A stretch of 64,000 nucleotides of DNA from assembly GCA_002430725.1 (NCBI GenBank), contig DJCU01000001.1, positions 9,639-73,638 of the forward strand. The letters run 5' to 3'. The DNA comes from Candidatus Gottesmanbacteria bacterium UBA5942 (GTDB lineage Bacteria > Patescibacteriota > Microgenomatia > UBA10105 > UBA927). The position numbers were made by a program, and so were the translations under genes. The notes beneath the pieces were generated by a model, which searched no databases, was not told where the DNA came from, and was given only the letters and a program-made list of their open reading frames with translations. Position 1 is the first letter of the stretch, and each line of letters begins with the position of its first letter. Positions 1 to 64,000 of this stretch are shown in pieces.

Positions 1-1406
1 TTAGTTGTCGCCTCGCTGTGATCAGCAAGCCCTCCCTTAAACATGCCTGCTGCCGCAGAACGGGAAAGTGCCTGATGCTTACGGAATTCATTTTGAAATT
101 CATCACGGTCTACCTGCTGTCCTTTCTCGAGCGCCAATTCGTAGGTGAGCTCCCATGGAAACCCAAAACTTTGGAGCAAATCAAATGCGATAGTGCCGCT
201 AATAGTCTCGTGCTTCGACAATTCCGCCATGCCTTTTTTCAGGACTTTTTCAAACCGGACGATTTCTTCAGTCAACACCTGGCTCAACCCAAGAAACTCT
301 TGTGATTGACTTGAAAAATATACGCCATCATAAATCTCGCCAACCGCCTGATACACCTTAGCACCCAGTTCTGATTTCGATCCAGCCCCACCGAGTTGAT
401 GGATTTTTACCACCGCCCGCCGGATGAGCCTACGAAGTATATAACCTTGCTGTTTATTACCAGGGAATAACCCTTCATTAATCATGAACGTTGCCGCCTT
501 CAGATGATCAGCTATTACACGCATCGCCTGTGTTTCTTGCAAAGCACTGCCATATTTTTTTCCTGAAAATGTTTCGAGGTTTTTAATAATCGGCGCAAAC
601 AGATCAGTATTAAAAACATCTGGATCATCCGCAGTTGCCGCTGCCATACGCTCTAATCCACCACCAAAATCTACATTTTTCTGTGATAATTCCTTGAGCG
701 TTCCGTCCACCTGTTTTTGGTATTGCATAAACACCGAATTAGCTATCTCCATGAACCTGCCGCAATCACAGTTAGGATGACATACCTCGTCTTTATAGAT
801 AGATTTTTCGTGCAGCCCTAGTTCCATCCCAAAATCAAAAAACACTTCGCTGTCCGGCCCTCCCGGCTCTCCTGGCGGCATCTTCTCGGGCTCACCACTC
901 CTGCTCCACCAATTCTTTTTGGCGGGATATGTAAATATGCGTTCTCCAAGCTTTGCCTCAATACCTGCTTCACGGAATAATGTCGTCCAAATATGTATCG
1001 ATTCAGTATCTTTAGGCACGGCATCATTTCCTTCAAACACACTCACATACAAGCGCTTTGGATCAAGTTCCAACTCACCAGTCAAAAATGTAAAAATCCA
1101 CGGTAATTGCTCTTTTTTAAAATAATCACCCAAACTCCAATTGCCAAGCATTTCAAAAAATGTCGTATGCCTGTTGTCTCCCACTTCTTCAATATCCTGT
1201 GCGCGAAATGATTTCTGACTATTCACCAGCCTGTTTCCGACTGGATGTTTTTGTCCCAATAAATAAGGTACGAGCGGTTGCATACCCGAGCTCGTAAAAA
1301 GAGTAGAAGGGTCATTCATGGGCATGATAGGCGCAGAAGGGATTTCTGCATGCCCCTGAGTCACATAAAATTCGATAAATTTCTTTCTGATGTCAGCCGA
1401 TCGCAT
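1..1406 (-). CDS. alaS: Alanyl-tRNA synthetase, N-terminal catalytic part only. The 3' end lies beyond the window start, so the six-frame track does not list it.
   Basis: Reverse-strand translation from the ATG at 1406 gives MRSADIRKKFIEFYVTQGHAEIPSAPIMPMNDPSTLFTSSGMQP...KSFRAQDIEEVGDNRHTTFFEMLGNWSLGDYFK, the class II AlaRS N-terminal signature. The frame stays open to position 1. A TATAAT box sits 9 nt upstream of the ATG. Confidence 0.85.
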   Translation of the reverse strand, partial: MRSADIRKKFIEFYVTQGHAEIPSAPIMPMNDPSTLFTSSGMQPLVPYLLGQKHPVGNRLVNSQKSFRAQDIEEVGDNRHTTFFEMLGNWSLGDYFKKEQLPWIFTFLTGELELDPKRLYVSVFEGNDAVPKDTESIHIWTTLFREAGIEAKLGERIFTYPAKKNWWSRSGEPEKMPPGEPGGPDSEVFFDFGMELGLHEKSIYKDEVCHPNCDCGRFMEIANSVFMQYQKQVDGTLKELSQKNVDFGGGLERMAAATADDPDVFNTDLFAPIIKNLETFSGKKYGSALQETQAMRVIADHLKAATFMINEGLFPGNKQQGYILRRLIRRAVVKIHQLGGAGSKSELGAKVYQAVGEIYDGVYFSSQSQEFLGLSQVLTEEIVRFEKVLKKGMAELSKHETISGTIAFDLLQSFGFPWELTYELALEKGQQVDRDEFQNEFRKHQALSRSAAAGMFKGGLADHSEATT

Positions 1407-1492
1407 GAGATAGATTATAGCATGACACCACGAATACTCACGCCATACATTTGCAAACCAAAAGGGTATATACTAAAACTGATATATCGACT

Positions 1493-2266
1493 ATGAAATC
1501 ATTACCTCTGCCTATTCTCCTTATCATTGCATTTCTCACGCTTCCTATTATTTTATGGGCAACCGCCACCCAACAAGCTGACCTACGAAGCCTCGCACAA
1601 GACGCTGGGGTTACCCCTACTGTCACTCCTTCAGCCACTCCAACCGTTACACCTTCTGCAACTCCGACCATAACCCCTACACCCACAAACAGTCCGCCCC
1701 GTTGTAGTGGCTTATCAGTAAATCCGGGGGCAGGTGTCAAACCACTTACCGTCAACTTTGCATGCGCAGGCTACGACCCAGACAATGATATAACTGCCGC
1801 GGAATTCGGCTTTGGCGGTGGCGAAAAACAACTCGTAGAAAAAGGAACTGGACAATTTGGCTCTATCACAACCACACACACCTACACTGAAGCAGGCACC
1901 TACAATGTCACTTGCAGGGTACGGGATAATAATCAGGTATTTTCCGATTATCCAAGTTTTTGCAAATATACCGTTGTTGTTTCAGATAATGTTCTCACAC
2001 CCACTCCTCGACGTACCCCGACCCCAACAAGAGCTCCTGCAACAATCACTCCAGGAAGTGACCCTGTATTATTTATGGGGGGCACAGCTACTTCGATAAG
2101 CCCATCTCCAACTGTCACCATCGCAACACCCACATCTACCCCAACCCCAGAAGCGCAAGGCTGGTGGACAAGTGAAAAAATTTCCCAATTAGTAATGATG
2201 GTCATCATTAGTGGACTTACGGTCGTTGCTGCACTTCTTCTTCATGGATTTTTCGACAAACGATGA
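1493..2266 (+). CDS. Secreted surface protein: signal peptide, Pro/Thr-rich repeat linkers, a PKD-like domain and a C-terminal TM anchor with a basic tail.
   Basis: N-terminus MKSLPLPILLIIAFLTLPIILWA looks like a signal peptide. Repeats TPTVTPSATPTVTPSATPTITPTPT. PKD-like block THTYTEAGTYNVTCRVRDNNQ. C-terminal hydrophobic stretch followed by FDKR. Paralog of the CDS at 33957. Confidence 0.6.
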   Translation: MKSLPLPILLIIAFLTLPIILWATATQQADLRSLAQDAGVTPTVTPSATPTVTPSATPTITPTPTNSPPRCSGLSVNPGAGVKPLTVNFACAGYDPDNDITAAEFGFGGGEKQLVEKGTGQFGSITTTHTYTEAGTYNVTCRVRDNNQVFSDYPSFCKYTVVVSDNVLTPTPRRTPTPTRAPATITPGSDPVLFMGGTATSISPSPTVTIATPTSTPTPEAQGWWTSEKISQLVMMVIISGLTVVAALLLHGFFDKR

Positions 2267-2362
2267 CAGTCAAGATACAATAGCGCTGCAATGCAAATTG
2301 TCAAACAAAAAAAGGCACGAAGAGTAGACGCCTCTCCTACCACCTCTGTAGAGGAATATCTC

Positions 2363-2632
2363 ATGAAAGAAAATCGTATTGGTGGATCTACTGTTATTAT
2401 TTCCGGCAGATATCCAGAAAAAGGAAACGCCATCAATCTTATTTCGACAGAATTAGTATTAGTGTTAAGTGGCAATGGAGTTATTGGACATCGGGGTAAA
2501 GAAACACCCATAGAAATGGGAGACTGTATTCTTTTAAAACCAAAAGAAAAATATTATTGGAACGGACATCTCGCATTATTTATTGTGTGCACTCCTACTT
2601 GGAAATCAAGGCAACACAAAGTCATTGCATGA
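2363..2632 (+). CDS. Small cupin-fold protein.
   Basis: About 90 aa from MKENRIGG, with a two-motif beta-barrel pattern (GRYPEKGNAINLIST...GHRGKETPIEMGDCILLKP). Assignment by pattern only. Confidence 0.4.
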   Translation: MKENRIGGSTVIISGRYPEKGNAINLISTELVLVLSGNGVIGHRGKETPIEMGDCILLKPKEKYYWNGHLALFIVCTPTWKSRQHKVIA

Positions 2633-2633
2633 C

Positions 2634-3605
2634 ATGAATGATATTTTTACCCGCGTAGATAGTATTGCTACCCTTCCTCAAGTGCTTGAGCAAATTGCGC
2701 ATGCTTATGGACTAGGAACTATTTCAACTTCTTCACCTATCCTTACCGGCTACCAGGATTGCAACATAGATGTACAGTCTACGCGTGGACGATTTGTCAT
2801 AAAAATATTCGCGTCTGACAAAACCAAAGAACGTATTGATGATGTCATCATAGGGTACACCACTCTCCGTAAAAATGGTGTCCCAGTACCAATGCTGAAA
2901 ACTTCCTCAGAAAAACAGGTTCTTTTAAAAATTCCCGGAAACCAGCACGCGTCATTTGCGTGTGTATTTGATTATTTTGAAGGTAAATCGTTTACCAAAA
3001 CTCAGCCCACCGATAAGGACATTATGTCGATCACCACAATGCTCGCAAAAATCCACACCACCAAAAATCTGACTCCTCACTATTACGACACTATGGGAAT
3101 AGTAAATCTCGCAAGTGAATACAAACTGAAATCCAACGCATTATCGTCCGAAGAGCTTACAAAAATCTCGCCAGTCGTTTCTCATCTCCAACGGATACCG
3201 ATAGCTACGTTCCCCAAAACACTTATTCATGGCACTCCAGAAAAAGAAAACGTGTTAAAAAATGCAAACGGAGATCTTTGTCTCCTTGACTTGGGATGTA
3301 TGGACTATAACGCTGCGGTTATCGACATTGCCACTTTTATCGCAAATTTTGCCCTCTATGTAACCGAAGAAAAACGAAAACACATTGTTCACCTTATCCT
3401 CGACACCTACAACCCAACCCGCCAAATAACGCAGGCAGAACTCACGGCACTCCCCGCGCTTATTCGCGCCCAATATGCCGCATACATTATCGCTATGACC
3501 TATCACATGCGAAAAAATCACGACATGACAAAACAAACACAAGTCTGGCTTGATAGAGGATGGGACGGTCTTAAATCATTTACCGGTATCAGAAAACTAA
3601 TTTAA
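2634..3605 (+). CDS. Protein-kinase-like (APH / homoserine kinase type II fold) phosphotransferase-family protein, possibly catalytically divergent.
   Basis: LIHGTPEKENVL followed by DLCLLDLGCMDYN resembles the Brenner HGDxxxxN and DxG motifs of the APH/ChoK family, but Thr replaces the catalytic Asp. The start is set at MNDIF, directly after the cupin stop. Confidence 0.5.
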   Translation: MNDIFTRVDSIATLPQVLEQIAHAYGLGTISTSSPILTGYQDCNIDVQSTRGRFVIKIFASDKTKERIDDVIIGYTTLRKNGVPVPMLKTSSEKQVLLKIPGNQHASFACVFDYFEGKSFTKTQPTDKDIMSITTMLAKIHTTKNLTPHYYDTMGIVNLASEYKLKSNALSSEELTKISPVVSHLQRIPIATFPKTLIHGTPEKENVLKNANGDLCLLDLGCMDYNAAVIDIATFIANFALYVTEEKRKHIVHLILDTYNPTRQITQAELTALPALIRAQYAAYIIAMTYHMRKNHDMTKQTQVWLDRGWDGLKSFTGIRKLI

Positions 3606-3614
3606 ACACACACT

Positions 3615-4475
3615 ATGAACCCACTAGTCTTTGCTTTTATCACCTATCTTTCTTGGGGGTTGGGCGATGTATTTAACGCGATTACTGCGCGTACACTTGG
3701 TGCGGAACGCGCGCTACTTCGAGTGTTCATTGTAAGCGCTCTTCTTTTTCTCCCGCTTATTCCAAATCATATCCACGAGCTATCAAACGCTACACCACTT
3801 ATAATGATGGCAGTTATTGCGCTCGGAGGATTACAGCTTGTAGGAAATATTGCGCTCAATAAATCTCTTCGTCTTATCAACGCTCCCCTCGCGCTCACTA
3901 TTTTTTCATCATACTCCGCACTCATAGTTGTTCTATCTGTCATATTATTTCGCGAACCGATAACAATAATGCAATCGTTTTATATCAGTTTAATTTTTAT
4001 GGGAATTTTTCTTTGTACCTATGTCCCAATCAAAGAAAAACAATCAAACGAATATAAACGAGGAGTATTCCTTGCTATTGTTGGCATGGCATGTATCGGT
4101 GTGTTTTTTACCCTTGTCCAACCAATTATCGCCATTATCGGCTGGTTCTGGCCAATTTACGCATTCACTGTCTGGATTCCAATATTGTGGTGGCTACACA
4201 TCAAGGAAAAAAAGGAAAGTACACGCGTTTCATGGAAAATAGCGCTGCTACCAGTATTATTAACCGCACTTCTTTTGAGGATCGGTGATTTTTCATTTAA
4301 CGTAGCCCTCGATAGCGGCCTTACCCCGATAGTCGCACCGATTGCGGGTAGTTATCCCACTCTTTCAGTCCTCCTCTCCTATGTTGTGTTTCGCGAAAAA
4401 CTCACAATACGCCAAACCATAGGAATACTCCTTGCACTCGTTGGTATAATAGCATTAGGATTTGTAGGCGTATGA
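3615..4475 (+). CDS. EamA/DMT-superfamily membrane transporter.
   Basis: About 10 predicted TM helices and a duplicated EamA-like architecture. Confidence 0.65.
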   Translation: MNPLVFAFITYLSWGLGDVFNAITARTLGAERALLRVFIVSALLFLPLIPNHIHELSNATPLIMMAVIALGGLQLVGNIALNKSLRLINAPLALTIFSSYSALIVVLSVILFREPITIMQSFYISLIFMGIFLCTYVPIKEKQSNEYKRGVFLAIVGMACIGVFFTLVQPIIAIIGWFWPIYAFTVWIPILWWLHIKEKKESTRVSWKIALLPVLLTALLLRIGDFSFNVALDSGLTPIVAPIAGSYPTLSVLLSYVVFREKLTIRQTIGILLALVGIIALGFVGV

Positions 4476-4798
4476 GTGACGCAATACTTGTTATTATCTC
4501 ATGTAGCGATAAATCACAAGCTGAACAAATCGGCGAACAACTACTTAAAAAGAAGCTCGCCGCATGCACCCAAATTGTCCACGCTGTAGACTCCATGTTT
4601 CTTTGGCCGCCTCATAAAAATCAAATTGATTATGCTCAAGAAGCACTCCTGCTCGTTAAAACTTTGGACAACAAATGGAAAGCATTAGAAAAAGAAATCA
4701 TACGTGTTCACTCATACGAAAATCCAGAAATTATTGCACTCCCACTCTCCCATGTCGCCCCAAAGTACATGGCCTGGTTGCAAAACGAACTATCGTAA
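4472..4798 (+). CDS. cutA: CutA1 divalent-cation tolerance protein.
   Basis: ILVIISCSDKSQAEQIGEQLLKKKLAACTQIV...HSYENPEIIALPL matches the CutA1 family. Overlaps the upstream gene by ATGA. Confidence 0.7.
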   Translation: MSDAILVIISCSDKSQAEQIGEQLLKKKLAACTQIVHAVDSMFLWPPHKNQIDYAQEALLLVKTLDNKWKALEKEIIRVHSYENPEIIALPLSHVAPKYMAWLQNELS

Positions 4799-4828
4799 AT
4801 AAACACTGGTAGTCGTATACTTCTCCCT

Positions 4829-5677
4829 ATGTTATGGTTTTTCCTTGCTCTCGCAAGCGCTCTCATTTTCGCCGCACAAGAACTTCTTATGCGGATGCTT
4901 GCCATACGAACAAGCTCTCCGCGAATATTTGCTGTGGTATTTAACCTATGGGGAGCAGGCTTTGCATTGTTACTTTTTTTGCTTGAACGCGGATCACTCT
5001 CTGGCCTCTGGGGACTTACACCCATGCAATATGTACTTCTTGCTTCGACTATTGTTCTCTACGGACTATACGAACGAACCCAATTTTATGCCCGGCAGGG
5101 AACGGATGCTTCTACTTTTGCGATTATTTTTCGCTTGAGCACGGTGATCGGATTTATCGGTGCGATTTTATTTTTGAATGAGCCACTAACAACTGAAAAA
5201 ATCGCGGGCGTTATGCTTATCATATTTGCCTCATTCCTGTTAGTCTTTCGAAATCCAAAATTTACGCTCACGCCTGCACTTGGATATGCGGTACTTTGTG
5301 CCGTATTTTTGGGACTCACCAGTGTATTAGACAAGCCAGCTTCCGAACCCATGCCTGCAACACTTTATAGCTTCCTTATTTGGTTTGTGCCTATTGTGAT
5401 AGTCGCATTTCCTACTGTCTCCAAAAAAGAAATTGTCCGGGAGCTCCGTATCGGTGGGTGGAAAGTCGCCCTTGCGGCAGCGCTCAATGTCGTTGGCTAC
5501 ATTATCTATATACAAGCCTTATCTCTTGCTGAAGCATCGAGAGTAAACCCGATTACTGCAACGACCGGTATTTTTACCGTGGCGGGAGGCATATATTTCC
5601 TCAAAGAACATGGCCATCTGTGGCGGAAAATAGTTGCAACAGTATTTGCGTTTATCGGGGTACTGTTGCTGCGATAA
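4829..5677 (+). CDS. EamA/DMT-superfamily membrane transporter (second copy).
   Basis: Polytopic hydrophobic protein with EamA-like repeats. TATACT lies 7 nt upstream of the ATG. Confidence 0.6.
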   Translation: MLWFFLALASALIFAAQELLMRMLAIRTSSPRIFAVVFNLWGAGFALLLFLLERGSLSGLWGLTPMQYVLLASTIVLYGLYERTQFYARQGTDASTFAIIFRLSTVIGFIGAILFLNEPLTTEKIAGVMLIIFASFLLVFRNPKFTLTPALGYAVLCAVFLGLTSVLDKPASEPMPATLYSFLIWFVPIVIVAFPTVSKKEIVRELRIGGWKVALAAALNVVGYIIYIQALSLAEASRVNPITATTGIFTVAGGIYFLKEHGHLWRKIVATVFAFIGVLLLR

Positions 5678-5725
5678 AATATCGTACGCAGAAGTGTATA
5701 ATAAGCACACAGAAAGGAAGAAAAA

Positions 5726-6655
5726 ATGAAATTTTATCTTATCGTTCCCGACAAAGAATGTGGACTGACTTCTGAACAACAAAAACAACTCGCGATGTAT
5801 GGCGAAGTTGTCATTATCCAACACAAAGGAAAACTTGCATTACTTACCGAGCTAACCCAAGACAACGATGAAAAAATACTCGCTCTCGACCCAACAGTAT
5901 TCGATTGGGATCTAGATGTGGCAGCACTTGATCATATTCCAAATGTGAAGGCGGTCATTACTCAATCCACCTCGTTTGACTGGATACACCCCAAGGAACT
6001 TGCATCTCGAAATATTATTGGCTGCAATTGCCCGGGTTTTTCGTCCGAATCAGTAGCTGAATACGCGATATGTATGGCAATAGAAGTCGCTCGAAGACTT
6101 CCGGTTTACATCAAAAATAACTGGAAAATAGATTGGTCGGTAAAGCCAATGCTGCTCAAAGGGAAAACGCTAGGGGTTATCGGTATGGGACGCATTGGCA
6201 AAGCGATGGCTGCCGCAGGCAAAGGCATCGGCATGGACGTCATCTATTGGTCACGAAAAACCCGTCACAATGACTATACATTTACTGAACTAGCAGAGTT
6301 ATTTCAAAAAGCGGACGTGCTTATGCCAGCGCTTGTTGAAAACGATGATACAAAACGTATTATTTCTAACGACCTCATCGACACTATGAAGCCCTCCGCG
6401 GTTATTGTGGGTATTGGTCGCGTAAAGGCACTTTTACCAGAGGCATATATTTTAGAAAAAGTCGCACAAAACAAACTTGGCGGCTATGCACTAGAAGGAG
6501 AAGGCGCAAAACCATTACATGAATACCAAGGCAACGTCTGGGCACTCCCGCCTATGGCTTGGATAAGTCAGGAATCTCTTACCAATCTCATCGCTATGTG
6601 GGTAGATAATATGGTCGCAATTGCCGATAATAAACCAAAAAACATTGTGACCTAA
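5726..6655 (+). CDS. D-isomer-specific 2-hydroxyacid dehydrogenase, NAD-binding.
   Basis: Rossmann motif GVIGMGRIGKAMA and family-typical C-terminal catalytic region. Preceded by TATAAT and an AAAGGAAG Shine-Dalgarno. Confidence 0.75.
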   Translation: MKFYLIVPDKECGLTSEQQKQLAMYGEVVIIQHKGKLALLTELTQDNDEKILALDPTVFDWDLDVAALDHIPNVKAVITQSTSFDWIHPKELASRNIIGCNCPGFSSESVAEYAICMAIEVARRLPVYIKNNWKIDWSVKPMLLKGKTLGVIGMGRIGKAMAAAGKGIGMDVIYWSRKTRHNDYTFTELAELFQKADVLMPALVENDDTKRIISNDLIDTMKPSAVIVGIGRVKALLPEAYILEKVAQNKLGGYALEGEGAKPLHEYQGNVWALPPMAWISQESLTNLIAMWVDNMVAIADNKPKNIVT

Positions 6656-6656
6656 C

Positions 6657-7577
6657 ATGAAGTCCCGCTTTATACATACAGCAATGAGAATTTCGCAGAG
6701 AAGCCTCTCTATCGGTTTTCTTGTCATCGTATCGGCTAGCTACACGCTTTTATCAGTCGGGAGCAGGCTTCTTTCCGAAGGTTTTCAACCCATGACACAA
6801 GTCTATATGAGGGTTGCACTTGCAACCTTTGCTCTTCTTTTGCTTTTTCGTAAAAAAATTCGGTGGAAAACAATCCGTTCGATGCCGCGTAGCGATGCGC
6901 TCATAATCCTTACCATGGGCACCATAGGCTACTCCATAGGAGTCTATTTCATTACGTTGGGGGCACTTAACGCGAAACTCGTCAATGTCGCCATTATTTT
7001 TGCATCTGTGCCTTTTTTCTCGTATGCATATTCATTTTTCTTTCTCAAAAAACCGCTCGACCTAAAACTTACGGGGTTATTAATTCTTTCGCTTATCGGC
7101 ATAAGCATTGTTGCCACCAAATCATTTACACCTCGTTTTGCCGAGTTCGGCATCGGGGAAATATTTACCCTTATTGCCACTGCTACCATGGCGTGGTTTT
7201 TTGTCGGACGAAAAATGCTATCCCGTCACCTCAATACACATGAAATCACCATAACTGTTATGGGTGTCGCTGCAATGTCAGGACTGATACTCGCATTGTT
7301 ACGCGGTGAAACATTTTCTCTCACTGCGTTTACAAACCCACACGTGCTTTTGGGACTTGCTATCGGAGGATTTATGAATGCGCTCGTTAATCCTATCGAG
7401 ATATATGCGTTTGAACATCTCGATGCAGTATTTGGCAGTCAGATACTACTTCTCGAAAATGTCTTTGCGCTACTTTTTGGATATCTCATTTACAGAGAGA
7501 TGGTAACAATACCAGAAATTATTGGCGGTCTTATTGTCGTAGGAAGTGTCTATTTTGCCAACAAACTCCCCCAGTAG
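6657..7577 (+). CDS. EamA/DMT-superfamily membrane transporter (third copy).
   Basis: Polytopic membrane protein of EamA type. Confidence 0.6.
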   Translation: MKSRFIHTAMRISQRSLSIGFLVIVSASYTLLSVGSRLLSEGFQPMTQVYMRVALATFALLLLFRKKIRWKTIRSMPRSDALIILTMGTIGYSIGVYFITLGALNAKLVNVAIIFASVPFFSYAYSFFFLKKPLDLKLTGLLILSLIGISIVATKSFTPRFAEFGIGEIFTLIATATMAWFFVGRKMLSRHLNTHEITITVMGVAAMSGLILALLRGETFSLTAFTNPHVLLGLAIGGFMNALVNPIEIYAFEHLDAVFGSQILLLENVFALLFGYLIYREMVTIPEIIGGLIVVGSVYFANKLPQ

Positions 7578-7614
7578 TAATACAAAAAATAGCATGAAGT
7601 GAGAAGAGGCGCTT

Positions 7615-8001
7615 CTATCGTTTCTTAGGAAGATTTTTGAATTGTTTCCGTAATGTTGCAGTTGTCTCTGCCCCTTTTTGTTGCATTTCCTGAATATGGG
7701 CAAGCGCTATATCAATTTTTTCCGCGGCAGCCTCTGTGACATCATCTTTTTTATCCCCAATGGTATCCATCACCTTCTCTTTCATTACTTCACCCTGACG
7801 AACAAGCTCTTTACCTTTATTTTGCAGTTCATCGAGTTTTGCTTCCAACTCATCAATCAAGTCTTTTCCTTTGCTTTCGATCATCTTTCCCGTCTTTTTC
7901 CCTTCCTTCGTTCCCAAGAAAAAAATAATCAATGCGCCGATTAAGCCTCCGATAAAAAACCCAAACAAAAATTTGCCGTCACTATTGTGATTTTCAGACA
8001 T
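7615..8001 (-). CDS. YtxH-like membrane protein (N-terminal TM plus charged coiled coil).
   Basis: MSENHNSDGKFLFGFFIGGLIGALIIFFLGT followed by a Lys/Glu-rich helical region. The ATG overlaps the upstream DUF948 stop as ATGTCTGA. Confidence 0.55.
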   Translation of the reverse strand: MSENHNSDGKFLFGFFIGGLIGALIIFFLGTKEGKKTGKMIESKGKDLIDELEAKLDELQNKGKELVRQGEVMKEKVMDTIGDKKDDVTEAAAEKIDIALAHIQEMQQKGAETTATLRKQFKNLPKKR

Positions 8002-8266
8002 ATTTCTCCCCCTCATCATCAGTCTTATTTCGAAATGATTTAAATACAGAAAGTGCTGCTTTTATACCACTCACTACTCCAGATAAACTCGCGACTGAAT
8101 CGCCAACTGTGCCCGTCACTTTTTTGGCGTCATCAAGCATCGTATTCACCTTGATAATAGAAGTCCTGACTTCTTTGAAGATATACCATACCTGAACTCC
8201 CAGAAGCACCAAAAGAAGGGTAAGAATAAAACTTATAATGATAATAGTAAGCTGAACTGGATCCAT
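7994..8266 (-). CDS. DUF948-family small membrane protein.
   Basis: N-terminal TM (LTIIIISFILTLLLVLLGVQV) and a helical tail. The DUF948/YtxH pairing is typical. Confidence 0.55.
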   Translation of the reverse strand: MDPVQLTIIIISFILTLLLVLLGVQVWYIFKEVRTSIIKVNTMLDDAKKVTGTVGDSVASLSGVVSGIKAALSVFKSFRNKTDDEGEKYV

Positions 8267-8360
8267 GGGCAGACACTAAACTATTACAGACACTACTCAC
8301 CAGTATGGCGTAAATTGCGCTTACTGTCAATCCGATCGAAATCGTACAGAATATCACTTT

Positions 8361-8999
8361 TTATGGCTGGTAACCTACCTCACGCACTTCTGTAGAAGTT
8401 TTACCAAACCGACTTGTCGCGCTTATCGTAATCTTATTAACTCCTGGCTCGACAGCTACTTGTTCATAAAATCTCCCATCATCACGAACTATGGTGGAAA
8501 TACCATTGATTGTTACCGTAGCATCAGCATCTGATTTTCCCTCAACTACCACCCTGCTACTCGTTACGATCTGCTGGTCAGTAGGACTTGTCACTGTCAG
8601 TGGTGGCGCTTTCCCAATACGGAAATACTGATTTCCGAGATAAAAGAGAAAAATAATCAACAAAATACTCACTAAAAATCCGACAAATCTTCCCGGAGTC
8701 AAATGTACAAACGGAGCATTAAGCGGATCAGATACTCCTTTTGGCAACAAACTCGCTTTAGAAACATCTGTCATCTGCCGCCGAAAAAATGCCATAATCG
8801 CATCTGTTGGTAACCCTAAATATTCTGCATAATTACGCACAAATCCCTTGGCATAAGAAGGTGAGGGAAGCCTGCCAAAATCATTTGCCTCAATGGCGAT
8901 AATATATTTTTCTCGTATTTTAATCGCCCTTTCGACATCGATGGGCGATAGTCCTTTGGCAATACGCGCTTCCTGGAGCATGCTTCCGACTGTCTTCAT
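8361..8999 (-). CDS. rodZ: RodZ-like cytoskeleton/cell-shape protein (HTH, TM, C-terminal domain).
   Basis: N-terminal XRE-type HTH (MLQEARIAKGLSPIDVERAIKIREKYIIAIE), a central TM and an extracytoplasmic C-terminus. Confidence 0.6.
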   Translation of the reverse strand: MKTVGSMLQEARIAKGLSPIDVERAIKIREKYIIAIEANDFGRLPSPSYAKGFVRNYAEYLGLPTDAIMAFFRRQMTDVSKASLLPKGVSDPLNAPFVHLTPGRFVGFLVSILLIIFLFYLGNQYFRIGKAPPLTVTSPTDQQIVTSSRVVVEGKSDADATVTINGISTIVRDDGRFYEQVAVEPGVNKITISATSRFGKTSTEVREVGYQP

Positions 9000-9007
9000 G
9001 AGGTCAC

Positions 9008-11176
9008 CTAGCTTTCTTTGGTTTCCGCTTGACTATTGAGGAAATCATCCGGGTTCTTGATCAATACATCACGTGGTTTTGAGCCTTCACCAACTCCAAT
9101 AATACCTGCCACTTCTAGTTGATCGAGTATTCTCGCCGCTCGCGCGTACCCTACTGAAAGTCGCCGCTGCAAAAGCGATGCCGATGCCTTATCGTATTGG
9201 CAAACAAGACGCAATGCTTCTTCGAATAACTGATCACGTCCATCCGAAGACCCACCAGCACCACCTTTTTTCATTGCAGACGCTGGCTGACTCAATACCT
9301 CTTCGGTATAGTGCACTTCCGCCTGCGTGCTTTTGAAAAAGTCTACCACCTTACTCACCTCTTTATCGGAAACGAACGTTCCTTGAATACGCATAGGCTT
9401 CGCCTGATCGGGAGGCACATACAACATGTCTCCCCGACCTAATAATTTTTCAGCACCGGGCATATCTATGATGACACGCGAATCCATCATGCTGGATACG
9501 TTGAACGCGATACGTGCGGGGATATTTGCTTTAATAAGCCCCGTAATGACATCAACGCTGGGTCGCTGTGTTGCAAGCACAAGATGAATTCCAGTCGCTC
9601 TCGCCATTTGAGCAATCCGACAGATAGTATCTTCTACTTCTACTGGCGCGTACGCCATAAGATCCGCCAGCTCATCGATAATGATGACAATATTGGGGAG
9701 TGCTTGAAACCCAGAGAGTTCGTTAAATCCATCGAGGTTTCTCACTCCTACCTCAGCAAATTGCTTGTATCTCCGTTCCATTTCCTGTGTTGCCCACCGG
9801 AGCGCTGAAAGTATTTTATCCGTCTCTACGATAACAGGAGTCAAGAGATGGGGGACACCGTTATACCCCACCAACTCTACCCTTTTTGGGTCTACCAAAA
9901 TAAGTCGTACTTCAGCCGGGGTCGTCCTGTATAACAAGCTACAAATCCATGCATTGAGTAATACGGATTTACCCGATCCGGTAGTACCCGCAACCAACAC
10001 ATGCGGCATTTTGGCAATATCACCAATTAATGGATTGCCCGACACATCAAGTCCCATTGCCACAGCAAGCTTGCTCTTGGCTTTCTTCATGTTGTCAGCA
10101 AGCAACATCCGCTTGAGTGTAACAAACTCTAGTCCACGGTTAGGAATTTCTATACCAACGAGGTCACGACCAGGTATAGGCGCTTCGATACGCACCTGTC
10201 CTGTCGGGGCAGCGAGGGCAAGCGCCATGTCGCTCGCGAGTGAAGTGATCTTGGATACTTTTGTACCTAATGACAACTTAATCGCGTACTGCGTCACTGC
10301 AGGGCCAGGGTTTACCTCTACAACATCTGCCTGAATACCAAAACTATCGAGTGTCTTTTCAATAATATCCGCATTTTTTCGCACATCTCCTCGATCAGCT
10401 TTTTCTCCCGGTCCGTCTGAAAGCATGTTGACATCGGGATATTCCCACGTCTTCATGTCCTGACTATTATTGAGTGATGACATCGTAAGAGCGCCACCAC
10501 TTGTAACAGCTTTTGGGGGAGTCGCTTCATTTTTTGCTGGCATCGGGGGAGGGCTTATCGGCTTTTTTATAGCAACCTTTTCCTCATCAGTCTCGCGAAT
10601 TTTGAGCGGCTGCTTTTGCTGACCACCGATGATAAGTGGTGACTTTTGTTCGCGCTGCCCGAGTGATCCAATCCACTCAAGTATCGTTTGCATCCCCATA
10701 AGAACAAAATTGATAAACTTATCAAGCGAAGTATTAAAAAGCACGATGACACCGATAAGAATAACTCCTAGAAATAGAAGGGTAGCCCCTTCAGGAGCAA
10801 TCGCGTCAGACGTAAGCACCCATAGAACGTCTCCAAAATCTCCAGCTCTGGTAAGCGCGAGCAAACCAAACAATATAATACCTAACCCCATGGGAACATT
10901 CTGATTTGCCAGTTCTGATTTTACTTTAAAAAATAACGTACTCGCTGACACTAAAAATATCGGGAGGAGATACATAACCCAGCCAAAATGATCGATGAGG
11001 CTAGCGCGAAGCGATGATAACACAGCTCCTTCACCAAAAAATGAAATCGATATTGCTGCAGCAAACAACCAAAACCATATCGCGGCAACAGTATATACAG
11101 TTTGCTTTTTAAGCTTCAAACCTAGACCTTTACGCTTATGATATTTGCGCTTTGATTTTTTAAGTTTAAATGCCAT
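9008..11176 (-). CDS. ftsK: DNA translocase FtsK/SpoIIIE.
   Basis: N-terminal TM segments, Walker A VAGTTGSGKSVLLN, the FtsK motor and a C-terminal gamma winged helix. Confidence 0.9.
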   Translation of the reverse strand: MAFKLKKSKRKYHKRKGLGLKLKKQTVYTVAAIWFWLFAAAISISFFGEGAVLSSLRASLIDHFGWVMYLLPIFLVSASTLFFKVKSELANQNVPMGLGIILFGLLALTRAGDFGDVLWVLTSDAIAPEGATLLFLGVILIGVIVLFNTSLDKFINFVLMGMQTILEWIGSLGQREQKSPLIIGGQQKQPLKIRETDEEKVAIKKPISPPPMPAKNEATPPKAVTSGGALTMSSLNNSQDMKTWEYPDVNMLSDGPGEKADRGDVRKNADIIEKTLDSFGIQADVVEVNPGPAVTQYAIKLSLGTKVSKITSLASDMALALAAPTGQVRIEAPIPGRDLVGIEIPNRGLEFVTLKRMLLADNMKKAKSKLAVAMGLDVSGNPLIGDIAKMPHVLVAGTTGSGKSVLLNAWICSLLYRTTPAEVRLILVDPKRVELVGYNGVPHLLTPVIVETDKILSALRWATQEMERRYKQFAEVGVRNLDGFNELSGFQALPNIVIIIDELADLMAYAPVEVEDTICRIAQMARATGIHLVLATQRPSVDVITGLIKANIPARIAFNVSSMMDSRVIIDMPGAEKLLGRGDMLYVPPDQAKPMRIQGTFVSDKEVSKVVDFFKSTQAEVHYTEEVLSQPASAMKKGGAGGSSDGRDQLFEEALRLVCQYDKASASLLQRRLSVGYARAARILDQLEVAGIIGVGEGSKPRDVLIKNPDDFLNSQAETKES

Positions 11177-11282
11177 ATATTCGGTACACTCCAGTATAGA
11201 AAGAGCAGCGCACTATTGCAACGGAAAACACCACTCCCCTTACCTACTTATATCCTATAGTAATATACTAAGAGTGTCAAGT

Positions 11283-13040
11283 TTACACTTCTAAAATAAC
11301 CGGAACGATAAGCGGACTTCTCCCCGTCTCTTTAAGAAGATACTCTTTAAGCGACTCCTCTATCCGCTTTCTGACATACTGCCAGTCAATAATCCTTCCT
11401 TTTTTGAGCGTCAAAGCATGAGATACCACATCGGCCGCTCGCGCGAGCAACTGCTGTGAGCCTTTCACGTAAACAAATCCCCGAGTGATAATCTCAGGAG
11501 CGCTCGTCATCCGCCCCGTTGCTTCCTCAATAGGTACAACCACTACCACGATACCCTCCAGTGCGATCGTCTGACGATCCCGAAGCACAACATTTCCCAC
11601 GTCCCCAATCCCCAATCCATCAATCATGATATGTTCAAGCGTTACTCGGTCGACTACTCGTGGTGGAGCATGTTCAGTAAATTCCATCACTTCCCCATCT
11701 TCAGGAATAATGACTGATCGTTTGTTGTATCCCAAATCCTCTGCAAGCCTTCGGTACTGCATGAGATGCTTATATGTGCCGCCAATTGGCCACACATATT
11801 TAGGTCCCACCGCAGAAAGCAACAACATCATGTCCCCGCTCGACCCATGACCTGACACATGAAGATCTTCCATAATATCGCTATATGACACCCTCGCGCC
11901 ATGTCGATATATTTGATCAATAAGTTTATTTACATCGTTTTCCCGCCCAGGAATAGGATCTGCTGAAATAATCACTGTATCAGTATCATTTAGCTTAATC
12001 ATTTTATGCGCATCATTTGCAATACGAGATAAATTTGAACTTGGCTGTCCCTGCGCTCCCGCCACCACCAAAAACTGTTTGTTTGCTGGCATGCGCTTGA
12101 GATCTCGATCGTTAATGATGACATCTCGTGGGAATTTCATGTACCTCAACTTTACTGATTCTTCTACGTTTTTATCGATACTCCGGCCTAAAAAGGCAAT
12201 TTTACGTCCATGTTTTTGCGCAAGCTCAATAGCAAGCTGTATACGGGAAATATTACTCGACTGCGTGGTAAACAATACCTTACCATGACTCAATCGCAAT
12301 TCTTTTTCTATTGTTTCACCGATAATTTGCTCGGAAGGGGTGAAACCCGGTCGCTCACTTCCTAAACTATCCGAAAGCATGCACAACACTCCTCTTTTCC
12401 CGACAGCGTTTATTTTCCCTATCTCAGATGGTTTATCGTCAAGCGGAGTAGGATCAAATTTAAAATCACTACCGTGATAAAAAATACCGACAGGTGTTTC
12501 AATCACGAGATGTGATGTATCTGGAATTGAGTGTGTCAAACGAATAAACGACACGCGAAAAGCGCCCGCCTCCACGACAGAATCAAACCGCATCGGCCGC
12601 ACTCGATCGCGTATTGGTGTTTCTTTCAATTTAAGGTTTGCGAAAGCCGCAGCAAGTGTTGGCCCATACATAGGGACTTTCCCAAGTTTTGGATAAATAT
12701 ACGGCAGTCCTCCGATGTGGTCATCGTGACCATGTGTAAAAACAAGCGCACGAATTTTATCCTTTTTATCCATAAGATACCGAACATCAGGGATAATGAG
12801 ATCAACCCCAAACATTTCGGCATCAGGAAATCCAATACCGCAATCTACAATAAGTATGTCGCGAATCTTACCGTCATAACGATATTCATAGACATACATA
12901 TTTTTGGTAACGTTCCCGCTTCCCCCAAGAGGGACAATGCGCACCGCACCTTTTCCTGAACTCGAACCAAATGATTTTCCTTCAAATATAGTTCTCCTTG
13001 CCGCATTGCGGGCTTGGTTATGTAGATACATTTTTTTCAT
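11283..13040 (-). CDS. rnj: Ribonuclease J (metallo-beta-lactamase plus beta-CASP).
   Basis: HGHDDHIGGLPYIY metallo-beta-lactamase motif, a beta-CASP region and 585 aa. Confidence 0.9.
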   Translation of the reverse strand: MKKMYLHNQARNAARRTIFEGKSFGSSSGKGAVRIVPLGGSGNVTKNMYVYEYRYDGKIRDILIVDCGIGFPDAEMFGVDLIIPDVRYLMDKKDKIRALVFTHGHDDHIGGLPYIYPKLGKVPMYGPTLAAAFANLKLKETPIRDRVRPMRFDSVVEAGAFRVSFIRLTHSIPDTSHLVIETPVGIFYHGSDFKFDPTPLDDKPSEIGKINAVGKRGVLCMLSDSLGSERPGFTPSEQIIGETIEKELRLSHGKVLFTTQSSNISRIQLAIELAQKHGRKIAFLGRSIDKNVEESVKLRYMKFPRDVIINDRDLKRMPANKQFLVVAGAQGQPSSNLSRIANDAHKMIKLNDTDTVIISADPIPGRENDVNKLIDQIYRHGARVSYSDIMEDLHVSGHGSSGDMMLLLSAVGPKYVWPIGGTYKHLMQYRRLAEDLGYNKRSVIIPEDGEVMEFTEHAPPRVVDRVTLEHIMIDGLGIGDVGNVVLRDRQTIALEGIVVVVVPIEEATGRMTSAPEIITRGFVYVKGSQQLLARAADVVSHALTLKKGRIIDWQYVRKRIEESLKEYLLKETGRSPLIVPVILEV

Positions 13041-13109
13041 ACTCTCCTACTTTCTTTTGTTGAGAAGTTGCTTTACGTACATGGGGCAGTGATTTACGTG
13101 TTGTTACGT

Positions 13110-14213
13110 CTAGTATACCTCTATAAAATTTTTAATATTATTTTCGTCTAAGTGAAACGATTTTTCTTTTCCTTCTATGATAGACAGTGCTACCTTCCGG
13201 CAAACACTATTTAATGTACGCTCAATCGAGCGAATACCAGCATCATACCCCAATGGACGGACTAACTTTGCCCACATCGCATCTGCAATCGTCAGATTTT
13301 CTGCTGTTAACCCTGACTCTCGCATAAGCTCTGGCATCACGTATTTTTTGGCAATCTCTATCTTTTCCTCATCAGTATATGAAGGCATCTGAATCGGCTC
13401 CAACCGATCTAAGACTGCTGTTGCAATATTTGTCGTGTTGTTACTAGTCGCAATAAACAGCACTTCTGACAAATCAAACGGATAATCAAGGTAATGATCG
13501 ACAAATGCTGAATTTTGTTCCGGATCCAACAATTCAACTAATACACCCATAATGTCGCCCCTCGCGTGTTCCGATACGCGGTCTACTTCGTCAAGCAATA
13601 CTACGGGATTTTTTGTTCCCGCAAACCGTAATCCTTTAAGGATAAGCCCTATTTCTGCATCTGGACGCACACGTGACTGTCCACGAAGTTCGAGTGCATC
13701 TGACATACCTCCAAATGCAATACGGACAAACCGTCTTCCCATCGCTTGCGCGATAGATTTTGCAAGTGTCGTTTTACCCGTACCAACAAGCCCTACCAGA
13801 CATAAAATAGGAGCGCGGCGGGCAAGCATTGCGTGTGTCGTTTTTGCTTCTTCCTCACGCGTATCCGTTGGCTTTTGTGCTTCTTTTGCCCATCGATCCT
13901 GATTGAGATGAATAACTGCCAAATATTCTAAAATGCGCTCCTTCACCGGTTGCAAACCATAGTGATGCATCTCAAGAATTTTTCTCGCGTTGGGTATATC
14001 TATCTGATCCTGAGTGCGTTCGTTCCAGGGTAAATTCACCACCCAATCGATATACCGAAGCATTTGTTCTATATGCACGCGCGCGGATATATCGTGCTCT
14101 AATCGTTCAATTTCTTCGAGATTAGATACAACTCTTGTCTCCATTTCCGGAGGAACTTGTACTTCCTTCAATTTTTTACGAAGTGAAGTGACTTCATCGA
14201 GCAGTCTAGACAT
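13110..14213 (-). CDS. Lon-like AAA+ ATPase module that lacks both the Lon N-terminal substrate domain and the S16 protease domain.
   Basis: YIDWVVNLPWNERTQ...HHYGLQPVKERILEYLAV...PILCLVGLVGTGKTTLAKSIAQAMGRRFVRIAFGG...VVLLDEVDRV...LDPEQNSAFVDHYL aligns with the LonA AAA+ region. The ORF ends at the AAA/protease boundary and no protease ORF follows. The alternative start at 14255 is less likely. Confidence 0.75.
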   Translation of the reverse strand: MSRLLDEVTSLRKKLKEVQVPPEMETRVVSNLEEIERLEHDISARVHIEQMLRYIDWVVNLPWNERTQDQIDIPNARKILEMHHYGLQPVKERILEYLAVIHLNQDRWAKEAQKPTDTREEEAKTTHAMLARRAPILCLVGLVGTGKTTLAKSIAQAMGRRFVRIAFGGMSDALELRGQSRVRPDAEIGLILKGLRFAGTKNPVVLLDEVDRVSEHARGDIMGVLVELLDPEQNSAFVDHYLDYPFDLSEVLFIATSNNTTNIATAVLDRLEPIQMPSYTDEEKIEIAKKYVMPELMRESGLTAENLTIADAMWAKLVRPLGYDAGIRSIERTLNSVCRKVALSIIEGKEKSFHLDENNIKNFIEVY

Positions 14214-14359
14214 AGTACTATCATAGCAAATTTTGTGCGGCAATACTGCGAGCACTCACGCGGAATCCATACACCGAGAATGAGTGTTTATCACAAAGGG
14301 ATATATAAACCCACGAATGTCGTGAAGCAGCCATGAATGGTGAAAGAACGCTCTACGGA

Positions 14360-16546
14360 TTAAAACCTTCTCCGTCCGCCACCGTATCCTCCGCGTCCAC
14401 CGCGCCCACCGCGATCGCCACCGCCAGAACGGGATTCAGCGGGTTTTGCTTTGGCATCTTCTCCAAATAACATGGAGAGATTGATGCGGTGCATATCGTC
14501 AATTTCCATCACACGAACCTTCACCTTTTGCCCGATCGACACAATCTTTGCAGGATCATCGACAAAGTCCACGCTCATCTGTGAGACATGCACCATGCCT
14601 TCCTTACCAGGGAGAATTTCAACGAATGCACCAAATGGCAATATTCGTTTTACTTCTCCTTCAAACTCTTCTCCTGCTTCGACATCATGTGTCAGACCCT
14701 CGACCCATTCGACTGCCTTTTGAACATTCATAGCGTCAGTGCCAGAGATAAACACTGACCCGTCATCATTGACGTCAACAGTGGCTCCGGTGGTCGCGAT
14801 GATGTTTCGGATTACTTTGCCACCCGGACCAATAACCTCACCGATTCGTTCGGTCGGAATTTTGATCACTTTAATCTTGGGCGCGTACTGTGAGACTGCC
14901 TTTCTTGGCGAGTCGATCACTGCATTAATTTTGCCCAATATCATCATACGAGCAACCTTTGCCCGTTCCAGCGTCTCTTCAACAATCTCATCAGTTAACC
15001 CGTCAATTTTCATGTCGAGCTGGATTGCCGTAATACCATTTTTGGTTCCGGCAACTTTAAAGTCCATGTCACCTGAAAAATCCTCAATTCCCAAAATATC
15101 GGTGAGCAATACATAATTCTTTTTATCAGACATAAGTCCGATGGAAATACCGGCAACTGGTTCTTTGATCGGAACTCCTGCATCCATAAGCGCTAACGTA
15201 GAGCCACACGTACTCGCCATAGATGTAGATCCGTTACTACTCATGATTTCAGATACCAGCCGAATGGTGTATGGAAATTCTTCCTCAGACGGAATAACTG
15301 CCATAAGTGCACGTTCGGCAAGTGCCCCGTGACCGATTTCGCGGCGTGACGGTGTTCCTACTCTCCCTGTTTCTCCGACAGAGTATGGAGGCATGCTGTA
15401 GTGGTGAATATATCGCTTGGATTCTTCTCCCATCGGGCTTTCAATAAGCTGTTCAAGGCTTGGAGTTCCCAATGTTGCAACAGTCAATGCTTGAGTTTGA
15501 CCACGCTTAAACATGGCACTTCCATGCGTTCTGGAAAGAATTCCCACTTCTATTTCTATGGGTCTTACTTCATCCAATTTGCGTCCGTCAAACCGCTTCT
15601 GGTGAAGTAATACATTCTCACGAACCTGTTTTTTGAACAACGCATCAAGCGCTTCTTCAATCGCTTTGATCGTGTAGTCGGCTCCGTAGTTTTCAGAGAT
15701 TACTTTGGCAAGCTCAGCAACTTCAGCGCCACCAAACTCTTTCTCGGCTTTCTTCGCAAACGCGACATCCATTTCTTTGCGATAGTCTTTTTCAATTTTC
15801 TTTTTCAACTCATCGGCTTCAGAAACCTCCGGCACTGTTACTTTTGTTTTTCCTACTTCACCCACCAACTCATTGATGAGATCGATAAGCTGTCCATTTA
15901 CTTTTTTCGCTTCAACAACAGCGCCTGCAACGATCGATTCTGGTGTTTCACAGAATCCGCCCTCTAACATAATAATCTTGTCTTTAGTACCTGAAACGAC
16001 AAAATCAAATTCACTCGTTTCCTGCTCTAAACTAGTCGGATTGATAATGTACGCGCCTGTTTCAGTACCTGTTTCTTTGACATACCCTACTCGTACACCT
16101 GCTATCGGCCCATTCCATGGAACAGGAGAGATAGCAATGGCTGCGCTGGTCGCGACCAATCCTAATACGTCAGGATCATTTTGTCCGTCAACAGAAAGCA
16201 CAGTAATAATCACCTGTACGTCATGCTTGTATGACTTTGGGAACAACGGTCGAATAGAACGATCTATGACACGACCAGCAAGCACTGCGTCATCGGTGGG
16301 TCGACCTTCACGCTTTACCCATCGACTGCCTTTGATACGTCCACCTGCATACAACCGCTCAACGTATTCGACAGAAAGCGGGAAGTAATCAAGGGTTGTT
16401 TCTTTACTTGAAGCGGTCACGGTAGCAAGTACCATGGTTTCTCCGTATTTCGCGAGCACTGCGGCTGACGCCTGCTCAGCAAACCGTCCGACTTCCAGCG
16501 TTAACGTTTTTCCTGCAATTTCTGCAGATTTGGAAATAATCTTCAT
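14360..16546 (-). CDS. pnp: Polynucleotide phosphorylase with a C-terminal RGG-rich tail.
   Basis: Two RNase PH domains, KH and S1 (GEEFEGEVKRILPFGAFVEI). Tail SRSGGGDRGGRGGRGGYGGGRRRF. Confidence 0.92.
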   Translation of the reverse strand: MKIISKSAEIAGKTLTLEVGRFAEQASAAVLAKYGETMVLATVTASSKETTLDYFPLSVEYVERLYAGGRIKGSRWVKREGRPTDDAVLAGRVIDRSIRPLFPKSYKHDVQVIITVLSVDGQNDPDVLGLVATSAAIAISPVPWNGPIAGVRVGYVKETGTETGAYIINPTSLEQETSEFDFVVSGTKDKIIMLEGGFCETPESIVAGAVVEAKKVNGQLIDLINELVGEVGKTKVTVPEVSEADELKKKIEKDYRKEMDVAFAKKAEKEFGGAEVAELAKVISENYGADYTIKAIEEALDALFKKQVRENVLLHQKRFDGRKLDEVRPIEIEVGILSRTHGSAMFKRGQTQALTVATLGTPSLEQLIESPMGEESKRYIHHYSMPPYSVGETGRVGTPSRREIGHGALAERALMAVIPSEEEFPYTIRLVSEIMSSNGSTSMASTCGSTLALMDAGVPIKEPVAGISIGLMSDKKNYVLLTDILGIEDFSGDMDFKVAGTKNGITAIQLDMKIDGLTDEIVEETLERAKVARMMILGKINAVIDSPRKAVSQYAPKIKVIKIPTERIGEVIGPGGKVIRNIIATTGATVDVNDDGSVFISGTDAMNVQKAVEWVEGLTHDVEAGEEFEGEVKRILPFGAFVEILPGKEGMVHVSQMSVDFVDDPAKIVSIGQKVKVRVMEIDDMHRINLSMLFGEDAKAKPAESRSGGGDRGGRGGRGGYGGGRRRF

Positions 16547-16665
16547 AATTCTCTCGCCCCGGGGTTCTTGGGAAGTATAAGTGTTGCTAGGGATTGAAGA
16601 TAGAAAATGGAAGAACCCGTTATTTTCTACTTCTATACTCTATCCTCGACCACTAGCTGCCTATC

Positions 16666-16690
16666 TTCCAAAAACCGCGTGCGGTTTGGG
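16666..16690 (-). terminator. Intrinsic terminator-like hairpin plus U-tract downstream of rpsO and upstream of pnp.
   Basis: Minus-strand RNA AAACCG-CACG-CGGUUU followed by UU: 6-bp stem, 4-nt loop. Confidence 0.5.
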
Positions 16691-16700
16691 TAAATAAAGC

Positions 16701-17162
16701 TTATGTTAAGCCTAATTTTTCTTTAATCTCTATAAACCGTTTCTTTTCTTTTTTCTCTAAGTAATTTAACAATCGGCGGCGTTTGCTGACAATGCCCAAA
16801 AGTCCGCGTCTTGAATGATTATCATGCGGATTGGTTCGAAGGTGTCCCACAAGCTTCTCAATTCTGCGGGTAAGCAATGCTACCTGTACTTCAGGACTAC
16901 CTGTATCACCATTTTTTACAGCAAACTGTGCGATAATTTCCTGTTTTTCAGGTGAGGGAATAGCTAACTCTTCTGCAGTCGGCGCTTTCGCTGCCTTTTT
17001 CTGTGATGCCTGCCCGGATATTTTTTTCGGAGCTTTCACCGGTTTTTCCGCTTTCGCTGCTTTTACTGTTTTTTCTACTTTCGAAACCTTTTCTTCAACT
17101 GGCTTCGTTGTCTTTTTTGCTGCGGGTTTTGCAGCGGCTTTTTTCGTTGTTTTTGTTGCCAT
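16701..17162 (-). CDS. rpsO: Ribosomal protein S15 with a Lys/Ala-rich N-terminal extension of about 65 aa.
   Basis: C-terminal [40 protein letters not shown] is canonical S15. The N-terminus [47 protein letters not shown] resembles a histone H1 tail. Confidence 0.85.
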
Positions 17163-17172
17163 ACGAATTTAT

Positions 17173-17213
17173 AAAAAGGAGCACACGTTCTTGCTCCTAA
17201 GGCTATCATTATA
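17173..17213 (-). promoter_or_regulatory. Structured rpsO leader: TATAAT-like -10 box followed by a GGAGCA...TGCUCC hairpin plus U-run just before the start codon.
   Basis: Minus-strand sequence TATAAT (17208-17213 as attata), then GGAGCAAGAACGUGUGCUCC-UUUUU, then 12 nt to the rpsO ATG. Confidence 0.4.
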
Positions 17214-17257
17214 CGATATTCTGTTCTCTTTTACCAGTAGTGAGATTAAGAAGTCTT

Positions 17258-18235
17258 TCAAAGAAGCGAAGAACTCTTAAAAATTTTTGGCTTGAGCCAA
17301 TCAGATGGCGGCGCCACTGGCTTTTTACTCTCATCCATAGTCTGGCTTGCTTTCGGTTCACTCATCGGCACTGGAACAGGAGCTGCCATCGGCTGTTCTT
17401 GAATGGGTGTTTGAATAGGAGCGGGAGTCGCTGATGTCACCGGCTGTTTATTGACAAACACTTTCGGTTCTTCTGCCATAACTGGTGGTTGATGACCAGC
17501 AACACCAAATCGTTTTGCTCCCGCTTTAAGACACACGCTTGCCACCTCAAACGCCATACTGGTGACATTGCTATTTGAAAAATTATTGGTCGCTTCATAA
17601 ATCGCGTTGAGTAAATTTGTCGCGATATCGGTCGTAAGCTTTACCCCAAGTGTTGCTAAAAATTCGGCAACAAGCTCTGTGGTCGAAGATGCACCAGGAT
17701 CCACAAGATTAATCACACCATAGTTGGTGTTATCACCATGGAAATCGATATTGATAATCTGCTTGCTATTCATGATGTCTTTCTGATGTTCATATACCGA
17801 CCCCAAATCTTTTGGATCGATGGTATCGACACTCAAGATAAGATCCGCTGATACTCCCTGATATGAGTACTGCACTTTATCAGGGCTAAAAAGGTCAAAT
17901 CCTGGACGATGTTCCACGACTAAATTGAACTTTTTGCCTTCGATATTATAGCTAACTTTTTCGATAGACCCATCGACATAATCAAGTGAAATAACAAAAT
18001 TTTTCTTGCCGAAATCCCGAACCACTCGATCGACTCCCACAAAACTGGATAAATTGACCGTAACCGGATCCGGACAAACAACGGTAGCTTTTTTACCGAG
18101 AGATATAAGCCCCAACATGAGGGCCAAACTTCCACCCATACTGTCCATGGTGGGCTTGGCGTGGGTAACAATGACAATGTCATTAGCTTTTCCCACAAGT
18201 TCTTTTGCTTTGGTGAGTGCTTCTTCGTAGGTCAT
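17258..18235 (-). CDS. nrnA: DHH/DHHA1 phosphoesterase (NrnA-like nanoRNase / pAp phosphatase) with a Pro-rich C-terminal tail.
   Basis: DHH motifs (VIVTHAKPTMDSMGG; IDFHGDN), a DHHA1 region, and the position between infB and rpsO. Confidence 0.7.
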   Translation of the reverse strand: MTYEEALTKAKELVGKANDIVIVTHAKPTMDSMGGSLALMLGLISLGKKATVVCPDPVTVNLSSFVGVDRVVRDFGKKNFVISLDYVDGSIEKVSYNIEGKKFNLVVEHRPGFDLFSPDKVQYSYQGVSADLILSVDTIDPKDLGSVYEHQKDIMNSKQIINIDFHGDNTNYGVINLVDPGASSTTELVAEFLATLGVKLTTDIATNLLNAIYEATNNFSNSNVTSMAFEVASVCLKAGAKRFGVAGHQPPVMAEEPKVFVNKQPVTSATPAPIQTPIQEQPMAAPVPVPMSEPKASQTMDESKKPVAPPSDWLKPKIFKSSSLL

Positions 18236-18297
18236 ATAATAAGCAATTCGTAACGAGAAAATAGAACAAATCTATTCACTCACTACTGCGCGCTAGA

Positions 18298-19785
18298 TTA
18301 GCCTGTAGTGAACGCTATTATACCATCTTGGAGCATAAAATCAACTTTTTTATCCAAAAATATACCGCACTCCCCTCCCACTTCCACCTTGGTCACTTCG
18401 TTCTTTCCCTGTCGCACCGACTTAATCCGTGCGGTACCGATAACCTCTTCTCCGCGGACAATGCGTACGGTATCGCCTTTGGCGAGTCTACCTGAAGCTA
18501 CTTTTGTACCTAAAATACGCTCTTTCTCGTAGGGAAACTCAGCGATGATAACTCCATTACCCAATTCACGCTCCCGAACCAGTAAGTCAGCCATACCAGC
18601 AACGACATCCTCCATCTCATCCAGAAGCTCATAGATAATAGAATAAAGCCGATAAATAACCTTTTCGTGGGTGGCAAGCTTGTCTACTCCATGACCCGCT
18701 TTTACATTAAATCCAACGACAACCGCGCCTGTTGCCCGAGCTTCAAGAATATCAGCCTCGGTAATGTCGCCAAGCGATCCACGCACAACATCTATTTCTC
18801 CTTTTGGCAATGCTTCCAATACCGCTTCGAGCGAACCTGCGGTGTCGGCCTTGATAAGAAGCTTGAGACGCTTTTTGTCAGCCTCGGTCATAGCAGCGAG
18901 AAAATCAGCCACGTTTGCTGCTTTTGTCGGCTCACTACTCACTTTTTGTACTACTGTACCTGGCTCACTAGAAAGCATCGCCCCCACCGAAGGAAGAGTC
19001 GAAAATCCCAATACCTCAACCGGTTTCCCAGGTGCCGCGCTCGCCACTTGCTTACCGTTTTCATCAACCATCGCCCGCACTTTACCGAGTAATTTTTCTT
19101 CCTCATAAAGTGGCGTAGATACAGTAAGCGTGCCTGATTTTATCAAAAGCGTTGCCACCTGGCCTCGAAATTTATCAACTTTTGCCTCGATAACGACAGC
19201 GCTCACTGTGCCTGATGGCTCATTTGCCAATCCTTTCATATCCGAAACGAGTAAAATAAGCTCAAGCAAGTCATCTACCCCTTTTCCTTCTTTTGCAGAT
19301 ACCAATACAAATGGCACATCGCCACCATAGCCTTCGACCTGTACTTCGTATTTGGCTAAATCAGACTTTACTTTGTCGATAATGACACCTTCTATATCAA
19401 TTTTGTTGATCGCAACAATCATGGGGATGCCGGCAGCATGAATTTGCCTGATAGATTCAATTGTCTGCGGTTTCACGCTATCATTTGCGGCAACGACCAA
19501 AATGGCAATATCGGCAGCGCTGGCGCCACGCGAACGGATTTTACTGAATGCTTCGTGTCCTGGGGTGTCGATAAACGTAATTTTTCGATCCTCTTTTGAT
19601 TTGGTTGTTATATCTATCTGATATGCACCGATATGCTGTGTAATACCCCCATGTTCCCGGGCTGCAACTGTCGTTTTTCGAATGGTATCGAGTAAGGTGG
19701 TTTTACCGTGGTCAACGTGACCCAAAACTGCCACCACTGGTGGCCGAGAAGACACAGAAGTAACTGGTGAACTTTTTTTTGCCAT
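18298..19785 (-). CDS. infB: Translation initiation factor IF-2, minimal form beginning at the G domain.
   Basis: [21 protein letters not shown] and DTPGHEAF G-motifs. 495 aa with no N-terminal extension. Confidence 0.9.
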
Positions 19786-19814
19786 ACTGTATAAAACCCA
19801 GTGCTCGTCTCATA

Positions 19815-20987
19815 CTAGCTTTCCTTGGTATCAGTTGAGGCTTGTACTGGCTCTGTTGTTGTGGACTCGCTTGGCGCTACTTCCGGCGCTTCCTCTGCGG
19901 CTGCTGCATCTGCAACCACTTCTTTCGCTACTTCAGGCGCAAGTTCAGGTGCTTCAGCTGGCGCTTCTTCAGCTACCGACTTCTCTTCTGTAGCTGCAGT
20001 TTCCCCTTGTGACGACTCTTCGGCAACGGGTACTGACCCGCCTTTTCCTTTAATATCAATTTTCCAACCAGTGAGTTTGGCTGCCAATCGAACATTGCCA
20101 CCATCCCTTCCGATAGCTAATGACAATTGATCGTCAGGCACCAACACAGACGCAACCTGTTTTTTCTCATCCAATGTTACTTCCATGTCTTTTGCAGGCG
20201 CTAAACTCGCCATAATAAATTGCTTCATGTCATCTGACCACTGAATAATGTCGACTTTTTCATTACCACCAAGCTCGTTTATGACTGCCTGTACGCGGAC
20301 ACCTTTTTGACCGACACATGAACCTACCGGGTCTACTCCAGGAGCAGTCGAATACACAGCAACCTTTGTTCTGTTTCCTGCTTCACGTGCGACAACACGA
20401 AGCTCGACTGATTTTTGTGCTACTTCAGGGACTTCTCGGGCAAATAAGCCTTCGACCAGTCCTTTGTGGGCACGAGAAACGATGATCTCATTGCCACGCA
20501 TAGTTTCGCGAATTCCCTCTATATAAAAAGTAAGGCGTTGATTGAGATAATATCGCTCAGCAGGATTTTGTTCCTGATTTGGCATGACCGCCTGAGTACG
20601 ACCGATATCGACAATGACATTTGGCCCATCAAACCGTAGGATCATCCCCGGTGCAATACCACCAACTTTTCCTTGGTAATCAGACAACACCGCCTGTTTT
20701 TCGGCTTCACGAATACGCTGAAGGATAACTTGTTTTGCAGTTTGAGCGGCAATCCGACCAAATCCTGGAGGGGTAACATCTTTTCCATCTTGGAGCACTC
20801 TCGCTTCACCGGTATCAGAGTTAAGGTCTACAGTAAGGGTAATAAGATCATCAGTACCATAATCCTTGCGATATGCGGCAAGAATAGCAGCTCTGATTGT
20901 TTCCATGACTACATTGGGGTCTATACCCCGTTCGGTAGCGACTTGGTTTAACGCTAATGAAAATTCTGATCGAACAACTGCTGGCAT
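19815..20987 (-). CDS. nusA: Transcription termination/antitermination factor NusA with an acidic Ala/Glu-rich C-terminal tail.
   Basis: NusA N-terminal domain, S1 and two KH domains (GGNVRLAAKLTGWKIDIKG). Low-complexity acidic tail. Confidence 0.9.
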   Translation of the reverse strand: MPAVVRSEFSLALNQVATERGIDPNVVMETIRAAILAAYRKDYGTDDLITLTVDLNSDTGEARVLQDGKDVTPPGFGRIAAQTAKQVILQRIREAEKQAVLSDYQGKVGGIAPGMILRFDGPNVIVDIGRTQAVMPNQEQNPAERYYLNQRLTFYIEGIRETMRGNEIIVSRAHKGLVEGLFAREVPEVAQKSVELRVVAREAGNRTKVAVYSTAPGVDPVGSCVGQKGVRVQAVINELGGNEKVDIIQWSDDMKQFIMASLAPAKDMEVTLDEKKQVASVLVPDDQLSLAIGRDGGNVRLAAKLTGWKIDIKGKGGSVPVAEESSQGETAATEEKSVAEEAPAEAPELAPEVAKEVVADAAAAEEAPEVAPSESTTTEPVQASTDTKES

Positions 20988-21007
20988 GGTTTTCTCCTTA
21001 TGTTAGT

Positions 21008-21029
21008 AAAAAAGGCGGGTCACCCCACC
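21008..21029 (-). terminator. Terminator-like hairpin plus U6 inside the nusA 5' leader, between its promoter and the Shine-Dalgarno. Candidate attenuator.
   Basis: Minus-strand RNA GGUGGG-GUGA-CCCGCC followed by UUUUUU, then ACUAACAUAAGGAGAAAACC-AUG. Confidence 0.5.
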
Positions 21030-21054
21030 TTTATCTCTTCAATTCTTACTCCCT

Positions 21055-21083
21055 ATTATAGAGCCTCACAGCTTATGCGTCAA
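21055..21083 (-). promoter_or_regulatory. Sigma70-like promoter of the nusA operon.
   Basis: Minus-strand TTGACG - 17 nt - TATAAT. Confidence 0.55.
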
Positions 21084-21087
21084 TTCC

Positions 21088-21987
21088 TTATAGTTTCCCC
21101 TCCTCCAACTCCTCAAGAAGCTCTTTTTGACGTTTGGAAAGATGGGTAGGAACTTTGAGCTGAATTTTGACGTATTGGTCACCTCTGCCATTACCCCGAA
21201 CGTGCGGCACTCCTTTACCGCGGAGGCGAATAAGCGTGCCTGGCTGAGTACCGGGTTGGATACGAATACTTACCGGTTCATCTACAGTTTGTACATCCAA
21301 CACTCCTCCTAAGGCAGCCATCGAAAACGGGATTTGCTGCTCCAAAACAATATCATCACCTTCTCGATGAAATTTTTTATCAGGGCGTACTGCTATGACA
21401 AGATCAAACTCATCAAAGCGTATGCGGCTTCCTGTGTCGACACCTGCCGGAATTTTTATCGTTTTCCGTACTGACCCATGCCCTGCTCCTCCCGCTGGCA
21501 CATGTATCTCACGAGTCACACCCTTGACGGCATCCATAAAATCTATAGCAATTTCATACGAAGGGTGTGGTCGTCTCCCTCTTCCTTGTGAAAATCCACC
21601 GCCAAAAAACTGCTCAAATATCTCAAATGGGTCTAAATCTCCGCCAAAACCACCAAAGGGATTACCTCCCTGACCGCCAGACGTAGAATAATAATATTGG
21701 AACGGCCCTTGTCCAAATCCACCGCCACCAAACGGTCCTTGTCCTGAAGCTCCCGCTCCCGGCTGAAACGCGGCATGACCAAACTGATCATACGTTTCTT
21801 TCTTTTTGGCGTCAGAAAGCACTGAGTATGCTTCGTTAATTTCTTTAAATTTTTCGTTGGCGTTTGCCGCTTTGTTCCTATCTGGATGCCACTCCAACGC
21901 GAGCTTCCGGTATGCAGATTTTATTTCCTGCGCGGATGCTGATTTTGACACTCCCAACACTTCATAAAAATCACGTTTTGTTGCCAT
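21088..21987 (-). CDS. dnaJ: DnaJ-family co-chaperone lacking the Cys-rich zinc-finger domain (CbpA/DnaJ class B like).
   Basis: J domain [33 protein letters not shown], a Gly/Phe-rich region and C-terminal substrate domains. No CxxCxGxG repeats. Confidence 0.8.
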
Positions 21988-22057
21988 AGAACTGTGTATA
22001 TTATAAACAATTGAGCGCGCCTTCGCGCGCCCAATACTCATATAGCACTGTAATCAA

Positions 22058-22255
22058 TTAGCTACTCTGGCGACGACTTCTCATCTGAGCTGTTACCCGC
22101 CTGACAAGTTCATCAAAAGGACGGCTTAGCGCATCAATCAGAGCTTTATGCTTACGCTCTCCTTTATCTATCAACACTACTTCGCCGCCACCACCCTTTC
22201 GCGCATATCTCCGTTCGCGAATTCTCCTTCTCTGGCGCTCAGCTAATTCGTTCAT
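22058..22255 (-). CDS. Small basic hypothetical protein (65 aa) between dnaK and dnaJ.
   Basis: ORF MNELAERQRRRIRERRYARKGGGGEVVLIDKGERKHKALIDALSRPFDELVRRV starts 10 nt after the dnaK stop, on the same strand and inside the operon. No recognizable family. Confidence 0.35.
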   Translation of the reverse strand: MNELAERQRRRIRERRYARKGGGGEVVLIDKGERKHKALIDALSRPFDELVRRVTAQMRSRRQSS

Positions 22256-22264
22256 ACCACCCTA

Positions 22265-24181
22265 TCAGCTTACCACTTCCCCTTCTTCAGCTTTTGCTTT
22301 ATCGTCCGGCTTTTTCTCACCGTTTTCTGCCTTCTGCTCATCTCCTGCCCCAGTTGCTCCCGAAGCGTCTCCCGGTGTTCCTTGAGGAGGCTGTTGATAC
22401 ATCGCCGCCCCTACTTTTTGGACAACATCGGAAAGCTCACTTGTCTTAGTCTCCAAATCTTCTTTCGAGCCGGTTTCCAATATTTCTTTAAGCGCCTTCA
22501 CTTTTTCTTCAATCGCAGACTTGTCCTCCGGTTTGGCTTTATCCCCTGCGTCTTTCACGGTTTTTTCAGCAAGGTAGATCATGTTATCTGCCTTGTTGCG
22601 GGCCTCAATCTTTTCCTTCTTTTCCGTATCAGCAGCAGCATTGGCCTCTGCTTCCTGGCGCATTTTCTCTACTTCTTCTTTAGATAACCCCGTAGAGCCG
22701 GTAATTTTTATCGAGCTCACTTTTCCGCTCGCTTTATCTTTGGCGGACACCGAAAGAATACCGCTCGCGTCTATATCAAAGGTCACCTCAACCTGCGGAG
22801 TCCCCCGTGGTGCCGGTGGAATTCCGGATAAGACAAACCGCCCGAGCGATTTATTATCCGCTGCCATTGGGCGCTCCCCCTGCAACACATTAATTTCGAC
22901 AGACGTCTGGTTATCAGCCGCTGTTGAGTAAATCTCCGTTTTAGAAGTCGGCACCGTTGTGTTTCGCGCAATCATCGGAGTCGAAACACCTCCAAGCGTT
23001 TCTACACTCAGAGTTAGCGGGGTCACGTCCAGTAGTACAACATCCTTCACATCTCCGGAGAGCACTCCGGCTTGTACTGCCGCACCGATAGCTACCACTT
23101 CATCTGGGTTTACAGACACATTTGGCTCTTTGCCAAAAAATTCTTTCACTACTTCAATGACTTTTGGCATGCGAGTCATACCACCCACCATAACCACTTC
23201 ATTGATATCCGATACTTTAAGCTTGGCATCGGCTAAACATTTTTTGACAGGCTCAATCGACTTCTGGATAAGGTCAAGTACAATTGACTCAAGCTTTGCT
23301 CGAGTAATTTTGACAACCAGATGAAGCGGGCCATCTTTACCCTGAGTAATAAAGGGTAAATTCACCTCTGCTTCCATGGCACTGGAAAGCTCAATCTTTG
23401 CCTTCTCAGCAGCATCACGTAGACGCTGCAATGCTTGATTATCTTTCCGTAGATCAACGTTGTTTTCCTTTTTAAACTCATCGGCAAGGTAATCCAAAAT
23501 CTTTTTATCAAAATCGTCTCCTCCCAAATGAGTATCCCCATTGGTAGCTTTTACTTCGTACACTCCCTCGCCAAGCTCAAGAATAGAGATATCGAATGTT
23601 CCACCTCCCAAGTCATAGACTGCTATGGTGTGAACGTTTTTCTTATCCAATCCGTATGCGAGCGCTGCAGCGGTCGGCTCATTTAATATCCGGAGCACTT
23701 CTAGTCCTGCGATTTCTCCTGCTTGTTTCGTAGCTTGTCGTTCAGAATCATCAAAATATGCAGGAACCGTAATGACCGCTTGGGTCACTGGCTCTCCCAG
23801 ATATTTTTCAGCATCGGATTTGATTTTCGCCAAAATTTTGGCGGAAATTTCTTGTGGGGTGAAGGTTTTACCTTCCACTTCCACAACAGCCATATCGTTT
23901 TTCCCAGATTTGATGGTGTACGGAAGCCACTTCGCATCTGTCTGCACTGACGCATCAGAATATTTGCGACCAACAAGGCGCTTGACTGAAAACACAGTGG
24001 ATTTAGGTTTTAATACCGTTTGTCGCTTTGCAACGTCTCCAACGATATTCTTAATAGGATCAACGACCGATGGGATAACATTTCTTCCTTCAGCAGAATG
24101 AATAACCTTCGGAGATCCGCCCTCCATTACTGCAACACATGAATTTGTTGTTCCTAAATCAATACCAATTATTTTTGCCAT
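22265..24181 (-). CDS. dnaK: Chaperone DnaK (Hsp70).
   Basis: [18 protein letters not shown] and DLGGGTFD Hsp70 signatures. Confidence 0.95.
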
Positions 24182-24207
24182 ATATTTCTCCTTTCTGAGA
24201 GATAAAA

Positions 24208-24684
24208 TTAATTACTTTTTGGCGCCGAAGTACCTACTTTTACCCGAGCAACCCTAAGAACCTTGTCGCGGAACCGATACCCTGGTACTACTTCTTCCAC
24301 GACTTCATTTTGCTTACCACTCACGACCTCAATACAATCCATTTCTTCAGGGTTAAACTCCTTACCAACCACTTCAATACGACTCACCCCTTGTTCTGCT
24401 AACACAGACAACAATTCTTTGTATGCCAAATCCAATCCCGGATCTTTTATGTGCTCCTGCACTTTGCTAAACGTATCCACCACCGGCAGCAATCGTGATA
24501 ACACCATTTCAGCAGCATACATACGCACATGAGACACTCGCTCATCACTTCGCTTCTCCAAGTTCTGATAGTCAGCAAGTGCCCGCAAATATTTTAATTT
24601 CCACTCATCAACTTCATTTTTTTGTTCCACTACCACATCTTCCATTTTTGTTTTTGGTTTTGGTTGATCTTGTGTTTTTTTCAT
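24208..24684 (-). CDS. grpE: Nucleotide exchange factor GrpE.
   Basis: Coiled-coil N-terminus and a GrpE C-terminal beta domain ([15 protein letters not shown]). Confidence 0.85.
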
Positions 24685-24693
24685 AATTCAAAT

Positions 24694-25419
24694 TTAGCTT
24701 GCAAATTCATCAATAAGATTTCCTAAATATCGGACTACGGGAATAACGGTCGGATAATTAAGTCGAGACGGCCCGATTACTCCGATTGCTCCAGTTACAT
24801 GCGATGTTTTAAATTTGTAATATACAAAGCCGCATTGTGTCAGCGCACCAGTCGATAGATCATCTCCAACTAAAATAGAAAATGGCGCATCGTGTAATTC
24901 CAACACTTTCCACCAAAAAGCGTATTCATCCAGCGTTCCCAACAATTCATGAGTGAGTTGATAATCATAAAACTCGGGCATGTCCAATATGTTTGCCGCT
25001 CCAGAATAATAGAGATCGCCTTCATTAGTCGCGGTAATTGCCAAGGTTTTCGTTTTTTCCGCCAGCGCTTTGGTTGCTTCACGCAATAATTTGTCTATTT
25101 CCTGACGATAACTCCACACTTTTTCCTTTACTGCCACCTCTTCGGCAACTGAAAGATCCTTAGGTTTCATGAGCTGCTCAACGTAGTACTTCATGGCAAC
25201 CGGTGTTGGTGTACGCCCGGCTGATGTGTGTGGTTGCTTTAACATCCCTATTTCAGTCAACCGCACCATTTCATTTCGAATAGTCGCAGGAGAAACACCT
25301 AAGTTATGTTTCTTTTCTAACGTCTCGCTTCCCACAGCCTCTGCTGTCATGATGTACTCATCGATGACCGCCTTCAAAATCTGTATTTGACGAGGAGTAA
25401 GATCGGTTACTGCGTCCAT
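24694..25419 (-). CDS. hrcA: Heat-inducible transcription repressor HrcA.
   Basis: LTPRQIQILKAVIDEYIMTAEAVGSETL winged-helix N-terminus. Start set at MDAV because the annotated upstream ATG lies inside the CIRCE element. Confidence 0.85.
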   Translation of the reverse strand: MDAVTDLTPRQIQILKAVIDEYIMTAEAVGSETLEKKHNLGVSPATIRNEMVRLTEIGMLKQPHTSAGRTPTPVAMKYYVEQLMKPKDLSVAEEVAVKEKVWSYRQEIDKLLREATKALAEKTKTLAITATNEGDLYYSGAANILDMPEFYDYQLTHELLGTLDEYAFWWKVLELHDAPFSILVGDDLSTGALTQCGFVYYKFKTSHVTGAIGVIGPSRLNYPTVIPVVRYLGNLIDEFAS

Positions 25420-25420
25420 A

Positions 25421-25447
25421 TTAGCACTAATATACATCGAGTGCTAA
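25421..25447 (-). promoter_or_regulatory. CIRCE operator (HrcA binding site) overlapping the hrcA promoter.
   Basis: TTAGCACTA-ATATACATC-GAGTGCTAA against the consensus TTAGCACTC-N9-GAGTGCTAA: one mismatch. Confidence 0.85.
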
Positions 25448-25457
25448 CAGGTGTCAA
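25429..25457 (-). promoter_or_regulatory. Sigma70-like promoter of hrcA (TTGACA - 17 nt - TATATT), positioned for a leaderless or near-leaderless transcript.
   Basis: Minus strand: TTGACA at 25457-25452 and TATATT at 25434-25429. The hrcA ATG is 9 nt downstream of the -10 box. Confidence 0.55.
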
Positions 25458-25530
25458 GTGGGTTTAGACACCTTGTGTGACATCGCACTATTGCCATTAT
25501 CAGATCACTCCATCATAATGGATAATAGGC

Positions 25531-26574
25531 ATGAAACGAATTGTTATTATTGTAGTTTCCCTGATATTACTTTTAGCTATTCCCGCTTCGGTATTCCTTA
25601 CCATGCGAACACAGGAATTACGGAAAAAGGCTGCGCCCGCAACAACCCTTACTCTCACTCCAACAACTATTACCAAAGGAGTTGGTGAAGAATTCACCCT
25701 TGAAGCCCGCATGAACACTGGGGATAATCAAATCGTTGCGGTAGAACTTAATCTCACCTTTGACCCCACCAAGCTTCAGGCTGACTGGATTCACAATGGC
25801 ACAATGTTTCCAAATATTCTTTCTTCCGGCACCGTAGGGAACGGCACAGTATCCATCGCACTCGGAGCAACAAATACTACTACACCTATAACTGGTACGG
25901 GTACTGTCGCGACCATTAAATTCAAAACGCTAGCGCCAACGACAGCCCCAATCGCAGTTCGGTTTGCAGCGGACACTTTTGTCGGCGCGCTAAACGAAGG
26001 AAGTACCAACGCGCTTACAAGCTCAGTACCGGCAACAATTACGATTACCGGAGGCGGATCTACTGGCGTTACCCCGACAACAACTATCACAGCAGCGACT
26101 ACTCCAACGGTAACACTGACACCCACGCTCACCCCAACGTTGGGAGCATCAGACAGCGCAAGTCCATCAGCAGTAAGCATCGAAAGTCCATCACGGAATG
26201 AACGTGTTGAGACACTTCAACCAACAATCATCGGAAAAGCGCCACCCGGCTCAGTAGTCACCGTTACCGTTTATTCTGATCCCATCACCGTCACCGTTAC
26301 CGCAGACGCAAACGGTGATTGGTCGTATACCCTCACTGAACCGCTTGCGTCAGGGCCACACACGATCGTTGTCGCTGCACAAGATGCAGAAACAGGACAG
26401 TCCCACACTGCAACCCTCGCATTTGTTGTAGCAACTGATGGTGACAATGGTGCATCTGGAAGCGCTACCCCTGTTGCAGGCGCTGTAGAAAACACCATTG
26501 CACTTCTTGCATTAGGATTTATATTTATCGGTATGGGCGCTTTCATTCCTAAATTACGGAGGGTAGACCTATGA
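25531..26574 (+). CDS. Surface protein: signal/TM, cohesin-like domain, Ig-like domain, and a C-terminal TM anchor with a basic tail.
   Basis: GEEFTLEARMNTGDNQIVAVELNLTFDPTKLQ...GTVATIKFKTLAP resembles the cohesin fold. Thr-rich linker. C-terminus IALLALGFIFIGMGAFIPKLRRVDL. Confidence 0.5.
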   Translation: MKRIVIIVVSLILLLAIPASVFLTMRTQELRKKAAPATTLTLTPTTITKGVGEEFTLEARMNTGDNQIVAVELNLTFDPTKLQADWIHNGTMFPNILSSGTVGNGTVSIALGATNTTTPITGTGTVATIKFKTLAPTTAPIAVRFAADTFVGALNEGSTNALTSSVPATITITGGGSTGVTPTTTITAATTPTVTLTPTLTPTLGASDSASPSAVSIESPSRNERVETLQPTIIGKAPPGSVVTVTVYSDPITVTVTADANGDWSYTLTEPLASGPHTIVVAAQDAETGQSHTATLAFVVATDGDNGASGSATPVAGAVENTIALLALGFIFIGMGAFIPKLRRVDL

Positions 26575-27974
26575 GTCTCATCATGCGACAAGCCTCTGGT
26601 CGAACAACATCCATCATTTCATTTTTAGGTCTTATCGTATTCTTACCATTATTTATTATGGCAGTCGGCCAAACGATTACCCTGCTCTCGCGTGCATCGG
26701 GGAAACCAGCAGATATCACTGTCGACACGAAATCTCGTCTAGAGACCATAAACACAGACTTCTATCACGCGTTTGCGCAAGGGGGTGAAGAATCGAATGA
26801 CATGATCGCCTCGATTACTGCAGATACCCGAGCGCTCAAGCCAAAGCTTATACGACTCGACCATCTCTATGATCATTATGATGTCGTAGGGAGAGATGGA
26901 AGTGGACTCACATTTAACTGGTCGAAACTCGATGAAGTAGTAAACACAGTAATCGCAACGGGTGCCCGACCGGTATTAGCACTTTCTTATATGCCGGGTG
27001 TTATCGCACAAGACGGCAATATCATTAACCCCCCAAACGACTGGAATGAATGGGCGCTCGTCGTACAGCGCACTATCGAGCATTATAGTGGTAAAAGTGG
27101 ACGCAACTTAAATGGTGTGTATTACGAGGTATGGAATGAGCCTGATCTGGCACAATTCGGTTCATGGAAAATGGGCGGAGAAAAAAGCTATCTCACACTT
27201 TATCGATATGCAGCAATTGGCGCAAATAACGCTCAAAATGTAAACACATTTTATCTTGGTGGCCCATCAACAACAGGTCTTTACAAAAACTGGATCATAG
27301 GACTTGTTGAGTCAGGAAATAGAGTAAATTTCTTATCATGGCACACGTATCTTTCCGACCCTGAACGATTTGCAACCGATCAACGCAACATTATCCAATG
27401 GCTACTTCCCTATCCCAATTACACACTGCTCCCTAAACTTATCACCGAGTTCGGGTTTACAGGAAGCAAGAGTATTGGGTATGGCGGCAACTACGGCGCC
27501 GCTCATACAGCTGCGGTTATCCGACAGCTTATATCCGGCGGGCCTACCTATATTTTTAGTTTCCAGCTCAAAGACGGGCCAGGTCAGACAGATGGATCTG
27601 GCTGGGGACTTATTACCCACGATGATAATGGACTCAAGAAAAAACCACGATATTACGTCTATAATTTTCTCGATACCATGGCAGGTACTCGATTACTGCT
27701 TACTGGAGAAGGCTCATGGGTTACCGGGTTTGCTACTGTCAGGGATGATGTTATTCGGGTGATGCTCGTGAATTTTGATGCAAACGGAAGTCATAGTGAA
27801 CAAACGCCCGTAAAGTTTACCAACCTCGAAGTTGGTTCGTACACGCTTCGCACTCGGTTTATGCTTGGACGCGATACCAGCACAACGTTCGAAGCACAAG
27901 ACAGCACAATCGCTACAGATATCTTTATGCCAGCCCAGAGCATCGCGATACTGGAGCTTACGAAACAACCATAA
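26571..27974 (+). CDS. Clan GH-A glycoside hydrolase (GH39/GH5-like) with an N-terminal membrane anchor.
   Basis: YYEVWNEPD (acid/base Glu) and ITEFGFTG (nucleophile Glu) are spaced as in GH-A (beta/alpha)8 enzymes. Start overlaps the upstream stop as ATGA. Confidence 0.6.
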   Translation: MSLIMRQASGRTTSIISFLGLIVFLPLFIMAVGQTITLLSRASGKPADITVDTKSRLETINTDFYHAFAQGGEESNDMIASITADTRALKPKLIRLDHLYDHYDVVGRDGSGLTFNWSKLDEVVNTVIATGARPVLALSYMPGVIAQDGNIINPPNDWNEWALVVQRTIEHYSGKSGRNLNGVYYEVWNEPDLAQFGSWKMGGEKSYLTLYRYAAIGANNAQNVNTFYLGGPSTTGLYKNWIIGLVESGNRVNFLSWHTYLSDPERFATDQRNIIQWLLPYPNYTLLPKLITEFGFTGSKSIGYGGNYGAAHTAAVIRQLISGGPTYIFSFQLKDGPGQTDGSGWGLITHDDNGLKKKPRYYVYNFLDTMAGTRLLLTGEGSWVTGFATVRDDVIRVMLVNFDANGSHSEQTPVKFTNLEVGSYTLRTRFMLGRDTSTTFEAQDSTIATDIFMPAQSIAILELTKQP

Positions 27975-28008
27975 TACAGAGGAAATTTCAGACCTGAAGA
28001 TATACCAC

Positions 28009-29661
28009 TTAGGTTAGTTTGTCCGACACCCCACCATTTACTACTTCCTGTGCCGGCTCTAAGAAAAAGCCTCGGAAGGCTTGAATTTTTCGTGTCGCCT
28101 TAATCACAGAATATACTTGAGTTACTCCCAACACCCACGAAAGGAAAAAGTACGTCATAATCCCTAAGCCCGCGCTCACTCCGGTTAAAAACAACAGTCC
28201 GAACGTGCGGGTAGTATCAAATACGAGCTGATCGAGTAACTTAAGCGGCACATAGAGTGCGGCACCGGTCACCACCGCGGCAACTCCCATTTTGATAGCC
28301 GGTATTATAAGTACTGGTGATATAACCCCGTTCATTTTCTTGTTAAGAAAATAAAGTAACGCCCCTGCATTTATAATGCTTGCAATAGATGTTGATAATC
28401 CCAACGACCACACCGGCAAATGAAATACTAAGATAAATAACGTGCTTAATACTGAATTGAGAATAACCGTCACTACCCCCACACTCACGGGTGTTTTACT
28501 GTCATATAACGCATAAAATCCTCGCGCAAGGATATGAATAAGTGCTTGCGCAAATAACGATACGCTAAACGCGGAAAGTGTCATACCGGTATCTACGGTA
28601 GCTGCCCAATCAAAACGGGAAGCGCCAAAAACCAAACGAACGACAGGAATACGAAGCACCATAAACAACACCGATGCGGGCAATACCCAAAACAATATTT
28701 GATGAATAGCTGCGTGAATTGTGGCAATAAATTCTTCTTTTTTATCTTTCGCGGCAAATTGCGAAAGTGATGGGAGAGCGGCTTGTGCGATAGTCGTACC
28801 AAAAAGACCGACCGGTAATTGTTGTAAGTGCTGCGCAAAATTAAAGATTGTGACCATCCGAGCTCCCAATAAACTAGCGAGCATAAGGTCTACGGTAATA
28901 TCAATTTGTGCGACCGCCAGCCCCAGTGTTCTTGGCCCCATGAGCCTCCCCACTTCTTTCACCCCCGGCAACTTAGGATCTATATCCAAGGTATGTCGAT
29001 ACCCAAGTCGGATAACTAATGGAATTTGAATGAGAGCAAATAGCAGCGCACCGATAGCTACTCCCACTATTGGCCCCCATAATCCCCAGAGAGAAGAAAG
29101 CGCGACCGTCCCTATAATAATGCCGACATTGTAAAACACCGGTGCCGCAGCGGGAACCAAAAAGAGGCTGTGCGACTGGAGTATGCCAGTTAACACATTC
29201 CCGATTAGTAACGGACCAACCTGGAAAAGTAATATAAATCGAGTGTATGCGCTCATTTGCGCAATCTGCGCTTCATCAAATCCAGGTGCAAGCAGACGTG
29301 AAATTGCGGGCGCTGCAATAAATAATGGTATAGCCACGATCGCCAATATAATAACGCTCAAATTGATAAGCACAGTCGCGAGACGCTCGGCATCTCGTTC
29401 ACGATTGTCTGCCAAATACTTCGTATAGACAGGAATAAACGCTGCGGTGAGCGCGCCCATAACCAACAACTCGAAAATAACATTCGGGATACGAAATGCG
29501 GCAAAATACACACCCAATTCTTCGGGCGCAAAATATGAAGAAAGCAAGCGATCACGAACAAGCCCCAACACTCGAGAAACGAGAACCATGAGTGCTAATA
29601 CACCTGCGGCTGAGCCAATTGTCGTTTGTTTTTTACTCGCCAACGCCCAAAATCGCTTCAT
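28009..29661 (-). CDS. murJ: Lipid II flippase MurJ (MviN).
   Basis: VLGLVRDRLLSSYFAPEELGVYFAAFRIPN MurJ N-terminal signature and 14 TM helices. Confidence 0.9.
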   Translation of the reverse strand: MKRFWALASKKQTTIGSAAGVLALMVLVSRVLGLVRDRLLSSYFAPEELGVYFAAFRIPNVIFELLVMGALTAAFIPVYTKYLADNRERDAERLATVLINLSVIILAIVAIPLFIAAPAISRLLAPGFDEAQIAQMSAYTRFILLFQVGPLLIGNVLTGILQSHSLFLVPAAAPVFYNVGIIIGTVALSSLWGLWGPIVGVAIGALLFALIQIPLVIRLGYRHTLDIDPKLPGVKEVGRLMGPRTLGLAVAQIDITVDLMLASLLGARMVTIFNFAQHLQQLPVGLFGTTIAQAALPSLSQFAAKDKKEEFIATIHAAIHQILFWVLPASVLFMVLRIPVVRLVFGASRFDWAATVDTGMTLSAFSVSLFAQALIHILARGFYALYDSKTPVSVGVVTVILNSVLSTLFILVFHLPVWSLGLSTSIASIINAGALLYFLNKKMNGVISPVLIIPAIKMGVAAVVTGAALYVPLKLLDQLVFDTTRTFGLLFLTGVSAGLGIMTYFFLSWVLGVTQVYSVIKATRKIQAFRGFFLEPAQEVVNGGVSDKLT

Positions 29662-29689
29662 AACTTCCCTATTATAGATCAGAGGTATC

Positions 29690-29719
29690 TTGACCCACCA
29701 GCACCAAGTGCGTTATACT
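29690..29719 (+). promoter_or_regulatory. Sigma70-like promoter of rpsT (TTGACC - 18 nt - TATACT), 7 nt before the ATG. The -35 box overlaps the divergent murJ promoter.
   Basis: TTGACC at 29690-29695, TATACT at 29714-29719, ATG at 29727. On the minus strand, TATAAT lies 9 nt before the murJ ATG. Confidence 0.5.
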
Positions 29720-29726
29720 TCCACCC

Positions 29727-29963
29727 ATGCCAATCATAAAACGAGCTATTAAAAAGTTGCGCCATGACCGTGCGCGCACCTTACAGAACGAAAAATCAAG
29801 AAACACCCTGAAAATGGTGGTTAAAAAAGCACGAAAAGTGCCAACAATTAAATCTATCTCAGAAGCAGCAAGTGCGCTTGATAAGGCCGTCAAAAAACAT
29901 CTTATCCATAAAAACGCAGCAGCCCGCACCAAATCAAGGCTGTCAAAACTTCTCAAAAAATAA
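29727..29963 (+). CDS. rpsT: Ribosomal protein S20.
   Basis: MPIIKRAIKKLRHDRARTLQNEKSRNTLK is canonical S20. Confidence 0.9.
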   Translation: MPIIKRAIKKLRHDRARTLQNEKSRNTLKMVVKKARKVPTIKSISEAASALDKAVKKHLIHKNAAARTKSRLSKLLKK

Positions 29964-30025
29964 TACGTTTTTTAGAGGCATCCCCCGTTTCATTTAGTGA
30001 TTTCCCTTGCTATACTTGAAGATGT

Positions 30026-30577
30026 ATGCCTGCCAATCAAATACGCATTAATCTTTTGGGGACTCAAGATTTGGGTCACACACCATGGGGACGCCTCGTC
30101 TCGTGGGCAACCACATACGGAAGATACATCATGATCACCACTGAAATTGTGGTGCTTTTGGCATTTATATCCCGCTTCAGCCTCGATCGCAAAAATACCG
30201 ACCTAACTGAAGAGCTTGGTCAAAAACAGGCAATTATCGAAGCAAACCTTGAATTCGAACGGGAAATAAAATCATTACAGGCAAATCTTACGACCGCAAA
30301 AAAGCTTCTCACTGATCAAACAAAACCGGTAGAGCTTCTCAATCTTATAGAATCAACGCTCCCTGCCGATGTTTTTCTTTCATCACTCGATATTTCGCAA
30401 ACCAAACTGACACTCACCGCTTCGGCAGGCACGACACAAGGATTTGCACAATTTCTATCAAATATCCAATCGGTTCGCCAACTCCAAAATGTATTATTGG
30501 GAGACATACGGCGCGAACCCACGACAGGTATCGAATTTCAACTCACTGCTGATGTCGCAGGTGCACCAAAAAAATAA
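30026..30577 (+). CDS. pilN: Type IV pilus assembly protein PilN.
   Basis: N-terminal IRINLL motif (the PilM-binding INLLP signature), a single TM, a coiled coil and a C-terminal domain. Confidence 0.7.
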   Translation: MPANQIRINLLGTQDLGHTPWGRLVSWATTYGRYIMITTEIVVLLAFISRFSLDRKNTDLTEELGQKQAIIEANLEFEREIKSLQANLTTAKKLLTDQTKPVELLNLIESTLPADVFLSSLDISQTKLTLTASAGTTQGFAQFLSNIQSVRQLQNVLLGDIRREPTTGIEFQLTADVAGAPKK

Positions 30578-30580
30578 CGT

Positions 30581-31237
30581 ATGGCAAACACACCACTTAA
30601 TCAATCAAGTCTCGATACTCAATTCCACCGATATTACCAACGACTTACCCCTATCATGAAAAAACCAAAAATGCGGGCGTCTACGACCGCGGTTTTTTCG
30701 TTTTTAGCAATCTCGCTATTTACATGGTATGCCATACGACCTACCGCTCAAACGATTATTTTCCTACGCCGCGAAATTTCCGACAAAACAGCGCTCAATG
30801 AACAAATGGAAAATAAAATCACCGCACTCATAGAATCACAAGATACCTATGAAAAGATCAAAGAACGACTTCCGATAGTCCAACAAGCGCTCCCCCCAAA
30901 TCCAGATGGGGTTATACTGGCACGACAATTACGAAATCTCGCTGTTATCTCGGGTGCGTCCATTTCCGCCATACAAGTACCCAGTCTTCCTATCTTAGGA
31001 AAAGAGGCAACGCCAGGAGCAAAACTCGCGCCGCCCAAACCGCTCGAAGAATTTCCTGTGAACGTGGTGCTCACCGGCCCTTATGCATCACTAAAAACAT
31101 TTATTGATGGATTACTGACGCTTCGGCGCATTACATCTATCGACACCATTAATATACGACCAGCCCTTCGACAAGGGCTTTCTCTCGATTCATTACAACT
31201 ATCTATTAAGATACAATCGTATTACTCAACACAATAA
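30581..31237 (+). CDS. pilO: Type IV pilus assembly protein PilO-like.
   Basis: Short cytoplasmic N-terminus, a TM, a coiled coil and a C-terminal domain. Immediately downstream of pilN, in PilO position. Confidence 0.5.
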   Translation: MANTPLNQSSLDTQFHRYYQRLTPIMKKPKMRASTTAVFSFLAISLFTWYAIRPTAQTIIFLRREISDKTALNEQMENKITALIESQDTYEKIKERLPIVQQALPPNPDGVILARQLRNLAVISGASISAIQVPSLPILGKEATPGAKLAPPKPLEEFPVNVVLTGPYASLKTFIDGLLTLRRITSIDTINIRPALRQGLSLDSLQLSIKIQSYYSTQ

Positions 31238-31241
31238 CACT

Positions 31242-31439
31242 ATGGACGAAGAACGGGATTTATTACTTGTTGCAGTATTTACGACACTCACGATATTTTT
31301 GTGGGTATTTTTCGAATTGGTAAAAACATCCAAAACATCGTCAATTGCCACCCCACTTCAGCAAGTCGTGAGTCCACTCACCAGCAAAATTGAAGTAGAG
31401 GTAATTGATGAACTTGAAAAAAGAAGCACATTAGATTAA
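31242..31439 (+). CDS. Small single-TM hypothetical protein in the pil cluster.
   Basis: 65 aa, LLLVAVFTTLTIFLWVFFELV hydrophobic segment, tightly packed between pilO and the next gene. Confidence 0.35.
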   Translation: MDEERDLLLVAVFTTLTIFLWVFFELVKTSKTSSIATPLQQVVSPLTSKIEVEVIDELEKRSTLD

Positions 31440-31443
31440 TGAT

Positions 31444-32733
31444 ATGCAGGAGCGAAAAATTCCAACACTCATCGGATTATTATTAGTAGCCATCGCAGTC
31501 ATGGTATTCCGATTTGCGTTCGATCGTATCAGCCCATATATGTCGCGGGCATCAGCAATACAGTCGCCCCAAAACGTAACCATCAGCAATATTACTGACA
31601 CAGCATTTACTGTGTCATGGCTTACACAAGAACAGACAACGGGGGCAATTGTTGTTGAAGGCATCACGTCTCCTTTTTATGACGATCGTCAACTAACACC
31701 GTCCTCCTCGTCAACGAAACGAGAAGAGTTATTTTTTACTCATAGTGTTTCTATAAGAAATAGTAATCCAGACACCACATATAAATTCCGGATATTGTCC
31801 GGAGGTAAAATCTATACAGATAATGGCAACGCGTACGAAGTGCGCACAGCTCCGCTACTCAATGGCACTGGAACAAATTTAGAACCAGCGTATGGTCAAG
31901 TAACAACGCCTACAGATTTACCAGCCGAAGGCTCACTCGTCTACTTAACCATGACAAACGGGCAAACACTTTCTACCCTTGTTAACACGTCTGGTTCGTG
32001 GGTCATCCCGCTTAACCTTGTCCGCACACAAGACTTAACGAGGTTTATCGAACCTGCCGAACGCATCGATGAATCTATTGTCATCCGTTCACCAGAGGGT
32101 GAAGCCTCTGCGCTCACCGATAGCCTCAATGATAATCCCGTACCTGCGATGACTATCGGTAAAACATACGATTTTAGAAAAATTCAGGCTAACAATCTCA
32201 ATGAAAACAAGAAACTTGCCGAAGCCCCCCCTGCGGTTCTCGGTACGCAAACAAGTCAGGCTGCGCAAACCATCGCAATCACAAAACCAGCGCAAGGGGC
32301 GGCAATACCTTCAAATTTACCGCTCATTCAGGGTACTGGACTACCAGGTAAAAACGTTTTGGTAGTGGTAGGGATACAAAATCCGCTCAGCGCTTCCGTT
32401 ACTGTGGGGGCAGATGGTATTTGGCGATACACCCCCGAACGCCCACTACATGAAGGGAAACAAAGCGTCACTATCACCACTCAAAACGCCCAAAATCAAA
32501 CAAAGGCTATTACACATACCTTTGAAATCCTTAAAAGTGGAACACAGGTGTTGGGCGATGCTACCCCATCAGCAACCATAGAACCTACCCCAACACTCGA
32601 TGAAACACCTTCACCTACTGCAACACTCACCGGAGAAGAAATGCCTACAAGCGGCAATGAGCTGCCGCTCATCATCATGCTTATACTCGGTGCTACATTA
32701 TTATTAGGCGGAGGCAGCTTACTGTTTCTCTAG
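31444..32733 (+). CDS. Membrane-anchored surface protein with FN3-like and Ig-like domains and a C-terminal TM. The N-terminus resembles a degenerate type IV prepilin leader.
   Basis: NVTISNITDTAFTVSWLTQEQTTGAIVV is FN3-like. C-terminus PLIIMLILGATLLLGGGSLLFL. N-terminal RKIPTLIGLLLVAIAV aligns with the KGFTLIELLVV pilin consensus but lacks the Gly and Glu. Confidence 0.5.
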   Translation: MQERKIPTLIGLLLVAIAVMVFRFAFDRISPYMSRASAIQSPQNVTISNITDTAFTVSWLTQEQTTGAIVVEGITSPFYDDRQLTPSSSSTKREELFFTHSVSIRNSNPDTTYKFRILSGGKIYTDNGNAYEVRTAPLLNGTGTNLEPAYGQVTTPTDLPAEGSLVYLTMTNGQTLSTLVNTSGSWVIPLNLVRTQDLTRFIEPAERIDESIVIRSPEGEASALTDSLNDNPVPAMTIGKTYDFRKIQANNLNENKKLAEAPPAVLGTQTSQAAQTIAITKPAQGAAIPSNLPLIQGTGLPGKNVLVVVGIQNPLSASVTVGADGIWRYTPERPLHEGKQSVTITTQNAQNQTKAITHTFEILKSGTQVLGDATPSATIEPTPTLDETPSPTATLTGEEMPTSGNELPLIIMLILGATLLLGGGSLLFL

Positions 32734-32740
32734 CAAAATC

Positions 32741-32760
32741 ACGCATGCATTGCGTTTTTG
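32741..32760 (+). terminator. Intrinsic terminator after the FN3 surface-protein gene.
   Basis: ACGCA-TGCAT-TGCGT hairpin followed by TTTTT. Confidence 0.55.
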
Positions 32761-32887
32761 GTATATCCCAATAACAAGCACTTGACGAAACGAGTAAAAA
32801 CCCGTTAGTCTGATAATAGGTGTACACTTTGTATTCGTAGGCTTACGCGACATATCCTAAGCCGAGAGTACGCATTTAACTAATCTT

Positions 32888-33955
32888 GTGCCAGACGATA
32901 TTTTAGACGCAGCTCAAAAAGCAATAAATGACGCAGCAAAAAACGCCGATGCAGGCGCAGTTCCTGCTGCTCCTCTAAACGAAACACCTGCACCACAAAG
33001 CGCACCGCTACCGCCTGAACCAGTCGAACCAGTAACACCCCCACCTGCAGAAATGCCGCAGTCATCACCGGTAACACCCGAAACACCAGCGTCAACAGAT
33101 GCTCCTACAACACCCACGCAGGCATCCACCGATATGACAAAAGAAGAAATGATGAATGAACTCCTTGGGTCAACGTCAGTCGCTGCCCCAGCGTCAGTGG
33201 TCGTTCCTCCTCCAGAAAAAAGTGGAAAACCGCACAGCGGAAGCTTGCCGCCCAAAAAAACTTCTAAGGTAGGTATTATCGCTGTTATCGCAGCGTTACT
33301 TCTGACGCTCCCAGTTGCGGTTTATTTCATATCACAACAAAACAGTCAGATCGCAGATATTAGAAATCGCGCTGCCTGGGATACGGTATACCAAGGCTGT
33401 ACCGTCAGTCCTGATAGTTGTAAATCACTCGGACCAGGCTGGTCGTGCCATTGTCAAAATGGAACAGCGTGCACCCACACCGAATGCGAATACGATATTG
33501 AACGGAACTGTAGAGACCAAGGGAGACAATACTGCTTGAATGTCTTTAACGGAAATGCCATGACATGTTGCGTTGAAGGCTATGTCTGTGGACCAAGCGG
33601 CGGCTGTGTCCCTGGTGGAGGTGGTGGCGATGATGATAGCGGTGATGATGACGATACGGAGCCAACTCCCACGCCCACCACAGGAATTACGCCAGTCTGC
33701 CAAAATATAAAACTCTACAAAAATGGCACACAGGTTACTGACCTTAACACCCTTCGCGCTGGTGACGAAGTAGTACTCGCTGTCAAAGGCAACCTTTCAC
33801 CAACGAAGGCACACTTTAGAGTTAACGGGTCTGGCTGGACAGAAACCACAACTAAAAATGCAAGCGATGAGTTTACATGGAGTTACACCATACCTGAAGG
33901 TGTACCTGACTTTGTTATAGAAGGCGAAGTGTTTACGAACGGAGCATGGAGATAA
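32888..33955 (+). CDS. Bitopic membrane protein: cytoplasmic Pro-rich N-terminus, one TM, an extracellular Cys-rich module, an acidic linker and a C-terminal beta domain. GTG start.
   Basis: TM VGIIAVIAALLLTLPVAVYFI. At least 14 Cys in CTVSPDSCKSLGPGWSCHCQNGTACTHTECEYDIERNCRDQGRQYCLNVFNGNAMTCCVEGYVCGPSGGCVPGGGGG. Acidic linker DDDSGDDDD. Confidence 0.5.
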   Translation: MPDDILDAAQKAINDAAKNADAGAVPAAPLNETPAPQSAPLPPEPVEPVTPPPAEMPQSSPVTPETPASTDAPTTPTQASTDMTKEEMMNELLGSTSVAAPASVVVPPPEKSGKPHSGSLPPKKTSKVGIIAVIAALLLTLPVAVYFISQQNSQIADIRNRAAWDTVYQGCTVSPDSCKSLGPGWSCHCQNGTACTHTECEYDIERNCRDQGRQYCLNVFNGNAMTCCVEGYVCGPSGGCVPGGGGGDDDSGDDDDTEPTPTPTTGITPVCQNIKLYKNGTQVTDLNTLRAGDEVVLAVKGNLSPTKAHFRVNGSGWTETTTKNASDEFTWSYTIPEGVPDFVIEGEVFTNGAWR

Positions 33956-33956
33956 T

Positions 33957-34685
33957 ATGGGATTTTTGAAAAAATATTGGTATCTACTGCTTGTCACCAT
34001 TATCACTGCTGGCATTGGCGTGGTAGCCTACATTACAAGCACTAAGCTGGAACAACGAGCACCTGTTGCTCCCACTGTGCCGCAAGTCACACCAAAAGCG
34101 ACTGATGTAAACTGCAAACTTGTCTTTAGCATCGAGGCTGAACCAACACCAACACCGACTGACGGTCCGACTCCGACTCCGACACCAACGCCGACACCTG
34201 GACCAACAGCTACGCCTACACCGGAACCAACCGCCACTCCAACGCCTGTCGCTAACAATGAAAATCCGGTCTGCGTAGATCTCACTGTCGAACCTGCAAC
34301 GGGCACTGTCCCCTATACCGTCACCTTGACCTGTATTGGACGGGATGAAGACGGTGATATTACCGCTGCAGAATTTACCATGCCCGATGGATCTACCAAG
34401 CTTGTTGAACAAAATGTTGGCAGCCCAGGGTCACTTACCACCACCTATACAGTTACGACAAGTGGCGCATACAGCTTCTCCTGTCAGGTACGAGACAACA
34501 ACAGCGTTTGGGTATCGTCCGAAAACTGCCGCGTCTCAACAGGGCCAACGCCGCCACCAGGAACTACTGCAACGCCGACTCCTATCCCAACACCGAAAAT
34601 ACCGGTCGCTGGAGTACCATCAGTCCTTGGAGCATCAGCGGTTGCTGGAGGACTACTCTTACTGCTCATCGGGTTAATATTCTAA
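33957..34685 (+). CDS. PKD-like domain surface protein with Pro/Thr linkers and a C-terminal hydrophobic anchor. Paralog of the CDS at 1493.
   Basis: DITAAEFTMPDGS...TTYTVTTSGAYSFSCQVRDNNSV parallels the CDS at 1493-2266. PTPTPT linkers. C-terminus GGLLLLLIGLIF. Confidence 0.55.
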   Translation: MGFLKKYWYLLLVTIITAGIGVVAYITSTKLEQRAPVAPTVPQVTPKATDVNCKLVFSIEAEPTPTPTDGPTPTPTPTPTPGPTATPTPEPTATPTPVANNENPVCVDLTVEPATGTVPYTVTLTCIGRDEDGDITAAEFTMPDGSTKLVEQNVGSPGSLTTTYTVTTSGAYSFSCQVRDNNSVWVSSENCRVSTGPTPPPGTTATPTPIPTPKIPVAGVPSVLGASAVAGGLLLLLIGLIF

Positions 34686-34862
34686 GCCCCACGTACGACC
34701 GAGCTTTTGAGGGGCATCTCTCTTTACTCGTGTATTACTCGTATAACTTCAAAAGCGCGGCTTCTCCACATAAATAGGAGCAAGGGAAACAAAATGATGT
34801 TCTACCCTTTAAAGCAACATATACGCATAGAAAAAAAAGGGGGGGAAGATATAAAGGTGAAG

Positions 34863-35891
34863 CTATTGAAGCTTACTTTTTACGAATGTGTGTACTGCCT
34901 CAAAGCTTTCTTTTGGAAGAAGTACATAGCGCCCATACCACGAACTGGGGGGCGTATACAGCTGATCTTCTATCGATATCCGTTGCGTATTTTCCTTGGG
35001 TATCTGCAAAAACATCTTGCCTATTGTTAGTAGTTCTCCGATATTCAAATCGGTGTCTGTCGCTTCATCAAACGCGCCATATAATTTTTCTACCTCTCCG
35101 GGGTGAAGATAAATATCCTGAGATAATAGCTTTGATTTAAGCGCGAGCAACACTTCCTGTTGACGTCTCCCTCGTGCAAAATCACTTCCTTCGTCCCCTT
35201 CCGCATGCCTACTCCGCACATATTTAAGTGCCAACGCCCCATCCATCGTTTGCAAACCAGCATCAAAATGAAGTGGCTCATACCGGCAACCAAACTCAGG
35301 GTCTCCGCCACATTCATCATTCTCACGACCCGGAATAGGGAACTCTGTATCAGTAAAACTTTTTGGCACATCTATTTCAACCCCGCCCACAAGGTCTATA
35401 ACTTTCCGAAATCCTGAAAAATCCAACACTAATGCATATTGGATAGGAAGCCCTATCATGTCCGATACGATTGCTTTCGCAAGTATTAATCCGCCGCCTT
35501 TTTTCTTTAATTCTCCATAGTGATACGCGCTGTTTACCTTATCTTTGAGCGTATCGCTCCAAATATCACGAGGGACGGAAATCATCGCGAGTGTATGATT
35601 TTTTTCATGGAAAGATAACACAAGGATAGTATCAGTTAAATCAGTACCATCATGATCACCACCAGGAATACCCAAAAGCAAGATGTTTACTCGACCATCT
35701 ATTGGTTTTAAATCTGCGCCCGCATCAAACACCAACTTAAATAGTGTCGTGGGAGTGATACCTGTGGTTGACATAAAATTCTGGGAGATCGCTATGCCTC
35801 GAAGCAACGCATACCCCACCAGCAATATGCTGAGAGCAAGCACGACCCACGCTATTTTTGGCACATGAATACGGCGGATACGCGGTTCCAT
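34863..35891 (-). CDS. LytR-CpsA-Psr (LCP) family cell-envelope polymer transferase.
   Basis: N-terminal TM, LLGIPGGDHDGTDLTDTILVLS...ISVPRD LCP motifs. Confidence 0.8.
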   Translation of the reverse strand: MEPRIRRIHVPKIAWVVLALSILLVGYALLRGIAISQNFMSTTGITPTTLFKLVFDAGADLKPIDGRVNILLLGIPGGDHDGTDLTDTILVLSFHEKNHTLAMISVPRDIWSDTLKDKVNSAYHYGELKKKGGGLILAKAIVSDMIGLPIQYALVLDFSGFRKVIDLVGGVEIDVPKSFTDTEFPIPGRENDECGGDPEFGCRYEPLHFDAGLQTMDGALALKYVRSRHAEGDEGSDFARGRRQQEVLLALKSKLLSQDIYLHPGEVEKLYGAFDEATDTDLNIGELLTIGKMFLQIPKENTQRISIEDQLYTPPSSWYGRYVLLPKESFEAVHTFVKSKLQ

Positions 35892-35905
35892 ATAGATATG
35901 AATAC

Positions 35906-36586
35906 TTACGACAACACAGCGCGAATAAGCGACACAAATTTGTCCGGATCCAGACTTGCCCCGCCGACCCCAACCCCGGAAAGATATGGCTGGTCAGTAA
36001 ACCCTTTGACATTCTCATGTGTTACGCTTCCCCCATATAAAATTGGCACAGTCGGAAAAATCTGCTGTATTTCCATTGCTGCCGCATTTGCGTTTTCTGG
36101 TGAGTCCGATGTACCTGAGCCAATAGCAAACAACGGTTCATAGAGCAATAATCCACTTTTGGCAAACTCCGGTGCAAGCATATTAAGCTGCTTTATTTGC
36201 TCTGTATTTGATACGCAAACAACAGGCTTAATACCCACCTCGATTACGCGCTTTACTTTTTCTGCCACAATCTCATCGGTTTCTCCAAAGTGTTTTCGCC
36301 TCTCAGAGTGGCCAATCATCGCGTGAGTTACATCATCTTTTACCATCGAGGCGGCTACCTCACCTGTATAGGCACCCATATCAAATGGAGAAATATTCTG
36401 TACTCCTGTCGCATAGGTATTACTTTTATGAGCAAACAATGACACGTGATGATATGCAGGGCATAAAATTATAGTGACGTTATCGAGTATGGGAGGTACA
36501 TTTTTAACAAATGACTGTTGCCAAAGCACTGCTTCTGCTGTTGTTTTGTTCGACTTCCAGTTCCCTAAAATGAAAAGGTTTTTCAT
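35906..36586 (-). CDS. tpiA: Triosephosphate isomerase.
   Basis: ILGNWKSN, IGHSERR, YEPLFAIGSG TIM signatures. Confidence 0.9.
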   Translation of the reverse strand: MKNLFILGNWKSNKTTAEAVLWQQSFVKNVPPILDNVTIILCPAYHHVSLFAHKSNTYATGVQNISPFDMGAYTGEVAASMVKDDVTHAMIGHSERRKHFGETDEIVAEKVKRVIEVGIKPVVCVSNTEQIKQLNMLAPEFAKSGLLLYEPLFAIGSGTSDSPENANAAAMEIQQIFPTVPILYGGSVTHENVKGFTDQPYLSGVGVGGASLDPDKFVSLIRAVLS

Positions 36587-36590
36587 GTGC

Positions 36591-36600
36591 TACTATTATA
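36591..36600. promoter_or_regulatory. Shared palindromic A/T -10 region in the 18-bp tpiA/pcrA divergent intergenic spacer.
   Basis: CTATTATAG: TATAAT (minus strand) lies 8 nt before the tpiA ATG, and TATTAT (plus strand) lies 5 nt before the pcrA ATG. Confidence 0.35.
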
Positions 36601-36604
36601 GTCT

Positions 36605-38449
36605 ATGAAAGATGACCTCCTCAATGATTTAAACCCCGACCAGCAAAAAGCAGTGACGCACACCGATGGACCGGTGCTTATACTGGCCGGAGCAGGAAGC
36701 GGTAAAACACGAGTGCTTACGTGTAGAGTGGCATACCTTGTCGCAGAAAAAAAAGTGTCACCACACCACATCCTCATGGTGACATTTACCAATAAAGCGG
36801 CGAAAGAAATGAAAAATCGTATTCGTGCGCTTATCCATACGAAAGATCTTCCTTATGCCGGTACGTTCCACTCGCTCTGCGCGCTTATCCTCAGAGTGGA
36901 TGGGAAGCATATCAATATCTCGTCTAACTTCGTTATCTATGACGACCAGGATCAAATTGACGCCATCAAAGAAGTCATGAAAAAGCTTGATATTTCCCCC
37001 AAGCTCTATAATCCTCGTGCAGTACTTTCCACTATCTCGCAAGCAAAAAATGAGCTTATCCCCGCTTTAGAATACCCCAATCTCGCCCGCGGCAATTTTC
37101 AGGAAACGGTCGCGCGTGTGTATTTAGGATATCAAAAACTATTATTGGAAAACGAAGCGTTGGACTTTGATGACCTTCTTATGAAAACAGTCATGTTATT
37201 TAGAAGAAACCCCGAAGTCCTGGGTAAATACCAAGAAAAATACCACTATGTGTTAATCGATGAGTATCAGGACACTAACAAAGCACAATACGAACTCACC
37301 AAACAATTAAGTGCCCGGTGGAGAAATATTTGCGTTGTCGGAGACGCATCACAATCCATATATCGGTGGCGCGGAGCGGATTTTAGAAACATCACCAATT
37401 TTCGTACCGACTTTCCGGAAGTAAAAGTATTTAATCTTGAACAAAACTACCGGTCGACCCAAATGATCCTCAATGCCGCGTTTGGCGTCATTTCCAAAAA
37501 CACATCACACCCTATTCTCAAACTCTGGACAGACAAAAAAGGTGGCGACCACATCACGCTGTATGAAGCCCGAAACGAACAAGACGAAGCAACATTTCTT
37601 ATTCATATGATATTGCAGTCCGGTCGACCATTTTCTGACTTCGCGGTCCTTTATCGCACAAATGCACAGTCTCGGGTATTGGAAGAAGCATTTTTGCATG
37701 CTGGCGTCCCATACACATTGGTAGGAGGTACTCGATTTTATGAACGAAAAGAAATCAAAGACGTGCTTTCGTATTTACGATTACTTTCTAATCCCAAAGA
37801 CACCGTATCGTACAACCGGATAGAAAAACTTGGTAAAGGAAGAATGAAAAAATTTCTTTCATTTGCCGAGGAAATTACAAAAGAGAATAAACTGATACAG
37901 TTTACTACCCTCGAGCTCCTCGATAATACGCTGGAAGCTACCCACTATCTCGAACTGTATGACGCAAACGTAGAAGAAGAAGCCTATCGATTAGAAAACA
38001 TCAAAGAACTCAGGTCGGTGGCTACCGAATTTCCGAATCTAACCGAATTCTTAGAAAACGTGGCACTCGTAGAACAGGAATATACACCCGAGCGCGTCAA
38101 AGAAATGGGAGAAAATCGACAAGCCGTCACCCTTATGACTTTACATGCGGCGAAGGGACTGGAATTTCCTGTCGTTTCAATTGTTGGCATGGAAGAAGGA
38201 ATATTCCCCCACAGTCGTTCACTCATGGAAAAAGATGAAATAGAAGAAGAAAGACGACTTTGCTATGTAGGTATTACCAGAGCAAAAGAAAAGCTATATC
38301 TTACCTACGCCAACAAAAGATTATTCTTTGGTACTCGCACCCAAAACATGATTTCACGATTTATCGCAGATATTCCGGAAGCAACACTCGATCTACAAGT
38401 TTCACTGTCACAGGATCGGGGATTTCGGGATGACGATATGCTCCTTTAG
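36605..38449 (+). CDS. pcrA: UvrD/PcrA-family superfamily-1 DNA helicase, short form.
   Basis: Walker A ILAGAGSGKTRVLT, helicase motifs through VGDASQSIYRWRGA...YRST, and 614 aa. Confidence 0.85.
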   Translation: MKDDLLNDLNPDQQKAVTHTDGPVLILAGAGSGKTRVLTCRVAYLVAEKKVSPHHILMVTFTNKAAKEMKNRIRALIHTKDLPYAGTFHSLCALILRVDGKHINISSNFVIYDDQDQIDAIKEVMKKLDISPKLYNPRAVLSTISQAKNELIPALEYPNLARGNFQETVARVYLGYQKLLLENEALDFDDLLMKTVMLFRRNPEVLGKYQEKYHYVLIDEYQDTNKAQYELTKQLSARWRNICVVGDASQSIYRWRGADFRNITNFRTDFPEVKVFNLEQNYRSTQMILNAAFGVISKNTSHPILKLWTDKKGGDHITLYEARNEQDEATFLIHMILQSGRPFSDFAVLYRTNAQSRVLEEAFLHAGVPYTLVGGTRFYERKEIKDVLSYLRLLSNPKDTVSYNRIEKLGKGRMKKFLSFAEEITKENKLIQFTTLELLDNTLEATHYLELYDANVEEEAYRLENIKELRSVATEFPNLTEFLENVALVEQEYTPERVKEMGENRQAVTLMTLHAAKGLEFPVVSIVGMEEGIFPHSRSLMEKDEIEEERRLCYVGITRAKEKLYLTYANKRLFFGTRTQNMISRFIADIPEATLDLQVSLSQDRGFRDDDMLL

Positions 38450-38690
38450 ACAAAAAAGTGAATAACGACCAATATTGCTGCGCCGAATACCACACCCACT
38501 GCTAACACCATTTCCATCGCAATAAAAATTTTGCCTACTCCGTGAACGTGAGAAAAAGAAAATAACGGAGAAAATAAACGACTATCGACAGGAAGCCAAC
38601 TTACTGGTTCATCATGACGCCTTTGTATTCGTACCCTTTTTGTCATCGATCGATATTGTACCATACGAATAAAAGCGAGATAATACACCC

Positions 38691-39677
38691 ATGCTACAGA
38701 TTGATCCCACCTCACAACAACAATCCTCCACAGATATTAGAAACTGGAATAACAGCGCAACTCACCCACTCCAATCATGGGAATGGGGAGAATTCCGAAA
38801 AGCTATGGGTATCGATGTGGTACGCACCAAACATGGACAACTCACGTTTCATAACGTACCACATACGCCATGGGTTATCGGATATTTTCCTAAAGGCCCA
38901 AAACCTACGTCTCAAATGCTCCACGATCTTCGACTACTCGGCGCATCAAAGCATGCCATCTTTATACAATTAGAGCCAAATATTGCAGCATCGAAAAACA
39001 CGCTCACACTCCCTGAACTCCGCGCTTCACATCACCCGCTTTTTACAAAATACACATTTGTATTAGACCTCAATAAATCCGAAGAAGAACTTTTGAAAGC
39101 AATGCACTCCAAAACCCGATATAACTTGCGCATCGCGCAAAAACATGGAGTTTCAGTAACCGAAGATAATTCCGAGAAAGCATTTGCTGCCTACCTCCGA
39201 CTCAATGAAGAAACAACCGGAAGACAGGGGTTTTTTGCACATAACAAAACGTACCATCAAACCATGTGGCGTATTATGAAAGACGCTGGTATCGCACATT
39301 TATTTACCGCGACATACAAAGGAGAAATTCTCGCAGCATGGATATTATTTGCCTGGAATAAAACACTTTATTATCCGTACGGTACATCATCACGACAGCA
39401 CCGCGAAGTTATGGCTCCGACACTGCTTCTCTGGGAAATTGCAAAGTGGGGCAAGGCAAACGGCTATACATCATTTGATCTGTGGGGAGCTATGGGGCCA
39501 GAACCAGACCCCGACGACCCGTGGTTTGGGTTTCATCGGTTTAAACAGGGATTTAATCCGCTTCTCGTAGAACACGTAGGTTCTTTTGATCTCGTGATCA
39601 ACCCGCTTTTATACAAACTGTATACTCTGGCAGATACCATACGGTGGTTTCTCCTCAAGCGAGGTCTCAAAAGCTAA
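38691..39677 (+). CDS. FemAB-family aminoacyl-tRNA-dependent peptidoglycan peptide-bridge transferase.
   Basis: About 330 aa with a tandem GNAT-like Fem fold, N-terminal WEWGEF and conserved C-terminal KGFTKFK-like region. Confidence 0.65.
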   Translation: MLQIDPTSQQQSSTDIRNWNNSATHPLQSWEWGEFRKAMGIDVVRTKHGQLTFHNVPHTPWVIGYFPKGPKPTSQMLHDLRLLGASKHAIFIQLEPNIAASKNTLTLPELRASHHPLFTKYTFVLDLNKSEEELLKAMHSKTRYNLRIAQKHGVSVTEDNSEKAFAAYLRLNEETTGRQGFFAHNKTYHQTMWRIMKDAGIAHLFTATYKGEILAAWILFAWNKTLYYPYGTSSRQHREVMAPTLLLWEIAKWGKANGYTSFDLWGAMGPEPDPDDPWFGFHRFKQGFNPLLVEHVGSFDLVINPLLYKLYTLADTIRWFLLKRGLKS

Positions 39678-39688
39678 ATCATACCATC

Positions 39689-40516
39689 ATGGAAATACAA
39701 CAATCGCCTTATTACGCGAGCTTTATCCGATCGCTCGGGTGGATAATTGAAACGGTCGACAACAGTACTATTTTTATTAAACCCTTTCCGATTATTGGCG
39801 GCCTCGCCAAAATCCAACGGGTCACCACGCTTCCATCCGTAAAAAAACTTATCCCTCTCCTTAAAAAATATGGGGTACGCACTATCGCTATTGAACCAGA
39901 TAGAAATGTAAGCCAAACATCACTATCCCTTTGGTGCAGCCATATCCCACGACATATAAAAATAAATAAAGACCCTTATATCCCTACAAAAACTATTCGC
40001 GTAGATCTTACCCCAAACGAGCAAGAGATATTTCATCGATTTTCAGAGGCAAAACGCCGCGCAGTGAGGCGGGCAGAAAAGTATGGGGTCACCATATCTG
40101 CAAGTGACGATATCAACACATTTCTTCGACTGAAAAGTGCATCTGCAGGTTTTTTGGGATTTATTACAACATCAGGTGTACACAAGCTTTGGCAAATTCT
40201 CCCAACCCAGCATAAAACCATACTTCTCGCACGAAATGAAAAACAGCAAGTTATTGGAGGCATCCTTCTCCTTTTTTGGGAAAAAATTGCCTATTATTGG
40301 ATTGCGGGAGCATTGCCGGAAGGCAAAAAAATGTTTGCACCCACACTCCTTGTTTGGGAAGCGCTGAAAGAATCAAAAAAGAAAAAATGTACTGCGTTGG
40401 ATTTTGTCGGTGTATGGGATGAGCGCAAACCGAAAAGTAATCACGAATGGAAAGGGTTTACCAAATTCAAAGAAGGATTTGGGGGATACGAACTCTACTA
40501 CCCTCTCGCTTCCTAA
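39689..40516 (+). CDS. Second, shorter FemAB-family paralog.
   Basis: C-terminal ...EWKGFTKFKEGFGG matches the Fem family. Overlaps or abuts the upstream Fem gene. Confidence 0.55.
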   Translation: MEIQQSPYYASFIRSLGWIIETVDNSTIFIKPFPIIGGLAKIQRVTTLPSVKKLIPLLKKYGVRTIAIEPDRNVSQTSLSLWCSHIPRHIKINKDPYIPTKTIRVDLTPNEQEIFHRFSEAKRRAVRRAEKYGVTISASDDINTFLRLKSASAGFLGFITTSGVHKLWQILPTQHKTILLARNEKQQVIGGILLLFWEKIAYYWIAGALPEGKKMFAPTLLVWEALKESKKKKCTALDFVGVWDERKPKSNHEWKGFTKFKEGFGGYELYYPLAS

Positions 40517-40524
40517 TCCCCTCT

Positions 40525-43473
40525 TCACGTCACACTGCAAAACATCTGGTATTCACAATCTTTACACAGCATATTCCCCGAGCAACGAAAATCTGACGCC
40601 TCTATCTGTTTCGCAATATCAATAATCATAATTTTTTCTTTTTCTAATTGTTCCATGGTGCGAGTCGTAGAAATCTTTGTCTGTGTATCAAAAAAATAAA
40701 GCGATAATGTAATATCTTCTGTTTTCTTGCCAAATGGAACTGCATGTATTTCAGATGCTGCCAACGCATACATAGATAACTGTAAATTTGCGTCTACCTC
40801 ACGTTTAGACGGCATCCTACCAGTTTTATAATCTATGATCTCTAATTTTCCATCAGGGAGAATATCAATTCTATCGATCTTTCCTCCGACTTTTAAAGAC
40901 TTTCCCTCATGTGTAATAGGTACGATAAACGGTTGCTCAAGTGCCGCAATTTTTGTATCCGGTTTGAATTCTTTTTCATAGTATTCTGTCAAATATTGCT
41001 CTCCCCTCTTTTTCATATCTTCCTCGTAGCGTTTATTTTCGTATCCTGCTTTCTGCCACCGGCTAGTAAGCAAGCTCAATAATAATTCTTGACTCACCTT
41101 TTCTCCCGCTGCATGCAATTCATAAAAATCATGGAGCGCGTTGTGTACACTCGTTCCGAACGATAAAGATGCAGACGGAGAGGTCGGGATATTGAGAAAA
41201 TATCGAAGTTTATAATGTAGCGGACAAAGCCGAAATGTTTCTATCTGCGAGTATGAAAGATACGAGATAGTTATTTTTTTTGCCTCTCCAGATGTTCCTT
41301 GCTGCACCTCATCCTTCTTCCAATCCAGCAACGACATTTGAGAAGGTCGTAAATTGGGAGCAACGATTGATTTCTCGCCAATCACTTCGTACACAAATGG
41401 TGAAAGTTTTTTCTCTCGTTTTCCTTCACCGTAATAGTTAGCACCCGTAAGGTATAGCAAATCCTGTGCCCGGGTCATCCCTACATAACAAAGCCTGCGC
41501 TCTTCCTCCAAATGATAATCACCAACGGGCAACTCCTCTTTGATAAGCTCCTCGGGTATAGGGATAGTCTCTCTCCGCTCTACAGTCGGAAATCGAGCAG
41601 AAACCATGTTTACCAAAAACGCCACCGGAAATTCTAATCCCTTACTACTGTGCACCGATAATATATTTACCGAATCATTACTCATCCAGTCAGAGTCGTT
41701 AGCAAGTGGAGATTCTCCGAGTTCCATAGAAAGCTCAATCCAATCAAGTACTGCAGGGACGCTCGCATCTGTATGATCTGTTTCATACGTTTTAAGCTTG
41801 CTAAAAAACTTGGAAATATTGTTTGCAATTTTTTCATCAACAGGGGCACTATAGTCAAGGATGTTTTTCATCATCCCGGTATCACGCAAAAAATAAAATA
41901 AAATTTGTCCTGCGCTCTCACGAGTCACGAGCCCCATGTGTTTATGGATCATCGCGATAATTTCTTTTATTTTCTGCAGTACTTCCTTATCAACAACGGG
42001 AACTTCTGCCCCCTCCATGTTTCGTAATCCAACCGTTATTTCGCTCGCCTCAAAAAGCGACACATTTTGTTTGCGGGCAAAATTTGCAATAGCCGCAATA
42101 TCTCTCGGTGGAAATGCAAAATAATCCATAGAAAATACTCTAAACATCGCCACGTTGTCTTCAAAATTATGAATAACCTGCAAATATGAAATAAGCTCTT
42201 TTATTTCCTGTTGACGAAATAGTTGTCCGGGCCCCAAAAATTGAAACGGAATATTGTATCGCATAAGTGCGCGGACAAACGGTTCTGCGTGATTGTTTGC
42301 GCGTACCAATATTGCCATGTCTTTCCAAGAGTAAGTACCGCCACTGTGCTTTTTTACTCCTGATAGTCGCTTGATCTCTTTTGCGACCGCGTCCGCTTCA
42401 TTTTCTACCCGTTCTTCATACAGTAACTTCGGCCACTCACCGGACAAATTGCGCGCTGAAGTAAGTTTTTTGTTGATGTGTTCTTTTACCTCTAACCTGT
42501 CCGGATTATTGTGCTGTATCAGCTGATATGAAGCATCCAGTATAGATTGGGTAGAGCGGTAATTCTGCGATAACACAATAAGTTTTGCTTTTGGAAAGTG
42601 CACACGAAATGATAATACGTTAGAAACCGCAGCTCCTCGGAATTTATAGATGCTCTGATCATCATCGCAAACTGCGGTTATATTTTGCCGCTTCCCGGCA
42701 AGCAACGCCACCAATTCATTTTGGGCGATATTCGTATCCTGAAATTCATCTACTAATATGTAATTAAACTGCTCTTGATAAAAATGAAGAATATTTTTTC
42801 GCGTTCTAAAAAGCGATAGAGTTTTTGTAATAAGATCTCCAAAATCCATGTACCCCTCTTTCACTTTTAGCTCCTGATACGCCTTATAGGTACGAGATAA
42901 CTCAATGTATTTTTTAATCTCTAATTTTTCCTCTTCACTTTCAGCCTTTGCCTCCTTGTCACTTACCCATTTTTGGTACTGCTCCGGTGATACGTCCTCA
43001 TCTTGGAGACGCGAAAAATGCTGCAATATGCCACTGATGAATTTGGTAGGATTTCCTAAAGGTCGAAAATAATCTAAATCAAACGTAAACAAGTGGGCCC
43101 GAAACAACATAGTGGCGTCAGTATCGGTCATGAGGCGATAACTTGGGTTTAATCCAATATGTATTGCTTCCTGCCTGAGTAAACGGTCACAAAATTTGTG
43201 GAATGTAGAAATCCACATCTGAGTATAGCCATAGGGCATGATCACATCCACGCGCTCCTCCATCTCGCGCGCCGCTTTTTCAGTAAATGTAAGTGCGAGG
43301 ATTTGTGAAGGTAATGCTTTGCCTGAGCTTATCAGTTGTTTAATGCGCTCGGTGACTACAGTAGTTTTACCAGTGCCCGCGCCAGCGATAATAAGGAGCG
43401 GCCCATCACCGAAATTAACTGCTTCCTGTTGCTCTTCGTTGAGGCTTTTTTTATCTACGGGAGGTTTCGCCAT
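40525..43473 (-). CDS. Single-chain UvrD-like helicase fused to a C-terminal PD-(D/E)XK nuclease with a Cas4/AddB-type Fe-S Cys cluster.
   Basis: N-terminal Walker A IIAGAGTGKTTVVT plus UvrD motifs. C-terminal GKIDRIDILPDGKLEIIDYKTG (D...ExK) with Cys at CPLHYK and RCSGNMLCKDCEYQMFC (C-x5-C-x2-C-x5-C). Confidence 0.8.
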   Translation of the reverse strand: MAKPPVDKKSLNEEQQEAVNFGDGPLLIIAGAGTGKTTVVTERIKQLISSGKALPSQILALTFTEKAAREMEERVDVIMPYGYTQMWISTFHKFCDRLLRQEAIHIGLNPSYRLMTDTDATMLFRAHLFTFDLDYFRPLGNPTKFISGILQHFSRLQDEDVSPEQYQKWVSDKEAKAESEEEKLEIKKYIELSRTYKAYQELKVKEGYMDFGDLITKTLSLFRTRKNILHFYQEQFNYILVDEFQDTNIAQNELVALLAGKRQNITAVCDDDQSIYKFRGAAVSNVLSFRVHFPKAKLIVLSQNYRSTQSILDASYQLIQHNNPDRLEVKEHINKKLTSARNLSGEWPKLLYEERVENEADAVAKEIKRLSGVKKHSGGTYSWKDMAILVRANNHAEPFVRALMRYNIPFQFLGPGQLFRQQEIKELISYLQVIHNFEDNVAMFRVFSMDYFAFPPRDIAAIANFARKQNVSLFEASEITVGLRNMEGAEVPVVDKEVLQKIKEIIAMIHKHMGLVTRESAGQILFYFLRDTGMMKNILDYSAPVDEKIANNISKFFSKLKTYETDHTDASVPAVLDWIELSMELGESPLANDSDWMSNDSVNILSVHSSKGLEFPVAFLVNMVSARFPTVERRETIPIPEELIKEELPVGDYHLEEERRLCYVGMTRAQDLLYLTGANYYGEGKREKKLSPFVYEVIGEKSIVAPNLRPSQMSLLDWKKDEVQQGTSGEAKKITISYLSYSQIETFRLCPLHYKLRYFLNIPTSPSASLSFGTSVHNALHDFYELHAAGEKVSQELLLSLLTSRWQKAGYENKRYEEDMKKRGEQYLTEYYEKEFKPDTKIAALEQPFIVPITHEGKSLKVGGKIDRIDILPDGKLEIIDYKTGRMPSKREVDANLQLSMYALAASEIHAVPFGKKTEDITLSLYFFDTQTKISTTRTMEQLEKEKIMIIDIAKQIEASDFRCSGNMLCKDCEYQMFCSVT

Positions 43474-43491
43474 CGTTGGCTCATTATAATC

Positions 43492-44046
43492 TTACTCGAG
43501 CATCTTTTCGAGAAGAACTGGAAACTGCGTGTATTGAGGACCTTTTTCTAAATTAAAATGCCCTTGGTCGGGGATAAAAATAAATTCCGCATCGAGTTTT
43601 TTTTGAAGTTCTTCTGCATCTTCTATGGGTACATGAGGATCATCATTGGAATGATAGACAATAAATTTTTTGGCGTGCTTTTTGATGACTGTATAGTCGA
43701 TAGGTGTCCGAAACAATCCAGCGATACTGTCCCACCCATGAGTATTTGTAAAAGCTCCTACGGTAATACAGCGGTCAATCACAACAGCTTCCGGTAACCG
43801 CTGCAAGAGACGTAATGCAGCCACTCCTCCCGATGAATGTCCAACAATGACCGTTTCTGAAGTAAATTTCCAGTCTTTACGGGAAAATATATGATTGAGG
43901 TATCGTTCTTCATCCGGTCTATCCGCCTGTGGCAAGTCTGGCGACCACACCTCATAACCACGCTTCTCTAATTCCTGTGTAAGCCACGGAAACCAATTAC
44001 CCTGAGAAGTGTTTGCTGTACCATGGAGAATGAGCACGTTTCTCAT
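43492..44046 (-). CDS. Alpha/beta-fold serine hydrolase (RBBP9/YdeN-like).
   Basis: VLILHG...IVGHSSGG nucleophile elbow and Asp/His residues downstream. The start begins 4 nt after the rmuC stop. Confidence 0.6.
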   Translation of the reverse strand: MRNVLILHGTANTSQGNWFPWLTQELEKRGYEVWSPDLPQADRPDEERYLNHIFSRKDWKFTSETVIVGHSSGGVAALRLLQRLPEAVVIDRCITVGAFTNTHGWDSIAGLFRTPIDYTVIKKHAKKFIVYHSNDDPHVPIEDAEELQKKLDAEFIFIPDQGHFNLEKGPQYTQFPVLLEKMLE

Positions 44047-44050
44047 ATTA

Positions 44051-45079
44051 TTACGGTAATATGTTTGTATCCTCGGTGCTTTCCCCAAGTGTCTGTGTCT
44101 GAGAAAGTTTTTGCCCCAACAATGAGAATGAACCAGATACATTGCTCATAGAGTTATACGCATTGTTAATGTGTTTCCCCAACACTCCCAAATTCTCCTC
44201 TACTTTTCCGTAGTCCTTTTGTATCGCCCGAAGAAGTTGAAACACATGACGTGATTTTTGCTCCAAATCTTTCCCCTGGAATGAAAGTAATAACACCTGT
44301 AAATGCGCATACAGTGTGTTTGGCGACACTGGATACACCCGCAGTTTCCGCGCAAAATTCATAAGCTCTTCCATATTCGCCATTTCGTAATACACTCCTT
44401 CAGACGGGATATACATCAGGGCAAAATCCATCGTACCTTCTTCGGGCAATATATATTTACGGCTTATATCCGTCACGTGCTTTTTAACATCAGCGATAAA
44501 GTCGCGCTTAGCAGACGCGCGAAGCGCCTCGGTTTCACCTTTGTGCATTTTGGTAAAGTTTTCCATGGGAAATTTAGAATCGACACACAAAAGTCCTGCG
44601 TCTGTTTTTAGCACCGCGTCCACTTTCATACCGCTTTTAAACGCATACTGGAGATGAAACGAATTTTTTGGAAATGTCTGACCGATCATGTCCTGCAATA
44701 CCTGCTCACCGATGTTGCCCCTCAACTTCGGAGACTGCAAAAACTCCTGCAGGCTTCGTATTCCTTTACCTACTTCAGACATCTCGCCTAAATTCTGCTT
44801 CAAGTCGCCAATCACCCGAGCCGCGGTATCGAGACGATCGTTTAACTGTTTTGTATTTGCCTGAAGCAGTTTACTCACGTCAGTCGTTTGTCCGCGCATG
44901 GCATCATTCAGTGCTTTATTTGTATTCTCTATGGATACCTGCATGGATTTAAGCCACTCCGTAAGGGTTGAGTCATCTTTTTTTTCAGTAAGCTTAGACA
45001 GTTCTTTTTTGACTAAATATCCAAGCACTCCAAATCCAGCAATAATGACAACGATGAGGATAAGAAAATCGGAGCTCAT
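44051..45079 (-). CDS. rmuC: DNA recombination protein RmuC.
   Basis: N-terminal TM, long coiled coil, and conserved PKLRGNIGEQVLQD plus C-terminal RmuC region. Confidence 0.75.
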   Translation of the reverse strand: MSSDFLILIVVIIAGFGVLGYLVKKELSKLTEKKDDSTLTEWLKSMQVSIENTNKALNDAMRGQTTDVSKLLQANTKQLNDRLDTAARVIGDLKQNLGEMSEVGKGIRSLQEFLQSPKLRGNIGEQVLQDMIGQTFPKNSFHLQYAFKSGMKVDAVLKTDAGLLCVDSKFPMENFTKMHKGETEALRASAKRDFIADVKKHVTDISRKYILPEEGTMDFALMYIPSEGVYYEMANMEELMNFARKLRVYPVSPNTLYAHLQVLLLSFQGKDLEQKSRHVFQLLRAIQKDYGKVEENLGVLGKHINNAYNSMSNVSGSFSLLGQKLSQTQTLGESTEDTNILP

Positions 45080-45124
45080 GATGCCCCATTGTAGCACGCG
45101 CACAAACTCGCCTACAATAAATAT

Positions 45125-45442
45125 ATGGAACGACAATCAAAGCCGCGCAACCCTTTCCTTCTCTTTGCGGGTATCACCGGCATAATCGCGCTCTCTGCAT
45201 ACGTAAACATAGTGCCGCCCGATTCTCCCATCACACTTTTGGGCTTTTTTACACTCGTCTCATTTTCGATAGGTACGCTATTGGCGTATTTTTTACGAAA
45301 CAGACGCCTTGCCATCCTTATTGCTGGCGGCGTATCTCTATATCTCGTATTACGCCTCTTGGGACTTCGACACCCCTTGTATGCACTACTACTCGTAGCA
45401 AGTATAGTTGCACTTGAATTCCTTTGGAGGGATAATTCGTGA
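45125..45442 (+). CDS. Small three-TM hypothetical membrane protein.
   Basis: 105 aa, three hydrophobic helices, divergent from rmuC. No family recognized. Confidence 0.35.
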   Translation: MERQSKPRNPFLLFAGITGIIALSAYVNIVPPDSPITLLGFFTLVSFSIGTLLAYFLRNRRLAILIAGGVSLYLVLRLLGLRHPLYALLLVASIVALEFLWRDNS

Positions 45443-45467
45443 ACAACTTGCTACAATACGAGAACGT

Positions 45468-46913
45468 ATGAACAAAAAATTCTACATTACCTGCGCCATA
45501 CCTTACGTAAACGCGCCGCCCCATATAGGACACGCCTTGGAATTTGTGCAGGGAGATACAATCGCGCGATTTCATAGGCTTTTGGGTGAACAAACCACAT
45601 TACTTTCGGGCGGTGATGAAAACGCATTGAAAAATGTGCAGGCGGCAGAAAAGGCGGGTGTCCCCGTTCAGCAATTCATCGATGAAAACAATATAAAATT
45701 TCAGGAATTAACCAAGGCGCTCGGTTGTCAATTCGATGTATGGCAAAAAGGAAGTGATACCGCGCACCACTTCCCTGCCAGCCAAAAACTGTGGGATCTC
45801 TGCGACAAAACGGGAGATATTTATAAAAAATCCTACGAAGGTCTCTACTGTGTCGGCTGTGAAACTTTCTATGAACCCGAGGAGCTCAATGAGCAAGGTG
45901 AGTGTTTTGAACATCCCGGTAAAAAACTTGAGGTAGTCAAAGAAGAAAATTATTTTTTCCGACTTTCGAAATATCAGCAACAAATTATCGATCTTATCGT
46001 AAGTGGCAAGCTCACCATTACACCTGAAACTCGAAAAAATGAAGTACTCTCATTTCTTAAACAACCGCTTATCGACATCAGCATTTCCCGAAGTAATGAG
46101 CGCGCCAAAAATTGGGGCGTGCCGGTACCAGGAGATGACACACAGCGTATGTATGTATGGTTTGATGCCCTCAATATCTATCAATCAGGGATTGGATTTG
46201 GATGGGATGAACAACAATACAATACATGGTGGCCTGCAGATGTCCACGTCATTGGTAAAGGCATAAGCCGCTTTCATGCCGTCTACTGGCCGGCATTTTT
46301 GCTTTCTGCAGGACTAAAACCTCCCAAATCCATATTTGTCCACGGATACTTTACGGTAAACGGTCAGAAAATGAGCAAAACGCTCGGCAACGTCATTGAT
46401 CCTATCGAACTCATCAATAAATACGGGGCCGATGCACTTCGATATTATTTTCTGCGAGAAATACCACCATCAGCTGACGGTGACTTTTCGGAACGGAGAT
46501 TTAAGGAACTCTATAATGCTGATCTTGCCAACGGATTGGGTAATTTAATCGCACGGATTGCAAAACTCGCATCTCAAACTGAGAATATCATCGTGCCACA
46601 ACCGCAAACATTCGATGCATACCTTGCGCTTAATCCAACTTTCAAAATATATATAGAAAACTACCAGTTTAATGACGCTTTAGGATATATATGGGGAAAA
46701 ATAAAAACACTCGATATCGCAGTGAACGAAAAAAAGCCCTGGGAAAAAACAGGCAATGAACTTACTGATGCGATCAACTTTTTTATCGTTCCTATTCAGG
46801 AAATAAGCACACTTCTCCAACCGTTCATACCTGAAACAGCAAATAAAATTCTCACACAGTTCTCCCGTCAGACCATTACACCAGAGCCGCCAATGTTCCC
46901 GCGCCTAACATAA
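45468..46913 (+). CDS. metG: Methionyl-tRNA synthetase, short form.
   Basis: PHIGHALEFVQGD (HIGH motif) and KMSKTLGNVIDP (KMSKS motif). Confidence 0.9.
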   Translation: MNKKFYITCAIPYVNAPPHIGHALEFVQGDTIARFHRLLGEQTTLLSGGDENALKNVQAAEKAGVPVQQFIDENNIKFQELTKALGCQFDVWQKGSDTAHHFPASQKLWDLCDKTGDIYKKSYEGLYCVGCETFYEPEELNEQGECFEHPGKKLEVVKEENYFFRLSKYQQQIIDLIVSGKLTITPETRKNEVLSFLKQPLIDISISRSNERAKNWGVPVPGDDTQRMYVWFDALNIYQSGIGFGWDEQQYNTWWPADVHVIGKGISRFHAVYWPAFLLSAGLKPPKSIFVHGYFTVNGQKMSKTLGNVIDPIELINKYGADALRYYFLREIPPSADGDFSERRFKELYNADLANGLGNLIARIAKLASQTENIIVPQPQTFDAYLALNPTFKIYIENYQFNDALGYIWGKIKTLDIAVNEKKPWEKTGNELTDAINFFIVPIQEISTLLQPFIPETANKILTQFSRQTITPEPPMFPRLT

Positions 46914-47031
46914 GCCTTTACTTTGTAATTTTCGTCATTTTCGTTATTATCGTTCTAGTATCTGTCAATTGTTACGAGTTATTTTATTGCTTTGTAAATT
47001 TGTTAACAGTTAATTGTTAATAGTTCATTGT

Positions 47032-47829
47032 ATGTACATCGACACCCACGTACAGCTTAATTTTTCAGACTTTGACGCTGATCGTGCCATGGTCATCGGA
47101 AACGCCAAAAAAGCCGGGGTCAAACAATTTATCGTGCCTGGTGTTGATCATCTTTCGTGCCGCACCGCGGTACATTTTGCTCACGAGTACCCTGGTATTA
47201 TTTTTGCCGCAGTGGGCTTTCACCCATACGAGGCACCCAAAAATCCTGATCTTTCGTATATTGAAACACTCCTAAAAGACGATGCAAACAAAAATTATAT
47301 AGTCGCTATTGGTGAATGTGGACTAGACTACCACCAATATAAAGGTGAAGTTGCCGGAGGACGAAAAGATGTGCAGCAAAAATTATTTAGAGAACAGCTC
47401 GAGATAGCAAATTTTTATGATCTTCCCGTTATTATTCACTGTCGAGAAGCGTTTGATGATTTGTTTGCTACACTCAATACGCTCAACAAAATTCCACGCG
47501 GAGTCGTGCACTGTTTTTCTGGTGGACTGCAAGACCTCAGAGTGATACAGGAACTCGGCTTATACGTTGGGATAGACGGCAATGTTACATATTCAAAACA
47601 ATTAGCAACAATTGTTCCTCATATCTCGCTTTCCATGCTGCTACTCGAAACTGATGCACCGTACCTTACGCCTGTTCCACACCGCGGTACAAGAAACGAA
47701 CCGAAATACATACCCCTCATAGCCCAAAAAATTGCGTCACTCCAAGGAAAAGAAGTGAGTGTCATCATGGAGGAAACGACCAAAAATGCACAGGCACTTT
47801 TTTCCCTTCCGGAAAATGAGCGCCTATAA
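47032..47829 (+). CDS. tatD: TatD-family metal-dependent hydrolase/DNase.
   Basis: YIDTHVQLN...IGECGLDY...IHCREAFDD...VHCFSG TatD His/Glu/Asp motifs. Confidence 0.85.
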   Translation: MYIDTHVQLNFSDFDADRAMVIGNAKKAGVKQFIVPGVDHLSCRTAVHFAHEYPGIIFAAVGFHPYEAPKNPDLSYIETLLKDDANKNYIVAIGECGLDYHQYKGEVAGGRKDVQQKLFREQLEIANFYDLPVIIHCREAFDDLFATLNTLNKIPRGVVHCFSGGLQDLRVIQELGLYVGIDGNVTYSKQLATIVPHISLSMLLLETDAPYLTPVPHRGTRNEPKYIPLIAQKIASLQGKEVSVIMEETTKNAQALFSLPENERL

Positions 47830-47876
47830 TACTCACCAAGGCTGTGCAAAGCCATTAGGTTTAGCGCCATCCTGCG

Positions 47877-47885
47877 TGGTATAAT
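47877..47885 (+). promoter_or_regulatory. Extended -10 element (TGgTATAAT) 13 nt upstream of the GT2 gene ATG.
   Basis: TGGTATAAT at 47877-47885 and ATG at 47899. Confidence 0.4.
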
Positions 47886-47898
47886 TTAGCTTGATCCT

Positions 47899-49380
47899 AT
47901 GCGCCAGATATTTTTGCGCTACCCCAATAAAACGTTGCGGCTTTTTGAAATAGCGATTCCTCTATTTTCGTGGTTTATTATCACGCTTCCTTTGTGGCTT
48001 TCGTTCTGGCATCCTGCTTTAGTCGCGTATCTTATTATTACGTTTGACGTGTACTGGTTTTACAAGTCAGTCACCCTCGTCATTTTTGCAGTCCGCTCGT
48101 TTGTCACGTTCACCGCACACGCTGCTATAAATTGGCTTGCACAAGCAAAAAGTCTTCCAAATTTTGAACATATCTGGCACGTTATTATCATTCCTGAATA
48201 CCAAGAACCCTTGCATATTCTCAAGCGCACGCTCGAAAATTTAGCAAACCAAGATTTTCCGCGTGAACGGATGATTGTAGTACTCGCAACGGAGGCAAAA
48301 GATACAAATAGCGCGGAAACTGCTACACAACTAAAAAAAGAATTTGGCAAACGATTTGGTCATTTTCTGGTAACCAAGCATACATTGGTCGCAGGTGAAA
48401 TCGCAGGAAAATCGTCCAACATGGCACACGCAGCCAAACAAGCTGCTCTGCTTATTCATTCCAAAAAAATTCCTCTTCCCTGGGTCACCGTTACTTCATG
48501 TGACGCGGATGCCCTTCCTCATCCAAAATATTTTTCCGCATTGGCTTACCAATTTTTGAAAGACCCTGAACGTCACGATCATTTTTATCAAGGAAGCATC
48601 ATGTTTTATAACAATATTTGGCGTATACCGCTCCCTTATCGGTTTCTTAATACGCTTAACAGCATGTGGAACCTTGCGTTTTTATCACAGCAATCACGAC
48701 TTATTAATTTTTCTACCTACTCACTTTCTTTTCAAACCGCCGCCTCGGTGGGCTATTGGGCGGTAGATGTCATACCAGAGGATTACCACATGTTTTTTAC
48801 CGTATATTTTGCCCGAGGTGAACGCGTATCGGTACAACCAATATTTCTTCCAATACTGGTAGATGCCGCAGAAAGTACTGGATTTTTCCGTACATTCATA
48901 AATCAATATGAACAATCCAAACGATGGGCATGGGGTGTTTCTGATATTCCCTACGTTATCCGAGAAGCTTTCCTGCATCCAGAAATTAAACTTTCGGATC
49001 GCGTGCGAAGAGTTGCATCACTATTAGAGCATCATCTCCTCTGGCCAACAAATTGGTTTATCCTCACCCTTGGAAGCACAGTGCCACCGCTCATTAATCA
49101 AGATTTTGCACGAACAGTACTCGGACATAATCTCGCACGCATTTCTTCGGGGATACTCACGCTTTCAACTATATTTTTGATTATCGTCTTTATTATTGAC
49201 TGGCGTATTAAGCCTCCGCCACCCAAATCATATCCCAAGTGGAAATTACCACTTTTGTATCTCCAGTGGTTAACACTTCCCATTATTTCATTTTTTCTCT
49301 CGGCACTCCCAGGGCTCGATGCTCACACGAGGTTGCTTCTGGGTAAACGACTGGAATACCGAGTGACGGAAAAGATATAA
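47899..49380 (+). CDS. Membrane-embedded processive family-2 glycosyltransferase (cellulose/chitin/hyaluronan-synthase-like).
   Basis: Two N-terminal and several C-terminal TM helices. VIIPEYQEP, TSCDADAL (DxD), PEDYHM (TED-like) and YEQSKRWAWG (QxxRW) motifs. Confidence 0.75.
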   Translation: MRQIFLRYPNKTLRLFEIAIPLFSWFIITLPLWLSFWHPALVAYLIITFDVYWFYKSVTLVIFAVRSFVTFTAHAAINWLAQAKSLPNFEHIWHVIIIPEYQEPLHILKRTLENLANQDFPRERMIVVLATEAKDTNSAETATQLKKEFGKRFGHFLVTKHTLVAGEIAGKSSNMAHAAKQAALLIHSKKIPLPWVTVTSCDADALPHPKYFSALAYQFLKDPERHDHFYQGSIMFYNNIWRIPLPYRFLNTLNSMWNLAFLSQQSRLINFSTYSLSFQTAASVGYWAVDVIPEDYHMFFTVYFARGERVSVQPIFLPILVDAAESTGFFRTFINQYEQSKRWAWGVSDIPYVIREAFLHPEIKLSDRVRRVASLLEHHLLWPTNWFILTLGSTVPPLINQDFARTVLGHNLARISSGILTLSTIFLIIVFIIDWRIKPPPPKSYPKWKLPLLYLQWLTLPIISFFLSALPGLDAHTRLLLGKRLEYRVTEKI

Positions 49381-49392
49381 TAAATACAACGT

Positions 49393-50709
49393 ATGTTGAA
49401 TCAATTACTCTCCCACACACCATTGCTCTATTTGGTGCAAAGTTTATGGCGAGACGAAGCATTTTCTATCCTCGCTTCACAGCAACCGCTTTCATTTATT
49501 GCGACAAAATTAGGATTTGAGCCACCTGTATACTACACACTGCTTCATTTCTGGATAAAATTATTCGGAACAAGTGAAGTTGCTGCAAGAAGCTTATCGG
49601 TGTTGGGTTTTCTGATGGCGACTATCCTCATTATAGAGTGGGGACACACCATGTACAAAAAACATTGGCTCGCGTGGTATCTGCCGCTTATTTTTTTCCT
49701 TAACCCCATGTTGCTGTATTACTCGTTTGAAGTACGCACGTATGCATGGTATACATTTTTTGCAACCGCAATGCTTGTTACCTTTATCGAAAAGAAATGG
49801 CGATGGTTTATCGCATCTGCAGTATTAGGATTTTATACACATGTCTATCTGCTTCCATTTTTTGGCACGCTCGTTTTACATTATCTCTGGACAAATAAAC
49901 CAACACGTAAATCATTGTGGACGTTTATAAAAAAAGATAAAGGACTTCATGCATTAGCGATTGCGGGAGCATTCATGATCCCATGGGTAGTAAAAGCTGC
50001 TCTAGAGGCAACACGCCTCAAGAGTTCATGGTATTTCCCGGTCGATTGGCAACTCGTGAAGTCTGCACTCGGAAACTTGTTTGTCGGCTATGAAGGTACT
50101 CCCTGGTACGGATGGAAGTATACATATTACCTTTCACTCGGCATTATCGGGGCTTCGCTCTTTGCACTAAAAGACAAAGCACAGCGCCGCCGAAATCTGC
50201 TATTTATCCTGTTTGGTGCATTACCGCTTGTTGTCATCATCGCTGCGTCATTTATAAAGCCGCTTTATGTAAACCGATACCTGTTGCCCGTTACGATCGC
50301 AGAGGTACTTATTGTCGTAGCAGCATTAGCAGCGATAAAACAGACGATTATCCAAAAAATTGCAGCAGGAGCAATACTTGCAGGCATCCTTTGGTTTAAT
50401 TGGTGGTATTCGCCATATCATGCAAAACCTCCAATTCGCACGACATTTGAACAAATATACACACTTGAAAAACCCGGTGACCTTATCCTCGCTTCGGATT
50501 CGCTTATTTATCTCGAAGCGCTCTACTATGCAAAAGATAAAAATAAGGTATATCTCTATAACCCAAATAATAACGAATTCCCCTGGTACGTAGGAGACGC
50601 ACTTATTACCCCATCTCGCATGATCCGCGATTACCCCGTTTACCCCAAGCGTGGCTTTTTGGTATATCCTGATACTACATTTGAAATTGTCTACCAAATG
50701 CCTTTATGA
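49393..50709 (+). CDS. GT-C fold polyprenyl-phosphate-sugar-dependent glycosyltransferase (ArnT/PMT-like).
   Basis: Polytopic membrane protein of about 11 TM helices with the first-loop acidic motif WRDEAF typical of GT-C (GT39/GT83-like) enzymes. Confidence 0.6.
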   Translation: MLNQLLSHTPLLYLVQSLWRDEAFSILASQQPLSFIATKLGFEPPVYYTLLHFWIKLFGTSEVAARSLSVLGFLMATILIIEWGHTMYKKHWLAWYLPLIFFLNPMLLYYSFEVRTYAWYTFFATAMLVTFIEKKWRWFIASAVLGFYTHVYLLPFFGTLVLHYLWTNKPTRKSLWTFIKKDKGLHALAIAGAFMIPWVVKAALEATRLKSSWYFPVDWQLVKSALGNLFVGYEGTPWYGWKYTYYLSLGIIGASLFALKDKAQRRRNLLFILFGALPLVVIIAASFIKPLYVNRYLLPVTIAEVLIVVAALAAIKQTIIQKIAAGAILAGILWFNWWYSPYHAKPPIRTTFEQIYTLEKPGDLILASDSLIYLEALYYAKDKNKVYLYNPNNNEFPWYVGDALITPSRMIRDYPVYPKRGFLVYPDTTFEIVYQMPL

Positions 50710-51095
50710 AATTCACCCTTCCCGTTTCTCCTCCACAAGAATTACTCCAAGGGATTGGCTCGACAAAAATGACATGGGAGTATCGATGGGCAACAAATGC
50801 AGTTATTACTCAACTCATCGTGGGAAGCGGAGTCCTTGCATGGTTTTGGAGATTTTTACCTCCCGAGATACCCCTTTGGTATAGTCGACCATGGGGACAG
50901 GAACGATTAGCCTCTCCATGGTTTCTTTTGTTGCCGATGGCGACTGCCATAGTGGTTTACCTTATTAACCTTTTGCTTATCGCCAAATTTGCATCACAAC
51001 ACCCCATGTTTACTCGCGTACTCCTCCTTACTTCACTCCTTGTATCGTGCTTAAGTGGCGCTATGGTTATACGCATTATTACACTTATAAGTTAA
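50706..51095 (+). CDS. Small three-TM membrane protein, translationally coupled to the GT-C gene (ATGA overlap).
   Basis: 129 aa, hydrophobic helices, start overlaps the upstream stop. Confidence 0.45.
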   Translation: MKFTLPVSPPQELLQGIGSTKMTWEYRWATNAVITQLIVGSGVLAWFWRFLPPEIPLWYSRPWGQERLASPWFLLLPMATAIVVYLINLLLIAKFASQHPMFTRVLLLTSLLVSCLSGAMVIRIITLIS

Positions 51096-51097
51096 TG

Positions 51098-52180
51098 ATC
51101 GAATTCCTTCCATCACTACTTGCTGCCGCGCTCATTACCTTCGGCTTAACACCGCTCGTTATCAGATTTGCCCGCCAGCATGGTCTCGTCGATGACCCAA
51201 AGCATCGATACCACCCTGCGCATACGCATAAAGGTGTTATTCCTCGGGCAGGAGGGTTAGCGCTATTTTTGGGCATTGCCACCATGATGCTTATAGCACT
51301 CCCTATGAACCCTCAAATCATGGGAATTATTGTCGGAAGCGTTATTCTCATGATTGTCGGGCTATTTGATGACAAACGGGACGTAAACCCATATATACGA
51401 CTCGGAACAAATATTTTGGTTGCGATAATAGTCGTTGCCACTGGGAGCAGTATCCCATTTATCACAAACCCGCTTACCGGTGGTGTACTACCACTCTCAA
51501 TATGGAGCTTTGCCATAGAGCTAGGTGGCAACAGTGTCGTTATCGGTCTTCCCCACTTTTTGGCAATTATCTGGATAGTGTGGACTATGAACATTATTGG
51601 GTGGTCTGCCGGAGTTGACGGACAAATGCCTGGATATGTCGCAATCTCTGCTTTTATATTAGGGCTTTTATCTCTTCGGTATAGTTTGCTTGATGCCAAC
51701 CAAATTTGGGTAACGATACTCGCATTTATTGTCGCTGGAGCGTATGTAGGATTTCTTCCTTGGAATTTTTATCCCCAGAAAATTATGCCCGGGTACGGTG
51801 GCAAAACGCTGGCAGGATTTTTTCTCGCCCTCTTGGGTATTTTGTCTTTCGCAAAATTAGGGACTGCCCTGCTCGTTCTTGGTATCCCTATGTTAGACGC
51901 GGTGGCGACTCTTATAAGACGCATAGGGTTGAGAAAGTCGCCCGTACTTGCTGATCGGGGACATCTTCACCACCGACTATTGGACTTAGGGTGGAGCAAG
52001 CCAAAAATCGCCTTGTTTTACTGGGGAGTCTCGGCTATACTTGGGCTGGTATCGCTTACAGTCACAAGCACACTAAAAGTATTCACTTTTGTTGCTGTAG
52101 CTGTAGCGCTATCCATGTTTCTCGTATGGGTCAGCTTCTTTACGCAATTCTCAAAGCAGCAAGACCACGACAGTGGCTAA
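51098..52180 (+). CDS. Polyprenyl-phosphate N-acetylhexosamine-1-phosphate transferase (GT4, MraY/WecA family).
   Basis: GLFDDKRD (DDxxD) and HLHHRL motifs. About 10 TM helices. Confidence 0.75.
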   Translation: MEFLPSLLAAALITFGLTPLVIRFARQHGLVDDPKHRYHPAHTHKGVIPRAGGLALFLGIATMMLIALPMNPQIMGIIVGSVILMIVGLFDDKRDVNPYIRLGTNILVAIIVVATGSSIPFITNPLTGGVLPLSIWSFAIELGGNSVVIGLPHFLAIIWIVWTMNIIGWSAGVDGQMPGYVAISAFILGLLSLRYSLLDANQIWVTILAFIVAGAYVGFLPWNFYPQKIMPGYGGKTLAGFFLALLGILSFAKLGTALLVLGIPMLDAVATLIRRIGLRKSPVLADRGHLHHRLLDLGWSKPKIALFYWGVSAILGLVSLTVTSTLKVFTFVAVAVALSMFLVWVSFFTQFSKQQDHDSG

Positions 52181-53064
52181 AAAACTTAGCGCTGTTCACT
52201 ACGATATTCTTTACAGGACACTTATTTAATACCTCTCTTCTTAGTGATTCTCTCCTCGGATTTGTCGCGTTCTGTTTTCTTTCCTCATCAAATTACATAT
52301 TAAATGACGTACTCGATGCCCCCGCTGACAGACGTCACCCGTTTAAAAAATTTCGCCCTGTCGCGAGTGGCAAACTACCGGTAAAAACAGCGTTACTTGT
52401 ATCTTTACTCCTCCTCGTTTCTGGATTAGGAATAGCGCAGATAATCGGTCAAACATTTTTTCTCTTTTCCCTGGTCTTTATCCTGCTGCAGTACTCGTAT
52501 TCGATTATCTTGAAGCACATATCTGTCATTGATATTGTCGCAATTACTGCAGGGTACGTACTTCGCGTCTACGCGGGAGAAGCGGCAAGTGGATATCATA
52601 TTTCTATCTGGCTTGCGCTTGCAGCATTATCGCTCGCACTATTTCTTGCTATCGGCAAACGGAGAGCAGAACTCACCCTAATCCAAGGCTCTGGAGACGC
52701 ATCACCCAAAGATACGAGGGCAGCATTATCGCACTATTCTGAAAAACTTTTGGATGCGTATACGTCTATGTTCGCCACCAGTACGTTTATCTCATACACG
52801 TATTTTACATTCCTTGAGCGCCCGATCACCCAGGGGCTTATATTTAAAAACTACAGTGACTTCGTTATCGGTATACCAGATCGCAAATGGATGATGATGA
52901 CCATACCATTTGTCCTATATGGCATTATGCGATACATGCAGCTTATTTATCATGGAAAAGGTGAGTCACCTGAGCAAGTGTTAACGACAGACTTACCACT
53001 CCTTAGCACTGTTATCCTTTGGACAGGGGCTGCATTTTTTGTCATCTATGGTATCGGGGGCTGA
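52126..53064 (+). CDS. UbiA-family prenyl(phosphate) transferase, possibly decaprenyl-phosphate phosphoribosyltransferase-like.
   Basis: NDVLDAPADRRHP (NDxxDxxxD) and ARPRQWLKNL N-terminus. About 8 TM helices. The start is inferred and overlaps the upstream gene by about 55 nt. Confidence 0.6.
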   Translation: MGQLLYAILKAARPRQWLKNLALFTTIFFTGHLFNTSLLSDSLLGFVAFCFLSSSNYILNDVLDAPADRRHPFKKFRPVASGKLPVKTALLVSLLLLVSGLGIAQIIGQTFFLFSLVFILLQYSYSIILKHISVIDIVAITAGYVLRVYAGEAASGYHISIWLALAALSLALFLAIGKRRAELTLIQGSGDASPKDTRAALSHYSEKLLDAYTSMFATSTFISYTYFTFLERPITQGLIFKNYSDFVIGIPDRKWMMMTIPFVLYGIMRYMQLIYHGKGESPEQVLTTDLPLLSTVILWTGAAFFVIYGIGG

Positions 53065-53070
53065 TACGTG

Positions 53071-53598
53071 TTAGGAGTTTATATCTATCTTTTCACTAAT
53101 TACTTCAACTAACTGAGAATTGTTCCATGTGCTGTAGTTATAAACAATTCCCGGCTTGTTCCCCAAGACGTGAGGAAGATAGTATTTTACCGGAGGGAAC
53201 ACCTCTTTTTTCTCCAAGACTTCTGCTTTGTTCATCCATGCGGCATTACCTTCGCGAGAAGCAAATACAACATCCGGTTTCTGGGATACATTGGCCAAAA
53301 AACCAAAAACGATAAATAGCTCGTTGCGATCTGTATGATGGTGCATTGCTACAAATTTAAGTTGTATTTCTGACGGGAGAAGCGTTATCCCAACCTCTTC
53401 ATGAACCTCGCGGATAGCAGCTGATAACGGATCTTCTCCTTCCTCTATATGTCCCCCAGGGAGCGCGAGCCAGCCAGGAAATATTTTTTTGGTATCACTT
53501 CTTCGAAACATAAGTACTTCTTCCCCGCATACAACAAAAATATCTACGGTAAGTACAGGCGTGGCTACGGTATGTGGTTGTGTCGAAAGAGCGCTCAT
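53071..53598 (-). CDS. NUDIX hydrolase.
   Basis: Nudix box GGHIEEGEDPLSAAIREVHEEVGI. Confidence 0.8.
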   Translation of the reverse strand: MSALSTQPHTVATPVLTVDIFVVCGEEVLMFRRSDTKKIFPGWLALPGGHIEEGEDPLSAAIREVHEEVGITLLPSEIQLKFVAMHHHTDRNELFIVFGFLANVSQKPDVVFASREGNAAWMNKAEVLEKKEVFPPVKYYLPHVLGNKPGIVYNYSTWNNSQLVEVISEKIDINS

Positions 53599-53632
53599 AA
53601 ACTAAGTATACCAGGAGAAAAGACAACGGGAA

Positions 53633-54514
53633 TTACTCTGTTTTATCCGCGTACTGGGAAGAAATCCATCCTTTGTTAGTGCCATCGTAAGAAATTTGAT
53701 ACCAAGAACTCTGCGTATTAAATAAGTGATATCGCTCACCGGGGTTCACTCGAGCGGCTTCAGTTGAAGAAGTAGAAGGCTCCATGCGTACCCGAAGAAA
53801 CCCTGTCGGTGTATCTTTGATAGTGACGTATGGTTTTTGTGGGACTGCAGATGATGTGGCAGTCGTGCCACCTGCAGCTACTGTTGGCGATGGTGTGACT
53901 CCCGCTGAAGATGTCGACTCACTTGTTGCAGGAACACCACCAGCAGAAAGCGCTAACTTCATGCTCGCGATGAGCTTGTACCCAGTCGTCAATTTTACTT
54001 TCATACTTCTCGTCAAAAATCCTGGGGAAGTAACGGTTAACGTGTGATCTCCTGCCTCTGCATCTGAAATCGTAATTGGCGAAATTCCTTTGGTGACGTC
54101 ATCCAAGACAACTGAGGCGCCGTCAGGGTTGGTGATCACCGAAAACTCTGGCTTGCCAGCAACGCTTTTTTCCAGCCACAGCACGTCTACCGCAGACGAA
54201 AGCTCAGATTCTGAAAGAATAGCGTTCACATAGGTAAGAAGATTAGGTCCTACCGATATTTTTGCCTGCCATGGAGCTACTTCTCCAGTGGTTGATTCGG
54301 CTACTAATCGGATTGTGTACTCACCTGCTGTCACTTTTTCCCGAAGAGGTGTACGACCGATGTGTTTGTTGTCCAAAAATACGCTCACTGTCGGTGTGGC
54401 GTCTACCCGCAACTCACCTTCTTTGGGTGCGCGGTTTCCTAATAACTTTACAGCTCCCACGATAACGAGGATAACAACAAGGAAAACGAGGAGAAAGCTG
54501 ATTTTACGCTTCAT
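53633..54514 (-). CDS. Membrane-anchored protein with two PEGA domains and a C-terminal bacterial SH3 domain.
   Basis: TM FLLVFLVVILVIVGAV. PEGA-like blocks (ATPTVSVFLDNKHIGRTPL; PDGASVVLDDVTKGISPITI). C-terminal GFLRVRMEPS...SSWYQISYDGTNKGWISSQY is SH3b-like. Confidence 0.55.
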   Translation of the reverse strand: MKRKISFLLVFLVVILVIVGAVKLLGNRAPKEGELRVDATPTVSVFLDNKHIGRTPLREKVTAGEYTIRLVAESTTGEVAPWQAKISVGPNLLTYVNAILSESELSSAVDVLWLEKSVAGKPEFSVITNPDGASVVLDDVTKGISPITISDAEAGDHTLTVTSPGFLTRSMKVKLTTGYKLIASMKLALSAGGVPATSESTSSAGVTPSPTVAAGGTTATSSAVPQKPYVTIKDTPTGFLRVRMEPSTSSTEAARVNPGERYHLFNTQSSWYQISYDGTNKGWISSQYADKTE

Positions 54515-54613
54515 AAATTGAGTTCGATCATACCACATCTGACAAGTTTCAGGCAATGTTACAGGCTCTCGCAAATTTGACTTTAGGGCTTTTTTACGCT
54601 ACAATACGCGGTA

Positions 54614-55312
54614 TTGAACCACTCCTCCGGGGGTGGTTTTTTAGTCACTACGCCTATGTATAAAACCGCGCTTTTATGGCTGACACGGCCGTACCACGGA
54701 AGCAATCGGTTAAGCCGCGTCATCCGTCAAAAAATTGAGGGAAAGCCGCTGTCTGAAGTCATCGGCATACCGCTTATTAGCTTTGCATTTTTTGCAGCTA
54801 TTGTCGTGCCGCAAACACAGGCAGGGTTTAGTGCGGCAGAGGTATACCTAGACACCCAGTCTACTACGGTAAATGCGGTAGTGACCCCTTCCCGCTTCCG
54901 ATGGCCACTTGCAACCTTCGGTATTTCCCAATTTTCTTCTGGCTGGCATACAGCGCTTGACCTTACAAATCCAGCAGGCACACCTATTTACCCGGTCACC
55001 GATGGAAAAATAATACTGGTTGCCTCTCTGTTTAACGGATATGGCAAACACGTCATCGTAGAACACGACAACAACATGACCTCAACATACGCCCATTTAT
55101 CAAAAATTACGGTGACAGAAGGTCAAACAGTAACCAAAGACACCGAACTCGGTACAGTCGGTGCTACTGGCTGGGCTACCGGAAACCACTTACACTTAGA
55201 GATCCATCAGGATGGAGCTGCATTAAATCCTATGGAAGTATTGCCACAAATCCAGAAGTATGAACCAGGTCGTCAGATAACACACCAGATACCCTCCGAT
55301 ATCTCGCTATAA
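54614..55312 (+). CDS. M23-family peptidoglycan endopeptidase (LytM-like).
   Basis: HTALDL...YGKHVIVEH...TGWATGNHLHLEIH contains the HxxxD and HxH metal-binding motifs of peptidase M23. The start could instead be the in-frame Met at 54656. Confidence 0.75.
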   Translation: MNHSSGGGFLVTTPMYKTALLWLTRPYHGSNRLSRVIRQKIEGKPLSEVIGIPLISFAFFAAIVVPQTQAGFSAAEVYLDTQSTTVNAVVTPSRFRWPLATFGISQFSSGWHTALDLTNPAGTPIYPVTDGKIILVASLFNGYGKHVIVEHDNNMTSTYAHLSKITVTEGQTVTKDTELGTVGATGWATGNHLHLEIHQDGAALNPMEVLPQIQKYEPGRQITHQIPSDISL

Positions 55313-56095
55313 GTACTTCGTAAAAAATGCGACAACGGGAGTATGCACCACAGGAAGTAATGACGTGTCTCGTTTGTATTTGTGATCAATATTTTCCAGT
55401 AACAGCCATTCCTTGGGGCAATGAAGTGCTTCGTAAATTTTTTGCGTCTCTTGCCAGGGCACTTCGGTATCCAATAATCCTGCGACCACCAGTGCATGAG
55501 GATGAAAAATCCCATGTGCTGCCTCCAAGACATCGTGCTGTGGCAAATCTGCATCTAACCGATACGCGTATGGCACGCGGATAGTGCTACCATCTCTACT
55601 ACTTATTTTTTCCATAAATCCTGATTTTTTCCATTCTTCCTCTATATTCCCATAGGCAGTATTCGCAAATTCTACCGGTGCTGACACCGCGCACAGCGCC
55701 TTCACTCTGGCATAATCATAACTAAATAACACTGCAAGCTTGCCACCCATACTATGCCCATATACGCCACACCGAGACTCATCAATATACGGTAACGTTG
55801 TTACGTAATTATAGACCGCATCTGCATCCCGCCTATAATTGCTAAAACGATAATCATGCTCAAGTGATCCTTCGCTATCGCCAAATCCAGATGCGGTAAA
55901 CCGCACAGTAACTATTCCTTTTTCGGCCAATCGTTTCGCGATATCGACAAGATCAACACCTTCTTTGTAGCCGGTAAACCCATGAAAAATAAATACAACT
56001 GGTCGTTTACCATCGACTTCCGGCTTATAAATCTCTGTTGCGAGATTGAGCTTTTTTTTATTTGGGATATGTATAAATATCGTTTTGTAGGTCAT
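55307..56095 (-). CDS. Alpha/beta hydrolase (esterase/peptidase-like).
   Basis: VVFIFHGFTGYKEG...GVYGHSMGG nucleophile elbow. The start overlaps the upstream stop as ATGA. Confidence 0.65.
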   Translation of the reverse strand: MTYKTIFIHIPNKKKLNLATEIYKPEVDGKRPVVFIFHGFTGYKEGVDLVDIAKRLAEKGIVTVRFTASGFGDSEGSLEHDYRFSNYRRDADAVYNYVTTLPYIDESRCGVYGHSMGGKLAVLFSYDYARVKALCAVSAPVEFANTAYGNIEEEWKKSGFMEKISSRDGSTIRVPYAYRLDADLPQHDVLEAAHGIFHPHALVVAGLLDTEVPWQETQKIYEALHCPKEWLLLENIDHKYKRDTSLLPVVHTPVVAFFTKYL

Positions 56096-56982
56096 AACGA
56101 AGAGGTTGTAACCCACGACACAATTTCACTCACAAACTCAGCTTCTTTTCCAGTAAACCCGTGATCTGCATCGTTTATGATGACGCTCTTGTATACCGAT
56201 GATGCAGCGTGTGCATCAAATGATTTACGGATTGTGGTTATCGGCTGATCTGCGTGCTCATCGTTACCAGCAAATATTACAAGAAGCGGTGACTTAATTG
56301 CACCAAATGTCGATAGCGCGCCTATTTCATCACGATAATTAAATACATCTTCGGGTGATCCTTTACCCAATAAACTCATCCACCGCTTGGGAGTAAGCGG
56401 GAAGAAATCAAATCCGGTCAGCAACTCGTCACCTTTCCCCTCACGTATTTTTTGTTCCATGATGCGCTGATGTTCGCGATTTATCGCTTCATCAAATCCT
56501 GCTGAATATCTATCGGACATTGGGCCTGCAAGCACAACACCGGAAACCCGATCGTCTGGCACTGTTCCTGCGTAGTAACACACTTTGTTTGCACCCGTAC
56601 TATGACCGACCAGCGTTACGCTCGAATATCCGCGGTGTACGAAAAATGATACCATCGCATCGATATCTTTGATGCAATCGGTAAAGTTTTCTACTCCCGA
56701 GCCGATTGTTTCGTGTACATACCCCTTCTCATTGGCACTATCTAACCTGTGGGTACTGGTAACATAATCATGGCCGCGCGTGTGAAATGATGCAAAACCA
56801 ATGCCCTGCTCATCACTCATATTTGCAAATAGTTCCATAAGCTTGGGGTCACTATAAAATTTACTCGTGAGTCCATGTACCCAGACGATGGCTTTCTTTC
56901 CCGGATTTTTGGGGAGATGAAAAATACCCTGATGTACGAGATTGTCTGACGTGATAATTTCTTCTAACGAAAATTGGGTCAT
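56092..56982 (-). CDS. Alpha/beta hydrolase (second copy, translationally coupled to the next gene).
   Basis: AIVWVHGLTS...LVGHSTGA nucleophile elbow and C-terminal Asp/His. Confidence 0.65.
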   Translation of the reverse strand: MTQFSLEEIITSDNLVHQGIFHLPKNPGKKAIVWVHGLTSKFYSDPKLMELFANMSDEQGIGFASFHTRGHDYVTSTHRLDSANEKGYVHETIGSGVENFTDCIKDIDAMVSFFVHRGYSSVTLVGHSTGANKVCYYAGTVPDDRVSGVVLAGPMSDRYSAGFDEAINREHQRIMEQKIREGKGDELLTGFDFFPLTPKRWMSLLGKGSPEDVFNYRDEIGALSTFGAIKSPLLVIFAGNDEHADQPITTIRKSFDAHAASSVYKSVIINDADHGFTGKEAEFVSEIVSWVTTSSL

Positions 56983-56988
56983 ATAGGG

Positions 56989-56995
56989 TATTATA
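56989..56995. promoter_or_regulatory. Shared A/T -10 element (TATTATA) in the 24-bp divergent spacer between the hydrolase and DUF457 genes.
   Basis: TATAAT (minus strand) lies 7 nt before the hydrolase ATG. TATTAT (plus strand) lies 12 nt before the DUF457 ATG. Confidence 0.35.
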
Positions 56996-57006
56996 CAAGG
57001 AAAACT

Positions 57007-57501
57007 ATGGATATTTTATACCACGCGCTTACTGGTATAGCGATTTCCAAAAGTATGGGTGGCTCTGACCCTGCACTTGCTGCAGTTGCTGCAATACTCC
57101 CCGATATTGTCGGAGCTACCCCTTTTTACTACTATAAATTTCGACAGGCACTTGCATCCCCTCCCACAGCATTTCCCAGATTACTCTTTACGCTTCTTAC
57201 CTCAAATAAATTTTCGAACGCGATTGATGCAGCAAGTTACCGGATAACACACTCACTATTTGCTGCACTCGGGGTAGCAATACTCGCCTATTTTGTATAT
57301 CCCAACTCGTGGATCATCATATCGCTTTCGTACCTTTCCCATATTTTGATCGATATCCCCACGCATGAAGGTGATTTTGCCACCCGTATATGTTACCCAT
57401 GGGATATGCACACGCGCTTGGGTAAAAACTGGTCAACGAATTGGCAGGTATCTCTCGCATTTTGGCTCTACTTAGGAAGTGTCTATCTTGTTATCGGCTA
57501 A
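57007..57501 (+). CDS. DUF457/YdjM-like membrane-bound metal-dependent hydrolase.
   Basis: Multi-TM protein with HILIDIPTHEG and N-terminal YHALTG motifs characteristic of DUF457. Confidence 0.55.
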   Translation: MDILYHALTGIAISKSMGGSDPALAAVAAILPDIVGATPFYYYKFRQALASPPTAFPRLLFTLLTSNKFSNAIDAASYRITHSLFAALGVAILAYFVYPNSWIIISLSYLSHILIDIPTHEGDFATRICYPWDMHTRLGKNWSTNWQVSLAFWLYLGSVYLVIG

Positions 57502-58130
57502 CTTTTTTTTGCAAATACCGATATCCATGTTTCAGGAGGTCGCTCACTGTTTCTCTCATGCTGATCCCATGTATACATGTCGGTGACAACAAATCCTGCG
57601 TTCACTAACAAACTCCTGAGTTCTGAGACGGAGTAGTACGTAAAAAATCTCTGGTCACCCTGTATGGTGCTACTTATTGCCATTTTCTCTCCCTCTCCTT
57701 CTTTAAGAAGCAGAAACAATATGCCTTCGGGCGTTATCAATCGCTCGAATTTCTGTAACACCGGTAATATTTCTTTCCGCTTGAGGTGAAGAAGTGACGC
57801 ACACGCCCAAATCCCATCAAACGATGTATTGAGCTTGATCGCGCGCAAGTCCATATTATGGAACGTCACGTTCGCTTCCGCGTGTTCGTTGGCGTACGAA
57901 AGAAGTGTATCGGATAAATCGATGCCAGTGACCGTAAACCCCTTGGATGCAAAATAATTTGCGTCTCTTCCCGACCCGCACCCGGCATCCAAAATATTGC
58001 CGCCTGATTTTACGAAAGAGATAAATTTCTCGCGTTCAGGAACAGGCGCGTACCGCTGGGCTTTCGCAATATACTCAGGCGCGGTTTTGTTGTAGGTAGT
58101 TATGGTCGTTTGCAGATACGCATCTTGCAT
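57498..58130 (-). CDS. Class I SAM-dependent methyltransferase.
   Basis: SAM-binding motif I ILDAGCGSGRDANYFASKGFTVTGIDLS. Confidence 0.75.
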   Translation of the reverse strand: MQDAYLQTTITTYNKTAPEYIAKAQRYAPVPEREKFISFVKSGGNILDAGCGSGRDANYFASKGFTVTGIDLSDTLLSYANEHAEANVTFHNMDLRAIKLNTSFDGIWACASLLHLKRKEILPVLQKFERLITPEGILFLLLKEGEGEKMAISSTIQGDQRFFTYYSVSELRSLLVNAGFVVTDMYTWDQHERNSERPPETWISVFAKKS

Positions 58131-58146
58131 ATGTATAAGTATACTC

Positions 58147-58170
58147 AAAGCCCTGGTTTCCCAGGGCTTT
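58147..58170 (-). terminator. Perfect hairpin downstream of groEL, likely the groESL terminator.
   Basis: AAAGCCCTGG-TTTC-CCAGGGCTTT, 10-bp stem. Confidence 0.55.
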
Positions 58171-58206
58171 AAAGTTAATACAATCTATTTCATTGTTAGG
58201 AGTTGG

Positions 58207-59874
<1,668 letters not shown>

Positions 59875-59892
59875 CTAATAAAATTTATAAAT

Positions 59893-60207
59893 TTATTCGA
59901 CTATTGCCAAAATATCTTTTTGTTCAACGATCATCCAGTCCTGCCCTTCAACCTTAATTTCGTTTCCTCCCCATTTTTTGTACATGACTTTCTGACCGAC
60001 TTTCACGACCATCTCTCCTTTGCAGCAGGAGTCTTTTTCATCGCCACACGCACAAACTGCGCCATCGCCAACAGCCATGACCTCGCCCATTTGTGGTTTT
60101 TCTTTTGCGCTATCGGGAAGTACTAACCCTGAGGGTAACTTTTGTTCAGCCTCCAAAGGCTTAATGAGAACATTATCAAACAACGGCGTAATGGTTTTTT
60201 TTGCCAT
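59893..60207 (-). CDS. groES: Co-chaperonin GroES with a Cys-rich insertion in the roof-hairpin region.
   Basis: PLFDNVLIKP...GEVMAVGDGAVCACGDEKDSCCKGEMVVKVGQKV...DILAIVE. The four Cys (CxC...CC) replace the usual roof loop. A strong AAAGGAGG Shine-Dalgarno precedes the ATG. Confidence 0.9.
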   Translation of the reverse strand: MAKKTITPLFDNVLIKPLEAEQKLPSGLVLPDSAKEKPQMGEVMAVGDGAVCACGDEKDSCCKGEMVVKVGQKVMYKKWGGNEIKVEGQDWMIVEQKDILAIVE

Positions 60208-60258
60208 AACTTGCCTCCTTTTTATAAAATGCGACTGCAGAGCTGTTTTGCTAAAAAA

Positions 60259-60285
60259 CTAGCAGTCTTTTGAAGTGACTGCTAT
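60259..60285 (-). promoter_or_regulatory. Degenerate CIRCE-like inverted repeat upstream of groES.
   Basis: CTAGCAGTC-TTTTGAAGT-GACTGCTAT. It is palindromic but differs from the consensus at 4 of 18 positions. A TTGACA-N16-TAAAAT promoter lies just upstream on the minus strand (about 60286-60310). Confidence 0.4.
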
Positions 60286-60286
60286 T

Positions 60287-61192
60287 TTATCGGTGGTAAA
60301 AAATCTTGTCAAGGGGGATATCCGACTGCTGAAGCCGAAGGGCGTACTTTTCTCGCACCCATTTACGCGCATCGTTAGGATGAAACCGTATCATACCATA
60401 TTCTATTACCTCACTTGTCCGTCTCTTTCGCATGTACACCCGTTGTACGAAAGATGCGACAGGCTCTAGTAATGCTATAGCACCTTGTAGCCACGTCAGT
60501 ACATTGATCCTCGATTTTTTGTCGCTTCGCACCATGCCACGAATTTTATCGTGCCACGCGTTTGGAAAAAAATGCTTCACCCACCGATTTGCGGACAAAA
60601 ACCGCTGATACACCCCTTCCCTCTCCCACAGCGGCACCATCTGCAACACCTCGTGCGCGGCAAAAAAATCCCGCTCGTTCCGAGGTAGCGAAAGCGCATC
60701 TTCTGCCATAAACATGTTGAGGCATATTTTATTTTTCACCCGCCTGTCTCCCGGCCTTCTACGCATCCCCAATATCTCAGCGACAAAGGTCACGAGACTT
60801 CGGGTTAACCACAGAGTATTTTTTCGCGAGACAAAAAATAAATCGATATCGTCACCTTCTTTGGCATTTTCCACAGCCAACCCACCCGTCACTCCTACAA
60901 GAAGAAGTGTCGGGATGATCCTGAACAGTCGCGAAGCTGCGTGTATCCGGCGCCATTTGAAAACCGCACTTTTTTGCCGCAATTGTCTGATATGCACCAA
61001 ACTTTTTCGTTTGGGTAAGCACACATACTCAATACCTGCTTTCTTTGATATATCCAAACCAGTAAGTGAGGAAGGTACTCGATCAATACCCCCCACCGCC
61101 CACAACCGTATCTCATCCCGAGTTAACGGAAAATCAAAAACATCTGCGTACGCCACAGCGGCAAAAACTTTTTGAAGGCGCGTGAATTTCAT
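60287..61192 (-). CDS. Pol-beta-superfamily nucleotidyltransferase-fold protein of unknown function.
   Basis: LLVGVTGGLAVENAKEGDDIDLFFV matches the hG[GS]-x(9-13)-DhD minimal NTase motif, with a later acidic residue (FMAEDAL). About 190 aa of helical C-terminus. The 3' end overlaps the groES promoter/CIRCE region. Confidence 0.5.
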   Translation of the reverse strand: MKFTRLQKVFAAVAYADVFDFPLTRDEIRLWAVGGIDRVPSSLTGLDISKKAGIEYVCLPKRKSLVHIRQLRQKSAVFKWRRIHAASRLFRIIPTLLLVGVTGGLAVENAKEGDDIDLFFVSRKNTLWLTRSLVTFVAEILGMRRRPGDRRVKNKICLNMFMAEDALSLPRNERDFFAAHEVLQMVPLWEREGVYQRFLSANRWVKHFFPNAWHDKIRGMVRSDKKSRINVLTWLQGAIALLEPVASFVQRVYMRKRRTSEVIEYGMIRFHPNDARKWVREKYALRLQQSDIPLDKIFYHR

Positions 61193-61204
61193 GCCTATAT
61201 GTAT

Positions 61205-62773
61205 TTATGGGGCAGGACTGATTTCCGGTTCACTTGTTAAGCCGTATGAAGACAACACTTGTCGAAATCCAGCGGCCATCGTGGTTAATACCTGTGTCGG
61301 AGATCCTCCAGTAACCATACCGTTTACTGCGTCAGTAGCATACTGGATAAGCTTATCGTTGAGACCATTATCGTACGTGCGTGATGCCATCGGAAATGAT
61401 CGGGCGTATACCGCCTGCTTCACAAACGCCCCTAAGTAGGGGTCTTCCGCGATACTATTTGCCAACTCTACCCGCGCGTATGGCTCACCAAACAGCCGAC
61501 TTTTCGAGGCTTCAGTGTAAAGCTTTGTCGCACCTTCAGCACTCGTCATATATTTTACGAATTCCCATGCTGCTTCCTGATTGGGACTCCGAGAAGAAAC
61601 TCCCTCTACCCAATATGACGCCCACGCTACCGCGTTCCCCTGTAACTGCGGTGCCGGCACGATGTGAAACCGCAACTGCGGGTTAAGTTGTGCTATCTCA
61701 TGTGCGCGCCACGAAGGCGCGAGTATCATCGCCACTCTGCCATTTGCAAACGCGGAAATTGAGTTGTCCATCCCATCACTCCAGGTATACAGCGGGTCAG
61801 AGGTATCTGAAAATTTTCGATAAAAGATAAGCGTTCCCTCGGCTTCTTTCCCTACAGGATTTGCGATAGACGCGCCATTTTGCAAAAACATAAGCGCCAA
61901 TATGTCGCTGAAGTGTTCTACATTATTGGTAGTTCCCAACGCGATCGTAGACGTCACGATGGCAGTACCGTTTTTGACCGTAAGCTTGGGAATAAGATTG
62001 ATAACATCTGTCCATGTCGAAGGCTCGCTCACTCCCGCTGTTGCAAACAATGCGTCATTTATATACAAGCCCAAACCGTCCATCATGAGCGGCAATCCAA
62101 ATATAGAAGTGCCTGCGACTAAGTCGTTACTCGCTACCGGAAAAAACGCGGTCGTAAATTCAGCTGGTGTCATAACAGTGGGAGGAACTAATGCTAGTTG
62201 ACTACGCAACATCGGAATCCATGTATTGTGAAAACGGAATATATCCGGGCCTTCTCCACGATTAATAGCAGATTGTAATCGCTCACGATACTGTTTGGGT
62301 GATTGTTGGGTGTATTGTATTTTGACTCCTGGATGCGTGGCTTCATATTCTGCGATAAACTGACGAGTTACTTCATCGTTTTCCCACAAACTCCAATAAT
62401 TAAGCGTGACTTCTTTCGTAGATGTCGTTCCTCCTCCGCTCACCCGTCCCCATATAAACCATCCCAATAGCCCAACGAGTAATAAGCCAAATAACAAAAG
62501 GAATATTTTTACGAACGGCTTTCTGGATGAGTCTTCCGGTGACGTGCCATCTGCTGTAGGCACTTGCACGTTGGGTATAAACGGATTTTGAAATGAAGTG
62601 CTCGGATTTGCTTGCGCAGTTCCTGCTGCATCGGGCGGTGGGACAACTATCGTATCCGGCTGCTCAACGGGAGCCTGATAAATTGGCTCAGCCATGCCAA
62701 TACCTCCCGCGGGGGCGGGTGTCTCAGGTGGCACACTTGGTGTTTCAGGCGATGATGGGTCTTGGGAAACCAT
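61205..62773 (-). CDS. Extracellular solute-binding protein (ABC-type, family 1, sugar-like) with a cytoplasmic Pro-rich N-terminus and a TM anchor. No permease or ATPase genes are adjacent.
   Basis: TM IFLLLFGLLLVGLLGWFIWG, then a periplasmic-binding-protein-like sequence (VTLNYWSLWEN...). The alternative start at MAEPIY (62695) would give a longer intergenic region. Confidence 0.6.
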   Translation of the reverse strand: MVSQDPSSPETPSVPPETPAPAGGIGMAEPIYQAPVEQPDTIVVPPPDAAGTAQANPSTSFQNPFIPNVQVPTADGTSPEDSSRKPFVKIFLLLFGLLLVGLLGWFIWGRVSGGGTTSTKEVTLNYWSLWENDEVTRQFIAEYEATHPGVKIQYTQQSPKQYRERLQSAINRGEGPDIFRFHNTWIPMLRSQLALVPPTVMTPAEFTTAFFPVASNDLVAGTSIFGLPLMMDGLGLYINDALFATAGVSEPSTWTDVINLIPKLTVKNGTAIVTSTIALGTTNNVEHFSDILALMFLQNGASIANPVGKEAEGTLIFYRKFSDTSDPLYTWSDGMDNSISAFANGRVAMILAPSWRAHEIAQLNPQLRFHIVPAPQLQGNAVAWASYWVEGVSSRSPNQEAAWEFVKYMTSAEGATKLYTEASKSRLFGEPYARVELANSIAEDPYLGAFVKQAVYARSFPMASRTYDNGLNDKLIQYATDAVNGMVTGGSPTQVLTTMAAGFRQVLSSYGLTSEPEISPAP

Positions 62774-62793
62774 AGTAATGTAGGGTACAATGT

Positions 62794-64000
62794 ATCATAA
62801 CATGAGAGATAATCCCGCGGTAAGTACATCGACTCCCAAGGCATCATTTGCCACCCTCCGCAACATCGGCATAGGCATAGTATTGCTACTCATCTCTGGA
62901 GCTATCGGGCTTTCTGCGTATGACGCGTACTATGAAGGAAAAGTGTACCCCAATGTCACGATAGACGGAGTTTCATTCGGAGGAAAAACGCCCGCAGATG
63001 TCGAGAATTATTGGAGTCGCCAAAACATACCATTTGCAAACGCGGTGTTTGAATTCAAATACGAAAACGAGTCCGCGAGTATTTCAGGGGCAGCGCTTGA
63101 TTTAGGCTATGACGCGACACTATCTGCTGCCCAAGCGTATGCGGTTGGACGATCGGGAAATTTTTTGGGTGACCTTATGACGAAATTCTTCCGAGGGACT
63201 ATCAGCCTTACGCCATACTTCCGATGGAAAACTGACCTTGTGACTGAGGCGGTAACAAATCTTTCCTCCCGCATCGACATTCCGGTGCAGGAGGCGTTGT
63301 TTAAATTTGCAAACGGACGGGTGACGACATTTCGAGCATCCAAAAGCGGTCTACAGGTAAACCGAGAAGAAACATTTGCTCGGTTTGAAGCAGCGGTCAA
63401 AGCGCTCCCCCACGCACCGCTCTATCACATTGTCATTAACCTTCCCGTCTACGTCATGGAACCCGAGGCAACCACCGAAAAAGTAAATTCATTTGGCATA
63501 AAAGAACTAATTGGTCGTGGATATTCTGAATTTCAAGGCTCGATACCAGGAAGAATTCATAACGTTGCACTTGCAGCCTCCCGCATCAATGGCGTGTTGA
63601 TACCTCCGGGGGACACATTTTCCTTTAACGATGCCATTGGTGATATATCAGCTGCCACCGGTTACCAATCTGCATATATTATTAAAGAAGGTCGTACCGT
63701 TTTGGGTGATGGCGGAGGTGTCTGTCAGGTAAGCTCTACTATGTTTCGTGCTGCATTAAACGCTGGCCTTCCCATCGTTGAGCGTCAAGCACATGCCTAC
63801 CGCGTACATTACTACGAAGAAGGTGGATTTAAACCGGGCTTAGATGCGACCGTTTTTTCACCCAGTGTCGATCTTAAAATCAAAAACGATACACCAGCAC
63901 ACATCCTTATCCAGACTACGACAGATACCAAAAATCTTACCCTTACGCTTGAGCTTTACGGCACCCATGACGGAAGAAGTAGCGAAATTTACGATCACAT
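62794..64000 (+). CDS. VanW-family protein, partial (3' end beyond the window).
   Basis: N-terminal TM, then GDGGGVCQVSSTMFRAALNAGLPIVERQAHAY, the VanW domain signature. The ORF runs to the window edge, which is why the six-frame track does not list it. Confidence 0.7.

Follow-up and report, generated by a model that had tools for sequence, protein, structure and literature searches.

The window analyzed here, a stretch of 64,000 nucleotides of Candidatus Gottesmanbacteria DNA, encodes a protein of 367 amino acids that is a conserved, stand-alone descendant of LonA, in which the three-helix bundle, the nucleotide-binding domain and the Lon lid are all that remains. In comparison with LonA, it has lost the protease domain, the N-terminal region for substrate recognition and the conserved pore-loop residues that grip and thread substrates, and it is on account of these losses that we read it as a protease-independent remodeling factor. 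The protein is probably an active, ring-forming ATPase that remodels its clients rather than feeding them to a protease. It would act in a chaperone-like manner, with clients bound and then released or reshaped through ATP. This stand-alone Lon ATPase has been handed down through a sizeable branch of the CPR (Patescibacteria), bacteria of ultra-small size, that takes in Microgenomatia, WWE3 and Dojkabacteria.

The longest open reading frame in the ORF list, 13110..14255 on the reverse strand, opens with GTG and specifies 381 aa. The true start is almost certainly the ATG at 14213, giving 367 aa, since orthologues open with MS(K/R)L at this point and gene calls in no fewer than 24 public contigs give exactly the 367-aa product. 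Both flanking genes named in an earlier, sequence-only reading, those for RNase J (rnj) and PNPase (pnp), were confirmed, and so was its remark that no protease reading frame lies behind the gene: the TAG stop is separated from the rnj start codon by 69 nt, which leaves no room for one. An extended -10-like element, TGCTATGAT, together with the absence of a Shine-Dalgarno sequence before the ATG, suggests that the gene is transcribed from a promoter of its own as a leaderless mRNA. An Rfam scan at the gathering threshold found no structured RNA nearby. There is no CIRCE operator upstream of the gene, and CIRCE-mediated heat-shock control was rejected as the single CIRCE in the window (25421-25447) belongs to hrcA. 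The positions of the features are given in Table 1.

Table 1. Features of the AAA+ gene and its flanks, in window coordinates
Feature	Position	Strand	Remarks
pnp	14360-16546		upstream flank of the AAA+ gene
Terminator-like hairpin, then T-rich tail	14310..14326	-	downstream of pnp, upstream of the AAA+ gene
Extended -10-like element, TGCTATGAT	14220..14228	-	6 nt upstream of the ATG
Stand-alone LonA-derived AAA+ ATPase, coding sequence	13110..14213	-	367 aa + stop; maximal ORF from GTG to 14255
LonA three-helix bundle (C-terminal part of HI(CC)) and helices into the nucleotide-binding domain	13914..14213	-	aa 1-100
Lengthened charged linker before strand beta-1	13812..13913	-	aa 101-134
Walker A, GLVGTGKT	13770..13793	-	Lys and Thr invariant in the family
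Pore-loop-1 region, LRGQSRVRPDAEIG	13647..13688	-	residues 180-188 of low pLDDT
Walker B, VVLLDEVD	13581..13604	-	D208/E209 invariant
Pore-loop-2 region, RVSEHARGDIM	13548..13580	-	family-specific I-M after Ala
Pre-sensor-1 beta-hairpin, FVDHYLDYPFDLS	13467..13505	-	strands 237-239 and 242-246 in the AF2 model
Sensor 1, ATSNN	13437..13451	-	N258 invariant
Arginine finger, LDRLE	13398..13412	-	R270 invariant
Lon lid (alpha-helical small subdomain)	13161..13319	-	contains sensor 2
Sensor 2, DAGIRS	13227-13244		R328 invariant
C-terminal tail, NFIEVY	13113..13130	-	remnant, start of the AAA-to-protease linker
rnj (RNase J)	11283-13040		downstream flank of the AAA+ gene

The identity of the protein as a Lon AAA+ module standing on its own, as had been proposed, is borne out by its domain content. 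Pfam returns only AAA (PF00004, 1.5e-17) and Lon_lid (PF22667, 9e-12), and the 367 residues correspond only to positions ~244-581 of LonA, encompassing the three-helix bundle, the AAA+ module and the lid. The best sequence matches in the PDB, at E-values of 1e-73 to 1e-82, are to LonA from three sources (B. subtilis, Meiothermus and E. coli), and identity to LonA is 37-45% over residues 244-581 of the E. coli enzyme (EcLon). When E. coli Lon was compared with the 64 kb window by tblastn, only its residues 249-581 aligned, and residues 585-784 found no match. The NCBIfam model TIGR00763 ("lon") aligns over model positions 253-572 of 795 and scores 340.2 bits against a cut-off of 608.05, a shortfall explained by the absence of both model ends from the protein; the score for PRK10787 (263.5) is likewise below its cut-off of 891. 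The protein has no Pfam match to Lon_C (S16, with the Ser-Lys dyad) or to the N-terminal LON domain (PF02190), its first residue being equivalent to EcLon ~244, and thus both the LON substrate-binding domain and the long coiled-coil helix of LonA are missing. The C-terminus falls inside the linker between the AAA+ and protease domains, in agreement with the earlier view that the reading frame ends where the proteolytic domain would begin. We found no dedicated family model for a protease-less Lon ATPase, and a literature search returned no description of such a protein in CPR bacteria or outside them. Membership of a defense system, for example as a Lon-like BrxL, was considered and rejected: PADLOC gave only weak generic AAA matches (E 1e-7 or worse), and the surroundings are housekeeping genes rather than a defense island.

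The predicted fold is that of the LonA ATPase. An AF2 model with a pLDDT of 81 superposes on the AAA+ modules of LONP1, MtaLon and EcLon with TMq values of 0.70-0.83 in Foldseek, the alignments with Lon structures extending over ~355-367 columns. In this model the bundle helices span residues 3-17, 22-37 and 42-60, and the bundle harbors an aromatic cluster, Y54/W57, that is equivalent to EcLon Y294/W297 and is kept as Tyr/Trp in nearly all family members. The Walker A and Walker B sequences picked out in the sequence-only reading are both present; Walker A takes the form GL(V/Q)G(T/V)GKT in the stand-alone family, compared with GPPGVGKT in LonA. In the window protein and 182 others, the Walker A Lys, the Walker B Asp-Glu, the sensor-1 Asn, the arginine finger and the sensor-2 Arg are invariant. 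The pre-sensor-1 hairpin retains the equivalents of EcLon Y456 and E458 as Tyr and Asp in nearly all members. The claim of a residue-for-residue alignment with LonA does not hold at the two pore loops. Nor does it hold for the linker before strand beta-1, which is 34 aa long in the window protein, whereas full-length Lon has a median of 9 aa; residues 117-133 of this linker have a pLDDT below 50. Since the catalytic and inter-subunit residues are invariant and the boundaries match those of a stable EcLon fragment, an active, ring-forming ATPase is likely. A hexamer that hydrolyzes ATP and that would assemble without a protease domain is expected because the arginine finger is invariant and the equivalent EcLon fragment packs hexamerically; its action on clients would be a non-threading one.

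The stand-alone architecture is widespread and under constraint, as judged from contig recurrence, the completeness of the reading frame in related loci, dN and a neighbor-joining tree. Exactly the same 367-aa protein recurs across independent assemblies, on no fewer than 24 contigs, several of which exceed 1 Mb. The AAA plus Lon_lid-only architecture is found in more than 240 protein clusters from Microgenomatia, WWE3 and Dojkabacteria, over 120 of which show 74-91% identity and around 120 of which are from Dojkabacteria, and 592 genome stretches carry it. All 83 of the related loci examined contain a complete ORF of 340-438 aa that stops at the same place. Values of dN lie between 0.11 and 0.21, with dS saturated in all pairs but one, and purifying selection on the gene is evident from these comparisons. 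In the tree, the stand-alone proteins group together and apart from all 70 of the full-length LonA sequences compared (bootstrap 100/100). Within the same loci the protein is conserved about as well as PNPase and FtsK, and better than RNase J and IF2. Some longer members (P0142, P0419, P0137, P0150 and P0145) have Q/P-rich, low-complexity N-terminal extensions or linker insertions; these were considered as Rosetta-stone fusions and rejected, as the extra segments contain no Pfam domain.

The family also departs from LonA in the pore loops. The LonA pore-loop residues touch the substrate and are required for degradation (PMC7239648; PMC8503904). The position equivalent to Tyr398 is Tyr in 70/70 full-length LonA sequences, whereas it is variable across 183 stand-alone sequences: R40/H31/F15/Y8 in Microgenomatia-type proteins and E/N/T/S in Dojkabacteria. 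The LonA motif HRRTY[VI]GAMPG is replaced by S-R-x-x-P-[DE]-A-E-[PI]-G, such that a conserved acidic [DE]-A-E-[PI]-G neighbors the variable stretch aligned with the Tyr by which LonA grips its substrate. In pore loop 2, the F/Y/W/M of LonA gives way to A/T/S/G, with Ala in the window protein.

These changes bear directly on whether the protein threads its substrates. It has been suggested from the sequence that it is a Lon-derived unfoldase or chaperone; protease independence is retained in the reading that we favor, but the term unfoldase is doubtful because neither the Tyr/hydrophobic pair of pore loop 1 nor the aromatic residue of pore loop 2 is conserved. A true unfoldase or translocase, in effect a ClpX made from Lon whose diverged pore threads substrates with help from DnaK/DnaJ or alone, as an unfoldase or a chaperone of the disaggregase type, is unlikely. 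The ATPase machinery is intact, as is the pre-sensor-1 hairpin that couples hydrolysis to pore-loop motion, and chaperone genes occur in the vicinity, with an hrcA-grpE-dnaK-dnaJ operon that shares the strand of the gene and lies ~7-11 kb upstream of it in the window, and groES-groEL-clpB some kb downstream in Dojkabacteria. Against threading, there is no aromatic constraint at the Tyr398-equivalent, which is Arg or His in ~63% of Microgenomatia-type proteins and polar or acidic in Dojkabacteria; the hydrophobic residue that should follow is mostly Pro in the Microgenomatia type, the pore-loop-2 aromatic is lost, and the pore-loop-1 tip reads V-R-P in the protein of the window, with Arg at the Tyr398-equivalent. 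The lack of a CIRCE upstream of the gene also counts against this alternative. Aromatic residues do occur in the pore of some members. Phe or Tyr is found at the Tyr398-equivalent in ~20% of Microgenomatia-type sequences, with YF or FF in one subclade, and many family members have Phe or Tyr at the bundle position of EcLon M284, which lines the entry pore of LonA. Both observations favor threading and count against a purely non-threading reading.

The gene neighborhood raises a second alternative, namely that the protein is a nucleic-acid- or RNP-directed ATPase within a module for RNA decay or ribosome maintenance, together with PNPase and RNase J. Among assessable Microgenomatia-type loci, 67/74 have pnp immediately upstream in the same orientation and 67/72 have rnj downstream, even where the proteins are down to 45% identical to that of the window. 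The Dojkabacteria gene, found behind yidC-(jag)-rplY, also has an RNA- or ribosome-related context. Binding to DNA and polyphosphate has been reported for Lon ATPase modules, and the PNPases adjoining the gene have Arg-rich C-terminal tails (RGG/RRRF) that an acidic pore could bind. This context hints weakly at RNA or ribosome partners, but the whole block infB-DHH-rpsO-pnp-X-rnj-ftsK, where X is the AAA+ gene, is syntenic, and therefore the linkage to pnp and rnj may reflect inherited gene order rather than function. Moreover, Dojkabacteria and other divergent members lack the linkage, the gene seemingly has its own promoter with a terminator-like hairpin behind pnp, and acidic pore loops argue against the threading of RNA. 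We consider this alternative improbable, and RNA- or ribosome-related clients for the ATPase are speculative. In its fullest form, which is a long shot, the Lon motor would have taken on a new task in CPR bacteria, as the ATP-driven part of a minimal rpsO-pnp-X-rnj module for RNA decay or ribosome maintenance, its acidic motif engaging Arg/Lys-rich tails. If this were true, the engagement of such disordered tails, as in the RGG/RRRF ends of PNPase, would allow RNA-binding proteins to be assembled, disassembled or stripped, and an AAA+ ATPase would stand in place of the DEAD-box helicases of other bacteria.

A third alternative is a split Lon, in which the ATPase ring docks in trans, through its conserved C-terminal tail, onto a separate S16 or other chambered peptidase. 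The protein does end within the former AAA-to-protease linker and its tail is conserved: the final residue is Trp or Tyr in 55/83 Microgenomatia-type proteins and Ser in 117/119 from Dojkabacteria, where the end is mostly ...IG[VI]YS and resembles the hydrophobic-Tyr-X tails carried by proteasomal ATPases. The conserved aromatic C-terminus or G-[VI]-Y-S end might serve to dock a partner, and ClpX and HslU are HCLR-clade ATPases that work with separate peptidases. However, a protease-domain profile built from 70 LonA sequences found no S16 domain among 9132 six-frame ORFs in 1.41 Mb of DNA, comprising the window and 88 related loci, and no peptidase consistently adjoins the gene in the four to five or so gene contexts examined. 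The corresponding search of the same loci with a Lon N-domain profile gave a sole match, an unrelated N-domain-only ORF in locus L058, which was rejected as a conserved partner because it has a single detectable homologue. Feeding a protease would also require gripping pore loops, which the family does not conserve. The earlier proposal that the ATPase pairs with a protease encoded elsewhere thus found no support in the window and the related loci searched, and a split Lon is very improbable.

Finally, the prospect that a normal lon gene has been recently truncated, reduced to a pseudogene remnant, or broken by a frameshift or an assembly error or chimera arises only from the first impression of an ORF that stops at the expected start of the protease domain, and it is practically negligible and refuted on each count by the identical protein in independent contigs, the intact rnj just behind the stop, the hundreds of orthologues with the same ends, the evident purifying selection, and the single clade apart from full-length LonA.

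Lon is defined by the fusion of a motor and a protease within a single chain, and we know of no described natural family in which a fully intact Lon motor has discarded its protease. A protease-less Lon ATPase represents a natural test of what a lone Lon ring can do, and is of relevance to the long-debated chaperone activity of Lon; it also tests how far the pore loops may vary while the motor is kept. The stand-alone ATPase probably does something important in its hosts, because it is conserved to the level of PNPase and FtsK in genomes of ~1 Mb. The proteostasis and RNA metabolism of these CPR lineages are barely characterized. Some pipelines name the proteins "ATP-dependent Lon protease" (JGI names), so that a Lon protease not supplied by this gene may be entered in the metabolic reconstructions of these CPR lineages.

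Among known systems, the LonA enzymes of E. coli, B. subtilis and M. taiwanensis, along with LONP1, share with the stand-alone family the bundle, the nucleotide-binding domain, the pre-sensor-1 hairpin and the lid, whereas the S16 domain, the LON domain, the long coiled coil and the conserved gripping residues are found only in LonA. Another counterpart is EcLon(235-584), a fragment obtained by limited proteolysis that forms an open hexameric helix in the crystal with ADP bound (PDB 6N2I; PMC6722904). Its boundaries, which take in the AAA+ module and the C-terminal part of HI(CC), are almost identical to those of the stand-alone ATPase, and Foldseek gives a TMt of 0.88, but 6N2I is a laboratory fragment with canonical pore loops, whereas the CPR protein is a natural, selected product in which the pore loops have been remodeled. 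LonC of Meiothermus taiwanensis, a Lon-like protease that does not unfold substrates with ATP, retains its protease, while its AAA-like domain is degenerate and inactive (PMC3391209). LonC and the stand-alone ATPase are each members of the Lon family that have abandoned one of two coupled activities, with LonC as the converse case to a family that has an intact ATPase and no protease. ClpX and HslU are likewise single-ring, stand-alone HCLR AAA+ ATPases with no protease domain of their own. They have aromatic-hydrophobic pore loops (GYVG), defined docking elements and partner peptidases; the stand-alone family, by contrast, does not conserve the gripping residues, and its loci examined here show no evident partner peptidase. 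A kinship with ClpB has been proposed for the HI(CC) domain and AAA+ module of LonA (PMC6722904), and the 367-aa protein shows a weak similarity to Hsp104 in HMMER (E ~1e-5). The ClpB/Hsp104 disaggregases are also protease-independent AAA+ machines, but ClpB is built from two AAA+ rings, with an M domain and Tyr pore loops.

Between pnp and rnj, the window encodes a stand-alone protein that corresponds to the AAA+ module of a LonA protease, with all of the catalytic and inter-subunit residues intact and with neither a protease nor an N domain. Its gene is taken from the ATG, within the maximal open reading frame, because all orthologues begin at this position with MS(K/R)L and because the exact product is the called gene in at least 24 public contigs, several exceeding 1 Mb in length. 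Pfam finds AAA and Lon_lid in the protein and nothing else. The match to the NCBIfam Lon equivalog, TIGR00763, spans positions 253-572 of its 795 and scores 340 bits; with neither end of the model represented, this falls short of the 608-bit cut-off. The top PDB sequence matches are LonA proteases (E-values 1e-73 to 1e-82), and residues 249-581 of E. coli Lon (EcLon; query from NC_000913) are the sole part matched by tblastn anywhere in the 64 kb. These results bear out the sequence-only reading of a free-standing Lon AAA+ ORF, and Walker A GLVGTGKT and Walker B LLDEVD lie where it placed them. Its account of the flanks also holds: pnp lies upstream, and only 69 nt separate the TAG stop from the start of RNase J, which has a ribosome-binding site of its own, so that there is no room for protease-domain coding sequence.

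Coordinates of the features discussed (window positions unless a locus is named)
Feature	Position	Strand	Details
Stand-alone ATPase, maximal ORF	13110..14255	-	381 aa from GTG
Stand-alone ATPase, gene as taken	13110-14213	-	367 aa from ATG at 14213
Extended -10-like element	14214-14228 region	-	TGCTATGAT; ends 6 nt before ATG
PNPase C-terminus	14360-14450	-	Arg/Gly-rich tail ...SRSGGGDRGGRGGRGGYGGGRRRF
S15	16701-17162	-	153 aa; Lys/Ala-rich N-terminal extension of ~65 aa
IF2 (infB) and DHH-family protein	within 17258-19785	-	495 aa (short IF2); 325 aa, Pro-rich C-terminus, between infB and rpsO
CIRCE operator	25421-25447	+	TTAGCACTA-N9-GAGTGCTAA; near-perfect, one mismatch, zero expected by chance
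UvrD/PcrA helicase ORF	36605-38449		contains the RF03531 match
Rfam RF03531 match	38221-38317	+	66.7 bits (cut-off 65.2)
Lon N-domain ORF, related locus L058	955-1656	-	234 aa; PF02190 only, 4e-33

The stand-alone gene appears, from its sequence context, to have its own promoter, since a terminator-like hairpin follows pnp and a -10-like element adjoins the start. No Shine-Dalgarno sequence is found upstream of the window's ATG. A TANNNT hexamer, counted when ending at least 4 nt before the start, occurs within 16 nt upstream in 53 of 70 orthologous loci (from among L001 and L005-L084) against 5 of 26 rnj genes; together with the -10-like element, this pattern suggests a leaderless mRNA.

In the AlphaFold model (mean pLDDT 81, with low confidence at residues 117-133 and 180-188 only), three helices at the N-terminus precede a nucleotide-binding domain of Rossmann-like fold and a lid made of helices. 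By Foldseek the model aligns with the AAA+ modules of LONP1, Meiothermus taiwanensis Lon (MtaLon) and EcLon and with 6N2I, the EcLon AAA+ fragment in isolation, at TMq of 0.70-0.83. When 183 stand-alone sequences are aligned with 70 full-length LonA proteins, every one of the 183 keeps the Walker A Lys/Thr, Walker B Asp-Glu, sensor-1 Asn, Arg finger and sensor-2 Arg. The Walker A of the family takes the form GL(V/Q)G(T/V)GKT. Nearly all also retain Tyr and Asp in the pre-sensor-1 hairpin and the Tyr/Trp cluster in the three-helix bundle, residues through which LonA links the state of its nucleotide to pore loop 1 (PMC7239648). Ahead of beta-1, the linker is longer and variable across the family (34 residues in the window protein against a LonA median of 9), and some members carry variable Q/P/T-rich N-terminal extensions. 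Two family members, P0142 and P0419 (669 and 703 aa), have a Gln/Pro-rich low-complexity extension of ~360-400 residues with tandem QPQQPQVQPVQFGQQ repeats, and retain an aromatic pair in pore loop 1 (SRYFPDAEPG).

In the same alignment, the substrate-contact residues of LonA are not retained, and the gripping residues of the pore loops are not conserved. Pore loop 1 of LonA reads H-R-R-T-Y-[VI]-G-A-[ML]-P-G, with the Tyr in 70/70, and its Tyr398 and Ile399 grip the backbone of the substrate (PMC7239648); in MtaLonA, Tyr397 and Trp431 contact substrate and are needed for degradation (PMC8503904). The stand-alone loop is [QE..]-S-R-x-x-P-[DE]-A-E-[PI]-G (S-R-V-R-P-D-A-E-I-G in the window protein), the Tyr398-equivalent being R40/H31/F15/Y8 in Microgenomatia-type proteins and E/N/T/S in those of the Dojkabacteria. 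The pore-loop-2 aromatic (F/Y/W/M in LonA) is replaced by A/T/S/G.

Because the Arg finger acts in trans, and because EcLon(235-584), a stable limited-proteolysis fragment, shows hexameric helix packing with ADP bound (PMC6722904), the stand-alone protein would be expected to assemble into rings and hydrolyse ATP. It would probably do so without the processive polypeptide threading of LonA, and hence would not serve as the feeding arm of a protease. We favor, with rather better than even confidence, a factor that acts independently of any protease and uses ATP to remodel its clients or to serve them in a chaperone-like way. A genuine unfoldase whose pore has diverged would accommodate the ~20% of members that hold an aromatic at the Tyr398-equivalent, and the F or Y found at the bundle M284-equivalent in many; given the remodelled loops of the family at large, we think it unlikely, if the strongest competitor.

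The gene order on the minus strand is hrcA-grpE-dnaK-dnaJ-nusA-infB-DHH-rpsO-pnp-X-rnj-ftsK-HTH, where X is the stand-alone gene. Among 81 Microgenomatia-type loci, pnp lies directly upstream of X on the same strand in 67 of the 74 assessable and rnj downstream in 67 of 72, and this linkage persists down to 45% protein identity to the window's copy. This context and the Arg-rich PNPase tails would fit an RNA- or RNP-directed role alongside PNPase and RNase J. The whole infB-to-ftsK block is syntenic, however, so that the linkage may reflect inherited gene order rather than function; the Dojkabacteria gene follows yidC-(jag)-rplY, a few kb upstream of groES-groEL-clpB, and two other divergent members have different neighbours again. 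An RNA-directed role is accordingly given little weight.

Arg-rich basic tails end the PNPases of 69/69 related loci checked, many as RRRF, RPRR or RPRY; such an extension is unusual, and possibly binds RNA or a partner. Bacterial S15, extended here, is usually ~89 aa. The infB-DHH-rpsO arrangement is kept in related loci; in many bacteria rbfA and truB occupy this interval. The window's sole CIRCE marks the start of hrcA-grpE-dnaK-dnaJ. RF03531, the C. difficile 'sRNA included into helicase gene', most likely matches through coding-sequence conservation rather than as an sRNA.

A split Lon would dock through a conserved tail on a protease encoded elsewhere; pairing with such a protease was also allowed for by the sequence-only reading. 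A short C-terminal tail is indeed conserved, with W or Y last in most Microgenomatia-type proteins. Among the Dojkabacteria proteins (P0141 and P0271-P0389; loci L085, L086 and L089), 117/119 end in S, most as ...PEDIG[VI]YS; this ...IG[VI]YS end sits in the former AAA-to-protease linker, and its hydrophobic-Tyr-X terminus is reminiscent of the tails by which proteasomal ATPases dock. No S16 (Lon protease domain) gene occurs in any of the examined gene contexts, Microgenomatia-type, Dojkabacteria or the two divergent ones. A profile of 70 LonA protease domains gave no match among 9132 six-frame ORFs from the window and 88 loci (1.41 Mb). Pfam likewise finds no chambered protease among 46 other window ORFs. 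We consider a split Lon slightly less probable still than the RNA-directed role. In one MAG, L058, an ORF with only the Lon N-terminal substrate-binding domain lies ~8 kb from the AAA+ gene; it has one detectable homologue among 5.8 billion proteins, and is thus an oddity rather than a conserved partner.

A search of those 5.8 billion proteins yields >120 clusters (342-378 aa, 74-91% identity), all with AAA and Lon_lid only, which NCBI lists as 'AAA family ATPase' of Gottesmanbacteria, Microgenomates or Patescibacteria. Scanning a single genome for each species gives 592 confirmed stretches with the gene, the best 80 coming from Gottesman-, Woese-, Shapiro-, Ames-, Levy-, Curtiss- and Daviesbacteria and WWE3. 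Dojkabacteria provide a second subfamily (~120 clusters, 353-520 aa), and a 50%-identity library of representatives adds about a dozen other stand-alone clusters, all divergent. Neighbour-joining analysis of the AAA+ region sets 51 stand-alone sequences apart from 70 full-length LonA in 100/100 bootstraps, and within the sampling of that tree one old event seems to account for the domain losses. The module is under strong purifying selection (dN 0.11-0.21, dS saturated); in shared loci the window's copy matches its orthologues about as closely as PNPase and FtsK match theirs, and more closely than RNase J, IF2 or the DHH protein do. A recent truncation, assembly error or chimera, which the first reading had entertained, does not survive the comparison with orthologues, hundreds of which share the architecture: an artefact or pseudogene of lon is refuted by complete ORFs of 340-438 aa ending at the same point in 83/83 loci, by the public contigs and by the low dN. 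Many MAG contigs with the typical Microgenomates order infB-rpsO-pnp-X-rnj-ftsK (L005, L006, L008, L014, L016, L073 and others) are titled 'uncultured Gammaproteobacteria', 'Pseudomonadales', 'Bathyarchaeia archaeon' or 'Methanoperedens', apparently placeholder or wrong labels.

Neither Pfam nor NCBIfam returns a family-specific model for the window protein, PADLOC defence-system models give only weak generic matches, and we found no description of a protease-less Lon family in the literature searched. This widely conserved family represents a hitherto undescribed form of a well-known machine; a specialist would not expect a Lon motor to survive the loss of its protease with its pore loops remodelled. 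JGI/IMG labels such proteins 'ATP-dependent Lon protease' or 'endopeptidase La', and automated reconstructions may therefore wrongly assign a Lon protease to these CPR (Patescibacteria) genomes. Lacking the S16 domain, the N domain and canonical pore loops, and scoring under the equivalog cut-off, the protein should not be filed as a Lon protease. The LonA AAA+ module is its origin and the model for how it would work. It is the converse of LonC, a protease whose ATPase is dead, and the natural counterpart of the laboratory fragment 6N2I.

Follow-up and report, generated by a model that had tools for sequence, protein, structure and literature searches.

Among the closest described counterparts of the locus analysed here are type IV pilus systems. 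In the type IVa pilus of Pseudomonas and Myxococcus (3jc8, 2rjz), PilM, PilN, PilO and PilP act with the secretin PilQ, and the adjacent pilN and pilO genes are followed by those of two more envelope proteins in one operon. Single-membraned pilus systems, such as those of Clostridium, Streptococcus sanguinis and Saccharibacteria TM7x, have PilM, PilN and PilO and no secretin, in cells with a wall but without an outer membrane. In TM7x, the loci with pilM, pilN and pilO contain pilB, pilC and pilin genes as well (PMC12206443). In published work on single-membraned systems we found no wall-anchored partner encoded 3' of pilO.

In type II secretion, the cytoplasmic domain of GspL substitutes for PilM. 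GspL and GspM (PulL 5hl8, EpsL 2w7v, XcpY 5n7l) resemble the PilN homologue studied here in having one membrane span and a ferredoxin-like domain. In H. pylori, which has no pili, PilN and PilO are used as a peripheral envelope scaffold around the flagellum; they are encoded away from pilus genes, with pilM in the same operon (PMC10823254). For the ultra-small bacteria to which our locus belongs, flagella are unreported, and the Ch65 genome has none. Pilus machinery is reported to be widespread among them, without PilQ, and sortase to be near-ubiquitous in Microgenomates (PMC6744442). A complete Microgenomates genome reportedly has a single pilus locus with PilA, minor pilins, PilD, PilB, PilT, PilC and PilM, and PilN and PilO are missing from that list (PMC7143001).

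Here we analysed a 64-kb stretch of Gottesmanbacteria DNA (the window), in which an earlier note had described a pilN-pilO cluster extended by four surface or membrane proteins. The six ORFs, called A to F, were verified at the coordinates and lengths claimed there. The features are as follows.

29690..29719, + strand: candidate sigma-70-like promoter, TTGACC-18-TATACT, 10/12 consensus match, 5' of rpsT
29727..29963, + strand: rpsT (ribosomal protein S20; PF01649), immediately 5' of the PilN gene
30026..30577, + strand: A, PilN homologue, 183 aa (Pfam PilN, profile match, AF2 model, Foldseek)
30047..30061, + strand: INLLG, PilN residues 8-12, PilM-binding-type motif (orthologue conservation)
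30104..30187, + strand: PilN membrane-span region, unusually conserved (orthologue alignment)
30581..31237, + strand: B, PilO homologue, 218 aa (Pfam PilO, profile matches to solved PilO)
31242..31439, + strand: C, 65 aa, one hydrophobic segment, predicted membrane span (ORF, conserved motifs)
31444..32733, + strand: D, envelope protein, 429 aa (Pfam, alignments, structure model)
31444..31551, + strand: D residues 1-36, conserved helix with the motif K-I-P-T-L-x-G-L-L-L, then Ala36 (alignments)
32641..32733, + strand: LPXTG-like sorting signal of D, MPTSG then a hydrophobic stretch (conservation; TIGR01167 below cut-off)
32741..32755, + strand: weak terminator-like hairpin and T-run, just 3' of D
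32888..33955, + strand: E, accessory type II membrane protein, 355 aa, GTG start (orthologue comparison)
33957..34685, + strand: F, accessory surface protein, 242 aa (weak PKD match, C-terminal motif)

PilN, PilO and the small protein C

Protein A matched Pfam PilN (PF05137) with 36.3 bits (cut-off 22.8), and a profile of its orthologues matched M. xanthus PilN 3jc8 (3jc8_N) with an E-value of 4.3e-6. The AF2 model of A (pLDDT 82.8) has a helix at residues 20-111, followed by a beta-beta-alpha-beta-beta ectodomain. The predicted architecture is a disordered cytoplasmic N-terminus with the INLL motif, a long helix comprising the membrane span as well as a coiled coil, and the ectodomain. Foldseek matched the model to PulL/GspL, EpsL, XcpY, PilO and PilN 4bhq, with PulL closest to the ectodomain (target TM-score 0.79, rmsd 1.7 A). 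Unlike GspL, A has no cytoplasmic GspL domain, and no other type II secretion genes lie nearby. Family model, profile and predicted PilN/GspL fold agree with the earlier assignment and show that A is a true homologue of the pilus alignment protein PilN.

The string IRINLL, quoted in the earlier note, is present in A, and the pattern [IV]-[NE]-[LF]-[LI]-[GP] was retained in essentially all of the 58 PilN orthologues (58/58 for the motif). We take this INLL-type motif, from published PilM:PilN work, to be a PilM binder. The membrane-span region has the invariant residues W27, G32, R33, I35, T39, V43, A46, F47, R50, F51 and D54, with E40 conserved in 57/58 orthologues. The pilM gene neither adjoins the PilN gene nor is fused to it: the 5' gene is rpsT in the window and in 66 relatives, and the 120 PilN homologues listed are each 148-200 aa long, so none of them is a PilN-PilM fusion. 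The absence of an adjacent pilM, although PilN retains its PilM-binding motif, is a feature of the whole lineage.

Protein B matched Pfam PilO (PF04350) with 34.3 bits (cut-off 22). Its orthologue profile matched M. xanthus PilO 3jc8 (3jc8_O; 6.9e-11) and P. aeruginosa PilO (2rjz, 3.6e-6; 5uvr, 3.2e-5), with residues 64-213 covered. The PilO-like gene thus encodes a true homologue of the alignment protein PilO. In sequence, and for A also in predicted fold, A and B are the counterparts of the type IVa proteins, with the INLL motif kept.

As in the type IVa operon, two more envelope proteins are encoded after these genes, but they are of other kinds. The third gene encodes a 65-aa predicted span protein instead of the lipoprotein PilP; C has no Cys at all, which makes a lipobox impossible. 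It carries conserved motifs, is 86-113 aa long in more distant relatives, and gave no match in Pfam or NCBIfam. By position, C occupies the operon slot held by PilP in double-membraned bacteria. Against the PilP and secretin models of Pfam and NCBIfam neither C nor D showed detectable sequence similarity, so that the likeness is one of operon position only. The fourth protein, D, has three beta-sandwich domains and an LPXTG-like tail and is not a secretin.

A four-gene operon among housekeeping genes

In the window the gaps between the genes are 3 nt (A-B), 4 nt (B-C) and 4 nt (C-D), exactly as first described. Across relatives the medians are 3, 3 and 4 nt, and these gaps, with overlapping stops and starts, have been maintained in about 70 genomes. 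A and B were present in 66/66 related loci spanning rpsT to D, and C in 65/66, so the arrangement is retained in the relatives examined. The A-D order was found in Gottesmanbacteria and also further afield, in relatives whose homologues are in some cases publicly labelled Woese- or Shapirobacteria. Identity to the window proteins is 53% for A, 43% for B, 43% for C and 47% for D, compared with 56% for rpsT, 55% for the LCP gene and 43% for tpiA; A-D thus change at about the slow pace of housekeeping genes. The residual distance correlation between A and B was 0.57 against a noisy background, while C and D showed no excess co-evolution with A or B (residual correlations of 0.09-0.25, at background).

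On the same strand, rpsT precedes the PilN gene by a median of 55 nt across relatives, and the four genes are possibly co-transcribed with it. The sigma-70-like match 5' of rpsT could drive rpsT and A-D, the call being a consensus match of a kind that is not enriched over shuffled sequence. In the 154-nt gap between D and E we found the terminator proposed earlier, as a consensus match only: a weak 5-bp hairpin, then a T-run.

The genes behind this gap behave differently. Protein E carries a conserved motif in its cytoplasmic N-terminus, then a linker rich in Pro, a membrane span, a Cys-rich hypervariable region and, at the C-terminus, a conserved beta domain. It has 12 Cys within about 70 residues and no Pfam match, and its orthologues range from 300 to 585 aa. 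In protein F a hydrophobic segment at the N-terminus and a Pro/Thr linker precede a PKD-like domain, and the C-terminal signal consists of IPVAG plus a hydrophobic stretch. Its match to PKD (PF00801) scored 21.5 bits, below the cut-off of 23.5, and a paralogue at 1493-2266 also has a weak PKD match. The Cys-rich protein named in the earlier note is as described, and the PKD protein is so only below cut-off. Among 48 loci, E was found in 36 and F, which is coupled to E, in 41; both are occasionally duplicated or inverted. They are absent in L021, L049, L050 and L059, where the LCP gene lies directly 3' of D, whereas L045 and L061 carry them in inverted orientation. The two genes form a surface-protein cassette of their own, rapidly evolving, variably present, presumably transcribed separately and outside the machine. 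Of the four downstream proteins once placed in a single module, only C and D belong with PilN and PilO, and the functional unit is the tightly spaced, lineage-conserved four-gene operon PilN-PilO-C-D, whose genes move together.

Conserved order alone is weak evidence here, since gene order across the 20-kb hrcA-to-pcrA region is retained in most relatives. C and D could then be functionally unrelated to PilN and PilO, their adjacency being the frozen gene order of a small streamlined genome. We regard this as very improbable: it does not account for the short gaps and the overlapping stops and starts, and E and F have been lost, duplicated or inverted while A-D never were. Moreover, in one related locus (L081) A-D stand together behind a different gene, without rpsT or murJ, which means that adjacency to these two genes is not obligatory.

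No pilM, pilB, pilC, pilT or pilD was recognised among the translated ORFs of the window, and none of them appeared in the Pfam lists of the flanks, which add 7.7 kb to the left and about 9 kb to the right; in the resulting about 81 kb of genome there is no pilM, pilB, pilC, pilD or pilin. Scanning the window and the first 76 related loci for prepilin signal motifs gave no match, and no pilM, pilB, pilC, pilD or pilin gene occurs in any related genome at a distance of up to 10 kb from the module. In contrast to the type IVa operons and to TM7x, pilN and pilO are here split off from the pilus motor and pilin genes and stand among housekeeping and cell-envelope genes (murJ, rpsT, LCP transferase and FemAB, with FtsK and the sortase gene farther away).

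Such a setting would also suit a reuse of PilN and PilO for a non-pilus envelope task, in which they form with C and D a membrane-to-wall scaffold for wall growth, division or sortase-dependent display. The N-terminal peptide of PilN would then bind another actin-fold protein, e.g. FtsA, instead of PilM. The neighbourhood, the evolution of the module at housekeeping rates, its presence in every relative examined and its constant separation from pilus genes are consistent with this, and the flagellar cage of H. pylori is a precedent for PilM, PilN and PilO outside a pilus (PMC10823254). That cage differs in having pilM in its operon, whereas pilM is not adjacent here, and by published accounts pilus genes are common in these ultra-small bacteria. 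Against reuse, the INLL motif has the canonical form for PilM binding, the module in L081 does without murJ and rpsT, and the single Microgenomates pilus locus in the literature is listed with PilM and without PilN and PilO, that is, a PilM needing exactly such a partner. We therefore consider reuse rather unlikely, although it deserves some weight.

Predicted export and anchoring of protein D

A helix at the N-terminus of D leads to an FN3 domain, which is followed by a beta-sandwich and an Ig domain (Big_13); a disordered stalk then connects to the LPXTG-like sorting signal at the C-terminus. Its Pfam matches, Pur_ac_phosph_N/fn3 and Big_13, are just over their cut-offs, and only FN3/Ig-type families were matched.

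The earlier note had read the N-terminus of D (RKIPTLIGLLLVAIAV, which is present in the sequence) as an alignment with the prepilin consensus that lacks the cleavage Gly and Glu5, and had proposed a pilin-derived, uncleaved anchor. The resemblance itself is real. IPTLIGLLLV is identical to GFTLIELLVV at 6/10 positions, is N-terminal and preceded by Lys, and is the best and the sole match of at least 6/10 among the 18,783 decapeptides of the window proteome. The missing residues are a family trait: both Gly-1 and Glu5 were absent in 21/21 D relatives read residue by residue, and at least 90% of 101 aligned relatives have Ile6 at the pilin -1 position, in D followed by P7 and T8, and Gly11 at mature position 5. 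The derivation from a pilin was not supported. No pilin or N_methyl model (PF07963, TIGR02532) matched D at E<=1 in Pfam or NCBIfam, and in the structure model a helix of about 26 residues (8-33) runs directly into the FN3 domain, with no pilin head; Foldseek returned tandem FN3/Ig proteins only.

The helix motif is family-specific, being present in 56 D orthologues and in none of the other ORFs of their loci. The strong selection on it is unusual for an ordinary signal peptide. It is followed by an invariant Ala36 in the context [ST]-x-A, a possible cleavage site for signal peptidase I. At the other end, P401, G404 and P408 do not vary in any of 101 sequences. The sorting pattern of the family is [LIVM]-P-x-[TS]-G, which includes the variants IPETG, VPITG, IPTTG and VPDSG; a K/R tail is often present, and the hydrophobic segment is a helix at 407-428 in the model. 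Many orthologues end in RK, RR or KK; D of the window ends in SLLFL without K or R, and the basic tail of a typical sortase signal is missing. Its score against the curated anchor model TIGR01167 of NCBIfam was 12.3 bits (E 0.21), below the cut-off of 15.9. The genome also encodes a sortase (PF04203; TIGR01076 with 49.5 bits, cut-off 39.35), at L075:3879-4586(-), which is about 3.1-3.8 kb beyond the left edge of the window. Genes for three LPXTG-like surface proteins lie nearby.

The C-terminus thus points to a Sec and sortase route rather than the prepilin pathway, and from its sequence D looks anchored to the cell wall by sortase rather than pilin-like. It shares with the LPXTG surface proteins of Gram-positive bacteria an export helix, tandem Ig/FN3-like domains, a Pro/Thr stalk, [LIVM]PxTG with a hydrophobic tail, and an encoded sortase. 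Unlike those proteins, D is not variable but conserved and of uniform length (about 430 aa), it has the invariant family-specific helix motif, and it shares an operon with PilN and PilO.

These results also bear on the broader proposal that D is a pilin-derived anchor and all six genes form an atypical pilus or appendage with D, E and F as adhesin-like cargo. The 6/10 match after an N-terminal Lys, unique in the window proteome, and the strongly selected motif speak for a link to pilins. We nevertheless find the proposal improbable, given the missing Gly-1 and Glu5, the lack of a pilin family match or pilin head, and an invariant Ala36 and LPXTG-like tail that suggest Sec, signal peptidase and sortase. 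Since D is conserved like a housekeeping protein it is unlike variable cargo, and E and F are dispensable.

A possible wall-side partner of the pilus platform

The reading that we tentatively favour, and to which we give nearly an even chance, is that a wall-anchored partner has been added to a pilus alignment subcomplex. PilN and PilO would form the usual membrane-anchored heterodimer cage, and the N-terminal INLL peptide of PilN would recruit a PilM whose gene lies apart from the module, in the main pilus locus. C and D would be lineage-specific partners, in the operon positions of PilP and PilQ in double-membraned bacteria. D would be exported via Sec using its unusually conserved N-terminal helix, and sortase would couple it covalently to peptidoglycan through the LPXTG-like C-terminus.

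Alternatively, D could be a substrate. In a type II-like secretion system, the PilN/PilO platform and a pilus motor would push D or other Sec-exported proteins through the wall. Mutation of pilM, pilN or pilO in C. perfringens lowers the secretion of a biofilm matrix protein (PMC11580942), and both the GspL/PulL-like fold of the A ectodomain and the nearby LPXTG-like proteins are compatible with such a function. However, a one-to-one tight operon and housekeeping-level conservation suit a stoichiometric partner better than cargo, and no pseudopilin or ATPase gene is linked to the module in related genomes, so we hold out little expectation for secretion.

With D as partner of the alignment subcomplex, the complex would act as a wall-side strut or collar in a cell without an outer membrane. 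The proposed sortase linkage of D to peptidoglycan is what would tie the pilus platform in the membrane to the wall. If this is true, the module may show how wall-bearing cells that lack an outer membrane join the pilus machine to their wall.

A conserved block of four genes

The six open reading frames that the earlier note had placed in this region were all recovered exactly among the window ORFs. These and the terminator-like element between them are as follows:

30026-30577, gene A, PilN homologue, 183 aa
30581-31237, gene B, PilO homologue, 218 aa
31242-31439, gene C, predicted membrane protein, 65 aa
31444-32733, gene D, envelope protein, 429 aa
32741-32755, weak 5-bp hairpin with a T-run, inside the gap after D
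32888-33955, gene E, Cys-rich type II membrane protein, 355 aa, GTG start
33957-34685, gene F, PKD-like surface protein, 242 aa

Genes A to D are separated by spacers of 3, 4 and 4 nt and E and F by 1 nt, while D and E lie 154 nt apart. The upstream flank consists of murJ (minus strand) and rpsT, and the downstream flank of an LCP transferase, tpiA, a UvrD/PcrA-type helicase and two FemAB genes. The sole Rfam match in the window, RF03531 ('C. difficile sRNA included into helicase gene'; 38221-38317, plus strand; 66.7 bits, gathering score 65.2), falls inside the pcrA/uvrD coding sequence and therefore probably reflects conserved helicase coding sequence and not an RNA gene.

A matched the Pfam PilN model with 36.3 bits (cut-off 22.8) and B the PilO model with 34.3 bits (cut-off 22). 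The profile of 58 A orthologues found Myxococcus PilN (3jc8, E 4.3e-6), and that of 59 B orthologues found Myxococcus PilO (6.9e-11) as well as the Pseudomonas PilO structures 2rjz (3.6e-6) and 5uvr (3.2e-5). In the AlphaFold model of A (pLDDT 82.8), a disordered N-terminus leads into a single long helix (20-111) and a beta-beta-alpha-beta-beta ectodomain; the solved structures closest to this model were PulL/GspL (target TM-score 0.79), PilO, EpsL, XcpY and Thermus PilN. With matches of this kind by both profile and structure, the homology of A and B to PilN and PilO stands, as the earlier note had proposed. Public annotation already uses these names correctly, so the identity of A and B is an ordinary part of the finding. 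The JGI name of C, 'retron-type reverse transcriptase', is clearly a spurious annotation for a 65-aa membrane protein and was rejected.

Related loci were collected by a motif-based scan with one genome per species, which gave 73 loci, and the window proteins were mapped onto their ORFs to score gene order. Nearly all of these loci carry the label Candidatus Gottesmanbacteria. In the loci spanning the region, the order rpsT-A-B-C-D was kept for A in 66/66, for B in 66/66 and for C in 65/66, with median spacers of 3, 3 and 4 nt within the block, and this synteny supports the earlier proposal that C and D belong with PilN-PilO. Median identity to the window copies was 53% for A, 43% for B, 43% for C and 47% for D, within the same range as rpsT (56%), LCP (55%) and tpiA (43%). 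The D profile retrieved 1,460 cluster representatives at E<=1e-30, and more than 100 of the best 150 of them are full-length proteins (400-490 aa). More distant D relatives, some publicly labelled Woese- or Shapirobacteria, also carry the block of four genes, in which C is longer (86-113 aa). Many genomes with this Microgenomates-specific order (L003, L006, L008, L009 and others) are titled 'uncultured Gammaproteobacteria bacterium', which looks like mislabelling.

The co-evolution signal between A and B (residual correlation 0.57) is suggestive and favours a link between these two, and unrelated pairs scored as high or higher (LCP-pcrA 0.65, hrcA-murJ 0.58). The values involving C and D (0.09-0.25) were at background level. 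One could read the adjacency as mere frozen gene order, which we consider highly improbable. In one related locus (L081) an AddA-type helicase replaces murJ and rpsT ahead of the block, which means that the four genes move as a unit. The conserved unit is A, B, C and D.

The envelope protein D

D had been proposed to be a pilin-derived, uncleaved membrane anchor. The underlying resemblance is real: IPTLIGLLLV agrees with GFTLIELLVV in 6 of 10 positions, the sole such match among the 18,783 ten-residue stretches of the window proteome. However, D fails as a pilin on the key residues, the HMMs and the modelled fold. Across the family the defining residues are missing: at least 90% of 101 relatives share I6, P7, T8, G11 and L14, and in the 21 relatives examined one residue at a time neither Gly at -1 nor Glu at +5 occurs. 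The more distant relatives that were checked agree, and no pilin or N_methyl model matched D at E<=1. In the D model (pLDDT 84.4), a helix (8-33) is followed by three beta-sandwich domains, namely FN3 (43-134), a second sandwich (149-243) and Ig/Big_13 (278-362); residues 367-397 form a disordered stalk and residues 407-428 a C-terminal helix. Its solved-structure matches were tandem FN3/Ig proteins only (contactins, SiiE, an ice-binding adhesin and S-layer proteins). A pilin-derived anchor with adhesin-like cargo is an improbable reading.

The N-terminal helix motif is unusually conserved and occurs only in D orthologues, so it probably has a role beyond generic targeting; it may, for example, pack against the membrane spans of A, B and C, which are highly conserved. 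Ten residues past the helix, Ala36 is invariant in an [ST]-x-A context, which suggests cleavage of D by signal peptidase.

At the other end of D, a [LIVM]-P-x-[TS]-G motif is conserved (MPTSG in the window copy; P401, G404 and P408 are invariant), followed by a hydrophobic stretch, to which many orthologues add a basic tail. In form, the C-terminus is a sortase sorting signal, judged by its sequence; the curated sorting-signal model scores D under its cut-off. A sortase gene is located some 3 kb beyond the left end of the window. On the class C model, whose cut-off is 160, it scored 49.9 bits and could not be assigned to that class. The idea that D is a sortase-polymerised pilin was set aside, since neither a pilin motif nor an E-box was apparent on reading the sequence.

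LPXTG-like signals with a hydrophobic tail were seen on three surface proteins of the window, and the sortase listed with them is the only one seen:

26467-26574, C-terminal end of a cohesin/Big_13 protein, TPVAG
32641-32733, C-terminal end of D, MPTSG
34599-34685, C-terminal end of F, IPVAG
L075:3879-4586, minus strand, sortase, in the flanking DNA left of the window

The most conserved stretch of D, KSGTQVLG[DE]ATPSAT (residues 364-378, window 32533-32577), is in the predicted disordered stalk. The cohesin protein has a similar stretch, TLGASDSASPSA, ahead of its Big_13 domain (window 26137-26180). In three relatives (L077, L081 and L082), PMT-type glycosyltransferases, DUF2298 and GT87 genes are located just downstream, and the two stretches may therefore be glycosylation or processing sites.

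The accessory E-F cassette and other features of the region

E and F had been counted with the other four genes as one atypical pilus module. This did not hold, since they are variably present, duplicated, inverted and fast-changing. Among 48 loci spanning D to LCP, E was found in 36 and F in 41; in L021, L049, L050 and L059 the LCP gene directly follows D. L017 and L071 have a tandem duplication of the pair, L045 and L061 an inversion. The length of E orthologues varies between 300 and 585 aa, and their Cys-rich middle is hypervariable in length and sequence. The alignment of E shows a conserved cytoplasmic N-terminal motif (MPDDILDAAQKAI.DAA), a Pro-rich linker, a membrane span and a conserved C-terminal domain of about 85 aa. 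E-F is a neighbouring accessory cassette outside the conserved module. An F paralogue is encoded at window 1493-2266; it shares with F the PKD-like core, including the DITAAEF motif, and the Pro/Thr linkers, and its hydrophobic C-terminal anchor lacks a clear LPXTG motif.

GC skew was negative in 32/32 windows of 2 kb (-0.02 to -0.21), regardless of gene strand, and the 64 kb contain no tRNA genes. A strong strand composition disparity has been noted for one Microgenomates genome (PMC7143001). About 6-8 kb past the right window end (L079:1784-4168), a 794-aa protein with weak to faint TraG/TrwB/DUF87-type matches resembles a conjugative coupling ATPase; it has unannotated neighbours and may be part of a DNA-transfer or mobile element.

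Pilus genes and a possible wall-side role of the module

Pili are thought to be central to host attachment of these ultra-small, host-dependent bacteria. Reading the window ORFs by eye, we found no pilM, pilB, pilC, pilT, pilD or pilin gene, and the Pfam matches listed for the flanking DNA (7.7 kb on the left, about 9 kb on the right) likewise included no pilus genes. A prepilin-motif scan of the window and the first 76 related loci was negative, as was the search among clustered unassigned ORFs of at least 200 aa from related loci. In the related genomes, no pilus gene was located within 10 kb of the module. A PilM-PilN fusion was absent from the matches listed for the PilN query (at least 120, all orthologues of 148-200 aa), and when metagenomes were scanned with the PilN profile, all that came back were orthologues with identities of at least 45%, with no paralogues and no new contexts.

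By analogy with the Helicobacter flagellar cage (PMC10823254), PilN/PilO might have been reused as a non-pilus envelope scaffold, which we regard as rather unlikely. We also give little probability to a role in secretion of the kind that has been reported for C. perfringens (PMC11580942). There is no adjacent pilM, as first noticed, yet A keeps a PilM-binding-type motif, [IV]-[NE]-[LF]-[LI]-[GP], at residues 8-12, as do practically all of the 58 orthologues, which implies that a cytoplasmic partner is conserved too. Pilus machinery including PilM has been reported as widespread in these bacteria, with no PilQ, and sortase as near-ubiquitous in Microgenomates (PMC6744442; PMC12206443). For one closed Microgenomates genome, the only pilus locus is listed as PilA, minor pilins, PilD, PilB, PilT, PilC and PilM, and the list does not name PilN or PilO (PMC7143001). 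These reported contents fit a split arrangement, where pilM stays with the motor genes and pilN/pilO form a separate operon.

We tentatively propose, at a little under an even chance for the whole mechanism, that PilN and PilO would form their usual membrane cage and that the INLL peptide would recruit PilM. C and D would occupy the operon positions of PilP and PilQ. D would be exported and then joined to peptidoglycan by sortase, and the wall-fixed protein would provide a covalent hold of the membrane platform on the wall. Of this picture, the homology, operon structure, conservation and motifs are observed, whereas complex formation, anchoring by sortase and the connection to pili are inferred. 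It is possible, although on the doubtful side, that in Microgenomates, whose cells have a wall but no outer membrane, PilN/PilO gained two lineage-specific partners, a small protein with a single predicted membrane span and a sortase-anchored protein of three beta-sandwiches, in a membrane-to-peptidoglycan complex that does the job of PilP/PilQ. A conserved operon of PilN, PilO, a small protein and an LPXTG protein is not described in the literature searched, which also gave no counterpart of the PilP-PilQ conduit in bacteria without an outer membrane.

The question addressed is how bacteria without an outer membrane get type IV pili across their thick wall and keep them in place there. If the module is unrelated to pili, it would be the second case, after the Helicobacter flagellar cage, of PilN/PilO as a general envelope scaffold. 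If the proposed complex is real, it would give the first component defined on the wall side of a type IV pilus machine in bacteria that lack an outer membrane. A slowly evolving, lineage-conserved operon that links PilN/PilO to a seemingly covalently wall-anchored protein is a concrete candidate.

Follow-up and report, generated by a model that had tools for sequence, protein, structure and literature searches.

An attached life on other cells is generally assumed for members of the CPR/Patescibacteria, and, to our knowledge, almost nothing is known about their partner specificity except for type IV pili. The variant surface proteins (VSPs) of Giardia are eukaryotic type I membrane proteins that are dominated by CXXC and bind metal; they belong to a gene family in which control of expression does the switching. 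PilE of Neisseria has a disulfide-bounded hypervariable region and silent pilS cassettes. FtsN- and RodZ-type proteins are bitopic type II proteins of the envelope. Within the CPR, the Peregrinibacteria encode large, Cys-rich extracellular proteins that vary between strains (Anantharaman et al. 2016, PMC4736985), and an MdbA-like oxidoreductase with an adjacent VKOR is enriched in CPR genomes (bioRxiv 10.1101/335083).

Here, a single gene and its neighbours were explored within a 64,000-nt stretch of Candidatus Gottesmanbacteria DNA, analysed as a whole (the window). The ORF at 32888–33955 of the + strand was confirmed as a gene of 355 aa with a GTG start (gene A), a start that is backed by homologues beginning MPDDILDAAQKAINDA. 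Gene A is a real, unannotated membrane protein, with homologues labelled just ‘hypothetical’ or ‘uncharacterized’ in every source and no description of the family found in literature searches. The reading preferred here, at somewhat less than an even chance, is that gene A is a lineage-specific type II envelope protein in which a conserved scaffold carries an exchangeable, disulfide-rich cassette.

Topology and conserved scaffold of gene A

Gene A and the region directly upstream contain the following features (evidence in brackets).

32741..32755, + strand: weak terminator-like hairpin, then a T-run, directly 3' of the FN3/Big_13 gene (consensus match only)
32782..32811, + strand: promoter-like element for the A–B gene pair (TTGACG, 18-nt spacer, TAGTCT)
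32888..33955, + strand: gene A, type II bitopic membrane protein (ORF, topology, homologues)
32888..32941, + strand: conserved cytoplasmic N-terminal helix motif MPDDILDAAQKAINDAAK, aa 1–18 (homologue identity)
32942..33256, + strand: Pro/Ala/Thr-rich cytoplasmic linker, presumably disordered, aa 19–123 (homologue comparison)
33134–33172, + strand: second, semi-conserved motif TKEEMMNELLG, aa 83–95, inside the cytoplasmic linker
33269..33373, + strand: single TM (aa 128–150) and juxtamembrane motif ISQQNSQIADIRNRA (aa 149–162) (homologue conservation)
33398..33607, + strand: 12-Cys module, cassette-like and hypervariable, aa 171–240 (parity, conserved residues, AlphaFold2, identity breaks)
33608..33691, + strand: flexible linker, Gly/Asp-rich then Pro/Thr-rich, aa 241–268 (pLDDT <50)
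33692..33952, + strand: putative C-terminal Ig/FN3-like beta-sandwich, aa 269–355, 87 aa (pLDDT 89–97, homologue identity)

The only hydrophobic segment (~aa 128–150) is preceded by lysines (PPKKTSK) and by no Cys, and the cytoplasmic part is Cys-free in 172/175 relatives of gene A. These features uphold the type II topology proposed in an earlier note on this DNA and firmly predict a tail in the cytoplasm, a Cys-bearing part outside, and one internal signal-anchor. The same note had described a Pro/Thr/Ala-rich N-terminus of ~130 aa, and the first 127 aa indeed abound in these residues and in Ser, with 26 P, 22 A, 12 T, and 12 S. Within it, the cytoplasmic helix at the very N-terminus (MPDDILDAAQKAINDAA) is strongly conserved, with a mean identity of 77% for aa 1–18 among 46 homologues compared to 27% in the adjacent linker, 95–100% identity in the three relatives where the segment aligns (L036, L037, and L006), and low synonymous divergence (pS 0.08–0.23, compared to ~0.55–0.65 elsewhere). 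The linker that follows (aa 19–123) varies in both length and sequence among homologues.

Past the TM, R159 and A162 are the sole invariant residues beyond the C-terminal domain. This invariance favours an alternative in which gene A encodes a secreted protein whose signal peptide is extended at its N-terminus and cleaved after A162, such that the ectodomain is released, perhaps held at the cell by a disulfide to the product of gene B, and the N-terminal 160 aa act as a targeting or regulatory pro-region. In the family consensus at this position, RSRA, the residues at −3 and −1 are small, and similar motifs occur after the N-terminal signal-anchors of other exported proteins of the window (SRA in GH39 and FN3 proteins, RKKA in a cohesin protein, and ADLRSLA in a PKD protein). 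Yet the site lies 12–14 residues past the hydrophobic core, a greater distance than in usual c-regions, position −3 is Asn in the gene A protein of the window, and known signal peptides do not resemble a 125-aa cytoplasmic extension that bears two conserved motifs. Such cleavage, though compatible with the preferred reading of an envelope scaffold, is quite unlikely.

The C-terminal domain, which has a mean identity of 74% among homologues, was modelled by AlphaFold2 with six strands (pLDDT 89–97), in keeping with the beta-rich domain anticipated from the sequence. The Asp-rich stretch noted before it (DDDSGDDDD) is present at aa 247–255. Foldseek searches of the PDB with this domain returned BhCBM56 as the best match (E 0.042), along with KIR, LAIR1, GNBP3, and FN3 domains (TMt 0.43–0.55, none at E ≤ 1e-3), and BFVD gave similar FN3-like matches (E ≥ 0.015). 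An Ig-like/FN3/CBM56-type fold class is plausible from the model, the matches being generic and indicating no specific family. An invariant lone Cys, Cys271 (nt 33698–33700), forms the first residue of C-terminal strand 1, and 172/175 relatives have exactly one Cys in this domain.

Homologues of gene A numbered 84 by word index and 1165 cluster representatives at E ≤ 1e-3, with at least ~200 clusters for the C-terminal domain, the alignment of which was used to collect the related loci. Homologues were found in CPR/Patescibacteria of the Gottesmanbacteria/Microgenomates type and nowhere else, which agrees with the lineage restriction expected earlier. Across the family, the N-terminal helix, the TM with its juxtamembrane motif, and the C-terminal domain are the conserved parts in alignments, and the Cys module is the least conserved. 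The variable region is between 11 and 527 aa long with 0 to 52 Cys, and it has no Cys in 3/175 relatives (for example P0169 and P0172, 206–240 aa); as some members do without the Cys module, it is not essential to the core function of the family. A Pfam census of the 82 longest members detected no recurrent inserted domain and one Hint domain.

The 12-Cys module and its exchange between genomes

The module is placed between the TM with its juxtamembrane motif and the linker with the C-terminal Ig-like domain. It starts ~20 aa past the TM and is membrane-proximal, with the conserved domain distal, the reverse of the tip location expected of a recognition module, and it may be buried in a walled cell.

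Gene A has 13 Cys, of which 12 fall within 70 aa (aa 171–240, a density of 17%) and one at aa 271, so that the ‘at least 14’ reported earlier was an overstatement, though the spacings listed with it are present (CxC at 187/189, CC at 227/228, and CxxxxC at 195/200). Proteins elsewhere in the window have 0–8 Cys, and most exported ones have none. Each of the 12 Cys columns is filled in 37–46 of 47 homologues, and the variable ectodomain has an even number of Cys in all 47 of these and in 169/175 relatives (range, 0–52; binomial p = 1.6e-42, a value that ignores the relatedness of the sequences). Where Cys are lost, they are lost in pairs (C189 with C195, C216 with C234), and several other residues of the module are conserved (G, QGR, N, T-CC, and GY). 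The AlphaFold2 model is compact and beta-rich, both within the whole protein (pLDDT 78–92) and for the module alone (pLDDT 83, pTM 0.69). Overall, the module is a true domain that folds and has its 12 Cys in pairs, and sequence and model support the earlier proposal of a disulfide-stabilised, Cys-rich, folded module predicted to lie outside the membrane; neither of the two observations that, by the earlier note, would count against such a module, a low-confidence structure and unconserved Cys positions, was made. The even parity (169/175) and the absence of cytoplasmic Cys (172/175) place the family among presumably disulfide-bonded exported proteins, and an MdbA/VKOR-type system would fold the module oxidatively into six disulfides.

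Metal binding had also been suggested for this region, and an extracellular metal-binding thiolate cluster could be argued from the high Cys density (17% over 70 aa) and from the Giardia VSPs, which are likewise variable, Cys-rich surface proteins and bind metal. The even parity in 169/175 relatives, the extracytoplasmic location, and the lack of CxxC pairs indicate disulfides rather than metal binding. Cys are lost pairwise, there is no conserved His except in a single CHC, the module lies outside the cytoplasm in a lineage that has MdbA/VKOR, and the AlphaFold2 model is compact and confident without any metal, all of which make a metal cluster highly improbable.

Kinship of the module to EGF, TNFR, or anaphylatoxin-like folds, raised in the earlier note, did not hold up. 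Gene A had no matches in Pfam (none at E ≤ 1), NCBIfam, PHROGs, or PADLOC. A Foldseek search of the PDB with the module model returned no fold match, with the insulin receptor CR (7kd6) at E 3.1 and OX40 (2hev) at E 7.2, and all TM scores ≤0.30, which does not indicate a TNFR or insulin-receptor Cys-rich repeat. Nothing significant emerged from a sequence-profile search of the PDB with gene A, in which the EGF domain of Factor X reached only E 0.64–10, and the best match, S. aureus MGT (E 0.065), was a spurious one to the TM. A resemblance to hevein/CBM18 seen by eye (CC-x5-C-G) was rejected, there being no Pfam match and no WGA or hevein in the Foldseek output. The module alone as an alignment query in the word-index search also gave no matches, probably a limit of the word index. 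The gene A family offers an unannotated disulfide-rich domain without a detectable structural relative.

The sequences compared between genomes are metagenome assemblies, in which strain chimeras are a possible source of sharp identity breaks. Loci L036 and L006 share ~93–95% DNA identity, mostly 88–100% per 60-nt window across the locus, compared to 38–67% over the ~300 nt from the juxtamembrane motif to the linker, and their amino acid identity is 0.97 in the flanks and 0.41 in the variable region. For the window and L038, the corresponding values are 0.74 and 0.90. In close genomes, dN is 0.37–0.79 in the module compared to 0.02–0.07 in flanking genes. Modules of the same type are 90–95% identical as proteins (dN 0.03–0.06) despite saturated synonymous sites, which argues for strong purifying selection and not drift. 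As read from these alignments, the module is shown to be exchanged whole among close relatives' genomes, with each module type under strong purifying selection. The remainder of the protein stays conserved, a pattern like that of variable proteins for surface recognition. Truncated extra copies, stand-alone TM+module paralogues with start codons and TM segments, occur beside the locus in L001 and L002. A diversity-generating (DGR) variable protein was considered and rejected: blastn finds no second copy of the region or template repeat in the 64-kb window, and allele differences in the module include indels and all base types, against the adenine-specific DGR pattern.

One alternative is that the Cys region is a passive, disulfide-stiffened stalk that spaces the membrane from the C-terminal domain, with variability arising from neutral drift and indels. 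The wide range of the region (11–527 aa, 0–52 Cys, missing in some members), its membrane-proximal position beneath a distal conserved domain, and the lack of a recurrent Pfam domain among the 82 longest members would all suit a stalk. Nevertheless, such a stalk is unlikely given the purifying selection on same-type modules, the conservation of non-Cys residues (QGR, N, and GY), a divergence that is sharply bounded at the module edges and discordant with the flanks, and the stand-alone paralogues. The region forms a clear, bounded hot spot at which alleles are replaced between otherwise near-identical genomes, which singles gene A out as subject to diversifying or frequency-dependent selection, and the family offers a strain-typing marker for Gottesmanbacteria populations.

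Gene neighbourhood and the A–B pair

Upstream of gene A, the co-directional genes are as follows.

30026–30577, + strand: PilN (Pfam, E 6e-9, INLL motif)
30581–31237, + strand: PilO (Pfam, E 3e-8)
31242–31439, + strand: 65-aa TM protein
31444–32733, + strand: FN3/Big_13 protein of 429 aa, LPXTG-like sorting signal MPTSG (Pfam)

These genes are syntenic with gene A in 37/38 loci fetched, the exception being the rearranged L034. The promoter-like element lies ~75 nt 5' of the gene A GTG, and a TTGACG with a TAnnnT hexamer 17–18 nt downstream occurs 5' of gene A in most related loci; the element of the A–B pair was omitted by the consensus scan because its −10 hexamer is weak. The hairpin has a stem of 5 bp, three of them GC pairs. 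An Rfam scan of 29000–36000 returned nothing relevant.

With genuine PilN and PilO on the same strand, gene A four genes downstream, and the gene order held in 37/38 loci, it could be that gene A is an accessory subunit of a type IV pilus alignment complex. Its product, the 65-aa and FN3 proteins, and the gene B product would then carry the PilN/PilO platform across the wall of a monoderm that lacks a secretin, substituting for PilP/PilQ, while the N-terminal helix docks a cytoplasmic pilus component; PilP-like proteins also have a long disordered linker and a small C-terminal beta-sandwich. However, gene A has its own conserved promoter-like element, a gap of 45–154 nt follows the terminator-like hairpin, and in L034 the A–B pair and the FN3 gene run in opposite orientations. 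All relatives belong to one clade, where synteny covers the whole region, unrelated housekeeping genes included (DnaK, MurJ, TIM, and UvrD), so gene neighbourhood is weak evidence and adjacency is little informative. Further, the 64-kb window contains no PilM, PilB, PilC, or pilin, no match of gene A to PilP or GspC was found by sequence or fold (the PilP/GspC HR domain is absent from the Pfam and NCBIfam results and from the top 50 Foldseek PDB matches), and a hypervariable cassette is unexpected in a machinery subunit. A pilus role for gene A is rather unlikely.

Other class assignments also found no match. A pilin reading was rejected as a regex search of all window ORFs found no class III signal, and gene A begins MPDDILDAAQ. 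The protein ends ...FTNGAWR, with neither an LPXTG-like motif nor a TM as in sortase substrates; TIGR01167 matched the FN3 protein at E 0.21 only, and no sortase gene is present in the 64-kb window. No zf-HC2/RskA, HTH_25/DUF4115, or SPOR domain was detected in gene A with Pfam and NCBIfam, as would mark anti-sigma, RodZ, or FtsN proteins. A separate RodZ-like protein is encoded at 8361–8999.

Directly downstream of gene A lies a putative partner gene.

33957..34685, + strand: gene B, 242 aa (1-nt gap after gene A)
34068–34100, + strand: motif APTVPQVTPKA, after the N-terminal TM/signal
34113–34133, + strand: lone-Cys strand CKLVFSI (C53), 3' of APTVPQVTPKA
34599–34682, + strand: IPVAG and hydrophobic C-terminal sorting signal, LPXTG-like

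The gene B protein is ordered as a TM/signal, APTVPQVTPKA, the lone-Cys strand, a first PT linker, a PKD-like domain with 4 Cys (PKD at E 2e-4, which falls short of the Pfam cut-off), a second PT linker, and the IPVAG signal. A PKD paralogue at 1451–2266 has 4 Cys without the lone-Cys strand, and after its N-terminal signal carries a TLP..QQ..ADLRS.A motif similar to the juxtamembrane motif of gene A. Gene B always follows gene A; in the loci with gene coordinates read, the two are 1–10 nt apart or overlap by 4 nt (the genes overlap in L005). The pair is kept together in the rearranged L034, despite its reversed orientation with respect to the FN3 gene, and is tandemly duplicated with different cassettes in L017. 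Gene B does not co-vary with the cassette, retaining 97% identity at a cassette identity of 63%. Its Cys count is odd in 120/120 homologues, owing to the conserved lone Cys, which is the only Cys in mini-B forms. From these patterns, we infer an intermolecular disulfide between the lone Cys of A and the lone Cys of B that would join both proteins; alternatively, either lone Cys may serve in homodimers, remain reduced, or be modified.

Proposed function and comparison with known systems

In the proposed mechanism, Cys271 of A would bond to the lone Cys of B, coupling membrane-anchored A to sortase-anchored B, and the cytoplasmic helix, on its long Pro-rich tether, may dock a cytoplasmic partner. 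The cassette would be the specificity-determining part, recognising a variable ligand, external or in the envelope (for example a host surface, phage, or bacteriocin), and diversified by homologous recombination across the conserved flanks; a recognition role for the module is compatible with its hypervariability. Speculatively, and with a low probability, A and B may together make up an envelope device of the Microgenomates that has not been described before. Its two proteins would be locked by the C271 disulfide, and possibly by strand augmentation of the A beta-sandwich, and it would display a new-fold cassette setting host, phage, or toxin specificity, with the cytoplasmic helix relaying or positioning the complex. 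If true, the device would parallel, in bacteria, the variant surface proteins of parasites. The A–B disulfide gives a simple, testable prediction, a membrane protein linked to a wall-sorted partner, and if the cassette is the recognition determinant, the host or phage specificity of an uncultivated lineage could be tested with recombinant modules.

Compared to described families, the gene A module resembles EGF-like, TNFR, and insulin-receptor Cys-rich repeats in being small, beta-rich, and disulfide-dominated. Sortase-anchored, MdbA-folded surface proteins of the Actinobacteria are similar to the gene B and FN3 proteins, which have [IVM]P[VT][AS]G and a hydrophobic tail, and exported proteins here are predicted to use disulfides as MdbA substrates do; in contrast, gene A has no sorting signal, and those of the B and FN3 proteins lack the usual basic tail. 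With FtsN and RodZ, gene A shares a short conserved cytoplasmic element, a TM, a juxtamembrane segment, a flexible linker, and a small conserved outer C-terminal domain, but it has no SPOR, HTH_25, or DUF4115 and no link to division or elongation.

Neisseria PilE pairs a conserved scaffold with a hypervariable segment that contains a disulfide and that homologous recombination swaps across conserved flanks, as proposed for gene A, and the truncated TM+module copies beside the locus in L001 and L002 recall pilS cassettes; gene A differs in having no class III signal, no evidence of intragenomic switching, and no second copy in the window. The Giardia VSPs match gene A in bearing a variable, Cys-rich extracellular region on a conserved anchor and cytoplasmic segment, whereas gene A is type II, has almost no CXXC, is single-copy, and varies by allelic replacement of the cassette between genomes. 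The Peregrinibacteria proteins, compared by description, are, like gene A, extracellular or membrane-associated CPR proteins that are very Cys-rich, with a proposed role in attachment (PMC4736985). While those proteins are ~1,655 aa in length, carry signal peptides, and are encoded within a cluster of 14 genes (PMC4736985), gene A is a type II protein of 355 aa with a long cytoplasmic tail, one bounded 70-aa cassette, and a lone-Cys C-terminal domain.

Architecture and conservation of protein A

The protein under study and its immediate neighbours are arranged in the window as follows:
32888..33955 (+), gene A, a type II membrane protein
33957-34685 (+), gene B, 242 aa, a putative partner of A
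31444-32733, a 429-aa FN3/Big_13 protein upstream of A
29727-31237 (+), rpsT (S20) with pilN and pilO straight after it

Gene A is a single ORF in the ORF listing (355 aa, GTG start). The aligned homologues share the same N-terminal beginning, MPDDILDAAQKAINDA, which places the true start at the GTG and means that the long N-terminal region is translated. The first 127 residues are high in Pro, Ala, Thr and Ser, and the sole hydrophobic segment (~aa 128-150) is preceded by PPKKTSK, in agreement with the Pro/Thr/Ala-rich N-terminus ahead of a single transmembrane segment (TM) that an earlier note had described; the Asp-rich linker (DDDSGDDDD) and beta-rich C-terminal domain were also found. That observation was confirmed save for the Cys count, claimed as at least 14, as A has 13 Cys, 12 in aa 171-240 (the Cys module) and one at aa 271. 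Other proteins in the window have 0-8 Cys, with 0 in most of the exported ones. The exact protein is also present on contigs of up to 1.17 Mb, and A is a real feature with good statistical support. That A is secreted, its extended signal peptide being cleaved off, is considered very unlikely; this reading is not exclusive of the main explanation.

A had no family matches in Pfam, NCBIfam, PHROGs, or PADLOC, and no significant sequence-profile match to the PDB. A word-index search recovered 84 relatives, all labelled ‘hypothetical’, from metagenome-assembled genomes of Candidatus Gottesmanbacteria, Woesebacteria, and Patescibacteria, and an exhaustive profile search recovered 1165 cluster representatives (E ≤ 1e-3; 167 with E ≤ 1e-30). 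The family appears undescribed. Alignment identified five conserved or semi-conserved pieces:

Conserved and semi-conserved pieces of protein A
1. N-terminal helix motif, 77% mean identity
2. Second short motif, ~KEEMMNELLG
3. TM and juxtamembrane motif YFISQQNQQIADxRSRA, with R159 and A162 invariant
4. Cys-rich region, 41% mean identity
5. C-terminal domain, 87 aa, starting PVCQNIK, 74% mean identity

In three pairwise comparisons, and with small numbers, the first 20 codons (32888-32947) had a pS of 0.08-0.23 compared to ~0.55-0.65 in the rest of the locus, which hints at nucleotide-level constraint, for example from GTG initiation without an obvious Shine-Dalgarno or from RNA structure. The cluster representative P0001, 99% identical to A, carries A162->S, C171->F, and T172->S; without the first module Cys it retains 11 in the module, which reflects natural variation that leaves one Cys unpaired or else an error in sequencing.

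A disulfide-rich module that behaves as a cassette

The stretch from the TM to the C-terminal domain carries an even number of Cys in 47 of 47 aligned homologues. A parity census of relatives possessing both the TM and C-terminal domain (n = 175) gave an even count in the variable region for 169 (0-52 Cys in regions of 11-527 aa; binomial p = 1.6e-42, nominal, as the sequences are related), a cytoplasmic part without Cys for 172, and a C-terminal domain with a single Cys for 172. Missing Cys of the 12-Cys core tend to go in pairs (189+195 once, 216+234 twice), and the module also has several near-invariant residues other than Cys (G, QGR, N, T preceding CC, and GY). AlphaFold2 prediction of the ectodomain returned pLDDT values of 78-92 for the module, <50 for the linker, and 89-97 for the six-stranded C-terminal sandwich, and the module by itself was predicted at pLDDT 83 (pTM 0.69). 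Our conclusion is that the module folds into a domain held together by disulfide bonds, probably six of them. The earlier note was largely right in its structural reading of a stable, disulfide-rich extracellular module. Its suggestion of metal binding is not supported: the even parity and paired absence of Cys point to disulfides instead, we conclude that the module is not a metal site, and a metal-binding role is scarcely credible. In CPR genomes, an MdbA-like thiol-disulfide oxidoreductase with an adjacent VKOR is enriched (10.1101/335083).

Foldseek searches of the PDB matched the C-terminal domain only to generic Ig/FN3/CBM56-type sandwiches (best E 0.04) and provided no fold match for the module (best E 3.1, TM ≤0.30); a BFVD search contributed nothing further. 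An EGF-like fold for the module is likewise not supported. The features that define EGF and TNFR domains were looked for in A and not found, as were those of a pilin, PilP, DGR target, or LPXTG substrate.

The identities of the neighbouring proteins and of the module disagree between loci. Compared to the window, L006 (Gottesmanbacteria UBA6580) has PilN, PilO, 65-aa, and FN3 proteins at 88-94% amino acid identity with a variable region just 40% identical, while L038 has flanks only 74% identical with a module at 90-93%. DNA identity between L036 and L006 is mostly 88-100% over the entire locus (60-nt windows) but drops to 38-67% over ~300 nt from the end of the juxtamembrane motif to the acidic/PT linker. 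Modules of the same type have dN of 0.03-0.06 with saturated synonymous sites, and different types in close genomes have dN of 0.37-0.79 compared to 0.02-0.07 for flanking genes. This discordance indicates discrete module types, each under purifying selection and swapped or kept independently of genome background. A passive rigid stalk is an unlikely alternative role for this Cys region. No DGR-like template repeat occurs in the window. In the wider family, the region may be missing, may be several hundred residues of different Cys-rich sequence, or, in one case, carries a Hint domain.

The family member P0088 (648 aa) has a Hint_2 domain (Hint/intein-like, E 1.3e-7) between Cys-rich segments of its variable region. 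Extra short genes (128-162 aa) lie between B and the LCP gene in L001 (11712-12098, 12073-12519) and L002 (12064-12552), each made up only of a short N-tail, the TM and ISQQN..R.KA juxtamembrane motif shared with A, and a module of 12 Cys, with neither Pro-rich tail nor C-terminal domain. They may be module proteins in their own right or serve as a cassette reservoir; the window has no such copy.

Genomic context and protein B

The order MurJ(-), S20, PilN, PilO, 65-aa TM protein, FN3/Big_13 protein, A, B, LCP(-), TIM(-) was read in 38 fetched loci as far as each contig extends, with L034 alone rearranged. The FN3-to-A gap (45-154 nt) contains a weak hairpin and a conserved TTGACG-N17/18-TAnnnT element. 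As unrelated housekeeping genes are just as syntenic, the conserved context mostly reflects a narrow clade. PilM, PilB, PilC, and pilin are absent from the 64-kb window, as is pilD; since PilN retains the INLL PilM-binding motif, PilM must be encoded elsewhere. With this clade-level synteny and these absences, a pilus-machinery role is possible but weakly supported, and A as a pilus-alignment accessory seems distinctly unlikely.

Two other window regions are of note:
8361-8999 (-), 212-aa protein, RodZ-like in architecture but unusual in its outer domain: HTH_25 (RodZ-type) at the N-terminus, a single TM, then a Glucodextran_B Ig-like domain at the C-terminus
51047-52180 and 51991-53064 (+), Glycos_transf_4 and UbiA-family prenyltransferase ORFs overlapping by ~190 nt as listed; the UbiA-family start probably lies downstream of the first listed GTG

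In the window, A and B are separated by 1 nt; B overlaps A in L005 and remains with A in the rearranged L034. From the N-terminus, B comprises:
1. TM
2. Motif APTVPQVTPKA
3. Lone Cys at the head of a short strand (CKLVFSI)
4. PT linker
5. PKD-like domain with 4 Cys
6. Second PT linker
7. [IV]PV[AST]G motif, then a hydrophobic C-terminus

The Cys count is odd in every one of the 120 B homologues (1, 3, 5, 7, 9, or 17), including mini-B forms with just a signal, lone-Cys strand, linker, and sorting signal. The PKD paralogue of B in the window (1451-2266, +) has 4 Cys without the lone-Cys strand, and the A-B pair of L017 is duplicated as a unit, with two A copies that differ in cassette and nearly identical B copies. 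The other exported proteins of the lineage carry either no Cys or an even number of them. One conserved extra Cys in each of two adjacent proteins suggests an intermolecular A-B disulfide, a possibility that, judged from sequence, is on balance doubtful.

The paralogue shares the 4-Cys PKD-like domain and PT linkers of B, ends in a TM and basic tail rather than IPVAG, and bears TLP..QQADLRSLA in its signal sequence, resembling the juxtamembrane motif of A. Some genomes have two or three tandem A copies, usually with B (L017 3899-7611; L021 2330-7850; L015 5782-7917 with L011), with unlike cassettes (e.g., 20 vs 16 module Cys) and nearly identical B copies; several of the L021 copies seem frameshifted. 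An R/K-x-A type motif ~9-14 residues past the N-terminal hydrophobic segment is common to exported proteins of the organism (RKKA, 25531-26574; SRA, 26571-27974; SRA, 31444-32733; QRA, 33957-34685) and may mark a processing site typical of the lineage. Of these four, three end in [MIT]P[TV][SA]G and a hydrophobic tail, LPXTG-like, two of the three without the usual basic tail.

Proposed mechanism and comparison with known systems

A would be inserted N-in/C-out, with its module folded oxidatively and its distal Ig-like domain coupled to wall-sorted B via C271, the lone Cys of the C-terminal sandwich. The cytoplasmic helix, tethered by the long Pro-rich stretch, would dock a cytoplasmic partner, and the cassette would give type-specific recognition, diversified by recombination across its conserved flanks. 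This mechanism overall is plausible at slightly below even confidence; what is said of the fold, the disulfides, and the cassette deserves more confidence than that.

The Giardia VSPs and the hypervariable region of Neisseria PilE are functional analogies, and in its type II architecture A is reminiscent of FtsN and RodZ. The conserved scaffold around the module, its bounded cassette behaviour, and the lone-Cys pattern in both A and B are new points. A is best grouped with variable Cys-rich surface proteins. Among published descriptions, the closest concerns Peregrinibacteria, whose extracellular proteins of this sort are large, Cys-rich, and variable between strains (PMC4736985).
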